From positions 8,817,124-8,881,123 of the forward strand of contig CM082596.2 of assembly GCA_040954595.2 (NCBI GenBank): a stretch of DNA of 64,000 nt. The letters are read 5' to 3'. Position 1 is the first letter of the stretch. The number at the start of each line of letters is the position of its first letter. The notes below the pieces were generated by a model, which was not told where the DNA came from, ran no database searches, and was given only the letters and a program-made list of their open reading frames with translations. This document shows, piece after piece, positions 1-64,000 of the stretch. The position numbers and the translations under genes are program-made. Source of the stretch: Balanoglossus misakiensis. Lineage: Eukaryota > Animalia > Hemichordata.

Positions 1-207
1 GTCAAAATACGTTTTAGAAGAAAAAGTGGAAATACTTATTTTAAGGGACTTGACACTCTAAACAGGTATGACACCCAGTAGCATTAGGGTTAATAAAGGC
101 ATTGACCAATGACAAACATCCTTTACCAGCCTGACCCCTTATCAGCTCAAAAATAAATGCGAGGCAATTACAACACTGCCTGGATTGTTCAGCAATGCCA
201 GAACTTA

Positions 208-3102
<2,895 letters not shown>

Positions 3103-3159
3103 ATTTCTCACTGACTTTCTTACCACGGAAAACTGACTTGAAAAGAGTACTTATTCACA

Positions 3160-3225
3160 GACGCACTGCGCATGTGCCACATTACTTGAGTAACGTGGAA
3201 AACAAACATACGGAAGTGACGTCTA
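3160..3225. promoter_or_regulatory. Probable housekeeping promoter of PSMC1 (NRF1-like site and ETS-CRE composite)
   Basis: GCACTGCGCATGTGC at ~3162-3177 and CGGAAGTGACGTC at 3211-3223, 60-120 bp upstream of the ATG exon. Confidence 0.55.
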
Positions 3226-3419
3226 ACTTTTAAGTTTGAGGTATTCGTTTCATCAAGTGTACGTACGTGTCTCGGTTGTATATTCACTCTAAGGTGATGT
3301 TATCCGAGACTTTGTGTCTGCTTCAACACGAACAATTTGCACATTCTGTCACATGCCCTTCTCATGCTTCAGTCAGTCCGATAAAAATAGAGTACGTCGA
3401 TAAATAAAATCACTCACAA

Positions 3420-4290
3420 TCATTTCTTTGATCTCAAATCTTTTGAGGAGGACACCCCCCTCCCACACCCTCCATTCTCCGCCACATTTCATTTTTTGCT
3501 GGTTTGTCTATAGTATCAGGGCAGCGTGCTTACCACCCAAACCCAACCGATGATAATATTTAACAAAGTAGGCCTAAATATATAAGAGAGAATAATCGTT
3601 TAAACCATTTCGCATAACTGATAGTTTTGCGCTGCATCTTCTATATACTAGAAGTTTTATAAATGATGTCATGACGAAGATGGCGCCAAATTTTCTAACT
3701 TTGAATGGAGTGGCAAAAAGTAAAATTGGTCATCTCAAACATTGAGATTATTTGCTTTTGAGTTCATAAAAATGCAACTTTGAGCTACATATTTTACAAA
3801 ATTTTCTAATGTGGGAGGGGGACACCCCCTCTCACACCCTCCATTCTTCGCCACATATTATTTATTCGCTGGTTTGTCTAGTGTACCAGGGCAGACTTCT
3901 TCCCACCCCACCCCGATGCTTACTTTGAGTGGAGTGGCAAAATTAAAATTTGTCCCTCCTATCATTGAGTTAATTTGCTTTTGAGTTCATTAAAATGCAA
4001 CTTTGAGCACCGTATTTTACCCACCCCTGCCACTTTTCTTGTTTTACCAATTCTAGCAACTATTGTATTGACTTGTCATTTTATTTTGTTCATAGATTTC
4101 ATTTTTGCAACGATATACTATTATATACTTCAATTACTTTAAGAAATTTATGATTGACGTGCGAGCCTCATTCCCTTTATTGCATACAGTGTACATAGGA
4201 TCAGGACGGCGAATATTTTCGACGTGGTGGGGGTCATCATATTTTTGGGTCTGTCAAAGGGGGGGGGGGTCACTATTTTGTGGTGCTTAT
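3420..4290. repeat. Partial inverted copy of the interior of the Harbinger-type MITE at 4743-5559
   Basis: For example, 3790-3830 CATTTTACAAAATTTTCTAATGTGGGAG is the reverse complement of ~5355-5385, and 4040-4250 mirrors 4870-5100. Confidence 0.75.
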
Positions 4291-4411
4291 TGAAAAAGAA
4301 GGTCTATTTTTTCTCGTGGCATTGATACTGATGTTTTCCATGCGGAAAAAAGAGTAACTTTTCTATCAGACAGGGAATCTTTTGGTCTCGTCTCGGTCCG
4401 GGTTTTCAGAC

Positions 4412-4608
4412 CACAGGCGCTTGTATAGATGCTATTTCAGTTTTTTTTTATTAATAATTTATGTGTCAGTGGGGAATAGGCCCGAAGATAGCGTGAGCGC
4501 TCGTTTAACGCAAAATCGGGATATCGTCTAAGCTACTGATTTATCGTTTTTAGCCACTTTACCATTAATAAAAACTGAAATAGCATCTATCATGTACAAG
4601 CGCCTGTG
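4412..4608. mobile_element. 197-bp MITE with CA...TG ends and 7-bp TSD (P-element-like)
   Basis: TIR CACAGGCGCTTGTA / TACAAGCGCCTGTG, extended internal IR, direct repeat TTCAGAC at 4405-4411 and 4609-4615. Confidence 0.8.
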
Positions 4609-4742
4609 TTCAGACTCAATGTTACAAGTGGGCGATCCCCGGCAATTCCCGATTTTGCGATTTCTTTCACAAAAGAGGAATATTACGTCAGTAGATCGCC
4701 TTTTCGCTGTTTGGTTGTTCCGCAAAATATAGGTAGGCCTAA

Positions 4743-5559
4743 GGGACCGTTCAGTTTTTAAGACTGGGGGGGGGGGGTTGGCAACTTTGTGTCATCGGTT
4801 TTCAAAATCAGGCCGACCCCCCTTCACCCAGGAGCAAAATATGATGACCCCCCCCTTTGACAGACCCAAAAATATGATGACCCCCCATCCCCCACGCCCA
4901 AAACATTCGCCGTCCTGATCCTATGTTCATTGTATGCAATAAAGGGAATGAGGCTCCTCACACCTCAATTATAAATTTCTTAAAGTATTATTGAAGTATA
5001 TAATAGTATATCGTTGCAATAAAGAAATCTATGAACAAATGAAAATGACAAGTCAATACAATAGTTGCTAGAATTGGTAAAACAAGAAAAGTGGCGGGTG
5101 TGGGTGTGAAAGGGGGTGTCCCCCCCCCCACATAAGAATTTTTTTTTAAAATACAGTGCTCAAAGTTGCATTTTAATGAACTCAAAAGCAAAATAACTCA
5201 ATGTTGGGGAGGACCAATTTTACTTTTGCCACTCCACTCAAAGTAAGCATCGGTGGGGTGGGGTGGCAAGTAGTCTGCCCTAGTACACTAGACAAACCAG
5301 CCAATAAATGAAATCTGGCGAAGAATTAAGGGGTGGTTTTGGGAGGGGGTGTCCCTCTCCCACATTAGAAAATTTTGTAAAATAAAGGGCGCGAAACTGC
5401 AATTTTGTGGACTCAAAAGCAAAAGTTCGGTGGCAAAAGTATGGGACCCCCCTAAACGTTTACAAAAAAAGTTGACCCCCCCCCCTTTGGACTTCACAAT
5501 TTAAGTGACCCCCCCCCCTGGATTTTGCCGACCCCCGGCCGTAACAACTGAACGGTCCC
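4743..5559. mobile_element. PIF/Harbinger-type MITE
   Basis: TIR GGGACCGTTCAGTT / AACTGAACGGTCCC with TAA TSD at 4740-4742 and 5560-5562. Confidence 0.85.
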
Positions 5560-8132
5560 TAAATAGAATTAAAACTAAATTTTTGCATATTTTCTATGGA
5601 ACTGATATTCATTGATATTAATAAGTCGAAAAACAGCGATCTGATTGGCCAAAAAGTAATTATAAACAGAAGTTTTTTTTCAAGAGTAATGTGGAAATAA
5701 TAAAATCCATTGAAAGATAACAGAACGGATGAGGCTAGGGCGCCATGTCAAGGTTGGCCAGTTTGGCGCCCTGTATACGTGTACATGCGCTTGTATGAGT
5801 AGTACACATACAGTGATGTTCCTAGCCCACAAACTGGCAAGTGTCAGCTCAATAATTTATGCACGAAGAAACCATTAGTTATAACAGAGCGAGTAGGGTT
5901 TGCCGAACATTGATGGTAACACAAGATTTTACTTTAGTCTAGTCAATCTATGAGATTTTGGCACCTAACCCACCACAAGTTGCAACAGAATTTTTTTCTT
6001 CAGAATATATTTTGGAGAGGTGTCTAGAACAACATATTAAAAATGCACCCGAATCCACCTTGTGGAAATATGTCTAATTTGCATAAATTTCATATTGGAA
6101 ATTTTTGGGCCAAATATCGGGAAATAAACATGATTTTCCCATGATATTAAAGTTAAAAAATATTTCATGTGCATGAAGAACCATTTTGGAATAATATTTG
6201 ACATGGGCAGTTTTCATAATTTGCATAAATTCGATATGGCGAACATTATTCCTAGCAAACCATAATTGGGCAGTATATCGGGTACTACGCATAATATTTT
6301 AGTTTTTTTTTTATTTCAAAACTACCCCTATGACATTTGGAACAATTTTGAAAATATTTTGTTTACATTTGCACTTAATATTTTGCATAAATCCAATATG
6401 GCCACCAAATGAATGTTCAACAGCTTATCATACTCTGGCATATATAGTAAGGTTCTGGCATAGAATATATGTTGGTGGGTCTAGCCCTATATTGACTAGT
6501 CTAAAGAACTGTCGGCGTAATTGCTTTATTTGCTTGTTACTTTATTTGAACGCGAATTTGTCTTCTGTAACGTAGATGTTGTTATTTTTATATATCTTTT
6601 GTCTGTTTTGTTTGTTTGCCACAGGCCACCAAACAATCGTCCAAGGTCACCCCTATCATTGTTGATGAAGACTTCTCTATTTGAGGTGAGGATAATTGCG
6701 AAGTCGGTGATGTGACCAATCGTACTTGTTTAAAAACAAAGGGGCTTCAAGGGCTGCACTATGGCTGCACAGATATTTGAATAAATTTGTGGGAAATATC
6801 CAGCTGGTTTGGCGTACACCAGTAGAGTATGTATAGTTGCAGTTCTCGTATTTAAGAGTTATATGATTGTCATGTGTAAATTTGTTCTAAAACACCAAAT
6901 CTTATGTTTATTAACAAACATACACACACACACACAACTTTCAGTCATGTAATAAACTTTAATTTGCCAAAGTCTTTTTAATATAAATTAGTTCTTGAAA
7001 AATCAGAAATTTGACACCCGGATTTATTTTTTGATGGCCTGGAACAAATATTGTTGTACTAGTTTTTACCTGTTACACATTATTTCTGTATTTTCCCGTA
7101 CCCACATTTTTTGGTGTCTTTATAGCTTTTGGAAAATTTCTTTGAATTCACGTTTCCACAGATTCAACATTTTAATAGACGTGATTAGTGTGTGATAGTA
7201 TGTTAATACTGAGTTGAATTGTATTCGGATTTGATCTAACTGTGGTAGTTAATTTAGAGTGCTACGCTTTCTCCTTGTGAAATAAAAGTATACCGTCGTC
7301 CTCTGCTTTCTTTACGATTCCTCACAACTTGTGGTCATGTTTTCATTGTGGTTGGATACCAGACCTGATTGCTAAGTGGAGTTGGGGTCGAGTGGAATAT
7401 GTGAGGCTTCTTCCCTAGTATCGGTAAAACACTAGACTCTCTGACTACAGCAAATGGCTGCTTATTAGAATTGTGAGCAGCTTTCAAAAGCAAACGGCCC
7501 ACGCCATCACTGCAGAAAATTTAAATTACCTTTGAACCCGCGCTATATTATCCTGTGATATTTTAATATGGCTGCAACTATTGTACTGTCACAGAAGTTA
7601 TACATGTATGCAATCCATATAGTCAATGGCGCGGCGCAATACTGAAAATATTACATTTTCTTCCGTCTACTGCATGTCTTTTATCTCTTTATTTGACTGT
7701 GGGTGTTTAAACGGCCAGTCTGGTATGGTATCAACAAACCTTAGGACACTGAACAAAGTCTGATGGATGTTTTTATGCTTTGCCGAACAGGACAGTCAAA
7801 CATTAACTGATTCAATTCAGTCTAGTGACCACCACCACAACCGTGTTCAAATTTGTAAATCCGCAAAGTTGAAACATTCAATACTGAACAAGATTTCAGA
7901 AACCGGCACACATTAGGAAGTTTTCTTTGTGTATAAAATGTTGATTATATAATTCTACCATCTTCATGTCAAAATATCTCTCATTGTACAATAAATATAA
8001 TTGAATCGTTTAATAATTCAATTATCTTTATTGAAAACAGGAAATCTCTGTCTCTCCTTACGTGACCTCTGAACCAGGAAACCGTCTGTGATTTAACATT
8101 TTTGGGGTTTCTCGCCATGTAAGTTGGACACC

Positions 8133-11097
8133 ATGTTTCTCTTCACTGTCGTCTTGGTCATTTGCTCCGTGATAGCACGGCCATCCAGCTGCCAAGGTAA
8201 GTTTTATTAGTTTCGGGTGAATTTCGGATCAATTTTGAGTCTGTTTTACTGGTGGAAGTGCAAATCGTTCCCAAGTCCTCATATCATGTACTTGTAGTTT
8301 ATAAGCCTAAACGTGTGCACCTCTGCAGCCCTGTTCCCGATAAGTCCATGCGTGGCTATGAATTGTCGACTGAATTCACCATTCTTTCGTACCTCTATTG
8401 TTAGTGCACATTAGAGAAACAAACACGGGTAATTTTCATCCAATGGTTAGAGAGAAACAGAAAATATGGAGAAGGCAAGCCTGCCTGTGTAGAAATCTAC
8501 ATTTTGGCTTATGAACATCTTGGGGTGACAGTTAACGTGTGCGAGGGTATGGTGCCATAATATCTCCTGACAACGGGTTTACATGACTTTTTGCGAATGG
8601 AACTGGGCTACTTAAACACTCCTTTTATTTTAAATTTAGATGCAATATGTGGAGGTGAAATTCAAAAAGACGACGGAACGATTGATTTCACCGGAAATTC
8701 TTCAATGCAGACCAATGAATGCACCTGGACAATTTACACCAATGAGAAATCAACAGTCACATCCAAAATTCTTGCCTGTAAATTGCCTCTGTCAAGTTAC
8801 ATCGAGATCCGGGATGGAGACAATGACAACGAACCGATAATTGGAAATTACACAGACAGGGATTGTCCAAAAAATATCGAGTTCATACATGTAGAATATG
8901 CATCAACTAATGTAATGTGGGTTCGAATATATTCTCCTGAAATAATGGACGACGAGTGGTCCTTTACTTTATCTTTTACAGGTAAGTTTGCAAATGTATA
9001 CATTGTAGTAAGTAAAAGTTTGAGAATACCCCAAATCAGCAGATAAAGTTTGTATCATGCGCCTATATTAACAAAGTAAGTACTTGAAGTACATGTATGT
9101 TATGCCCATGGATTAATATGGGCATTTCCCATAGACAACACAGGACATGTCACAGGTCAAAGTCAACCGTTCTAGCAATCACAGACTGAATCAGAATGGT
9201 GCTGGCATGTTATTGACACAGAAAGTTCTTTAGGTAACCAACTGTGGAACGTTGTGATCCGTTTTTGAGCCAATTCTGCGAAATGCGATTAAAAAGTACT
9301 ATGAAAAACGTTGGTTTCATTCACTTTCACTTACGCATAACAGAGCTACAGCCAGCCAAAAACTGCGCGAACCCGGAAGTGAGTGACGTCAGCAACTGTT
9401 GTCCGCTGCCGACGCGTTGGAGCGAGCTTATGCTTATACACGCCTGCACTCACGCGACCGACGACGTTAGCACGGCAACATATTCTCGGGTAGTAGGCTA
9501 CAATTTTGAACCAGAGATTCCCTTCTACGACCAAGCGACTGAATTTTACAGAGGACAAAAGTTCATGCAGTTCTGATCTCCGATGTGTCCCGTTTGTCAA
9601 GGCTTACACTTGGTGTGGTTTCAGTGAAACCATAGACCCTAGAGTCTATGGTGAAACAGACAATGCTGCAATTAAACAATACCCTCCCTCGTTGTCTCTC
9701 CCTCGTTGTCACCTTTTCGAACCACTTTTCTTACAAAAATACTTAGTCACCTTTTATGGAGTTGAAAAGAACGCAGGTGCATCGTCCTGCTCTCCAGGTG
9801 TAGTACGTCCGTAGTATAATGGAAGCCAATACTATAGTTATTGTATGCATGTTTCGTCTCTTGAAATGTATTAAAACTGCCCTTTTTAGTTGCTTTCATT
9901 TGATAACTATGCGATCGTCAATAAATGGAAATTAAACCCAAATACGTGTACCAAAAAACGTGCAGGAAGGATTTAAAACGGTACGTTTATTATTATCAGC
10001 GGCAGTTAGAACAACTTTGTATAGGCCTTACGGTTTGTTCATAAACGTCGACATGCATGGCATCATGGACATTGCAGGGTCTATGTCTGCACGCATCGAC
10101 AAATACAATACACGAAGAGCATTGCCTTTGAAAGAAACTTATCCCCGTCGATTTTCCGAATATGTTTTTAAAATCATGAACTTGACATTTCGCCATGTCA
10201 GATCCGCGCAAAATGTGTCTGTTTATTGGAAATGACACGTCGAACGTGTAAGTTGCTGACGTCACTGTAGTATTTTCAACGCGCGTCTTCTGCTTGCGCA
10301 GGAAGTGAAAGTGAATTAACCCATCGGAACGTTGCCGTTTTTGACACCCGGTTTGTACTTTGAAGCCCAAAATTGAGGGTGTCGTTCCACTTTAACAGTT
10401 TCACTGGCGACACACAACGATGATATCCAATAATGACCTATGACAGTAGATTTCATTTTTTTCAACGTAACGACGACGTTGTGCACATTCAATTTTGACC
10501 AACACATTTTCATATCGAGTTTACATATGCGGTCGGTATTTTGTATATGAAATGCAACGCATTATTTCATTTCTAGATTTTTTTTATACAAAGTGAATAC
10601 ATTATTTCTCACTTTCTCATCCCATGGTAAGCATGTGGTGGCGAAATTGAAGCGACGAACGGTGTGATAGTGTCGCCGTTTTATCCCGACTCGTACGTGA
10701 AAGGTGGTATGTGCAATTGGACGATAAGTACCCCTCAAGGAAGTATTATAGATTCAAGATTCGAGAAATTCAGATTGCGATACGATGAAGATTTCGTCGA
10801 TTTGGGAAACAGTCTGAGCAATGGCGTGGCAGACATAGGGCGCTTTACCAATAAGGACAAACCCACGTCTATCACAATCGATCCTTCGACGTCGAATGGT
10901 ATTTGGGTGACACTGCTTGGACATGGTGATCTATCCGGAATTGAAAACGACCCGTATACTTTTACATTTAAATTTCAAGGCAAGTTCAGCACATTGTCAT
11001 TCATTATCACACAAACAGCGTCTATATTACCCCTATTTCATGTATGTATGTATGTGTGTGTGTGTACATGTATGTACATGTCTGTCTGTCTGTCTAT

Positions 11098-11164
<67 letters not shown>

Positions 11165-14100
11165 TTTGTATTTGTTTTGTTTATTTTTGCATTATAGCAA
11201 TAGGTGGTAATGGCGGTGACATATACGCATGGAAAGGTTTTGTGTACTCACCGGGGCACCCTATACGTCCTTACCCGAGAGATTCCATATTTAATTGGAC
11301 CATTCACTGTCCGAGTGGAACTATAGTCGTTGGGAAATTTGAGCTACTGGTGCTCGATATTTATGATTTCATCACCATTTTCGATGGAGATGACCAAACT
11401 CCATTTAAAATATATGAGCATGGGGACGATTATAGCGACGAATTTAACACAACGGGCAATACAATGGTAGTGCAGCTTGATTCAGAGTGGTTTGGTGACC
11501 TAGGGTATGGATATTTTGAGCTCTACTTCGAAGGTAAGTTTTGCAAAAGTATTCAAAATTATTTTCATTTTTTTTAGCTTATTACAAATAATTGTGCTGA
11601 AGAAAACTTTCTGAAAACGAGTAAATTTCGTTCACTTTCGACCGGAATATGATTTATATGAGTGTACTAATCTATGCTGAATCATCCAGCAACGTATCTT
11701 TACTATATTGTTCCTTCTGTATTTTGCATTTGCAGGTAAATTGGTATCAACTACGGAATCTGTCAGCGGTTATAACGGTTCAGTATTTTCTCCCATGTAC
11801 CCGTACCCATACCCACTGAACCTCGAATATACAACGGAGATATCTACACCTGAAGGAACCATCATGTATTTAAGATTTCTCGAGTTGGAGTTGAGAAGAG
11901 GCGACAATTTGTCTGTGTATGATGGCGATGGTAACCTACAGGTCGTGTACCAATCTGGTGCTTCTCTCGAACTTCTAGAAATACCCATGAATGTTTCCTA
12001 CCTTCTCCTGTACTCGGGAAATGAAGACAACTCTAGTTTTGGAACTTATCGTTTGGATTACCAAGGTAACACATTGTACTTGCAAAGTGTAGAGTCAACT
12101 TAATTGATTCAACGCGCACGTCGGTTGCTATGCATGGCTTCTATAGTCCGTGTGGTAGTTTGAAGTTTACTCTGCAAGTTGCGTGTAATCATCTTTCAAC
12201 CCACAGGTTCATACGTCTGCTTTCCTCCCGACGATGAAATTCACGCGGAGATATTTCCAGACGACGATTTTTATGATCCCGGCGACACTCTGATGGTGAT
12301 CTGCCATGAAGGATATGATCTCTCGACAAACTACTCGACCGTTACTTGTGGAGATGACGGGAACTGGAACACAGAAATGCCTGATTGCGTTGGTAGGATA
12401 GAGAATTGTGTATGGTAACGTTACAAAACTGTCAACCCCGCATCTGAAATCCTATTTATACGAACTTTGTACCAAATTATGCCTCATTTAACAAACACGG
12501 CTGACCTTTTACATGTGGTAACTAAATTTTTCATGCGCTTTGTCGGTCGTTGAGAGAACGTGTAGTTCCACCACAGATTTCCCTTAGATGTGTAATGCAC
12601 TATTTGTATATAACTTGGTGTGTAAGTGTATCTAAATTTATTAATTTATATCTTCCCTGTCTTCACAGTTGTGTCATGCGGAGACCCAGGTAAACTAGAA
12701 AACGGTGACGCAGAAGGTGATGATTTCACCTATGGTAGCAACGTCACGTATCACTGTCACGAAGGATACACACTGAACGGAACCGATACGATCACGTGCC
12801 AGTCGAGTGGATCCTGGTCTGCAGAGAAGCCCGTTTGTACACGTAGGTTGATGGTTCCTTTTCTTATAGCACAGCACAGTCAGCGGTAGCCTGGAGCAGA
12901 GGATCAGTGAATAATGATAAAGCTCTCAGTGTCAGATTATCACCTGATCTATTTGCTATGCCTGACGTACATCGTGAACAACGGAATAAAGATGCGATTT
13001 GGTTATATTGGACGTATAATGCACATGCGCTGTACAGTTTACAACGATGTAAAGAACTCTTTTATGTATTAATGTAATATATGCATCTTCCCCTTATACC
13101 AGCCGTTAACTGTGGTGAACCTGATGACGTAGAAGATGCCGAGAAGTCTGGCGACTCGTACCTCTATGACGACATAGTGGTCTACGAGTGTAATGAAGGG
13201 TACCAGTTCGAAAGCAACGTGACGTATGTCGTGTGTCAGGCCAACGGAGAGTGGACTGAGCTACCTGCATGCTTACCTGTTGGTAAATAAATATCACATA
13301 GTTATTATTAGTTATGATTTTCGCATAAGGATACAACTCCTTGTAACCAGCATGTATGTTGCCAAAGTTAGGGTCTCACCAAAACGTGCCCAATCTATTG
13401 GGCGTCGCAAGTACAGGTCGAAGTTACATTACAAACCTAACAATTTTACTGCAAATGATGCGATGTGATGTTAAACAAAGTCATAAAAGGGACAATGCAA
13501 AATACAAACTAGATTTCAGTGTCATTCCAAAACAAATGGATCCCCTCTTATGTAGATATAAGTTTATTTTAACCACGTCATTGCTGTTACAGGCCAGACC
13601 AGTGGTGTCAGCATTGCAGGTAAGGTCATATTATCGGGGGGTTATAAATTGTGGATATTGGGGACATAAAAGCTATGTTTACAAAAATTAAAATTTTAAT
13701 GAGCTGTATAATAACACACGTCTCTTGGTATTTGATGTTGTCTTAGTATTTACTTTTCCATTCATCTTACCCATAACTATAAATATTCTGTCCCGTTATT
13801 AAGCTGCCCATCCGATGAGTCTTCTGTTCATCCAAAATGTTGGATAATGGTATATCTCAGCGAAAGTGTAAAAACATGCAGTTGTATCTTTTGAAACTGG
13901 ATGATTTTAATTATTTTTTCCAGGAATTGTTTGCTTAATCATCCTGATACTGGCGATGGTCATTGGTGGGACTGCTATTGTTTTGTTTCTGAGAAGGTAA
14001 ATCTGTATTTCAAAACTGTGGTTAATTTCAATGTTACTTCCACGATACGTGTAAATCGTTAGGGCAAGTGTTGATATCTTATTAAAACGATATCACACTA

Positions 14101-14683
14101 TATACCATACGTCCCAATTTTGATTCAGCTGAAAATTGTACCATATGCCGTCTTAGACGTTTAACTGTCGAGTGCAATTAATTCCAGGTCACAGAAATGT
14201 GTATGTACCATAGGAAATGGAAAAACTGATGATCTGGATGATCTGAGTACCAACGAGGCAAGGGGTCCGGACCCTGAATACAAAAATACAAGTAACAATT
14301 TCAAAAGCACTGAAAACAATACAGCCCCTGCTGACAAATCCAGTCTACATTCTCGGGTCTACGAAAATGCAGGGGAGAGCGTCTCTTACGGAAACACCGT
14401 TGTTGATGGCTTCGGCGAAAGTTCGTATGTTAATGTCGACGGACGCAATCGTAATACAAATGCAAATCACATTGGTGACGTCTACCAGCCCCTCGGTCAT
14501 GTACAGGAGGAGAGTTACGCGAAACTCACAGGCGTGGATAACCCCGAGTTGAGGAAACTACACCCCGGGTTCAAAATGAACGAATTTCACGACAGCGCAG
14601 AACAAGCTGCCAGTGCAGAAGACGACACTGCTTATGCCGGGGTTTGTGACTCAGGATTCGTCGCTTGTGAACCGACCACTTAA
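8133..14683 (+). CDS. Type I membrane receptor, ~851 aa: signal peptide, 4x CUB, 3x CCP/sushi, TM, tyrosine-motif-rich tail
   Basis: Exons 8133-8196, 8640-8981, 10632-10979, 11198-11533, 11736-12065, 12207-12392, 12669-12842, 13103-13282, 13593-13619, 13924-13996, 14188-14683 total 2556 nt with an open frame. Domain exons are all phase 1-1. Signal MFLFTVVLVICSVIARPSSCQ; CUB motifs CGG..SPFYP..CNWTI; sushi C-G-D-P..Y-x-C..G-x-W..P-x-C; TM IVCLIILILAMVIGGTAIVLFL-RR; AATAAA at 14688. Confidence 0.88.
9148..10445. mobile_element. Old foldback/MITE-like element in intron 2 of the CUB-sushi gene
   Basis: Nested inverted blocks: AGTGACGTCAGCAACT (9382) vs AGTTGCTGACGTCACT (10251), TTCACTTTCACTT vs AAGTGAAAGTGAA, GTGGAACG vs CGTTCCAC, TGTCACAGGTCA vs TGACCTATGACA. 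Confidence 0.55.
11043..11170. repeat. Compound microsatellite (TATG/TG/TCTG then ATTT)n
   Basis: Directly visible; explains the low-complexity spurious ORF segments here. Confidence 0.95.
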
Positions 14684-15289
14684 TGAAAATAAATGTGGCC
14701 GACACGACGTAAACTTTATTTGAGTGCCAATACGCTTTGCAATGGTTTTACTTGAACATTGGGCAAGATGACGTCAGATTACATTCTTAAATTAATTTCG
14801 TATTTAGCTTTCAGTCATGAAATTGTTCGGATGACAATCAAAAACATAGCAGAACAAAAATTGACTAGTTTTTACGTTGCTAATTTTTGAAAACTTATTT
14901 TTATAACAACACAAAGTCTTGATCACAAGCTTGTCGAACGATTGCAATGGTCGTACATTAATTTAATACTTCGTCATCCAGTGAATAAGCTGATGGCAAT
15001 GCAGCTTAACATTCTTTTGTTGTATTCAAGTTTTATCTGACCAACGTGTTAATTTTGTAAAGCACGAACATCAGCGGAACTGTAAATTTGTGTCACGCGC
15101 CGCATGTATTCTTATTTACGGTGTTGTCCATATCGACACAGCACCGCCATACTGGCTGCGGCTGGCTACTATAGCTGTTCAGTATATTATAATATTTCCC
15201 CCAACAAGAGCCTGGCCACATTTAAGAGATGACATTCTATCAGATGCAAGATGCAGAAATGGTCAATCTTCTGCACACATCATTTCAGC

Positions 15290-15690
15290 CTGTCTACCAT
15301 GATAATATTTTAATATGGGAGCATTATTATATTTTCACATAAGTTGTATGTATGGTCAACGGCGCGGCGCAATGCAGGCGCTAGTGCCATGTTTCACTTA
15401 ACAAAACAATATTACATTTTCTTCCGTCTACTGCATGTCTTTTATCTCTTTATCTCAGTGTGGGTGTTTAAACGGCCAGTCCAGACCTTAGGACACTGAA
15501 CAAAGTCTGATGGATGTTTTTATGCTTTGCCGAACAGGACAGTCAAACATTAACTGATTCAATTCAGTCTGGTGACCACCACCATCGAGTTCCAAGTTGT
15601 AAATCCGCAAAGTTGAAACATTCAGTACAGAGTATAAAATCAAAACGGCCGTGGACTACGTAGTTTTCTTTGTGTATAAATATTTACGGC
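15290..15690 (+). repeat. Duplicated upstream region of the CUB-sushi gene (paralogous to ~7550-7940)
   Basis: Shared blocks such as CCTTAGGACACTGAACAAAGTCTGATGGATGTTTTTATGCTTTGCCGAACAGGACAGTCAAAC at ~7740 and ~15487. Confidence 0.9.
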
Positions 15691-16478
15691 ATAATCCTTC
15701 CATTCTCGAGTAAAACAATCTCTCATATAATGTATAATCTCGTTTCGTCACAGAAGTTGGTAGTTGGTGCAAATATCAAAGGTCGCATCGGAGATCGACC
15801 ATATACAAGGCTTTGGCGTTTATTGCATGTGCGTTTATGACTTTATTGTGGTCATCATGACAACTATTAAAATTAATTTCATCTCACCTAATTCAAGTTT
15901 TCTGTTGCTTCGATACCACAGACTGTGTCTATAAGGCAAAAATCTCTTTCTCTGTGCTGACTGAAATTATCCTGATTTTTACTTGAAATGTTGGAATATG
16001 TTCTTCATGTCGAATCATGATCACGAATTGGGTGATAACCATATTTGGTGTAAGGTATCGTCGTCTGTAGTTTATGCGTCCATTACTAACAAACAGTTGA
16101 TGTTTTACAAACAACTTGCCCCTACAAAATAACTTCACCTTTTTAAACTGAAATTCTAGTCTGGCCACATGTCTCATCACTGGCGAACATGGAAAGAAAC
16201 AAACAGATTTTATCTGTTGCGTTTTGCTGCACTTCTCATCCACTGATACTGCCAATACGTGTTGAGTCGATTTTTGGAGGTTACCATGGTACGAGAGGAT
16301 TGAATAGTTAAATCAGGAAGTATCTTTGACGACTTCTGTCTCTCCATTGAGGACAGAGGCAAAAAAACTCATCGTGTAATCATGCATAAAATGCATATTT
16401 TAATTTCTACGTGACATTTTAACCAGGAACTCGTCTGGGATTTATTTTTAGGATTTCTCGCCATGTAAGTTGGACACC

Positions 16479-17329
16479 ATGTTCCTCTTCACTGTCGTCT
16501 TGGTCGTTTGCTCCGTGATAGCGCGGCCATCCAGCTGCCAAGGTAAGTTTTATTAGTTTCGGGTGAATTTCGGATTAATTTGGTTGGGTCTGTTCTGGTG
16601 GAAGTACAATCGTGACTAAGAGGCCTCTTACTTGTAGTTTATAAACTTGTGGGCGCACATCTGTTGCATGTCGTCGATAAGTCCATGTAGCTATAAATTG
16701 TCGACAGAATCCACCATTCTTTCGCATCGTCTCCTATTATTGCTGTCACTTATCAGAACGATCCAAACACGCCGGGTTGCTTGCATGATGGGTGAGAAAG
16801 TGAAAGTATTGAGAAGACAAGTCTACCAAATATGCAGTGAACTACTGAGAGAGCAGAATTCATAGCCTTTGTCGACTTTTGTTGTATATTAATTTTGCTT
16901 ACCTCGAGGTCACAAAGGAAAATTTGTGTAAAATCCAATATTTTGTGGTTTAGACCTATTGTGCGGAACACTTCTTTCAACGTCATGAGCTTGAGTTGGG
17001 CATTTTATTTCAATTGTCTCCGTTGTTCATTCACTGGATATTTACTTGTAGATGCAATATGTGGACGCGAAATTCACAAAGACGAAGGAACGATTGATTT
17101 CATCGGAAGTTCTTCGATGCAGACCAATGAATGCATCTGGACAATTTACACCAATGAGAAATCAACAGTCACATCCAAAATTCTTGCCTGTAAATTGCCT
17201 CTGTCAAGTTACATCGAGATCCGGGATGGAGACACAGGCAACGAACCGATAATTGGAAATTACACAGACACAGATTGTCCAAATAATAACAACGATTACA
17301 TACACAATGTACATGTAGGATATACGTAA
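16479..17329 (+). pseudogene. Truncated tandem paralog of the CUB-sushi gene (signal exon 16479-16542 plus partial CUB1 exon 17052-17329)
   Basis: Exon 1 encodes MFLFTVVLVVCSVIARPSSCQ with the same donor. Exon 2 is nearly identical to 8640-8870, then diverges and stops at TAA 17327-17329. No downstream exons found. Confidence 0.75.
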
Positions 17330-18284
17330 ACTAATACAATTTTGGAAAAAAAGTTACCAGTTAAATAACATACCCATTATCGCGTTTGATCTGTTCATCC
17401 CTAAACTATTCAACTTGGACAATGACTGCCATGATAAGTCCTGTTACCCCCACAAACAATTTTTGAAACATGAAAACCAATGACTTGAATCCATTTCAAT
17501 CAAAACGCACTAAAATAACAGCCACTGCTACCAAAAGAACCCCGCATCTAACACCACCACCAATGAACATGTATTTTGTCTGAGTGTGATGACAAAACAT
17601 AGACATCAAGACAATGAGTTATAACATGTTCCTCCCACACTTCACAAGACCACCAAAACTTTCCCCTGCCTCAATAACCGGCACTAATTCCCCACAGAAT
17701 AAAACTTGCACATTTATTACAAAACTGCATTTGCTGCATCCGAAAACAAAGCCACACAACAAATCAGCGTGAACTACGTCATCGACAATGACTTGTTAAA
17801 ATAAGGGCCAATCATCAAAACGGTGGCTTATGTTTTCTTTAAGTAAGTTTCCAACTCCTTTTAGAATAGTTTTTCAACGAAATGAATGAACAAGTAGTAA
17901 AATACTTGAATACATAAAATGGCAAGAGAGATAATAAAGTTATAATTTTTATTTGGTTTACTTATTTAACATCCCAATTGGTCTGGTCCTGGGACATACG
18001 CGTGTTGGCTCCCATACAAGATTTTCGCTAGTTCCTAATCCCCTGGTAGTGTGGTTTGCGCGCGCGCGGGAATATTCATTGTGTATTTGTAGCAGTATAG
18101 TGTGAATGTTAATCGTTTAGGCCTACCACTGCAGGGGACCGAGTACAGTACATGTAATAATCCACGCGACGTTGGGCAATCTGTAGGTAGATTATCTTTT
18201 ATCAATAATCAAGTGTTCTTTTACAGTTATTTACAACATCGACAAACAACAGCACGGAATGCCGCATTCTTTTATAAAAAAATA

Positions 18285-18400
18285 TTTAAGCAATAACCCC
18301 CGCCGCAGGCGGGTATACGCGAGATTTGGGTACAATTCGAGACATATAGCACGAGCCGTCAGGCGAGTGCTATATGGAGTGAATTGTACCCAAATCGAGT
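18285..18400 (+). mobile_element. Truncated hairpin element, subfamily beta
   Basis: Matches the 5' palindrome of the complete copy at 62023-62604. Confidence 0.8.
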
Positions 18401-19932
18401 TCTTGTTTCTGGCTTCTTCGTTGTTTCGCTGTTTCGCAGAATATAACTAGCCTGGGTAGTTATATTTTGCGAAACGACGAAACAGATTACGCTCGAAACT
18501 ATGAATAAACAAAATATAACTGATATTTTTTACGTGGCGTTGGGGGCGATGTTTCCTTGCCGTGCGTCATATCATGGCGGTCGGTTTGAGTGAACTTCCA
18601 TCGCTTGGTTTGAATGGAGCGCTAATCCCTCGGAATGGAAATATTATTTACGAAATACTGGTTCCAAGTATTCGCGAGAAGTCCGGGTTCAAGATTGATC
18701 ATAGACAGTAGAAGTTTCTAGTGTGGTTAGACAGTGAGAGTAGATATATTGCCCAACGTGTTGGAATGGAACATAATGATGACGTCACGTGTCATGGCGC
18801 TGGTAATATTCGAGATGGATGTCGTCACAGAACCTGGAGAATATTGCATCATGATTTGTGTACGCGTTTAATCCAATTTTCTTGCTGGAGTCCGCTCTGA
18901 AGATGGAACACAGTGTGCATGGAATGTTGTTGGTCGACTTGAATGCTTCAGTGAGTATTATTTATCATGTTCAATGTTGTTTATGCCGTGACTTGCTGCA
19001 GTTTTGCAGCCCCTCCGTCTCCCCTGGACGATTGTTGTTTTTATGCCGTGACATGACGTAATTCTTCCTAAACTGGCCATCTTCAACAGGTTGAAAATTT
19101 TCCCAGTTCAGTTGTGCGCAACTAGCTGAATTACAGAAATGTGGTAAACAGATACAAAAATTGGCTCATTCGAAGAAAGTTGCCACGTTGGCTCCGGAAA
19201 AGCCAAGTGTTACTGCTGGACATCACAATGTCTGAGGGTGTTCATATTTTTCCAGTCTGATAGTTCGGGGGGGGGGGGGGGGTCATTTCCTGTAGTTTTT
19301 GTCACGGGAACCTGATACGATTTACAATGCGTATGTCTTGTATATCTATTTGTACGTTTCAACAAAATATTTTTCTCTAGGGGACTTTTCAGAATTTACT
19401 TCCAATTTTCTTACCTTCCTGGTGATTTTTTCCATGCCCCCCCCAGTAAATTGTGGAGAAAATCTGTGCCCCCCCCTTAAATTTCCTGTTTTTTTCCGTG
19501 GTCCCCCAATATATACATGCATGTACGGCACATACAGTCTGACAAGTTCATCACTCTTTGCAAGAACAATCAAGAGATCATTTACTCACTGTATAACCAA
19601 GTTTACAGGGGACAGTAAAATCATGTTTTTGCAGGGACTGCAAGTGGCACACTTTTGGGAAGCCTAGCAATGGGCAACTATTGATGGTAGTTTTCTGAAA
19701 ATAAGTTAATTATGACAAAAACTCCTGTTGCAATGGGCAACTAAGATGGTAGTTTTCTGAAAATAAGTTAATTATGACAAAAATTCCTGTCACTATGTTC
19801 ACTACATCAAACACTATTGTTGTAAAGAAGACATGTCAAAAAACACTGAGTCAGGTCTTTTGCATCAAAGGTTTTTCAAATATAATCGTTGTATCTAATT
19901 ATCAAGCAGAGTGTCATAGTATTTGTTTTATA

Positions 19933-20626
19933 TTTAAGCAATAACCCCTACCGCAGGCAGGTATACACGAGATTTGTGTACAATTCGAGACGTACAGCAC
20001 TAGCCGTTAGGCGAGTGCTATATATATGGAGCGAATTTTACCGACTGAGACGGGGATTATTGCTATTACAGTCAAACCTGTCTATAGTGGCCAGTCAAGG
20101 GACTTTACCAAACTGGCCTTTCTAGACAGGTGGTCTTTATAGACAGATTAATTTATACACGTATAAATTGCACAGGGACTGTAACTAAGTGGTCACTACA
20201 TAGAGGTGGTCACTAACACAGGTTTGACTGTATATTATATCAACAATTGATTTTATGGCATTTCAGTGTCATTTTCTTAACAAAACAGCATCAGAAGATG
20301 ATTTTACGATCGTGAACCAACATGGCGATGATGAATGTAAACACGAGCGGCCCGGAATCAAGCATTAAACATGAAGCAGACGACAAAAAGTGACAAAAGT
20401 GCAAAATATTCAGAGCAGAGCAGTTCCAAAATAAAACGTCCTTAAATTCAAGTGTTTTTATAATATTTATTTGGTTCAATCCCATGCGACTGAGGTTTTA
20501 CCGCACATTTTTCCTGCTTCATGCCAGTTCAGGGGCCCGTTTTATCACTGCCAGCAGTGCTATATGAGTATTTTAGCATCGTTGGATTGAGCTCTCGTCC
20601 AATCAGAATGGCGGATGGTCGCATGA
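19933..20626 (+). mobile_element. Hairpin element, subfamily beta, with internal deletion and nested Tc1/pogo MITE
   Basis: Starts TTTAAGCAATAACCCC; body matches 62170-62593; the 3' tip is replaced by the LTR-like sequence. Confidence 0.8.
20069..20230. mobile_element. 162-bp Tc1/pogo (Tigger-like) MITE
   Basis: TIR CAGTCAAACCTGT / ACAGGTTTGACTG with TA TSD; the empty site is visible in the host-element copy at ~62170. Confidence 0.9.
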
Positions 20627-21232
20627 TGTGATGAAGTTTATTGTTTGTTTTGTTTTGTGGCCAGGTGCACCTATGTTGATTTCTTTATTTAACATATAAG
20701 CGTGACCAGGTGTTAATTAGTTTTGGTCATATAAAAGCCACCCAGTGCCACGTTGTCGCATGGCTTATTTTGATTCTGGTCTGGTAGCGTCTGGTAGCTG
20801 TGCCGTCGCATTGTCGAGGAGTTTTGGGAGCCCACCGTACGGAGTGTGCCTGTCTACTGTGGTAGCTCAGGATTGACACTGGAGAAGGGATTTGGTGAAG
20901 GCGTGGTGGATGTTTTCGAGGACGCCGCGTGGAATTTGGGAGCCGTCCTGAGGTTGCACGTTTCCATGTCACGGTGGAACTGCATTTGAGTGACTGTCTT
21001 TTGTACACTGGCATTATACGGACAGAAAGGCCGGAATTGTTGGGCGTCGAGTCACCAAACTGTTTGTGAGACTTTGAACTTGTTAGAAATTTTGTTTGGT
21101 CACCTGGTCACGCTCGAGTTTAGTGTGTAGTTTAGTGTAAATATTATTTAACATATTGTGAATATTACTCGTATCTGCAAATATCGGTTGACGAGGTGTT
21201 AACGCACTGCAGTGTTTTCAACGCGTGTCACA
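20627..21232 (+). mobile_element. Solo-LTR-like sequence
   Basis: TGTGAT...GTCACA termini, internal TATAAAAG at ~20730, ~600 bp, interrupts another element. No matching TSD. Partial second copy at 41294-41854. Confidence 0.55.
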
Positions 21233-21315
21233 CGACTAATGGATGTAAAACAATGGGCTTTTCAATTCATATGCTCTGTGCTCTATTTTGAGGAACCGCC
21301 TATCTGCCAATTTAG

Positions 21316-21569
21316 AGTGCATAGCTCGTCTCATGCGCATGTGCGTAACTTCCCAGCAAATTTCGCTTCCTTCCATATTTCATGCACACCGTATAAGTAG
21401 ATTCTGGGTTTGTCCTTTCAGCCAAGCTATAGTGTCTTTTCCCGATCACCGACATAGATTATGGTCGCCGCCATCTTGTGTGAGCACTGCCTTATGGGAT
21501 TGACTGTTTACTAAACGTCTGTAACCAGCGGCTACAGTTGGAACATGCGTGTGAGACGAGCTAGGCGCT
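21316..21569. mobile_element. 254-bp MITE at a TTAA site (Kolobok-like)
   Basis: TIR AGTGCATAGCTCGTCTCA / TGAGACGAGCTAGGCGCT; flanks TTAG and TTAA; absent from the paralogous site at ~57558 (GATTTAAATAC). Confidence 0.8.
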
Positions 21570-21628
21570 TTAAATAGACACCCTCCGTTTTAGGAAAGTA
21601 AAAACACGAACAAAAATACATGCCCCAA

Positions 21629-21860
21629 TTAATGCCAGTTTGGCAGCATTGCTTTACAAAGGTAAATATACATTAGGCAAATAAACACAAAATGAAACAA
21701 ATCTTCAATACAATAATTGTTGTTTTTCAAACAAAATTCACATAGTCTTTCTTCTGGAGGAATATTATCGTGGCACCCTCTCACAATTTCCAGGGCATGT
21801 GATGAGCAGTGAAATCTGGACATTCCATTTTTGAATTTAAGAATATGAACAGTGCTGAGA
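21629..21860 (-). mobile_element. Non-LTR retrotransposon ORF2 C-terminal zinc-knuckle remnant
   Basis: SRFHCSSHALEIVRGCHDNIPPEERLCEFC...CIEDLFHFVFIC resembles the R-x-SSH-x-L-x-IE-x-GR...ERLC-x2-C...IEDEFHF-x3-C tail of invertebrate LINEs. Confidence 0.75.
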
Positions 21861-22066
21861 TATTTTTCTGGTTCAAAGCATTGATTTGAAGTTGTGATTT
21901 GAAAGTAACTTAGGAGTTGATTGTATTCCTTTGTGCCCGATCAGCCAAGCACAATCTTTTAGTCTCTGTGTAAAGCAGTATTAAGAGCTATAGAACTGGT
22001 TACCTCTAATAACAAACCCTTGGCGACCGAATTGTTACACTCTGTGAACGGTTTCACAAGTGGACA

Positions 22067-22300
22067 CTAAGCTATCCCAACACTTATGACGCAAGATGCA
22101 AGGCTGGAGTGATGTGTAGCACAATGAATAGAAACCAATGATTTGTTAACATCTCGTTTCTGATAAGCTACATTCCCATTTAGTTTACTAGTGCTGACTA
22201 CAGCATCATCAATGCCAAAACCTACGCGTATTCTAAAGGAATGTTCTTTGCAGTCAAAAACGCACATACCGGTACATGTACAGCACTTGTGATAGTCCCT
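22067..22300 (-). mobile_element. Degenerate hAT transposase fragment (ZNF862-like)
   Basis: VGFGIDDAVVSTSKLNG...KSLVSIHCATHHSSLAS resembles the hAT G-x-G-x-DGA...G-x-x-NGV...IHC-x-x-H-x-L-x-LA segment. Confidence 0.65.
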
Positions 22301-22974
22301 GAAATTACCATCCATACCTTCTACATTTCTGTCACTCACCCATGATTTCTATACTGTTCGAAAGTTTTGATTTTGTGCTCAAAATTGTTTTCAACTTTCT
22401 TAATTGCAGGAGGAGCTTTCCATGTGATCTAGCTGACACGCCTTGTTGGGAAAAGTTGAAGATTACAGAAATGGATACAAATTACTACAGCTAATATTTG
22501 AGTAGGGAAGTAACATTTTTTTTATTTATACTGTATGTATTTTACTGTTTTGCTTGGCACCTGGATTGTGCTGAACTACAAATACTGGCCTGCTGCAAAC
22601 ATGGTAAGCATCTGCTATATTCAGTTTGGTTGTGTTGAAAATAGAGCAGTTATATTTCTTAAAATCAATGACAATTGAAAGACAAATTGGGTTTTATCAT
22701 CAAAAAGGTAAGATTGTAGTTTGTAGACCGCGAGATAAGACAGAACCTTTAATCAATAATAGACAGGGCCTGTAATAGTATCAGATGTATATTACTGGTG
22801 AAAATAATAATTTGAGTGGTTACAGGATAAGGTTTGATAATGTTTCAAATTAAATATTAAACAGGAGTACCCCTTGTGTAAATGATTCAGTATAAAATAG
22901 GAAACCTTGATAATGAAGATTAGTTATTATTGTGCACATTAATAATGTTGTTGTTATGATATCAAACATAATAA

Positions 22975-23185
22975 TAAAATTATGATGATGAGATGACAAT
23001 GAAAAAAGTAATAATGATGATGACTATGAAATAACAAAATAGTAATGACAAAAATGATGGTGGTGATATGACAAAAATACAGTAATGAATAAGATGATGA
23101 TGATGATGATGATGATGACGATGACGATGATGGTGATGATGATGAAGAAATGAAAATGACAGTAATATTGATGATGATTATGATT
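22975..23185. repeat. (GAT)n-rich microsatellite
   Basis: Directly visible; paralog at ~58870-59130. Confidence 0.9.
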
Positions 23186-24064
23186 AGTACTTTATAACTG
23201 TGTAAGAAAGACCCAAATAACAGGAGTTTCTGCTGAGCATATGTCAATGTGGTATTGTCTGGTTTTGATGGATCTACAAGATGCTTTGAGATGCAATTGG
23301 CTGGAGAATGAATATGTTTTGAATGGTGTAGGTGGTGATTAATGGTCTTAATTTAATCCAGAATAATGGGTGTAATGTTGTACCTGTTAGCTGTTGCATT
23401 GTGGTTGTGGTGGTATAAAATAACGGAATAATAATGTTAGTGAAGGTTGAATTTCACCATAAATTACACAGAGCTGTATTTTCATCAAGACAGTCAGTCA
23501 TATTCATCTTAAACGTTCATCAGAATTGGTAGCCTGAAACATGCATAGTTGATATTGCATACTTTGTGATTCTGTGTACAGAGCTTTGAAAGGCAGATGA
23601 TTCTGTGTACAAACTAGAGAAAGATGATCCTGGTACATAGAGCTGTTGGTGAAAACATGACTGGTGTATTGAATTGAATAAAAGCTTTTTTTCTTCTTCT
23701 AGGAATGAACGTAAAATGCCATTTTACACAGTTAACCCTGTCTGTTTTCCAGGCAAAAGACATGTATGTAAATTTAACTGCAATTACCATGGGTAGTGCC
23801 AACTGTTATAGCATTTTAAACCGTAACTTTGTGTTGGAGATTAACAGCAGTGTTGAATATGATGGTGATACTGATGATGGTGATACTGATGATGATGGTG
23901 TACCAACTGGTCGGCAGTTTTAAGCGTCACTTCACAGTCATGATCAACAGCTGTGTTGAATATATTGATGATGGTGATAATAGTGGTGATGATAATGGTG
24001 ATATTCTAATATCCATAAAAATATATTGGGTATACCAACTTTTACAAGTTTTATAATTGTAACA

Positions 24065-24600
24065 ATGTTGCTATAGTTACACTTTACTTCAACAGGGGAA
24101 AGTTTACCATGAGATACACACATAGATCTTGTATTATCTATAGATTTGAAGTTGTAATCTCAAATGTTTTGTTGTGTAATAACCAAATGAATTCCACTAT
24201 GTTGCTATAGTTACACTTTACTTCAACAGGGGAAAGTTTACCATGAGATACACACATAGATCTTGTATTATCTATAGATTTGAAGTTGTAATCTCAAATG
24301 TTTTGTTGTGTAATAACCAAATGAATTCCACTATGTTGCTATAGTTACACTTTACTTCAACAGGGGAAAGTTAACTATGAGATACACACATAGACCTTGT
24401 AGTATCTATAGATTTGAAGTTGTAATCTCAAATGTTTTGTCGTGTAATAACCAAATGAATTCCACTATGTTGCTATAGTTACACTTTACTTCAACAGGGG
24501 AAAGTTTACCATGAGATACACACATAGACCTTGTAGTATCTATAGATTTGAAGTTGTAATCTCAAACGTTTTGTCGTGTAATAACCAAATGAATTCCACA
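24065..24600. repeat. 134-bp tandem repeat, 4 units
   Basis: Unit starts ATGTTGCTATAGTTACAC at 24065, 24199, 24333 and 24467. Confidence 0.95.
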
Positions 24601-25639
24601 TGATGTTATTGTCCCCATTCTGACCTGGCCAGTCAGATTTGGGGATGTCATTACATACCTTGCACTCACAAACATGACATACCTTGCACTCGCAAACATG
24701 ATGTACCGTATATGTAACCACTCACTGAGAGTGTTGATAACTTTCTGATTTATCAATCGTATATAATTGTGTGGATAAGACTTTAAGTACTTGCAGTATG
24801 AAAATGCTGCATCATTGTGTGTTTTATCATAATTATTTTACTATGTGGAATTCATTGTGTTATGAAGTGAACATTGTTTCAAAATCGTAAACAACAACCA
24901 GTGTGAAAAATGTCTGCATATACCCCTGGCAGATAAGTGTTACCATGGTGTTCTCATTGATAACTATGGAATGTGTGTCAGTGATTACAAATTTTTGTTT
25001 CAGGCACTGTAGCTAGATATGAAAACTTTGAACTAACCTTTTTTTCAGACAGTGTTACTTGCGTTGTACCCGTAATTGTGAACACAATTGATTTGTCTCA
25101 AATGCATGATTTCATTCCAGATAAAATGATATGATTAAACATTGCATTATGTAAGATGTATGTACCTATATTTTATTGTGTTAAATACTATCCAGTCAGT
25201 TTCACCAACAGCTCTTTCCCCCTTTTTCAAAAGTGAACCCTTATTTGTAAATTGGTAAGCAATTTACATGGTAACTTGTATAGGCTTGTCTGTTTTGGAA
25301 ATTGCAGTAATTTAATAAAATCACGATTGAGAATTACTGGTGTCTAATGTCAGCTATGCATATGAATAAATACAATTTGAAAGTTAAATATTACAATTTT
25401 CTTAGACTTACTAAATTACCAACTGATTATAATGAATATATATTCAAGAGTACAATACAGCTATAATAATGAACTAGTGACTTTAGGCGGTTACTTGAAA
25501 GTTTCTGGTTTTTGTGGGTCCATTTAATATTTTGCTTTTGTTCCTGTAATGTTGGTGATGGTGACACTTTTTGGTGTTAATTGTTAAAATTAATTGTTCT
25601 GGTGATGACTTTGATGGTTTTCCTAATGTTGATGGCTGT

Positions 25640-25749
25640 CGTGATGATGATGATGATGATGATGATGAATTGATGATGATGATGATGATGATACAATTAA
25701 CAGTGATGATGATGATGATGATACAATTAACAATGATGATGATGATGAC

Positions 25750-25782
<33 letters not shown>

Positions 25783-25835
25783 TATGATGATACAATTAAC
25801 AGTGATGATGATGATGATGATGATACAATTAACAG

Positions 25836-25869
<34 letters not shown>

Positions 25870-25880
25870 ACAATTAACAG

Positions 25881-25925
<45 letters not shown>
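25640..25925. repeat. (GAT)n microsatellite punctuated by ACAATTAACAGT
   Basis: Directly visible; source of the spurious poly-M and poly-I ORFs; paralog at 61830-61992. Confidence 0.95.
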
Positions 25926-25926
<1 letters not shown>

Positions 25927-26749
25927 AAGATAAATGAGAAATATGTTGTTTTTCATTAACCGACAACTGTTGAACTTATTTTGCTGAATTTTTATTGATA
26001 TTGTCAAGTACGCTTAGCTAGAAGGCATAATTTAGTAAATATGAATGATGATAATAGGGAATGTTTACTCAACATTCTTTGAACTCGTAACTCTGCATAA
26101 ATTGTAGTCACTGTGGTGATTTTTTAGTTAGGAACTAACCTAGTAAAAGGTATTCGATGAAAATGTGCACAATATCTAGATAGGTAATAAGTACAATAAT
26201 AATTTATTGATAATGTGTAGAATTTAATTCCCCATATGACTACATTATTGACAGTGATTTGTTAGGTTAGTACTATTAAAGTGACGATAGTTTTCTCATT
26301 TTTTAAAAGTTTAGTGGGTAAATAAACTTATCGGCTCCTAGAGTTTTAAAATGTATAATATGCAACAGCTAGCTAAGTAACCAACAAATGAAAGGCGCAA
26401 CACAATGCAAGTGTACCATAGGTAACATAAAACCCACTCTGAGTCTATGATAATGAATTAACATTTATTATTTATTATTTGTTGCAGGGATTGGGGTTTG
26501 CTAGCAGCCAAGATGCAGTCCTTAGCAGTCGGTTATAATTGTCTATTTACACATTTTTCTCTCTTCAGTTTCAGATTTCAATGATGCGAAATATCCTCCT
26601 GTCCAGACGCCAAACTGGTAACCAGGTAACATGATTCCTGGGATGAGAGTAAGCAAATTAATGACCAGCAATTGAAGTACAATACATTCATAAACTGCAA
26701 TGAAGATATGAAATAAAAGGTCGAGATTTGTCCACATGTTCACGCACAA

Positions 26750-28000
26750 CAGTGTGACATCTTGTATTGCTCATGAGGACAGGAAATTATCTGTCCATGC
26801 ATAGATTTAACTGTTGTTTTGTTTGACAGAAAAATTCTTATCATAGGCATATTTTTCATATTTTGCAGATAACAGTTTCTGTCTGATGATCAACATTTGT
26901 CAACTCAGATCTGTATGCATGCCTTAAGCAGCCAAGCAGAGTTCAAAGGTAATAATTTTGTCTTCTCAAGATTCAGTAGACCCCCGTGGATGACAGCATA
27001 AACTGCTCATTTGGGATGTCAGTGTATGACGTATTGTATTGTCCATGAAGACAGGAGATCATCTCTGTCAATAGATACATTTTACTATTATGCTGTTTGA
27101 CACAGAAATACTTATTGGCATATTTTTCATATTTGCAGAGGAGAGCTGTTTCTCTCTGATGATCAACATTTGTCAACTCAGATCTGTATACATGCCTTAA
27201 ACACCAAGCAGAGATCAAAGGTAATAATTTTGTCTTCTCAAGATTCATGGATGACAGAATAAACTGCTCATTTAGGACGTCAGTGTATGACGTATTGTAT
27301 TGTCCATGAAGACAAGAGATCATCTCTGTCCATAGATACATTTTATTATTGTACTGTTTGACACAGAAATACTTATTGGCATATTTTCATATTTGTAGAG
27401 AAGAGCTGTTTTTGTCTGATGATCAACATTTGCCAATCTGGATCTGTGTGCTGCCAAGAAGATTCAAAGGTAACATTTATTAGAAGGTGAAACTCAAGAG
27501 TTGGTTGATCCCATGAGTGACGGTATAGAATTTAATTGTTCATTTTTGGATTGTCCATGAAAACAGGAGATCATCTGCTACATAATACCATTGTGCCGTT
27601 TCACAAAAAAATACGTGTTGATCTATTTCTTTCATATTTGCAGATAACAGCTGTTTCTCTCTGATGATCAACATTTGCCAACCCAGACCTGGGTGCTGCC
27701 ATGAAGATTCAAAGGTAACATTTATTAGAAGGTAAAACTCAAGATATGGTTGACCCCATGGATGACGGTGTAAAATTTAATAGCTCATTTTGGATGTATT
27801 TTGGATTTATTGTATTGTCCATGACGACAAGAGATCATCTGCTACAGTTTGCCATTCTGCTTTTTGACTCAAAATTACGTATTGATCTATTTTTCATATA
27901 TGTAGATAACAGTTTCTCTGTGATGATCAACATCAGCCAACCTGCATATAGATCTGTAGATGCCTGCATGAAGACGAAGCAGATTAAAAGGTAAGAATTT
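26750..28000 (+). repeat. Degenerate ~245-270-bp tandem repeat, 5 units, each with an AG...GT-bounded exon-like core
   Basis: Cores at 26869-26948, 27139-27220, 27399-27469, 27644-27714 and 27906-27990, each preceded by TTTTCATAT(T/A)TG(C/T)AG-type acceptors and followed by AAAG|GTAA. Confidence 0.8.
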
Positions 28001-28329
28001 AAACTGCAAACTGCAATAGCATATGGTACAATTTTTCTGATGTGACGACTGCATTTTCATTGAAATTTGGTACAAAGATAATCTGCCGTGATGTACCGGT
28101 ACATACGCCCATCAAATTTTGTTTGCGGTTTGATCAGAATGGCCACCAAGAACAAGAAATTTAAGAACAGAGCCATAAGTCGGACATGTTTTAATCAATT
28201 CTTTTCTGACCACAAGCATTATGTATTTTGTTGAACGTACATGTCAGTTTTTGTCTCGTATGATCTAATATGGGGATCCAATCATATGGCCATTATTCTG
28301 ATTTTTCAATCCTGGTCCGCCATTACTCT

Positions 28330-28515
28330 GACTTGGCCTGTTTCAATATCATGCAATCAAACTTGTTGGGTCCCGTTTGGTATATGTTTTCTGGGACTTC
28401 ATGGGATCGGTTGCGTCTGTATGTTCATCCAAATAAAAAATTTGAAAAACACTGGGCGCATCACAACAATATTTGGTGCGTAGATGCAGGCCAGACTGTG
28501 GATGGAGAGAGTTGA
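28330..28515. repeat. Interspersed repeat (Helentron/DINE-like), related to 38375-38570 in inverted orientation
   Basis: Shared ATGGGATC(G/A)GTTGCGTCTGTATG...ATTTGGTG..GATGCAGGC..CTGT.GATGG. Confidence 0.55.
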
Positions 28516-31500
28516 CTTTTCAGAGCCCTCTGAGTTGGAGCCTTCAGAGCCCTCTGAAGTTTTAGAACCTTAGAACCCGGACCTCAGAATTTTTTTGACC
28601 TCAGATATATAACCCCAAAATTTACCTAGTATAATTAAATATAACGATTCCCAAATAGGTGTAATGTTGCCAAAATTACTCCCGCAGAAAATACTATGTA
28701 CGTACTAAATTGTATGGCAAGTGCGAGATAGTGACTGCCGATTACTGGCTATACTTGTTTTCGAAGTTAAAGTCAATTTCAGTTTCAAATTAACCCAAGG
28801 ATTCAGATTCACCAGTAACACGTTTCTTTTCTTTTTTGCTGTGAAAAGTCTTCTCTACCCTATGGATGGTATTTTGTTCAAATAAAGTTGCAATTGCCAG
28901 AAATCAGCAATTGAGCTTGAACAGTGTGAAGTTTGTCAAAACTCTGAAACTTAACGACTGTTGGAATAAAAATAATAGTATTCAATTTAGGTGATATTTG
29001 CATATTTTTAATTAGGGGTAGTCTTTGCCATTGTTGAACAAGTATCATTTTCTCTAAAACTGCCTGTGCAATTGCTGTGAAATTTGAATTGAGGTCATAC
29101 GTGATTGGTGTTCACCTATTTCTGTGTAATCCCCCGATGGGAAAACAGTGTCTTTGGCGCTATGCTTTGAAAAGCCTTGATACTCAAAGACTGTTAGCCT
29201 TTCTCCTGCCGACTTGTTGGAATATACAGTGAAACCTGTCATTACGGACACCTGGCAAAAAACAGACACTTTTTCATTATGGACAGAATGTAAACTCCAG
29301 AATTGTTGTCACTTAAAACAATAAAAAACCAAACTGACAAAGACAGACACTTTTGCAATGCAGACAGTGGCAACTGATAATGGCTCAGAAGTGTTACTTT
29401 GTATTCAATACTCCGTTTTCAAGATCCGGAACGAGATTCTCGAACAGGGCGAGGAGAATAGTTCAACACGAGGCTGAGGGTCAACAACACATGGCGGGTT
29501 GTTCACTGAGTGATAGTGAAAGCTGCTTGGACCACGGGCGTCATGGAACAATAAAGTGTATGGATGGATAATAATAAACTTCTCAGTCACTGAACGCGTA
29601 CTCTCAGTCTGTGTGCACAGTACATGCTCATCCAAGTGACCCTCGTTTTCTAGGTATGTTTCACGAGAATCTCGAAACTCGGGTATTCCACTGGTCAATT
29701 TACGGATAGACACATGCTTCTCAGTGTTCTGACCACTGAAGACAAGTGACAAACATCGACAACGGACAAGGCCATCCTTAGGCAGTTAACAATGGAAGTC
29801 TATGCAGGTTAGGGACAGCAGACAGCTTTTATGGTACACCGGAAGTGTTCCTTTCAGTTCAATCCCTGATTATGAACATTCATTTTCAAAGTTCTTATTG
29901 CTGAAGATTGACACAACAGACATGATTTCCTTCCAGTGTGGCCACCACGGCAACAGGGCGCTGGTGTCAGCCTGACAGCAATCAACTGCATTGCAAATAG
30001 CGACAGATGGTTATTTAGCAATGGCAGAAAAATTGCCACCTCAAACAAAACAGGAAAAATTGTTGCAACTTCAATCCTGGCCATTTCATGACATGCACAG
30101 GCAATGCACTGGTGCAACATGCTGACCTTGGTAATGATGCAATTTTCCAGAATGAGAGGTTGCTTCATGAATAATAAAGAGTATCAAAGCTCACCGACAT
30201 CTGTTTGGCCCATGGACTCAGTGCTGATTTTCATTCTCAATTGTTGAAGTTTAGAGACACTTAGCTAGGCTTTTATGCTTTTATGTCGTTACAGACACAC
30301 TCCCTCTTCTGTGTGTTTACTCTAGCTGTCATGAATATAAATGAGATGAGATTGACTGAAGCAGACACCTCCCCATTACTGACAAAAAAAACATGGTACC
30401 AACGGTGTCCGTAATTTACTGTTTCACTGTGTATCAAAGTAAACCAGTGAACTTGTTGACACGCCCCCCCCATCAACCCCACCCACACCCACATACCCCC
30501 TCACCCTTGGCCACCCCCCTTCCCCAACCGCCCCACCCCCAGGTGACACATTACTAGAGGTCGATAGCAACATGTCAACCATCTAGACGAACCACTGATT
30601 TTGATCAACAAATTACCCGATTGGATGTTGCCACATTATAGGCCTTATCCCCCGGGGTCAGTGTTTGACAGAAGCACATTTTTGTTTCTGTGTGAAGTGA
30701 AAGTGAAATGTCTCTAGCTGCTGTGATAAATCAAATACGAGGTAAGTGTAATGTCCTCTTTCTGTTTACAGGAACGAATAGGATACATGTAAGAATTCAA
30801 AAGCCAGTGCGTCATATGCAGAGAAGTTTCCTGGAATGAGATGACTTTCTTTTCACGGAGTTACACCAACTGTGCTTGATTTCATCGTCGTTTCAAGAAC
30901 AGAACTTTCCCATTGATTGTAATTGAAAAGTTATGATCCATGTTCAACCTTTTTGTAATCGTGTCACTGAGAGAGGGAGCAGGTTAAAATTAAATTATGT
31001 GTATACATGTCAGTATACCAACACTGCTTTAAGTTTGTCATTGGAATAAAAAAAATTCAAATGAATTCAACCCTATTGCTTTATTACAGTCCTAAATTTA
31101 CACTATGATTGGTTTAGCAGAACCTGAAGGTTGTTGGGTCCTTATAGGCACAATAAGCACCGCGCGTAACAAGCACTGAGTAAAATAGCACTACAATGTA
31201 ATTGCACTGGATACAGCAGCCTTCAGGTGCATGTTTACCATTCAGCCTTAGAGAGCGCAATATTGCACCCACTGTACCAACATTAAGCTTAATGGTAAAC
31301 AAAAAAAAAAACATGATTACAGCATTATTGCTGTATTGGTACAAAACTTGTTTGAAACAGTTCTGTTTTGAAAGCAAATGTTACAATGAACACCAAACCA
31401 CCTTAGACTTGCTCTCTCTCTCTCTTCATAATCTTGAATTTTGCATTATTGTACTTGACATAGGCATGATTTGCTAGTATTGTACATTTTGTCAGTATGA

Positions 31501-31604
31501 CGCATTGATTTCTATAGCTAAATGATACAAAGTTGGCAATCTAAGGAGTTTTTTTTATAGTGAAAGGGGATTTTGTCGTGGAGGTCATGTGACATATTTT
31601 ATTA

Positions 31605-32300
31605 AATAATTACGTGCCCAAGCCCCATAAAGGTGAGGTCCTTATTGGCGTTTTCCTTTTTCTCTTCCACAACTATTACTTCTCCTTGTGTAGTTTTCTA
31701 AGTCTACTTCTCATACTTGGCACAATGATGCAGGCCTATAAAATCTCTCGCATAATGCTCTTGAATTTTTAATTAGTCATGTGACCTAGCGGCCATATTT
31801 GATTAAAATTTTCAAATGGGACCAAATTATTTTGCCAATATGACCTCGACATTTGACCTGAATGTAACATAAATGCGAATTAATATTTAAATATAAGACC
31901 CACGGGCTTCACATTTGGTTGGATGAAATACCCAAGTTTACAAGTTTCCCTTGACCTTCATTAATTATGTGCATATGTAATATTCTAGGCTAACAAGCAG
32001 CCACAGGTGCAGTTTTTTGTTAACATGTATAAGTATGGCAGTGAAATTTGACGGGTGCGTTTAGGAACCCCTTGACCTCAGTTGACCCCATTCAAAATTT
32101 GCATATTAAATTCTAAGCTTACACACAGGGTTGTGGGTGCATTTGTGAATATGTTCTATTATGGGATGAAAATTTGTTGACAAATTTCGGGACCCAATTT
32201 ACCATGTTAACCTCATTAATTATGTGCATACCTAATTCTAGGCTAACCAATAGGGCTACAAGTCTGTTTTGGGCACCTTGAAGGCTGCTTGCAGCTTTAT
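31605..32300 (+). mobile_element. Non-autonomous Helentron-type (HINE/DINE-like) element
   Basis: Subterminal IR GTGCCCAA / TTGGGCAC, 3' stem-loop AAGGCTGCTTGCAGCTTT, T-rich flanks, no TSD. Confidence 0.65.
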
Positions 32301-32339
32301 TATTATTTATTTATTTATTTTGTTTGCTTTCGAGCATAT

Positions 32340-32453
32340 CTGTCTGTTTATTCATTCATTCATTCATTCATTCATTCATACATTAGGTCATTTATTTTTT
32401 ATTTATTCATTTATTTGTGTCATTCATTTTTTAATTTGTGCGTGTATGCGTTA

Positions 32454-32496
<43 letters not shown>

Positions 32497-32645
32497 ATGT
32501 ATGTATGTCTGTATGTATGTATGTATGTATGTATGTATGTATGTATGTATGTATTTATGTATGTGTGTATGTATGTATGTATGTATATATGTACCTATGT
32601 ATTGTAATGTAATGTACCCAATGGTCTGTGTGTGTGTGTGTCACT
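32340..32645. repeat. Compound microsatellite (ATTC, TCTG, TATG, TG)
   Basis: Directly visible. Confidence 0.95.
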
Positions 32646-32889
32646 GCATGTATAATGTACATTTGTTTGCGAGTGGTGTACTATATTTTTATTCTGTATT
32701 GCATTTTGATGAGCAGTTACAAGACTGCTAAATCCTTTTCTTTTTTTTCTATGGAGAGGTAACATTTTTTTGTGTCTGGGGTATTTTTGGTTGTATTGAT
32801 TATCTTGGAATTCAGAAGTTGAATTTAGGCATATGTGATTGCCATGGGTGTATTTTTCAGTTTTTAGTTCAATGTCCATCATTTTTGGT

Positions 32890-33960
32890 TGTCTGGGAGT
32901 TCTTCATGGTTGTATGTTGGCATCTGTGGTTGCCATGGATTTGATATTTGAATTCTCATGGTCTTTAGTTATCTAGGAGTACTCTGTGGTTGCCATGGTA
33001 ATATGTTTGAATTCATATTTGAATTCTCATGGTCTTTGGGTATCTTGGAGTACTCTCTAGTTGTATTTTGGCATCTGTGGTTGCCATGGTTATATGTTTA
33101 AATTCATGTTTGAATTCTCATCTTTTTGGGGTATCTGGGAGTAATCTCTAGTTGTATTTTGGCATCTGTGGTTGCTATGGTTATATCTTTGAATTCATAT
33201 TTGAATTCTCATCTTTTTGGGGTATCTGGGAGTACCCTCTAGTTGTATTTTGGCATCTGTGGTTGCCATGGTTATATGTTTAAATTCATGTTTGAATTCT
33301 CATCTTTTTGGGGTATCTGGGAGTAATCTCTAGTTGTATTTTGGCATCTGTGGTTGCTATGGTTATATCTTTGAATTCATATTTGAATTCTCATCTTTTT
33401 GGGGTATCTGGGAGTACCCTCTAGTTGTATTTTGGCATCTGTGGTTGCCATGGTTATATCTTTGAATTCATATTTGAATTCTCATCTTTTTGGGGTATCT
33501 GGGAGTAATCTCTAGTTGTATTTTGGCATCTGTGGTTGCCATGGTGATATGTTTGAATTCATATTTGAATTCTCATCTTTTTGGGGTATCTGGGAGTACC
33601 CTCTAGTTGTATTTTGGCATCTGTGGTTGCCATGGTGATATGTTTGAATTCATATTTGAATTCTCATGGTTTTGGGTATGTGGGAGTACTCTCGGGTTGT
33701 ATTTCAGCATCTGTGGTTTCCATGGTTATATGTTTGAATTCATATTTGAATTCTCATGGTTTTGGGGTATCTGGGAGTACTCTCTGGTTGTATTTCGGCA
33801 TCTGTGGTTGCTATGGTTATACGTTTGAATTCATATTTGAATTCTCATGGTTTTGGGGTATCTGGGAGTACTCTCTGGTTGTATTTCGGCATCTGTGGTT
33901 GCCATGGTGATATTTTTGAAATTCATATCTCAATTTTCATGATTCTTTGGGTATCTGGTC
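32890..33960. repeat. 91-bp tandem repeat, ~11 units
   Basis: TAGTTGTATTTTGGCATCTGTGG recurs at 33058, 33149, 33240, 33331, 33422, 33513 and 33604; edge units are degenerate. Confidence 0.95.
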
Positions 33961-34299
33961 AGCTGACAAAGCTGCTTCATCTCACTTGCTGGAGAAGTCA
34001 GAAGATCGCAGTCTCTCTTCAATTCTTTTCTATCCAATGCCTGTCGCTTCCTGCAGTGTACTTTCACGTATAATAAATAAAGAATATGTATGTTTGTGCG
34101 CATGTGTGTACCAGTGTTTTTTTTTACATTTCTTAAAAATGTTAAAAAAAGGACTGGTTTTGTGGTTATATTGAAATAAGTGTGTTGTGTGAAGGTTTAC
34201 AAGTGTCAAGTTTAAGTACTGCTTTCTTTAGCATACTATAAAAAACTTGACCTTGTGGCCTGTACTTTTTTAAATATGTTTTTTGATATATTATACACG

Positions 34300-36560
34300 T
34301 TCAGTTTTCAGGGATTTTAATCTGTGTGTGAGTACATTTGAACATTCATCTTTGTCTGTGTCCTTTTTCCTCAGTGTTAGGGTACGTTTTAAATGAAGTT
34401 TTCCCAATGGCTATAACAGATGAGAAGGTTTCTATTTGCAATGTTTTCGAGAGTTCTAAATGCATGCCATTACTAAAATGATTTGAGGATGAAAGTCAAT
34501 TGCAATAGATCCTTCAAGTCCAGTATAGTTTCCTGGGATCAGTTCATTAGTCGCGTGTGTATAGTGTTCAACAGTTTGATATACCGGTATATCTGGGGTT
34601 TTTTATTTTCACATTTTAATATGAACTTTATGATTTTGCTTCTGCTTGACTTTTAAATCTTTTAGATGTGTGTGTGTGTTTATCTGTGTTTGTACAGATG
34701 ATTTCACACGTTGCAGACATCAGCATTGTGTGAGTGTTTACAGTGCTTTGATTTTTTGATGGAAATTTTCTTATATAAATGAATAATGTGTTTCCAGAAG
34801 CCATATAGGCTTAATCGTTTTTTTTTTTTTTCATTTAGGGGTGGGGGGGGCATTATAATGGGAAATTCGTCCATGAAAAGCATCAAGCCCATGCAACATG
34901 GCTTACAGGCAACACATTATTTACACTTTTTGAACAACAACAAATTTTACATTGTGGTATTTACTCGTTTTAAAAAGAAGTTTTCTATATTTCATACACT
35001 TTCCTTTTTCAATTATTTTACATTTGAACATTCAACGTCCATCTCTGTGTGTTTTTCCCCAGTGAAGGGGGTTTAATGAAGTTTTCCCAATGGCTATAAC
35101 TTATAAGCCTAACCAGATTTGATGATGAAAAACAATTGCAATAGATCCTTGAAGATCACTATAGTTTCCTGGGATCAGTTCATAAGTCACTTTTCACACA
35201 TTTTTCACATTTTAATATGAATTTTATCATTTGCTTGACATTAGGTATTTTTATATAATATTTTGGATGTGTGTGTGTTCATCTGAGTGTTTTTTACAGA
35301 TGATTTCACACACTGTTGAAAACACATGCATTATGTGAGTGTTTAAATAAACAAATAATGTGTGTCCAGAAGCCATATAGGCTTAAATTGTTTGCTTATT
35401 GGGGGGGGGGGGGGGGGGGGGAGGCCATAAATTAAATAGCATCAAGCCCATACAACATGGCTTCGAGGCAACACATTATTTTTACACTTTTTGAACAGTG
35501 AACTAGTTTACAATATGGTATACTTTAAAAAAAAAATGTTTTCTTTATTTCAAACTTTTTTCAGTTTTTAGTTACTTTACATTTGAACGTTGATCCTTGT
35601 GTCATTTTCCCTCAATGTTTGGGGGTCAATATGACCTTTCAATTTGCTTTTTGCTTGACATTGCAAAGTATTTATTATTTGTGGAAAAGTTTTTGTGTGT
35701 GTTTTGTAGAGCTTTCAATAGTCAACTCAGTGTCCAGTTACTTACTCTTTCCCACAGGGGTTCCCTTTTCCCGAATAAAGGGTTTTACCTCTGGGTTTTG
35801 GTGCAGGGTAAATTTTCTGTTCATCCATGATGCATATGCATTGTGTGAGTGTTTACAGTTCTTTTAGATTATTTGATGACAATTTTCTTTATAAATACAT
35901 AAATGTGTTTGCAAAAGCCTTATAGGCATAATTTGGTTATTCTGTTTTTTTTGGGGGGAGGGGCATAAAAATAGTGTATTCCCTCATAAATTAAATAGCA
36001 ACGAGCCTATGCAACATGGCTTACAGGCAACACATTATTTACACATTTTTAACGATAAAAAATGTACATTGTGTTATTTACAAGTTTTCTATATTTTACA
36101 CACTTTCAGTTATTTTACATTTGAACATTCATTCTGTGTCTGCCTTTTTTCCCTGAATGTTTGGGAGATTTTTCCGATGACTACATCAGATGAGAAGCTT
36201 TTTGCTTTTGCTTGACATATTGCAAAGTATTTATTATTTTTGAACAGTTTAAGTTCAATTGTTATTGTTAACAATTTGTATTCAAGTCCAGAATTGAATA
36301 CATTTGCCACTAATAACAATGTTCTGTACCTAAAGTTACAGGTACAGGCTCTCTAAACCTACTATTTTTGTATGCCAAATTAGCATGTTCATTTGAAACT
36401 TACGTTTTCAAGAGGAATGAATTTAAAATACTGTTTTTTGTAAACTTGGTGAATCTGTATAGTTACTTACGCTTTCCCAGAGGGTTACCTTATCTCGAAA
36501 TAAGGGTTTTACCTCTGGGTTTTGGTGCGGGGTAAATTTTCAGTTGATCCAATAAAGTAC
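34300..36560. repeat. Degenerate ~550-700-bp tandem repeat, 3-4 units
   Basis: CAACATGGCTT..AGGCAACACATTATTT at ~34894, 35453 and 36012; CATTTGAAC at ~34335, 35021, 35580 and 36118. Confidence 0.75.
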
Positions 36561-38720
36561 ATGAACCACTACTCATGTAAAAATTACCTGTATTGTGTGT
36601 GTGTATGCTTTTGGATGTGTTAAGTTTACCAGGTAATATTGCCTAGGTGGAATGGGAATGGAGACTAGAATGGGTTTAGTGTGAGTGAGTGTAGAGAGCT
36701 AAGTGGATATTGTGTGTCCCATCCACAATATAGATGTAAATTTGAAAACATTTGCGTGTATTACAGTGAAATTTAATGTGTAGATGTGATGTGGTGGGAG
36801 GATGTGAGCTTGTTGACACGAAAGTGAGAATCGTCTTGGAAACCTCAAAAATGTGAAAATACATTAATACCCTCTGGGAAGTTGAATTCAGAAAGAAAAT
36901 TGTTTTGTGAGGTATGTAGGGGAGAGCAACATTGTTGGAATAGCAATGCCGTTCTGTCAATACCCCAAGTCATTAACACTGAACGAATGGGACATGCAAG
37001 GACTGTTATGGGTATTGCTCACAATCCTGGCGACTAAAATATTAACTGAGAATTGAACTGGCAAAAAAAGGTTTCTAAAACAATTACCAACAATTTTAAA
37101 GCTATAACAAATATGCAATCAGCTTGCTAATATGATTTCCAATCCAATTATCAATTTTTTCTATAAATTCAGTCACAATTCATTTATTTGAAGTTTACAC
37201 TACAAGGTCTGAAAACCAAAGCAAGCATTATGAATCACAAAGCTTCATCTGAAGAAAATCACTACCTGTATATCAGCTACATACAGAAATTTAAGTCTGC
37301 AGAAGTTTGTACATGTTGATAAGCAAAATGCAGCACTTGCATGGTAACTGGATGCAAACCCGACAGCAGAAATATCAGTTTCCATTTCCAGATAAAAACA
37401 GGTAGTTACAGGACCCATGTGTTTACTGAATCTTCTTAAGTAGCAACATGGTGCTTTCCAGATGCAAAATTTAGACTGGGCAATGCAAACAAAGCAATCA
37501 GGGAGAAATTTTAAGGAGTGGTACCTTCTTTCTCTCCTCAACAAGAATCAATGGTGGACACTATTTTCTTCGCTATTTTCAAAAGAAGTTCTTACACAAA
37601 TAATTTTGTCTAGCTAATTTCTCTCGTGTGCGGCAGTCTAAAGAAATTTTTTTTGTCAGGAAAAAATCATCTAATACTTTCAATTTGGATATTTTAATGT
37701 TCAACGGCATGCACTAGGCCTATGGGCCTGAAGTATATAACATAAATCAACAAAACTCGTCTGCACATAGAGAAAATTTACTGAGCAAAATTCTTCGAAT
37801 GACTGTGCTCAGCTTCTGTCTCTCTCGTGTGGCGGCTTTTAGTTCAAAAAGTTCAACGCTATTTGCCACCTACCCGACGTTGGTGGCGACATTATTAACA
37901 TTGTTAACTAACCAACTGGTGAACTTACCGTGATTATTTAACACATTTGGCTGATTTGATGAGATTGGTACACCTCATGCAAAACTCTACAAGCCTAAGA
38001 ATGTGATTACACAAGAAAAAGTCTACACCGGAGATCATGGCCAAATACAGACAGACACACACACACACACAGACACACATAGAGAGAGATCAATGGGCAA
38101 ACACTGACTGACCCATAAGCTGCCAATGGCATATGTACTGTACATACACTAAATAGAACAGCTGGCCTCTTTAAAACTTAGCCAGTTATGTAATCATTCA
38201 GGAATTTGCTGTGTTTATATGAATCACAGAGGGGAGTTTCTGCCTAATTAAAACAACTCAATAAAGTAAATACACACCACTTTGCAAAGCAATCTGACAA
38301 GTAGTTCTTGAGTTACTGAGTTTTGCCCAAATTCACATTTTTCCGGCTAATTTGCATATTTTTGGCAATGGCAACTTCATTTGCACAAACTCCCATCTAC
38401 AGCCCAGCCTGCATCAGCACACCAAATAATCAAGGTGATACACGCAGCGGTTTTCAAGTTTTTGATGTGGAATGACATACAGACATCCATCCATCCATAC
38501 ATACATCCATACAGACGCAACTGATCCCATAAGGTCCCATGGTACATACCAATGGGCCCCAAAAACATTGCTTTGAAGATTGGTGTTTATATTAGATGAA
38601 GCAAACTGCTCTGGTACATACACATGTAGATATAAAAACCAGAACTTGTATGAAGAGAATTTTCAGTGCTTTCCACTTCTCAGAAATCATTTTCAAGTCT
38701 TATTTTTGGTTTATTTGTGA

Positions 38721-38907
38721 GGTGGACCGTTCCTGGAGGTACTGCAATACCAGGTCGATCCGTGGCCAGGACGGAGCAAGCCCCTATTCCATGGCCCGTT
38801 TCCAAAAATCAGTTTAATATCGAGCTGCTCGGTGAGCAGCGTATCAGATATTAAGCTGATAAGAACAGATACTACACATGATCTTAGCCAAAAGGCCGAG
38901 AAGCGAT
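38721..38907 (-). ncRNA. U2: U2 spliceosomal snRNA
   Basis: Minus strand reads ATCGCTTCTCGGCCTTTTGGCTAAGATCATGTGTAGTATCTGTTCTTATCAG..., with branch-site recognition GTAGTA, Sm site GATTTTTGG and stem-loop IV CCTGGTATTGCAGTACCTCCAGG; 187 nt. Confidence 0.97.
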
Positions 38908-38949
38908 ATTGGCTGTCGGCCCGGAACTTTGGACGGTATCAAGCTCAAC

Positions 38950-38970
38950 AAAACTTTATGTATGGTTTGG
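38950..38970 (-). promoter_or_regulatory. Candidate proximal sequence element (PSE) of the U2 gene
   Basis: AACCATACATAAAGT at about -61 to -46, resembling the ACCNTNA..AAAG PSE core at the expected distance. Confidence 0.5.
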
Positions 38971-39199
38971 TCGATAGGTTGTTCTTCAATCAAGGTCACA
39001 CGTTTTATTTGTCATTAAATCAAAGCTATGAAGAAAATACTAAAGCTGTCAATATTAAAACAACAAATTGTGAGATCAAGGATTCATGAAACAGGACTGA
39101 TTTCTCTTATTTTACAATAAAACGGCAAAAAATGCGTAGCACCTAAATTAACTTTCATATGCAAAGTTTAAAATTAGCATCTGAATAGCCAGCCCCATA

Positions 39200-41854
39200 G
39201 TGAATAAACAAAATATACTGATATTTTTTACGTGGCGTTGGGGGCGATGTTTCCTTGCCGTACGTCATATCATGGCGGTTGGTTTGAGTGAACTTCCATC
39301 GCTTGGTTTGAATGGAGCGCTCATCCCTCGGAATGGAAATATTATTCATGAAATACTGGTTCGCGAGAAGTCCGGGTTCAAGATTGATCATAGAGACTAG
39401 AGGTTTCTAGTGTGGTTCTATCGCAGATAGTGAGAGTAGATGTATTGCCCAACGTGTTGGAATGGAACATATGGAATTTTACACGATGACGTCATGTGCC
39501 ATGGCGCAGGTAATGTTCGAGGTGGATGTCGTCACAGAACCTGGAGAATATTGCATCATGATTTGTGTACGCGTTTGAATCCAATTTTCTTGCTGGAGTC
39601 CGCTCTGAAGATGGAACACAGTGTGCATGGAATGTTGTTGGTCGACTTGAATGCTTCAGTGAGTATTATTTATCATGTTCAATGTTGTTTATGCCGTGAC
39701 TTGCTGCAGTTTTGCAGCCCCTCCGTCTCCCCTGGACGATTTTTGTTTTTATGCCGTGACATGACGTAATTCTTCCTAAACTGGCCATCTTCAGCAGGTT
39801 GAAAATTTTCCCAGTTCAGTTGTGCGCAACTAGCTGAATTACAGAAATGTGGTAAGCAGATACAAAAATTGGCTCATTCGAAGAAAGTTGCCACGTTGGC
39901 TCCGGAAAAGCCAAGTGTTTCTGCTGGACATCACAATGTCTGTGGGTGTTTTAATATTTTTCCAGTCTTGTAGTTCAGGGGGTGGGGGGTTGATCATTTC
40001 CTGTAGTTTTTGTCACGGGAACCTGATACGATTTACAATGCGTATGTCTTGTATATCTATTTGTACATTTCAAAAAAACAATCTTTCTCTCTAGGGGACT
40101 ATTCATAATTTACTTCCAATTTTCCTACCTTCCTGGTGATTTTTTTCCATGCCCCCCCCCCCCTCCCAGTAAATTGTGGAGGTCTGCGCCCCCTTAAATT
40201 TCCTGTTTTTTTTTACCTTGGTCCCCCAATATATACATGCATGTACGGCTCATACAGTCTGACAAGTTCATCACTCTTTGCTAGAACAATCAAGAGATCA
40301 TTTACTCACTGTATAACCAATTTTACAGGGGACAGTTAAGTGGTCATAAAAATCATGTTTTTGCAGGGACTGCAAGTGGCACACTTTTGGGAAACCTAGC
40401 AATGGGCAACTATTGATGGTAGTTTTCTGAAAATAAGTTAATTATGACAAAAACTCCTGTCACTATGTTCACTACATCAAACACTAATAGTTGTAAAGAA
40501 GACATGTCAAAAAACACTAAGTCAGGTCTTTTGCATCAAAGGTTTTTCAAGTATAATCGTTGTATCTAATTATCAAGCAGTGTGTCATATTATTTGTTTT
40601 ATATTTAAGCAATAACCCCTACCGCAGGCAGGTATACACGAGATTTGTGTACAATTCGAGACGTACAGCACTAGCCGTTAGGCGAGTGCTATATGGAGCG
40701 AATTTTACCGACTGAGACGGGGATTATTGCTATTACAGTCAAACCTGTCTATAGTGGCCAGTCAAGGGACTTTACCAAACTGGCCTTTCTAGACAGGTGG
40801 TCTTTATAGACAGATTAATTTATACACGTGTAAATTGCACAGGGACTGTAACTAAGTGGTCACTACATAGAGGTGGTCACTAACACAGGTTTGACTGTAT
40901 ATTATATCAACAATTGATTTTATGGCATTTCAGTGTCATTTTCTTAACAAAACAGCATCAGAAGATGATTTTACGATCGTGAACCAACATGGCGATGATG
41001 AATGTAAACACGAGTGGCCCGGAACCAAGCATTAAACATGAAGCAGACGACAAAAAGTGACAAAAGTGCAAAATATTCAGAGCAGAGCAGTTCCAAAATA
41101 AAACGTCCTTAAATTCAAGTGTTTTTATAATATTTATTTGGTTCAATCCCATGCGACTGAGGTTTTACCGCACATTTTTCCTGCTTCATGCCAGTTCAGG
41201 GGCCCGTTTTATCACTGCCAGCAGTGCTATATGAGTATTTTAGCATCGTTGGATTGAGCTCTCTTCCAATCAGAATGGCGGATGGTCGCATGATGTGATG
41301 AAGTTTATTGTTTGTTATGTTTTGTGGCCAGGTGCACCTATGTTGATTTCTTTATTTAACATATAAGCGTGACCAGGTGTTAATTAGTTTTGGTCGTATA
41401 AAAGCCACCCAGTGCCACGTTGTCGCGTGGCTCATTTTGATTCTTGTCTGGTAGCGTCTGGTAGCTGTGCCGTCGCATTGTCGAGGAGTTTTGGGAGCCC
41501 ACCGTACGGAGTGTGCCTGTCTACTGTGGTAGCTCAGGATTGACACTGCAGAAGGGACTTGGTGAAGGCGTGGTGGATGTTTTCGAGGACGCTGCGTGGA
41601 ATTTGGGAGCCGTCCTGAGGGAGCGTGTTTCTGTGTCACGGTGGAACTGTATTTGAGGTAATACGTGGCTGTCTTTTGTACACTGGCGTTATACGGACAG
41701 AAAGGCCGGAATTGTTGTGCGTCAAGTCACCAAACTGTTTGTGAGACTTTGAACTTGTTAGGAATTTTGTTTGGTCACCTGGTCACGCTCGAGTTTAGTT
41801 TGTAGTTTAGTGTAAATATTATTTAACATATCGTGAATATTACTCGTATCTGCA
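39200..41854 (+). repeat. Duplicated block A, copy 2 (contains hairpin element 40604-41293, MITE 40736-40897, truncated LTR-like 41294-41854)
   Basis: Colinear with 18501-21180. Confidence 0.95.
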
Positions 41855-42082
41855 ATTAAATTAACAGCATTTTCAATGGATCATATGTGGGTGTTGACAA
41901 TACTCAGTTGTTTAACAATTTCACATTTACTGTATCCTTTTAACAAACATGATGAGAAAATTAACGAATTCTAGTCTGGACTTGAATTGAGCTCAGTTAT
42001 CAACAGTAACAACACTGACTGTTCACTGTACATATATGGTCTGTGCTGGCAGGCCAAATAAGTTGGACATTTTATTATGCTT

Positions 42083-42201
42083 CACAGAGTAGAACAAGAA
42101 ACTGTAGTAGATATAGAAAATAAACCACCGTAAAAATTACCCACAGAGTAGAACAAGAAACTGTAGTAGATATAGAAAATAAACCACCGTAAAAATTACC
42201 C
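42083..42201. repeat. Perfect 59-bp tandem duplication
   Basis: CACAGAGTAGAACAAGAAACTG... starts at 42083 and 42142. Confidence 0.95.
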
Positions 42202-42776
42202 AAAATTCCAGCTTATGAAGATTTAATACACTTGTGGAGGTCATCTGTCATCCAGGTAGCCATGGTGGTTTGTTTCTTATAAATCAGTACTTTTAGGCAA
42301 ATATTGAGTTTGTGAGGTTTTTTTTTTATCTCTCTCTATGTGTGTGTGTGTCTGTCTGGGTGTCTGTCTGTATATGGCCATGTACTCCTGTGTAGACAAC
42401 TTCTTGTGTAATCCCTCAATGGGATCACTGTGTCCTTGACGTGATTTTTATGTCCGCCCCCCCCCCCCCCCCCTCCCTAATTTTTCTTGGGGAAAATGGG
42501 TGACCCCCCCCCCCCCCCCCCCCTGAAAATCCTCTGCCCCCCTTGAAGTAAATTCTGAACAGTCCCTAGGTACTAAATGTTGAATTCCGATTGGGGTAAA
42601 GAGTTTTGGTTGGTGTAAACAGTACTTCTGATGTGTCAAACTATTTCTCTCATTAATTAAATTGACAAAAACCATGATATTACCTGCATGCTTGTTAATG
42701 GTAGTAGTACATTTACATGGGCTCTAGTTTTATTGAACAGCAGAAGGCAGTTTATAAGGACCCAACATTATCATGA

Positions 42777-43092
42777 ATTATATTATACCAGTATATTGAT
42801 GGTGTAAATCACGCTATTTGATTGGTCGAGACACGACACGTGACCGTGATATATTAGCCATATACCACAGTCATATATCATAGTCAAAGAAAATGCCTTT
42901 TTAAAATGTTTTATGCAAAGTTTCAATATACTGGCATAATATAATAGCAATAAAACACCCCCAGCCATGGTATACCACTCGATTTTGACCAGTTCAACTC
43001 CATATACGCACTCGCTATCGCTCGTGCGTATATGTCGTGAACTGGTCAAAATCTCGTGGTATACCATGGCTGGGGGTGTTTTATTGCTTAAA
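42777..43092 (-). mobile_element. Double-hairpin element, subfamily alpha, copy 2
   Basis: Reverse complement of 1962-2277; same 316-bp length, about two substitutions seen by eye. Confidence 0.85.
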
Positions 43093-44502
43093 CATCCTGA
43101 CTTTTGTTGTAGATATTATTCAAAGAGCAGTTGCATGAGATGAAATCAATGACAGATCAGCACACAGCTACTATATAATGCATGTATAAAACTACATTAT
43201 AAGATATTTGTAATATATCATAAGAAACTTGAATAATTTAAACCACTTTATTTGAACAAACTGCAGGTGTCCCCAACATACATAATGATTGAAATGCAAT
43301 AATAACTCAATAATGCGTTTCCAAATATACTCAAAACAATATCAGATATATGTGTACATGTGCATCGTGTAGCAAACAAGTAATGTGGCTGCAGTAAAAA
43401 TCACCACAATTTGGTTTAAATTGCCACTTACAATAGTTGATTGAACTTATATTGGATACCACATGATCAAAGCTCTTAGAACTGTAGAGATATAGATGAA
43501 TATTGTGATATCCCAAACCAACGAAGTACTGGGCTATCCGAGCACTTTTACATGTCACAAAACAAAGGAGCATTGGAAGTCCACTTAGTGACCTATGATG
43601 GCGCTATTTCTCTCAAAAGTAATCACTTTGCTCGGATCATGCAATATACATGTATGTACAAGTATTCTCGGCTACAGATTATAGTATTGTTTTAAGGTTG
43701 AGATGTACCTTTTATGACACTTGTTTTTAATCGATTTTTTCTCCTTGTATTTCATGTTTCCCACCAACACATTATATATTTTCTGTTAGCTCTATACTTG
43801 AAGTTTATGAAAATCTGGTTTGTTTTCCAAAATTTCTGTTCTCTTTCTCGTTTTGCTAAAAAATACACGATTTTAAGTTTTTTTTTACTCAAAGGCTTGG
43901 CAATAAAAAAAGACAATGCCTCCAGGTGATCTGTTACCGGCAATCGACAGCTGGGTATAGTGGTAAAAATACTGTATCACGGAATTTTGATATTCACTTT
44001 TGTTTTCGAACAATGAGCCTTTAAAGTGTCAACTGTCGATTTTTGCATAAATTATCGACTTTTGTTCACTTGTGTGGTGATTTCTTTTGTTCTATCAACT
44101 TTATTGGAAATCCGCTCGTGGGGTTTGGAGACAGGTATTGTTCCCTTCCTCAGGCCAAAAATCAGAACAATCTGTGCACGCGTTGCTAAGTTACACTCTT
44201 TTGAAGTTGCACTCCAGAGCCCAAAACCAAACAGTGAAAATCGACAATTTGTATGAACGGCACTTTCAGTTGGAAAAAAAACGATCATAAATAGCACTTA
44301 CTCACTGCTTTGTTATGTTTTAACAAAGTAGCATAATACTAGAGACTTTAGACCAAGTCATTTTCATCTAGAACATTTTGCAAGTTCATAAATTAGTGGA
44401 AAATCGTGGAAAAACATGTAATAAGTAATTGTACATTTGCGGGTGTTTCATTGCCCTATGTCCAGTCAATAAGTCTGTGCCATGGAGCATGATGATCGAG
44501 CC

Positions 44503-45069
44503 CATTCTCCACGCAGAGACTAACCTTGCTAGGGAGTCCGACCAATAGCCGCTATTTAGTCTCTGCCACAGGCGACATTTTACACCCACTTTTTGGGTGT
44601 TGCGCGTTTTCTATAATATACATTTCCTGTCTTTTTTAAGTTTAATATTTTGTACCAAAAAAAATAAGAGAACTAAAAAATGAACCAGTTTCAAAGTCGA
44701 TCCTCGAATCCGTGATATATACGTGAACACTTGCAAAACATAGATCCTGCCCTAGGTTACATAAATGTGAATTGACGATTTTAAGATGGCTGCCCCCGTT
44801 GCTATAGGTTTTTCAGACGTAATCGCGTAAGTTATTGCAGCTTATGACTCTAAATTGACATGTTTGGAAAGTGCTATCGTTCACCCTCGACGACCCCTCA
44901 AACCCGGAACTGTCCGCCATATTTATTGAACCAACTGGGCTCGCGCAGGACTGAAAGAAGGTCCGGTTTGGAATATTTAAATTTGCTTGTGGCAGAGACT
45001 ATAGTGGCTATTGGTCGGACCCCCTAGCTAGGCTAGAATTATCCACTCCAAGTCTCTGCGTGGAGAATG
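44503..45069. mobile_element. 567-bp MITE with 9-bp TSD
   Basis: TIR CATTCTCCACGCAGAGACT / AGTCTCTGCGTGGAGAATG plus an inner IR; GATCGAGCC at 44494-44502 and 45070-45078. Confidence 0.85.
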
Positions 45070-46380
45070 GATCGAGCCCTGATGGAAGCCATAGTTGACC
45101 ATCATGCTGGAAGTCACTAGACAAAGCACGCCTGTCAAACTTCCTGTTAACTAGTCTAACTTTTGAAAAGTCAGATTTGCATATCTGGGCTCCTGTGAAT
45201 TGGTTAGCAAACTCCAACACTAATCTGGTAACAGTTAATCCGGAATGTTTATAACTGTACACACAATTCTTAAAATATGTTACTTTTGATAAATTTACAC
45301 ATGTTTACGAATGTGACCCAGTAAAACTGTTTGAATAAAAAAATAATGCAAATTCTAATGGTTTGAAATATTGAAAAAAGTAAAAATCACCAAAAAAATG
45401 CAAAAAACCTACATCTCTACCGCCAGTAGAATGGCCGATTCTACCAAAGTTTCATTCGAGCAGCCAATGCATCTAATGATGAAGACAGGCAAATCGCAGG
45501 CAAAAAGGTTACAAGATTACATAAAAGATGCTGTATATTTCGGGGATATATTTTCCATAAACCTTGGAAATGTTTCTTTTCCTAGCTAAATTATTTGTGA
45601 AAAAAGTATTACCAATGCAAATCCTACATGGTTTGTAAAAAAATGTATACCAATTCAAACTTTTCCTGGAATCTGCTAGTGTAAATTAAGATTAAATGTA
45701 TTTTAAATGGAAACTTCAGGATAATATTGGATCGCGCTATATTTATATGGCGATCATGATACACGTATTCTAGTTTCATAATTTATAGTATGATAAGATC
45801 AGTATAATAACGAAATTGTCACCGTAATTATGTCAAAGTAAAATAATCTGGCATGTGTACACTATCGAAAATCGCCAGCGTTTCACATGGTGTCTTCATG
45901 CAGTACAGTATATAGTCATCATGAGGCGCCTTTTCTGATTGGTTTTGTTGAATTTTCGCCAAAACTCTAGGATACCATTCTCGTTTCATCTACGACAGTC
46001 ATACAAGTATGTATTATGTGAGTTTCCGGTGACAATTGACACTCAGTAGCTGGTCAGAGAGCGTCCCGGCGAGGCGTCAAAATTTGCTAAAAAGGAAAAA
46101 TGGATATAAAATAGAACATATTTGCATGCCACAGTCAAACTGTATTTTATATTTTAATTACTTGTCTGCTTCGCTCTGTTAAAACATAATGTGTATTAAA
46201 ATTCTTCCCTGTTTAATTTACTTCAAATTTTAATGACGTTTGATTGACGTTATTTTGACAGGGTGTATTATTTAAAATTCATTAAACGCTGTTCCTTCTA
46301 TATATATATCTACTCTGTATCATCCTATTTTTTGATGTTTCGCATTTGCACTGCATTGTGTTGGTCTTACCTGGTCTTTA

Positions 46381-49300
46381 TCAGTTTCCTCCCCAACACT
46401 CTGAACATTGTGGTGCCTCATCCCTGCCAGCAGTCGAGGAATGCACCAAGGGATGGTAGAACACATGGCCATCGTTACACTTGAACCAATCACCACCGAC
46501 CCAGCTGCGGTATTTATCAACTGAAACCTCTTCCACCCTTGAAGGTATGGTCATCGATGAGAGGGCCCGGTGATTTTCCCGCTGGAGCCGTCTCAGTAAT
46601 ATATCAACGTTCATGGATGATGGAACCGGAATCTGTTGTTCAGCGAGACGATACAGGGCGTACCAATATGTCCCCTTTATCTCAACCACTTCCGGTAGTA
46701 TACGGCATTCATCTGTACTCGTCATGATTTGATCGACTTCTTGAAGAGCTTTCTGGACATCATCTTCAAAGGATTCAGGTATTGACTTCATTAAGTAGGA
46801 ATCATTCGCTTTGTGGCTGTCAATGGCGGAGAGTGTGTTCTGCAGCATACATTTCACCGTGGCCACTCTCCTGTAACACATGATACAATTTTCAATGTGG
46901 GCTATTTCTACGAGGCTGCTGGCATCTTCTAGTTTGGTCAGAAAGTCACCTTGATGGTCCCGTGCAATAATGGTGTTTATCATGTACTTAACTCCACCCT
47001 TTGCGCCACTGGTGAATATATCGTCACTTCCATGTTGTAACATCTGCATGGTGGTCCCAATGTCTTGGTAACTCTGTTTGATCAACGTCTTGTACCGTGT
47101 ACACATCAGTATGCTCTTGTTGCATTTGGGGCAGCTTTTCATCCCTATTGGAGAAACAGTTCCCTGGGCCAACGTGGCAGCCATCATGCGATCAAGATCC
47201 CGAACCTGGAAGAGATGGCCGCAGTAGAGCTGAACAAACCGACTTGTCTTGTTGTAGTTTCTCCCAAAGAATGCCGCGGCTGCTCCTACTTTGTCCTCGT
47301 TACAATGTCTGCAAACACTTGGACACCCTTCACCACAAAGACCAATGCATCTGTGATTGCGGCCACATGATAGTTGTACATTACATGGTTCGTTGCACCT
47401 TTGTCTATCACATGGTTCATGGCACCTCTTTTGGCATTGGTGGTGCCTGCAGTTCCATACACAGTTGAAGAGACATAGCCTCCCTCGAGTTCTGTGTTCA
47501 CATAGTTGGTTGTGAGTCAGAGTACAGGGACCACATGATTGGTAGCATGGTTTGAAGCAGGTGTGTCCGCATACAAGCTTCCGTCCACATCTGTAGCTGC
47601 AGATATTGTGACTTCCAACAGATTTGCACAAACCACACGTCCCCGTGCATTTGTGCCCACATGCCAGAGGGGCACTGCAGGGTATCGGACACAATGGCGC
47701 TCTTTCACAGCACTTCATTCTAATCTTGTGACCACACAGCCCAAGTTGTCGAGTCACGACCTCCATGCAAGCAGTTTGACATTCTTGGTGGCATAGATTG
47801 TTGCATGCATGGCCGCATGGGAGTGATCTCTCGCAGGGCATTTTGCACGGAACATGGGATAGCCCATTGCGGCACTCACCGCATTGGCTTTTACATGGAT
47901 GTCCACATTTCAATGTGCTTTGACATGGCACTGGACAATCCTTCGAAGTGAACCAGCATGGGCCAAGGTAATTATGATCACAAGGCCAGTCATCGTGCAC
48001 TACTTGAGCATTACACTTCTCCGAGCAAGATTCTCCACACCTCTTCTGGCAAGGGTGGCCGCAATGGAGCAGCTTTTCACACGCTTCTTGACATTGGAAG
48101 TTGGTTGTACTTTCATGACACTCCATCATTTGTTCGTGTCCACAGACTCCGACTACTTTCTTCACCAATTTCTTGCACTTGGTGGGACAGGCTTCGTGGC
48201 ATAGGTTACTGCACTCATGGCCACAGGGTAGCTGTTTTGGGCAAGGTTCGAGGCAGTTAAATGTACCTGGATCTTTGTAGCATGGCACCATTTGTACATG
48301 CCCACATGTTGGAACAACCTTATCAATTTTGGTTTTGCATTGCTCACATAGCTTGTAGCAAGGCAAAGGACAATTATGTCCTCTTTCACACTTTGTCTCA
48401 CAGGATTTCTTGCATGTGTAATCTTCATGATCTAAATCGCACGGGTGGCAATGCTGTTGACATGTATGACCACATTCAAGTCGGTACTCACAGAGAGCTT
48501 TACAACCACCATTTGGAACTGCCTGGAAGTCGTTACTGCTGGAACAGTTGACAACAACATCAGGATGGTTTCTGCAGAACAGCTTAAGGGAACTACCAAT
48601 ATTTCCACCTTTTTGCAGGTCTGCTGTTATCTTGCTCCACAACTTGTTCTTCTGTGCCAGAAGTTTGAAGTTTCCAATACAGAAGAAACCAATTCGTGCT
48701 CTGCTCAGTGCCACACACACACGGTTAGAAATATTTAAAAAGCCTATGCTGCCCTCTTGGTTACTCCTCACGAGTGACAACAATATGATGTCATTTTCCT
48801 CTCCCTGGAAGTTGTCAACTGGACATACACGAACCCCTTTGAATACATCTTTGGGCATTTGACGGTGAAGTTCGATTAACTGTGCTGTATACATGGTTAG
48901 AATAGTGATCTGTGATGCGTTGTACCCTTGTTGGAGAAGGTATTTGCAAAGAGCAACTAGAAACGTTGCCTCATGCATATTTGAACGACTTCTTATGTCT
49001 TCCATAAGCTCCTCCTCTTCTTCATGGTTGATAAAGAACATATTCTTTGCAACACCTCTGACATCTTTATAGGTTTTCACGGTGTCGTGGTTTTGCAAAC
49101 TTTCATAGATGTGTTTCATCGGAGCTGCTATCTCAGGCCTCATACGATGCTGCAGGGCAAGCTTCTCAAAGTGCAAGCCATTGTTGATCATTCTCTCAAA
49201 AAGGGAGATGTCCAAATTAAATGACTTGGCAAGATCATAGACTGTTGGGTTAGGACGCAACTGTTGGTGGTCTCCTATCAGAATCAAGTGCTGACATTCT

Positions 49301-52068
49301 GGTGTGATAGTTGTGACAATATGAGATTCGAGAACCTCTGCAGCTTCTTCCATGATCACGATTTTCGGATTTATTTGTCTCAGCAAAGACCGATACTTTG
49401 CGGCACCAGTAGTCGTCATTCCAATGACCTTGGCCTGTCCTAGTATCTTCAAGTCTTCTTCTTCATACGTTTCCTTAAGTTGTAAAGCTAGCCTTTCGTA
49501 CACGCTGATGTTATTTCGCATTCGTATTTCTTTCATTGGCTTGACTTGGTTAATCCAGTATTGGCATAGCTGCCAACGTTCATGTAGGTTCAGGGACCAG
49601 ACATCAGTTACTTGCATAGCCTCGTCTTCAGCCATCGACTCTGTGTTTTTCATTAGCTGATCGAAACGATGCTTTATTTTCTTTCTTCTCTTCTTAGTGT
49701 TTCTCTTGTCTTCCTGAAACCCATCATCCATGTAGGCCCCAGCTTCACTTTGCAAAGTCTCCAACATGCTTGTTAAAGTCACCGCTTGCGTCTCTGTGGT
49801 CATCCTTGGATCTGCCTGAACACCATCTGATCCGCCACCCGTTTCTTCCCCAGCGCCACCTCCGACATCTATTGTTCGGAGATCATTTATGAAGTCACCC
49901 TGCCCTTCAACATCGACCGTTTGGACATCTTCCTGTTGTTTCACATCAGTAGTGCTTTGCTCAGTCATCTCATGCTTGGCCGGGTTTTTGATAGACTTTG
50001 ATTGAACCAATTCCAGAAACGTCTTGAAACCTTGCTCATCCATCTGTGTCATTTTCTTGATCAACCAAAACTTGACAACTCCCACACTCATACCCTTTTC
50101 AATGAGGCTGTTCTTGTGAAATTCGGGCATAGCTGCAAGTAATTCTTCTTCATCAAATGTCTGCTGCATCAGATCATCGCCACCAGTATCACCACTGATA
50201 TCATCTTCTGTACATTTCAATTCACTGTAAATATTGCGACCCGTACCTCTTGGTCTGAGGTTTGCAATTTGGAACCTTTCCAGCATTTGACTTTTACTTC
50301 TACTCCCAACTCGAACGATCCCCTCTTCTAGAAAACGACCAATTCCTTCCAGAAACTGATCAAGGGCGTGATTGGTGTAACAAACAACTAAAATGGGTGA
50401 ATTTTTCTCATTTTCCCAGCTTTCATTATCTTCATTGTGTTGCCAGACAGCAGCATTTTCCAGGAGAATTTCAACTATCTTCAAACCTATGTGCGTCTTT
50501 CCAGTACCGGGTGGCCCTTGAATGACTGCAAATTCCTTTGTTATAGCCATTTGCAAAGCTTTCAACTGTGATTCATCCAGATTCAAAGTCGCAGCTGCCG
50601 GCCATGCGCCATCCTCTAGAATGGGAATACTGCCCGTGGAAACTGATGATGATGTGTCCTGGCCAAAATCGAATTGATTCTTTCTTAGAAGGCAACTGAT
50701 ATCGTAGCAGGGTCTTTCAATCGTCTTCAGATACTCTGGTGGTCTCAAGTCCTTCTCACAGTGAACGATATACCGTTCAAATGGCAGGGACTCGTCATTT
50801 AGCTCCTGTAGGCCTTCCAATACATACCGATAGGCTTCAAAGAAAGCTGCAGATTCAATCATGCTAAAGGCATCAGTGCCAGATTCATCCAGAGCCTCGT
50901 CAATGTTCTGGAACTTCAGTGTTGTCGTTCCATTCTCAAGGTCATCTATGTCTCTCTTGGCCACAGTGGCAAACATCAATGTCTTGAAATTGTTCTTCGA
51001 CAAACAGACCAGGGAGCCATACAAAAGGCGTTTACTGGTTGCCCATCTGACATGTTTCAGGTTTGCGTTGTTAAAGGATATCATATGACAGATGCCCTCT
51101 GCTCTGTGGCAAACTGGCTTCACAATATGAACATCTTCGTAGGTCCGAACATCTGTGACCTTCTTTTGTTGATCTTGTGGCAACTTCAGGTTGTCCAGGT
51201 ATTTTGCAATACCCTCGCGCATCGGGCAAATGAAATCTTCTCGAAGAAGTCGAAATTGAACATCCAAGTAGTGATCTGCGTCCCTGAATGCGCCCTTGGG
51301 AATATTGGGACGTAAGTAGGGTTCAATGTTGGTCATTATATCAGCAAAGCTGGGAAATACAGCAAGGTATCTGAAGTTGTTCGGGGGCTCGTTTCTTTCA
51401 TCAGACACTTCCTCGTCGGCTCCCTTCACGTTTCTTGCCCTGTGTCTTTGCCCAATGCGGATATTTTCCATCTCCGAACTGATGTCTTCCTTGAGGTCCT
51501 CCATATCTGTCACTATCTCTTCATCCAGATCAACCCCATTTTGTTTTGCGGCGTCAACAATTGTGCTGATGAGACTGACCAAGGGAGACATCTGAAGAAA
51601 CTTGCTGGGCATGCGCAACATGGTCGACTTAATCAAAGTGAGAGTACATCGGATTATGGCCTCGGACCGGCTGCTGAATGTACCACGTGTCAGCTCCACC
51701 AGTAGGTTGGAGAGGCTTGGCATGATGTGACTGGTGAAGAAATTGCACTCGTTCAAAGTGACAATTAAGTGAATGACGCTTTGTGGCACGAGGTCACACA
51801 TGATAGCCCTAGCCAGGACTCTCAGAAGTAGTGCGAAATATTCCTTTGTCATGTGCATTTCTTGTAGTTGCCTTCGAAACTCCTTCGTTTCCCGACACAG
51901 ATACATTACAATTTCTTTCGGTTCCTTCTCATACAATGTGTCTAAACTTGGATAGCTCAGAGGCCGATTTAGTCGTGCTGATTTCGAATCATTCGACGTC
52001 TCATGATCAAGCGCCGCGGCACCACTTCCTCGCTTCCTTCTGAAGTTGGATTTTCGTTTGGCATCCAT
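46381..52068 (-). CDS. ZNFX1: ZNFX1-family UPF1-like SF1 RNA helicase with NFX1-type zinc fingers and a divergent RZ finger, 1895 aa, single coding exon
   Basis: YLDVQFRLLREDF, LLYGSLVCLS, Walker A QGPPGTGKT, CYTNHALDQFLE, Walker B MEEAAE, LIGDHQQLRP, SLFERM, QHRMRPEI, VDNFQGEENDIILLSLVRSN, NRVCVALSRAR; many CGH-x-C repeats; terminal WFKC-x3-H...C-x2-C. May be one paralog of an expanded family. Confidence 0.95.
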   Translation of the reverse strand: MDAKRKSNFRRKRGSGAAALDHETSNDSKSARLNRPLSYPSLDTLYEKEPKEIVMYLCRETKEFRRQLQEMHMTKEYFALLLRVLARAIMCDLVPQSVIHLIVTLNECNFFTSHIMPSLSNLLVELTRGTFSSRSEAIIRCTLTLIKSTMLRMPSKFLQMSPLVSLISTIVDAAKQNGVDLDEEIVTDMEDLKEDISSEMENIRIGQRHRARNVKGADEEVSDERNEPPNNFRYLAVFPSFADIMTNIEPYLRPNIPKGAFRDADHYLDVQFRLLREDFICPMREGIAKYLDNLKLPQDQQKKVTDVRTYEDVHIVKPVCHRAEGICHMISFNNANLKHVRWATSKRLLYGSLVCLSKNNFKTLMFATVAKRDIDDLENGTTTLKFQNIDEALDESGTDAFSMIESAAFFEAYRYVLEGLQELNDESLPFERYIVHCEKDLRPPEYLKTIERPCYDISCLLRKNQFDFGQDTSSSVSTGSIPILEDGAWPAAATLNLDESQLKALQMAITKEFAVIQGPPGTGKTHIGLKIVEILLENAAVWQHNEDNESWENEKNSPILVVCYTNHALDQFLEGIGRFLEEGIVRVGSRSKSQMLERFQIANLRPRGTGRNIYSELKCTEDDISGDTGGDDLMQQTFDEEELLAAMPEFHKNSLIEKGMSVGVVKFWLIKKMTQMDEQGFKTFLELVQSKSIKNPAKHEMTEQSTTDVKQQEDVQTVDVEGQGDFINDLRTIDVGGGAGEETGGGSDGVQADPRMTTETQAVTLTSMLETLQSEAGAYMDDGFQEDKRNTKKRRKKIKHRFDQLMKNTESMAEDEAMQVTDVWSLNLHERWQLCQYWINQVKPMKEIRMRNNISVYERLALQLKETYEEEDLKILGQAKVIGMTTTGAAKYRSLLRQINPKIVIMEEAAEVLESHIVTTITPECQHLILIGDHQQLRPNPTVYDLAKSFNLDISLFERMINNGLHFEKLALQHRMRPEIAAPMKHIYESLQNHDTVKTYKDVRGVAKNMFFINHEEEEELMEDIRSRSNMHEATFLVALCKYLLQQGYNASQITILTMYTAQLIELHRQMPKDVFKGVRVCPVDNFQGEENDIILLSLVRSNQEGSIGFLNISNRVCVALSRARIGFFCIGNFKLLAQKNKLWSKITADLQKGGNIGSSLKLFCRNHPDVVVNCSSSNDFQAVPNGGCKALCEYRLECGHTCQQHCHPCDLDHEDYTCKKSCETKCERGHNCPLPCYKLCEQCKTKIDKVVPTCGHVQMVPCYKDPGTFNCLEPCPKQLPCGHECSNLCHEACPTKCKKLVKKVVGVCGHEQMMECHESTTNFQCQEACEKLLHCGHPCQKRCGESCSEKCNAQVVHDDWPCDHNYLGPCWFTSKDCPVPCQSTLKCGHPCKSQCGECRNGLSHVPCKMPCERSLPCGHACNNLCHQECQTACMEVVTRQLGLCGHKIRMKCCERAPLCPIPCSAPLACGHKCTGTCGLCKSVGSHNICSYRCGRKLVCGHTCFKPCYQSCGPCTLTHNQLCEHRTRGRLCLFNCVWNCRHHQCQKRCHEPCDRQRCNEPCNVQLSCGRNHRCIGLCGEGCPSVCRHCNEDKVGAAAAFFGRNYNKTSRFVQLYCGHLFQVRDLDRMMAATLAQGTVSPIGMKSCPKCNKSILMCTRYKTLIKQSYQDIGTTMQMLQHGSDDIFTSGAKGGVKYMINTIIARDHQGDFLTKLEDASSLVEIAHIENCIMCYRRVATVKCMLQNTLSAIDSHKANDSYLMKSIPESFEDDVQKALQEVDQIMTSTDECRILPEVVEIKGTYWYALYRLAEQQIPVPSSMNVDILLRRLQRENHRALSSMTIPSRVEEVSVDKYRSWVGGDWFKCNDGHVFYHPLVHSSTAGRDEAPQCSECWGGN

Positions 52069-52404
52069 TGTTTGCTCTTGACTTGAAATTGTGACCCTTG
52101 TAGCAATTCGAAGGTTAAACCGCCTTCCCTTCTTGTACCAAGGAGACCAATTGTCCGCTTAATACACAAGATGTTCTACGAGTCAAAACAAACATTAACC
52201 AATTAAAAAGAACAAATTGTATGTGACCGATGAAAGCTTCTCAACCATGCAACATATGAAACATAAGCTTGCATAATTTTACCGTTTACTAACCCGGTGT
52301 GAATTAGTTGGTTTAAATGGGAGTTAGGGCAGGGTCTTCTTTCGGTAGTTTTGACCCCCAATAAGGCCTATCTACGGAGAAGATCTCTTATTCAAATTTA
52401 TTAA

Positions 52405-53161
52405 CCCTCAAAGCGCCGCGTCGGTGTATAGACCGACAGGTACTTCCGCATTGTCTGGCCATGTCGGTGTATACACCGACAAAGTACAGTTGTCAATCAC
52501 ATGAAAATAGGCGAGGCTTATCTGTAGTTCGTGCCATATATGGTAAAAATAATGATGACGTACTCGGGTCGTAGATGAATGAAACTCATTATAAATTAAT
52601 TTATTCTGGGCGGGAAATGATGTCAGTCGCGTCGAACGTTCCAGAGAAAAACGATCGTGTTATCGACATGACCTAATTACGTGACCTTTGACAGTATGCG
52701 TCCTTCCTTCACTTTGTAAACCCGGAAGACAGCAAATTTTTCACTGGACATTTTCATAACAGCGACTTCAACAATGATTACGATTTTTGGGGGTTTCATT
52801 GACTACAATTTTATACCGATCAAGGCCATTAGTAATCCCGACCGTGACAACGACTTTGGAGCCGATGTCGGGAGCGGGTGGTCGCGCGCGCGATCGCAGG
52901 ACCAAGCCAACTGCATTGAGCTGTGAACGCGATGTACGCGCACGGTCGCGGTCAGTCGAACGCGCGCGACCGTGTTTTCGACAGTGTGTCTACTACTTAT
53001 ATTTATACCTTTGTATCTTAAAATGTCATTCCTTTGACTTTTGTTTGAAATTCTGTGAAGTTAGAGCAAAATATTTTGGGACATCGAGATTTTGTTGTTA
53101 CTTGCAAAAAGTCCTGGGCCTGGGGGGTCGTGTACCTTAGAATTTTAAAGCACTTTAAGGG
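52405..53161. mobile_element. piggyBac-type non-autonomous element, 757 bp
   Basis: TTAA|CCCTCAAAGCGC ... GCACTTTAAGGG|TTAA. Confidence 0.85.
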
Positions 53162-53869
53162 TTAATGGAAGGCACGTTTTTTTCAACATAAGCGCCGTTT
53201 CCCATTAATTTTGTATTTTCTGTCGTTCTTAACATGAATCCGCTGTTTGAACAAGGCAAGCAGTAGTTCACTTTCATGAAATTCATTTACGGGGGCTCTA
53301 AATCTTTTGTTGAGCCTTGTTCTTCCAAGTAATGTCATGGGCCGTGTATATGCGATACGTAGAATCGGTCAGCCTATCTTTCTGAATAAACGTCAAATTC
53401 TTCGAACTAAAAACGAAAGTATTTCGCTCACGGGAATATTTTAACTTTTCCAAAACACTGATAACTCTCTATATTATATTACTGGCATTGTAAAACAAAC
53501 ACGTCACCCTTTCTCATGAGTTCATTGTCAACTAGCGTTCATACAAAGTACGTCCTGCATATTAGGACCAGCACAATACAAAGAATTATACATTCATTCA
53601 CGTCAACTCTGTCTGCCCAGGGTCGTTAAACTCTTCATAATGACAGCCCAGTTGCTGATAGCAACAAATGTCTAAACTTTGTACGTCACCATTTGAGACG
53701 TAAAACATGGTGATTGTCGAATGTTTGACCATTTTCCTTTTACATATTAACTTGGAGGTACTTTTCAATGTGAAAATTGGGTAAATAGAAAACAAGAGAT
53801 ATTGTCGGCATTCGCTTTCATTTTATAATTCTCGGTAACATGAGAATTCTCACAGCAGGTTAATTATCC

Positions 53870-54390
53870 TGAAGCATCGCTCAGTATTTTCGCTTTTACT
53901 TCGAAGAATTTGCTCCCATTGTGCCAAACAAAATGAGAGTCATAAATGGTTTGTTTGTCGTTTTATTCAGAAACAATAGAGATTGGAAAGAAACAACTTT
54001 TACAGCGTGGCCCCGGTAAAACTTGGTCTTAGTAAAGTATGTCTTGGATGATCATGTGAGAAAAGGCATGGTCACGATCTCGCCACAATAGTCGTTTTAA
54101 GCGAAATCGAACACGGATAAGCGCCGCATTTTCACTTTTACTTCGAAGAATTTGCGCCCATTGTCCCTAAGCAGCCAAAATACTATTTGACCGATACACG
54201 GCTGTATGCTTTCTTTGTCGTTTTATCCAGACACACATGAGAATAGAGTATTAATTTTTGAGTGACCGGGTCTTAGTGGAGTATGGATAAAATCATGACG
54301 AAAATGCACGATCACAACACCATTGTCGTCTTAAAGCGAAATCAAATACAGAGAAGCGCCTGAACTTTCACATTTGCTTCGGAGAATTAT
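53870..54390. repeat. Degenerate ~240-bp tandem repeat upstream of the ZNFX1 ORF, with IRF-like motifs
   Basis: TTTTC(G/A)CTTTTACTTCGAAGAATTTGC at 53887 and 54129 and a variant at ~54365; shared internal blocks GGTCTTAGT..AGTATG and AAGCGAAATC. Confidence 0.75.
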
Positions 54391-56261
54391 ACCTGTTGTA
54401 CTGGAGTGACCTAGCAATTCGTCTGCCTGTCTGGCAGTATTATATTCTCATCACGGTTTACCCAAACGTATATGAAGTGACAATGATCTGGTGGAATTTG
54501 TGAGGTGTGGAAGGTAAATAAAAACTAAAGAACGAAAAAGACGTGTTTTTAAACTAACTAGGGTTTTTAACAAAACAGAAACCCGCTTACTTCCTCTTTG
54601 CTATTTAGGCCCCTACACTACAGTGAACACGGTTTACCTGTCACAAGTAAACTGCACACGCCGGCATCAAGGCGCCTGCGATGAATTCGCCTCTTCGGAT
54701 CGGTTCGCTGTTCTTTTCACTTGTGTCCTTTGCCGAACTTTGCCATAACGAACACATTACCAGCTGCGATGTGGTCTTGTATGTGCATCGGACCCGCTGA
54801 CTGTGGCCTAGGTGGAATTATGACAATGCTTCTTATCTACTGTGCTTGTCGACGCTGTACCCGGTTTCCACGAACTCATTATGTATGCATGGTACGTGCG
54901 CTGCGATATGTAAATGAGGTTCGTTGACGCGTGTCCTATATAACACACACTCCGCTCTTTTTAACACACACGCTGTGTATGCAACTACAGAAGTGAGCTC
55001 CCTTGGGTGACTTAGGTCTAACATTTGTGTGTTTTCTGTTGGCGAACTTGACAACCTTTTGTTAAGATTCTAGTTTAAATAGGGCAAACAGCTATTTTAA
55101 CCAATAATACGCAAATGTTCCTCTCCTATACTGAAGACTTTTACAAAATCTTTCTTCCGGTAAATTTTTTAGCAAATACCGTACATTTTTGTGTTACCGG
55201 TACTTTTATTTGGATAGTACGAAATCTACCAATCTGCCCAAAAGGCAGCAATATCTCTGAGTTGCCCTCAGGGCAGATATACCGGTACATTCTCGATGCT
55301 TCCACAGCATTGCATTTTATATCTACCAATCTGCTCCGAGGACACAAACAGTGTTTGTCCTGTGTCAAATGAGAACATCCTCCTATATATAAAGTGCGAG
55401 ATCTCGCAGGATTTCGTAGAGTACAGAAAATGACATCGCTGAGTGCTTTCGGGCACTATTATATGTATACTGCAAGACCAGTGAGATACTGTATAAAGTT
55501 AATTAAAATAAATGAAGTGATGATTTAATTGATAGAAATTGATATTAAAAGCTGAACTCAGCTGTTCGTGTTCTTTTCTCTTCTTACTGCTTGTAGTCTG
55601 TGATACATACTTGTAGAAACATTTGGCAGAACCTTGTGAAGGAACCTGTGACGAATAGACGATAATATCAGTTACATAATGAGCAGTTGCTGTATGATCA
55701 TAAACACAATGGTATATAAGAGTGTATTGCCGTCATTGATCGTGAGCTTGAACTCCACACCAGACTCTCTGCATCTGCAATGACATGATTACGACTTATC
55801 TAATGCATCACAGCTAGTAATAATGTATCAGGTTTGTCTCACAGAGACCGACCATCCGACGATATGAAATTCATTCCTTTTTACCTATTTGCTGCATCAT
55901 CGCCTTTGGTTTATTCCTCTTGAAGAAAATACCGGCGAAATAAACCGGTAGTCCAGAAAGCGTCACCAGAAGTCCAACCAGTGAAACCATTGGACGTGCA
56001 TAGAAGGGTACAACCACAAGCAACAGTGCAAGTAAAGCAAACAGTATCGGGATTGGTAAAGGCAGCTGGAGGGGGAAAATATCAAATTAATGTAATGGGG
56101 AACGTAATTGTACACACTACGTCAGCCGTTCCATCGCACAGCTTGGTATAGTTCTTGGTGCTAGATATCGATATTTCTGTGAATGCACGTGTCTCCTACA
56201 ATGCAGTTTTCTAACACAAAGCACGGGACTGAGACAGGCATTTCCATAGTTCTCGCCGGCC

Positions 56262-56350
56262 ATTTTTAGGGTCTTCTCTAATAGTCTATTTCTAAGATTA
56301 GTCTTGATCCTTGAAACTGCAGAAAAACCCCGTTCACAGTCTGCAAGTAG
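56262..56350 (-). mobile_element. hAT C-terminal dimerisation-domain fragment
   Basis: ADCERGFSAVSRIKTNLRNRL matches the hATC (C/S)ER-x-FS...K-x3-RNRL motif. Confidence 0.75.
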
Positions 56351-56384
56351 AACCAAAGTTGAACTACATGTATGCTCTCGGTCT

Positions 56385-57321
56385 CTGTGTGCGCGATGTC
56401 CCAAGCGGCTGGAAACGTGTATGAAGGGTGACAGCGATCTGTTTTGCCCTGATAAAGCAACTGTGGTGGTAGGAAGTGACCATTGGCAGAACATGTAAAG
56501 ACGGCCGTGATCTGGCGCTTGTCGTCGAGACCAGAGATCGGAACTTGATTTGCCCCTTCCAACTCCATCAACCACTCACTGGCCGGAACTATGGAAATGC
56601 CTGTCTGGTCACAATTGATGACTAGTTGAGGCGGAAGGTTGTTTTCTGCCACTGCTGACCTGATTCTTTGAAGAAAACTTGTCTTCAGTTCATCAAAGTC
56701 ATGGCCGACGGTCTTCTTAGCCGCTTTCGTCCCCTTTCGTTTTACGTAGCCCATGCCTCGTAGCAACGAACGCACCCACTCTTTATTCAGCGTGACATGG
56801 CCGCCAAATTCGGAGAGCAGACTTCAGTTTTCACTGGGGATCATACCCCTGGTGATACCAACAGCAATTGATGTGTTGACTACACCACCCTTGGCTCGTA
56901 GTTGCTTGATGTAATTCTGTACTTTGGAATCGAGTTCATTGCCAAGCAAAAGTGGTCTGCCACGGGTTGGTGTTGTGATGGTTTCGGTGTTGTTGATGAC
57001 GTGTTTCGCGTACCATTTCTTCATTCCACGTATCGTACTTTCGTTGATGGGACTTTCAAGTTCTTTGTTAAAATGCCATACTGCTTTAGCATTGTCATGT
57101 AGGGTAGCGTACCTGGCAATTTTCTTCTTCTGTTCATAGCGTTGGTACGTGCCACGCTTCTGCGTTGCCGCAGCCACTTCTTCTTTGATGATGACCATGG
57201 CCTGCGGGGAAATGTCGCATTTATTGACGTCATCTTGGTTGTTTGGATCGGGCTGAAGGGGGTCTGACGGCGGCTGATAACTTTTCTGCGCGAAGAAACG
57301 TCTGATATCGAGGGAGGACAT
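56385..57321 (-). mobile_element. pogo-family transposase pseudogene (HTH, CENP-B HTH, N-half of the DDE domain)
   Basis: KRGTYQRY, INESTIRG, RGRPLLLG, LDSKVQNYIKQLR, GYVKRKGT, VINCDQT, DDKRQIT, FLPPQLLYQGKT. The two track ORFs are in one frame, separated by a TGA at 56826-56824. Truncated after WDIAHTET. Confidence 0.9.
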
Positions 57322-59059
57322 GCTTGCACTTCACCAGAATTCAGAAGTAATGATGGAAATGGCCAAAAACCGTCTGTACTTATAGCAAATTATCGTTTCA
57401 TGTTCCAGCTGTGAAATGATTGTTTTATACAGAAAAAATAACCTTTAAACATGCGACTATGAAAATGTTTAATTGTTGCAAAGTAACACTCTCAATGCAT
57501 AGTACCAACTGACAATTGCGATCTGTGCTCTATTTTGAGGAACCACCCATCCGCCGATTTAAATACACGCCCTCCGTTTTAGGAGAGTAAAAATGTGAAC
57601 AAAAATACATGCCCCAATTAATGTGTTTACAGTACATTTACAACTGTATCTCCCTTTGTACATGAAGTCACCACACTCTCGCTTGAACTGTAAAAAATGA
57701 TGAGCAGTTAAATCTGGACAGTGCGTTTTTGAATTTAAGAATATGAACAGTGCTGAGATATTTTTCTGGTTCAAAGCATTGATTTGAAGTTGTGATTTGA
57801 AAGTAACTTGGGAGTTGATTGTATTCCTTTGTGCCTGATCTGCCAAGCACAATCTTTTAGTCTCTGTGTAAAGCAGTATTAAGAGCTATAGAACTGTAAC
57901 TGGTTACCTTTAATAACAAACCCTTGGCGACCGAATTGTTACACTCTGTGAACGGTTTCACAAGTGGACACTAAGCTGTCCCAACACTTATGACACAAGA
58001 TGCAAGGCTGGAGTGATGTGTAGCACAATGAATAGAAACCAATGATTTGTTAACATCTCGTTTCAGATAAGCTACAACCCCATTTAGTTTACTAGTGCTG
58101 ACTACAGCATCATCAATGCCAAAACCTACAGCGTATTCTAAAGGAATGTTCCTTGCAGTCAAAAACCCACATACCGGTACATGTTCAGCACTTGTGATAG
58201 TCCCTGCAATTACCATCCATACCTTCTACATTTCTGTCACTCACCCATGATTTCTATATTGTTCTAAAGTTTTGATTTTGTGCTCAAAATTGTTTTCAAC
58301 TTTCTTAATTGCAGGAGCTTTCCATGTGATCTAACTGACATGACTTGTTGGGAAAAGTTGAAGATTACAGAAATGGATACAAATTACTACAGCTGAACTT
58401 TGAGTAGGGAAGTAACATTTTTTTTATTTATGCTACATGTATTTTATTGTTTTGCTTGGCACCTGGATTGTGCAGAACTGCAAATACTGGCCTGCTGCAA
58501 AATATGGTAAGCATCTGCTATATATCAAGTTTGGTCGTGTTGAAAATAGAGCAGTTATATTTCTTAAAATCAATGACAATTGAAAGACATTGGGTTTTAT
58601 CATCAAAAAGGTAAGATTGTAGTTTGTAGGCTATGAGATTAGACAGAACCTTTTAATCAATAATAGACAGGGCCTGTGATAGTATCAGATGTATATTACT
58701 GCTGAAAATAATAATTTGAGTGTTTGCAGGATAAGGTTTGATAATGTTTCAAATTAAATATTAAACAGGAGTACCCCTTGTGTAAATGATTCAGTATAAA
58801 ATAGGAAACCTTGATAATGAAGATTAGTTATTATTGTGCACATTAATAATGTTGTTGTTATAATATCAAACATAATGATAAAATTATGATGATGAGATGA
58901 CAATGATGATAATGATGATACACTGTATAACAAAAAACTAATAATGATGATGACTATGAAATAACAAAATAGTAATGACAAGAATGATGGTGGTGATATG
59001 ATAAAAATACAGTAATGAATAAGATGATGATGATGATGATGATGATGACGATGATGACG

Positions 59060-59090
<31 letters not shown>

Positions 59091-60016
59091 AGAAATGAAA
59101 ATGACAGTAATATTGATGATGATTATGATTAGTACTTTATAACTGTGTAAGAAAGACCCCAATAACAGGAGTTTCTGCTGAGCATATGTCAATGTGGTAT
59201 TGTCTGGTTTTGATGGATCTACAAGATGCTTTGAGATGCAATTGGCTGGAGAATGAATATGTTTTGAATGGTGTAGGTGGTGATTAATGGTCTTAATTTA
59301 ATCCAGAATAATGGGTGTATTGTTGTACCTGTTAGCTGTTGTGTTGTGGTTGTGGTGGTATAAAATAACGGAATAATAATGTTAGTGAAGGTTGAATTTC
59401 ACCATAAATTACACAGAGCTGTATTTTCATCAAGACAGTCAGTCATATTCATCTTAAACGTTCATCAGAATTGGTAGTCTGAAACATGCATAGTTGATAT
59501 TGCATACTTTGTGATTCTGTGTACAGAGCTTTGAAAGGCAGATGATTCTGTGTACAAACTAGAGAAAGATGATCCTGGTACATAGAGCTGTTGGTGAAAA
59601 CATGACTGGTGTATTGAATTGAATAAAAGCTTTTTTTTCTTCTAGGAATGAACGTAAAATGCCGTTTTACACAGTTAACCCTGTCTGTTTTCCAGGCAAA
59701 AGACATGTATGTAAATTTAACTGCAATTACCATGGGTAGTGCCAACTGTTACAGCATTTTAAACCGTAACTTTGCGTTGAAGATTAACAGCTCTGTTGAA
59801 TATGATGGTGATACTGATGATGATGGTGATGATGATGGTGTACCAACTGGGCAGCAGTTTTAAACGTAACTTCACAGTCATGATCAACAGCTGTGTTGAA
59901 TATATTGATGATGGTGATAATGATGGTGATAATAGTGGTGATGATAATGGTGATATTCTTATATCCATGAAAATATATTGGGTATACCAACTTTTACAAG
60001 TTTTATAATTGTAACA

Positions 60017-60745
60017 ATGTTGCTATAGTTACACTTTACTTCAACAGGGGAAAGTTTACTATGAGATACACACATAGATCTTGTAGTATCTATAGATTTG
60101 AAGTTGTAATCTCAAATGTTTTGTCGTGTAATAACCAAATGAATTCCACTATGTTGCTATAGTTACACTTTACTTCAACAGGGGAACGTTTACTATGAGA
60201 TACACACATAGATCTTGTAGTATCTATAGATTTGAAGTTGTAATCTCAAATGTTTTGTTGTGTAATAACCATATGAATTCCACTATGTTGCTATAGTTAC
60301 ACTTAACTTCAACAGGGGAAAGTTAACTATGAGATACACACATAGATCTTGTAGTATCTATAGATTTGAAGTTGTAATCTCAAATGTTTTGTCGTGTAAT
60401 AACCAAATGAATTCCACTATGTTGCTATAGTTACACTTTACTTCAACAGGGGAACGTTTACTATGAGATACACACATAGATCTTGTAGTATCTATAGATT
60501 TGAAGTTGTAATCTCAAATGTTTTGTTGTGTAATAACCATATGAATTCCACTATGTTGCTATAGTTACACTTTACTTCAACAGGGGAACGTTTACTATGA
60601 GATACACACATAGATCTTGTAGTATCTATAGATTTGAAGTTGTAATCTCAAATGTTTTGTTGTGTAATAACCATATGAATTCCACTATGTTGCTATAGTT
60701 ACACTTTACTTCAACAGGGGAAAGTTTGCTATGAGATACACACAT
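60017..60745. repeat. 134-bp tandem repeat, ~5.4 units
   Basis: Unit starts at 60017, 60151, 60285, 60419, 60553 and 60687. Confidence 0.95.
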
Positions 60746-61851
60746 GTAATGCACAAAGCATTGTAAATGGGTGATCTGCTGGGTGCAGATATGTTCTTAA
60801 GTGTATTTTGTTGAAACTCGCACATATGTTATTGTCCCCATTCTGACCTGGCCAGTCAGATTTGGGGAGGTCATTACATACCTTGCATTCACAAACATGA
60901 CATACCTTGCCCTCGCAAACATGATGTACCGTATATGTCACCACTCACTCAGAGTGTTGATAAATTAATGATTTATCAAACATATATAATTGTGTGGATA
61001 AGACTTTAAGTACTTGCAGTATGAAAATGCTGCATCATTGTGTGTTTTATCATAATTATTTTACTATGTGGAATTCATTGTGTTATGAAGTGAACAGTGT
61101 TTCAAAATCGTAAACAAACAACCAGTGTGAAACCATGGTGTTCTAATTGATAATGATGGAGTGTGCGTCAGTGATTACAAATTTTTGTTTCAGGTACTGT
61201 AGCTAGATATGAAAACTTTGAACTAACCTTTTTTTCAGACAGTGTTACTTGCATTGTACCCGTAATTGTGAACACAATTGATTTGTCTCAAATGCATGAT
61301 TTCATTCCAGATAAAATGATATGATTAAACATTGCATTATGTAAGATGTATGTACCTTTATTTTATTGTGTTAAATACTATCCAGTCAGTTTCACCAACA
61401 GCTCTTTCCCCCTTTTTCAAAAGTGAGCCCTTATTTGTAAATTGGTAAGCAATTTACATGGTAACGTGTATAGGCTTGTCTGTTTTGGAAATTGCAGTAA
61501 TTTAGTGAAATCACGATGGAGAATTACTGGTGTCTAATGTCAGCTATGCATATGAATAAATACAATTTGAAAGTTAAATATTACAATATTCTTAGACTTA
61601 CTAAATTACCAACTGATTATAATGAATATAGATTTAAGAGTATAATACAGCAATAATAATGAACTAGTGACTTTAGGCCGTTACTTGAAAGTTACTGGTT
61701 TTCGTGGGTCCATTTAATATTTTGCTTTTGTTCCTGTAATGTTGGTGATGGTGACTCTTTTTGGTGTTAATTGTTAAAATTAATTGTTCTGGTGATGACT
61801 TTGATGGTTTCCTAATGTTGATGGCTGTCGTGATGATGATGATGATGGTGG

Positions 61852-61894
<43 letters not shown>

Positions 61895-62022
61895 ACAATT
61901 AACAGTGATGATAATGGTGGTGGTGATGATGATGATGATGATGATACAATTAACACTGATGATGATGATGATTATGGTGATGATGATGATGAAATTTGAA
62001 AAGATAAATAAGAAATATGTTG

Positions 62023-62604
62023 TTTAAGCAATAACCCCCGCCGCAGGCGGGTATACACGAGATTTGGGTACAATTCGAGACATATAGCACGAGCCGTCAG
62101 GCGAGTGCTATATGGAGCGAATTGTACCCAAATCGAGTGTATACCCGACTGAGGCGGGGGTTATTGCTATTATATTATATCAACAACTGTTTCTGTGGCA
62201 TATCAGTGTCATTTTCTTACCGAAACGGCGTCAGAAAGAGAAATTACGATCGTGAATCAACATGGCGACGACAAATGTAAACACGGGCGGCCGGGATCGA
62301 GCATTAAACATGAAGCAGACGACAAAAAGTGACAAGAGGTTAGACGGGCATCGCGCGTGGCAAAGTGACAAATATATCCACAGAGCAGTTCCAAAATAAA
62401 ACGTCCGTTAATTCAACATTATTTTTGTTTTTATTTATTTGGTTTAAACACGCGCGACTGTGGTTTAACCGCACATTTTGCTGCCATATGCTAGTTCAGG
62501 GGCCCGTTTTACCACTGCTAGCCATGGTAAAACAGTATTTTACCATCGCTGGATTCAGCTCTCGTCCAATCAGAATCACGGACGGTAGCATGATATAATA
62601 TAAT
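62023..62604 (+). mobile_element. Complete double-hairpin element, subfamily beta (Crypton-V-like)
   Basis: TTTAAGCAATAA start, ~140-bp palindrome, second IR TATTATATTATATCA / TGATATAATATAATA; absent at the paralogous site ~25950. Confidence 0.85.
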
Positions 62605-63004
62605 TTTCATTAACCCACACTGATATTGCCAAGTACGCTCAGCTAAGAGGCATAATTAAGTCAATGTGAATGATGATAATAGGGAATAACTACTGAACAT
62701 CCTTTGAACTCGTAACTCTGCATAAATTGTAATGGTGATTTTTTAGTTAGGAACTAACCTAGTGAAAGGTATTCAGTGAAAATGTGCACAATAACTAGAT
62801 AGGTAATAAGTTCTGGAATAATTTATTGATCATGTGTAGAATTTAATCCCCATATGACTACATTATTGACAGTGATTTGTTAGGTTGATACTATTAAAGT
62901 GACAATAGTTTTTTGTAAAGTTTAGTGGGTATAAACTTATTGGCTCCTAGAGTTTTAAAATGTATAATATGCAAAAGCTAGCTAAGTAACCAACAAATGA
63001 AAGG

Positions 63005-63122
63005 GTTCGATGAGGAGACAAGCGTCGGGTTTCATAAAAAGTTTTATCGTTAAAAACTTGTTCTACCAACGTTTCGATCCTTCACTGAGGATCTTCTTCA
63101 GGGATTCAGCAGTGATGGTCAG
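63005..63122 (-). mobile_element. 118-bp Penelope-like retroelement terminal fragment with a minimal hammerhead ribozyme motif
   Basis: TSD AATGAAAGG at 62996-63004 and 63123-63131; minus strand CC-CTGAAGA-A-GATCCT-cagtga-AGGATC-GAAA-CGTT-GG; absent at paralogous ~26390. Confidence 0.8.
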
Positions 63123-64000
63123 AATGAAAGGCGCAACACAATGCAAGTGTACCATAGGTAACATAAAACCCACTCTGAGTCTATGATAATGAATTAATAT
63201 TTATTATTTATTATTTGTTGCAGGGATTGGGGTTTGCTAGCAGCCAAGATGCAGTCCTTAGCAGTCGGTTATAATTGTCTATTTACACATTTTTCTCTCT
63301 TCAGTTTCAGATTTCAATGATGCGAAATATCCTCCTGTCCAGACGCCAAACTGGTAACCAGGTAACATGATTCCTGGGATGAGAGTAAGCAAATTAATGA
63401 CCAGCAATTGAAGTACAATACATTCATAAACCGCAATGAAGATATGAAATAAAAGGCCGAGGTTTGTCCACATGTTCATGCACAACAGTGTGGCGCATCT
63501 TGTATTGCTCATGAGGACAGGAAATTATCTCTCCATGCATAAATTTAACTGTTGTTTTGTTTGACAGAAAAATAATTATTGGCATATTTTTCATATTTTG
63601 CAGATAACAGTTTCTGCTGATGATCAACATTTACCAACTCAGATCTGTATGCATTTAAGCAGCCAAGCAGAGTTCAAAGGTAATAATTTTGTCTTCTCAA
63701 GATTCAGTAGACCCCATGGATGACAGAATAAACTTCTCATTTGGGATGTCAGTGTACGACGACTATTGTATTATCCACGAAGACAAGAGGTCATCTCTGT
63801 CCATAGACATGTTTTTCTTTAGTGCTGTTTGACACAGAAATACTTATTGGCATATTTTTCATATTTTGCAGATAACAGTTTCTGTCTGATGATCAACATT
63901 TACCAACTCAGATCTGTATGCATTTAAGCAGCCAAGCAGAGTTCAAAGGTAATAATTTTGTCTTCTCAAGATTCAGTAGACCCTCATGGATGACAGCATA

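What the first reader, a model, noticed from the sequence alone, without database searches (positions are those of the whole stretch)
8133..14683. CUB-sushi receptor whose tail combines an ITAM, four YxN sites, ITIM/ITSM-like motifs and a juxtamembrane CxC
Seen: the last exon (14188-14683, missed by the ORF track) encodes RRSQKCVC...EYKN...VYEN...SYGN...SSYVNV...DVYQPLGHVQEESYAKL...TAYAGV. YQPL-x7-YAKL (14483-14527) fits the ITAM consensus YxxL-x6-8-YxxL. All seven tail tyrosines lie in SH2-type motifs. Known: ITAMs recruit Syk/ZAP70, YxN binds GRB2 (as in LAT), SxYxxV is ITIM-like, TxYxxV is the ITSM, and juxtamembrane cysteines serve palmitoylation or Src-kinase binding; CUB and CCP are complement-type modules. 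Inference: one chain fusing a complement-like ectodomain with receptor and adaptor signalling modules, a candidate invertebrate phagocytic or recognition receptor. I do not recognise this architecture as a named family.
Basis: partly seen in the sequence, partly recalled or inferred. Interest (0 to 1): 0.85.

Follow-up and report, generated by a model that had tools for sequence, protein, structure and literature searches.

The report
Acorn-worm CUB-sushi receptor with ITAM tail
An intact 11-exon gene, likely from an acorn worm, is predicted to encode a cell-surface protein with complement-type outer modules and an inner tail carrying an immune-receptor activation motif plus four adaptor-docking motifs, so it likely works as a one-chain activating receptor, though its expression, ligand and immune role are untested.

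Summary
Eleven exons join in one frame (849 aa): signal peptide, 4 CUB, 3 sushi, one TM and a 166-aa tail with 7 tyrosines. All seven sit in YxN or Yxx[LIVM] (3 of 100,000 shuffles do as well). The ITAM spacing at 14483-14527 is exact (P 0.002).

Homologs exist: three Ptychodera flava loci with automatic names. The closest (XP_070571246, 48% over residues 1-593) also has 7 tail tyrosines, 3 YxN and an ITAM-like YQTM-x7-YATL, although the tails no longer align. YENxG recurs in 3 of 4 tails.

The CxC and the ITSM-like site occur only here. ITIM matches are at chance level, and SSYVNV reads better as the LAT-type Gads motif YVNV.

Best reading: a hemichordate family of kinase-less CUB-sushi receptors whose tails likely dock Syk and GRB2/GADS after phosphorylation. 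Invertebrate ITAM receptors and ITAM+YxN tails are known; this ectodomain on such a tail was not found in ten paper searches. Expression, ligand and phagocytic role are untested.

The parts
8133..8196 (+). Exon 1: ATG and predicted signal peptide (aa 1-21)
   Evidence: hydrophobic N-terminus; P0010 also starts with a hydrophobic leader
8640..8981 (+). Exon 2: CUB1 (4 Cys)
   Evidence: Pfam PF00431 E 8e-8; 58 of 110 aligned residues identical to P0010
10632..10979 (+). Exon 3: CUB2 (2 Cys); ends at a GC-AG donor
   Evidence: Pfam E 7.9e-13; junction; 53 of 94 identical to P0010
11204..11533 (+). Exon 4: CUB3 (1 Cys, so no intradomain disulfide)
   Evidence: Pfam E 3.9e-5; 55 of 107 identical to P0010; Cys count
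11736..12065 (+). Exon 5: CUB4 (no Cys)
   Evidence: Pfam E 2.9e-4, 21.6 bits; 65 of 110 identical to P0010
12207..12392 (+). Exon 6: sushi/CCP1
   Evidence: Pfam PF00084 E 1.1e-10
12669..12842 (+). Exon 7: sushi/CCP2
   Evidence: Pfam E 1.9e-15; 75% identical to P0008 and P0009
13103..13282 (+). Exon 8: sushi/CCP3
   Evidence: Pfam E 3.4e-11; 44 of 59 identical to P0010
13593..13619 (+). Exon 9: 27-nt stalk micro-exon (phase 1-1; skipping it would keep the frame)
   Evidence: junction sequence only; least certain exon; P0010 has no matching stretch
13924..13996 (+). Exon 10: transmembrane helix and start of the RRS stop-transfer
   Evidence: hydropathy; no charged residue inside the helix
14188..14683 (+). 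Exon 11: whole cytoplasmic tail and stop codon
14198..14206 (+). Juxtamembrane CxC (C689, C691); possible palmitoylation site, not conserved
   Evidence: 1 of 4 family tails has CxC, P0008 has a single Cys
14279..14287 (+). YxN site 1 (Y716, YKN)
14360..14374 (+). YxN site 2 (Y743, YENAG); best-conserved tail motif
   Evidence: YENxG in 3 of 4 tails, each P 0.001-0.005 in shuffles
14387..14395 (+). YxN site 3 (Y752, YGN)
14420..14437 (+). YxN site 4 (Y765, SSYVNV): the LAT/LAX-type Gads motif YVNV; also fits the loose ITIM pattern
   Evidence: YVNV named as the Gads motif in PMC3342071; P0010 has YANI
14483..14527 (+). ITAM consensus YQPL-x7-YAKL (Y784, Y795), Asp at -2
   Evidence: ITAM-like YQTM-x7-YATL in P0010
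14627..14644 (+). TAYAGV (Y834): YxxV; the ITSM-defining Thr is not conserved
   Evidence: P0008 has EYADV on the same ungapped diagonal, which is not significant (P 0.12)
16479..17330 (+). Truncated tandem copy: exon 1 and the first ~85 codons of CUB1, then a stop; no further exons in the window

Best explanation
This gene is predicted to encode a kinase-less, single-pass receptor (4 CUB + 3 sushi outside, a 7-tyrosine tail inside) of a small, likely acorn-worm family, which likely signals by being clustered, tyrosine-phosphorylated by a Src-family kinase and then docking a Syk-type kinase on its ITAM and GRB2/GADS-type adaptors on its four YxN sites. Shown: the reading frame, domain order, motif enrichment, and the same tail type in the closest Ptychodera homolog. 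Inferred from known ITAM and YxN biology: phosphorylation, Syk and GRB2/GADS binding, and an activating output (ERK, calcium, actin). Inferred most weakly: that the cell is an immune cell and the outcome is uptake or defence. Rough odds: phosphotyrosine scaffold 0.8, Syk through the ITAM 0.55, immune or phagocytic role 0.35-0.4.
For: Intact 849-aa frame with phase-matched domain exons. 7 of 7 tail tyrosines in YxN or Yxx[LIVM] versus 7 of 42 in the ectodomain; 6 of 7 have an acidic residue within 4 positions upstream (P 0.07, weak). ITAM spacing P 0.002. P0010 repeats the design: 7 tyrosines, 6 of 7 in motif (P 5e-4), 3 YxN, and YQTM-x7-YATL, which a shuffled P0010 tail matches as well in 2.7 of 10,000. 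Pooled, 7 of 14 tyrosines are YxN (P 1.6e-4). YENxG in 3 of 4 tails. The rest of the tails does not align better than shuffles (P 0.42 for P0010 and for P0008, 0.003 for P0012), so motifs appear to be kept while linkers drift. The TM has no charged residue, which fits a receptor that carries its own motifs (the charged-TM adaptor rule is recalled). Pathway precedent: oyster CgIgR recruits Syk through its ITAM (PMC6994640); amphioxus SYK phosphorylates an ITAM receptor (PMC13344425).
Against: No RNA, protein or phosphorylation data were obtained. The ITAM-like pair is in 2 of 4 tails, needs Met at +3 in P0010, and lies 56 residues nearer the membrane there, on the other side of the YxN-hydrophobic site, so homology of the two ITAMs is not shown. 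P0012 has 3 tyrosines and no ITAM; P0008 has no YxN and 5 NxxY instead, so the family is not uniform. Only 3 homologous loci from one species were found, each a RefSeq prediction. The base rate of such tails among acorn-worm membrane proteins was not measured, and Syk/GRB2 genes were not checked in this animal (no genome held). In fish G6f-like the YxN was dispensable for reporter signalling (PMC3528668).
Confidence: 0.55

Rival explanations
1. A non-immune Src/Abl-substrate scaffolding receptor of the CDCP1/DCBLD type (adhesion, migration, growth-factor or neural signalling). YxN docking would be the core function and the ITAM spacing incidental or secondary.
For: The best-kept motif is YENxG (3 of 4 tails), not the ITAM. 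CUB-ectodomain, multi-tyrosine scaffolding receptors are known: DCBLD1/2 (PMC6029619 abstract) and CDCP1 (PMC3832668 passages). A CDCP1 cluster appears among the Atlas feature hits at 0.79, a lead only. CUB and CCP proteins have many synaptic roles (PMC9083331).
Against: Two family members carry a YQx-hydrophobic-x7-YAxL pair. DCBLD tails use YxxP, absent here. LCCL, discoidin and CDCP1-type CUB Pfam families were not hit.
Confidence: 0.25
2. An endocytic cargo receptor (cubilin- or SEZ6-like) in which the Yxx[LV] tyrosines are AP-2/lysosomal sorting signals rather than phosphorylation sites.
For: The best PDB match of CUB2 and CUB3 is cubilin. P0008 has 5 NxxY (P 0.004), resembling PTB/endocytic signals. 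YxxL and YxxV fit the Yxx-hydrophobic sorting consensus (recalled).
Against: Sorting signals do not explain 7 YxN among 14 tyrosines of this protein and P0010. This tail has no NxxY. The cubilin match is generic CUB similarity.
Confidence: 0.1
3. A membrane complement regulator or C3-fragment receptor like Sez6/CSMD1, working through its three tandem CCPs, with the tail secondary.
For: Three consecutive CCPs next to the membrane, as in Sez6, which inhibits C3 convertases (PMC8081827). Top Atlas feature hits for P0010 are SEZ6-type clusters at 0.88-0.90. PDB sushi matches are complement regulators.
Against: The closest homolog has only 2 CCPs, below the three or more typical of regulators. The three CCPs are very acidic (net -15, -7, -13), whereas C3b-binding CCPs usually use basic patches (recalled). 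Sez6 has 5 CCPs, only three of them consecutive, and a short tail. The five-motif regulator test (PMC6683126) could not be run.
Confidence: 0.07
4. The motifs are chance, or the gene is not expressed in this form.
For: No transcript evidence was obtained. The motif classes were chosen after seeing the sequence. A broken partial copy lies next door.
Against: 849 codons without a stop over 11 exons; a homolog with the same design; shuffle P of 3e-5 here and 5e-4 in P0010.
Confidence: 0.03

Closest known systems
Ptychodera flava XP_070571246.1 'cubilin-like' (P0010), XP_070570712/3.1 'seizure protein 6-like' (P0012/P0009), XP_070569346.1 uncharacterized (P0008)
   Same: True homologs. P0010: 48% identity over residues 1-593, the same four CUBs in order, TM, RRS start, and a 7-tyrosine tail with YxN and an ITAM-like pair. 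All share one longest-contig length, so they are likely on one chromosome.
   Different: Automatic annotations, not studied proteins. Domain counts vary (P0010 4 CUB + 2 CCP; P0012 3 + 3; P0008 4 CCP, no Pfam CUB and no signal peptide in the model). Tails differ in length (98-245 aa) and motif set.
Invertebrate ITAM receptors: oyster CgIgR (PMC6994640, passages), Hydractinia Alr (PMC9546547, passages), Botryllus FcoR (PMC12582321, passages and section 17); Drosophila Draper (cited within PMC9546547)
   Same: Single-pass, kinase-less receptors with ITAM, hemITAM or ITIM tails. FcoR has a sushi domain. CgIgR signals through Syk to ERK and phagocytosis.
   Different: CgIgR, Alr and FcoR have Ig-type ectodomains (Draper's is EGF-repeat, recalled); none is described with CUB domains in the passages seen, nor with four YxN sites.
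Fish G6f-like (PMC3528668, passages)
   Same: One chain with both an ITAM and a GRB2-binding YxN.
   Different: [quoted passage not shown]
Transmembrane adaptors LAT, NTAL, LAX, GAPT (PMC3342071, passages)
   Same: Several YxN sites (GAPT: 4 of 7 tyrosines), the YVNV Gads motif, juxtamembrane cysteines.
   Different: They have only a few extracellular residues and no ITAM is described in the passages seen; their cysteine motif is CxxC, not CxC. No homology was found.
SEZ6 family and CSMD1-3 (PMC8081827, PMC9083331, passages)
   Same: CUB + CCP + TM; three membrane-proximal CCPs in tandem.
   Different: SEZ6 has 5 CCP + 2-3 CUB and a short tail; CSMD has 14 CUB + 26-28 CCP. Here 4 CUB come first, then 3 CCP and a 166-aa tyrosine tail.
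DCBLD1/2 (PMC6029619, abstract) and CDCP1 (PMC3832668, passages)
   Same: CUB-containing, kinase-less scaffolding receptors phosphorylated by Src-family kinases on tail tyrosines.
   Different: DCBLD uses YxxP/CRKL with LCCL and discoidin domains; CDCP1 binds Src and PKC-delta. No ITAM is described for either in what was read; that neither has sushi domains is recalled.

Membership tests
ITAM-bearing receptors | Cytoplasmic Yxx[LI]-x(6-12)-Yxx[LI] with acidic residue upstream | tested here: met
   DVYQPL-x7-YAKL in the tail; consensus from PMC3528668 and PMC6994640
ITAM-bearing receptors | Motif conserved in homologs | tested here: inconclusive
   Strict in 1 of 4 tails, relaxed in 2 of 4; same spacer, different position
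ITAM-bearing receptors | Src phosphorylation and Syk tandem-SH2 binding | not testable with these tools
   Needs a bench assay
ITIM/ITSM receptors | Conserved [SIVL]xYxx[IVL] or TxYxx[VI] above chance | tested here: not met
   ITIM P 0.13-0.28 in the 3 of 4 tails that have one, at different sites; ITSM in 1 of 4, and both patterns also occur in ectodomains
Transmembrane adaptors (LAT/NTAL/LAX/GAPT) | Very short ectodomain | tested here: not met
   About 640-residue ectodomain
Transmembrane adaptors (LAT/NTAL/LAX/GAPT) | Multiple YxN sites in a non-catalytic tail | tested here: met
   4 YxN, P 0.0018, including YVNV
Transmembrane adaptors (LAT/NTAL/LAX/GAPT) | Juxtamembrane CxxC palmitoylation motif (LAT, NTAL, PAG) | tested here: not met
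   CxC, not CxxC; absent from the 3 homologous tails
SEZ6 family | 5 CCP + 2-3 CUB, short tail | tested here: not met
   4 CUB then 3 CCP, 166-aa tail versus PMC8081827
CSMD1-3 | 14 CUB and 26-28 CCP | tested here: not met
   versus PMC9083331; no further CUB/CCP exons in the window except the truncated copy
Cubilin | EGF repeats and 27 CUB domains, no TM (recalled) | tested here: not met
   No EGF-repeat exon, 4 CUB, one TM
DCBLD / CDCP1 | LCCL + discoidin domains with YxxP tail, or CDCP1-type CUB domains | tested here: not met
   No such Pfam hits; no YxxP in this tail
Regulators of complement activation | Three or more tandem CCPs | tested here: inconclusive
   3 here, 2 in the closest homolog
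Regulators of complement activation | Ordered M5-M3-M1-M2-M4 motif pattern (PMC6683126) | not testable with these tools
   The motif matrices were not in the passages read; supplements were not opened

The most novel reading that the evidence does not exclude
This is an activating immune receptor with LAT built in. The CUB-sushi ectodomain captures an opsonised or damaged target, the ITAM recruits Syk, and Syk phosphorylates the chain's own four YxN sites (one is LAT's exact YVNV) to assemble a GADS/SLP-76/GRB2 signalosome. It would be a concrete candidate for the unknown membrane recruiter proposed for invertebrate deuterostomes that have GADS and SLP-76 but no LAT (amphioxus, PMC5431462), and a CUB-type ITAM receptor not found in the papers searched.
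Probability: 0.2. Interest if true: 0.78.

Novelty: new variant of a known kind. Interest (0 to 1): 0.52.

Why it matters
Invertebrate ITAM receptors described in the papers read are Ig-type. A CUB-sushi receptor with an ITAM and several GRB2/GADS sites would widen the set of ectodomains that feed the Src-Syk pathway in deuterostomes. It also gives a testable candidate for how that pathway builds a signalosome without LAT, which was not found in amphioxus (PMC5431462) or Botryllus (PMC12582321). The family shows tails re-wired between paralogs (ITAM+YxN, single YxN, NxxY repeats) under a shared ectodomain. The single pieces (ITAM in invertebrates, ITAM+YxN, CUB scaffolding receptors) are all known, which caps the surprise.

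Tried and rejected
Tail as query: 0 of 709 candidates scored in the word search and 0 hits among 1.84 billion representatives. The tail is too diverged: even true homologs do not align. CUB2 as query: 0 of 93 candidates, although P0010 is about 56% identical there, so blanks of this search mean little. No RNA holder listed for 13900-14900; no evidence either way. No whole genome held, so no paralog count, no Syk/GRB2 check and no base rate. The Atlas could not read the window's tail; the homolog P0010 gave only generic SEZ6/sushi look-alikes at 0.90 or below and TM-scores under 0.5. AlphaFold of P0010 on a 3-row alignment failed (mean pLDDT 34.5) and was not used or fold-searched. One search was translated out of frame and is not used. 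Earlier-findings look-ups by place, sequence and words showed no note on this gene or a look-alike. Papers that added nothing: PMC5701461 (abstract), PMC11175523 (passages; 'cub' hits were DOIs), PMC13409769 (passages). Rejected: membership of SEZ6, CSMD, cubilin, DCBLD/CDCP1 and LAT families; ITIM/ITSM and CxC as family features; positive selection on the truncated copy (9 replacement vs 1 silent codon change, P 0.24). Apparent homology of the tail end to P0008 (GFK...YAxV) is not above shuffles (P 0.12). Complex prediction was not used: it cannot model phosphotyrosine and no Syk sequence was in hand.
Full report
Observation. Eleven exons between 8133 and 14683 join into a 2550-nt frame of 849 codons without an internal stop. 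Nine introns are GT-AG and one is GC-AG; every domain exon is phase 1-1. Pfam gives CUB for exons 2-5 and Sushi for exons 6-8, and nothing for the tail. A 23-residue uncharged TM is followed by RRS and a 166-residue acidic tail. The seven tail tyrosines are YKN, YEN, YGN, SSYVNV, YQPL-x7-YAKL (14483-14527) and TAYAGV. Of 10 candidate acceptors near exon 11, three give this frame, one gives a 98-aa alternative frame and six stop within 20 residues. The chosen one reproduces the RRS of all three homologous tails.

More than chance. In 100,000 shuffles of the tail, four YxN arose at P 0.0018, an ITAM at P 0.002, and all seven tyrosines in YxN or Yxx[LIVM] at P 3e-5. Only 7 of 42 ectodomain tyrosines fit. 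The ITIM-like (P 0.17) and ITSM-like (P 0.04) matches are weak, and both patterns also occur in the ectodomain. The motif classes were picked after seeing the sequence, so the homolog test below carries more weight.

Homologs. Searches with the tail and with CUB2 were blank. A profile of the three sushi exons gave 11 hits among 169 candidates. Three were Ptychodera flava proteins; one has a longer isoform, so three loci and, with this gene, four tails. The other 8 hits are sushi-repeat proteins: 2 have a TM with a 26-31 residue tail and no ITAM, 6 have no TM followed by a tail; they were left out of the family counts. XP_070571246 (P0010) is closest: 48% identity over residues 1-593, all four CUBs in order at 51-59%, CCP3 at 75%, and one CCP fewer. 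The window is therefore likely an acorn worm other than P. flava; earlier scan notes on this genome say the same. CUB3 has one cysteine and CUB4 none, and these CUBs lack the cysteine-bearing loop seen in cubilin.

What the tails share. P0010's 140-residue tail also has seven tyrosines, 6 of 7 in motif (P 5e-4), three YxN, and YQTM-x7-YATL. A shuffled P0010 tail yields a pair that matches our ITAM this well in 2.7 of 10,000 trials. YENxG is present in 3 of 4 tails. Against this: whole tails do not align above shuffles (P 0.42 with P0010 and with P0008; 0.003 with P0012). The ITAM-like pair is at tail position 45 in P0010 and 101 here, and has Met at the first +3. P0012 has three tyrosines and no ITAM; P0008 has twelve tyrosines, no YxN and five NxxY. 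The CxC and the TxYxxV occur in 1 of 4 tails. SSYVNV contains YVNV, which PMC3342071 names as the Gads motif of LAT and LAX (passages), a better reading than ITIM.

Mechanism. Most likely the ectodomain binds a ligand and clusters, a Src-family kinase phosphorylates the tail, Syk docks on the ITAM and GRB2/GADS on the YxN sites, giving an activating signal (0.55 for this chain of steps). The structure and motif enrichment are shown; every biochemical step is inferred. Precedents: oyster CgIgR binds Syk through its ITAM and promotes phagocytosis (PMC6994640, passages); amphioxus SYK phosphorylates an ITAM receptor (PMC13344425, passages). The immune role is the weakest step: no RNA run could be used and the ligand is unknown. 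Rivals are a CDCP1/DCBLD-type non-immune scaffold (0.25), an endocytic receptor (0.10), a Sez6-like complement regulator (0.07; the CCPs are strongly acidic, and P0010 has only two) and chance or non-expression (0.03).

Comparison with what is known. It works like invertebrate ITAM receptors (CgIgR; Hydractinia Alr, PMC9546547, passages; Botryllus FcoR, which has a sushi domain, PMC12582321, passages and section 17) and like fish G6f-like, which already combines ITAM and YxN (PMC3528668, passages). It is not a member of SEZ6 (PMC8081827, passages), CSMD (PMC9083331, passages), DCBLD (PMC6029619, abstract), CDCP1 (PMC3832668, passages), cubilin (definition recalled) or the LAT-type adaptors: each fails a defining feature. 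The complement-regulator motif test (PMC6683126, abstract and passages) could not be run. No supplements were opened; those of PMC12582321 and PMC9546547 list tail motifs and may bear on how common YxN is in such tails.

Novelty. Ten full-text searches listed no paper describing a CUB-sushi receptor with an ITAM or this hemichordate family; most listings were seen only as titles and abstract starts, and subscription journals are largely missing. The homologs carry automatic names only. I rate it a new variant of a known kind. The boldest open reading is a receptor with LAT built in: amphioxus has SLP-76 and GADS but no LAT-like molecule was found, and the authors propose an unknown membrane recruiter (PMC5431462, passages); Botryllus lacks LAT and SLP-76. 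I give this 0.2. From recall, tyrosine-rich YxN/YxxL tails are common in marine invertebrate receptors, and earlier notes report other ITAM/ITIM receptors in this genome; the base rate was not measured and could lower the score.

Verdict. Observation confirmed; interpretation partly supported; interest 0.52.

Noticed in passing
window 15408-17335 (+): Partial tandem duplicate directly downstream: upstream region (82% identical to 7647-7984), exon 1 and about 85 codons of CUB1 (88% DNA identity), then a stop; no later exons in the window. 9 replacement vs 1 silent codon change, not significant.
   Followed up: partly
window 46381-52158 (-): Uninterrupted 1925-codon ORF of a ZNFX1-type helicase (Pfam ZNFX1, AAA_11, AAA_12), about 32 kb from the receptor; ZNFX1 as an antiviral RNA sensor is recalled. 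No functional link was tested.
   Followed up: partly
window 10979/10980: GC-AG intron donor (AAG|GCAAGT) after the CUB2 exon.
   Followed up: yes
P0008 tail (Ptychodera flava XP_070569346.1): Family member whose tail has five NxxY, several in a repeated GF/F-x-x-N-x-x-Y-E unit (P 0.004), instead of YxN; the window's tail has look-alike units without the tyrosine (GFKMNEF, GFVACE), not significant.
   Followed up: partly
window 18502-21183 vs 39201-41858; 21800-27247 vs 57698-63975: Large near-identical duplicated blocks (89-97%) with internal tandem repeats; segmental duplications or mobile elements.
   Followed up: no
window 56278-57330 (-): Two adjacent ORFs that look like pieces of a pogo/Tigger-type transposase (recalled resemblance; no Pfam hit at E 0.001).
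   Followed up: partly
window 1948-2277, 42777-43092, 3751-5423: MITE-like palindromic or inverted repeats; the 316-bp element occurs twice at 99% identity in opposite orientation.
   Followed up: no
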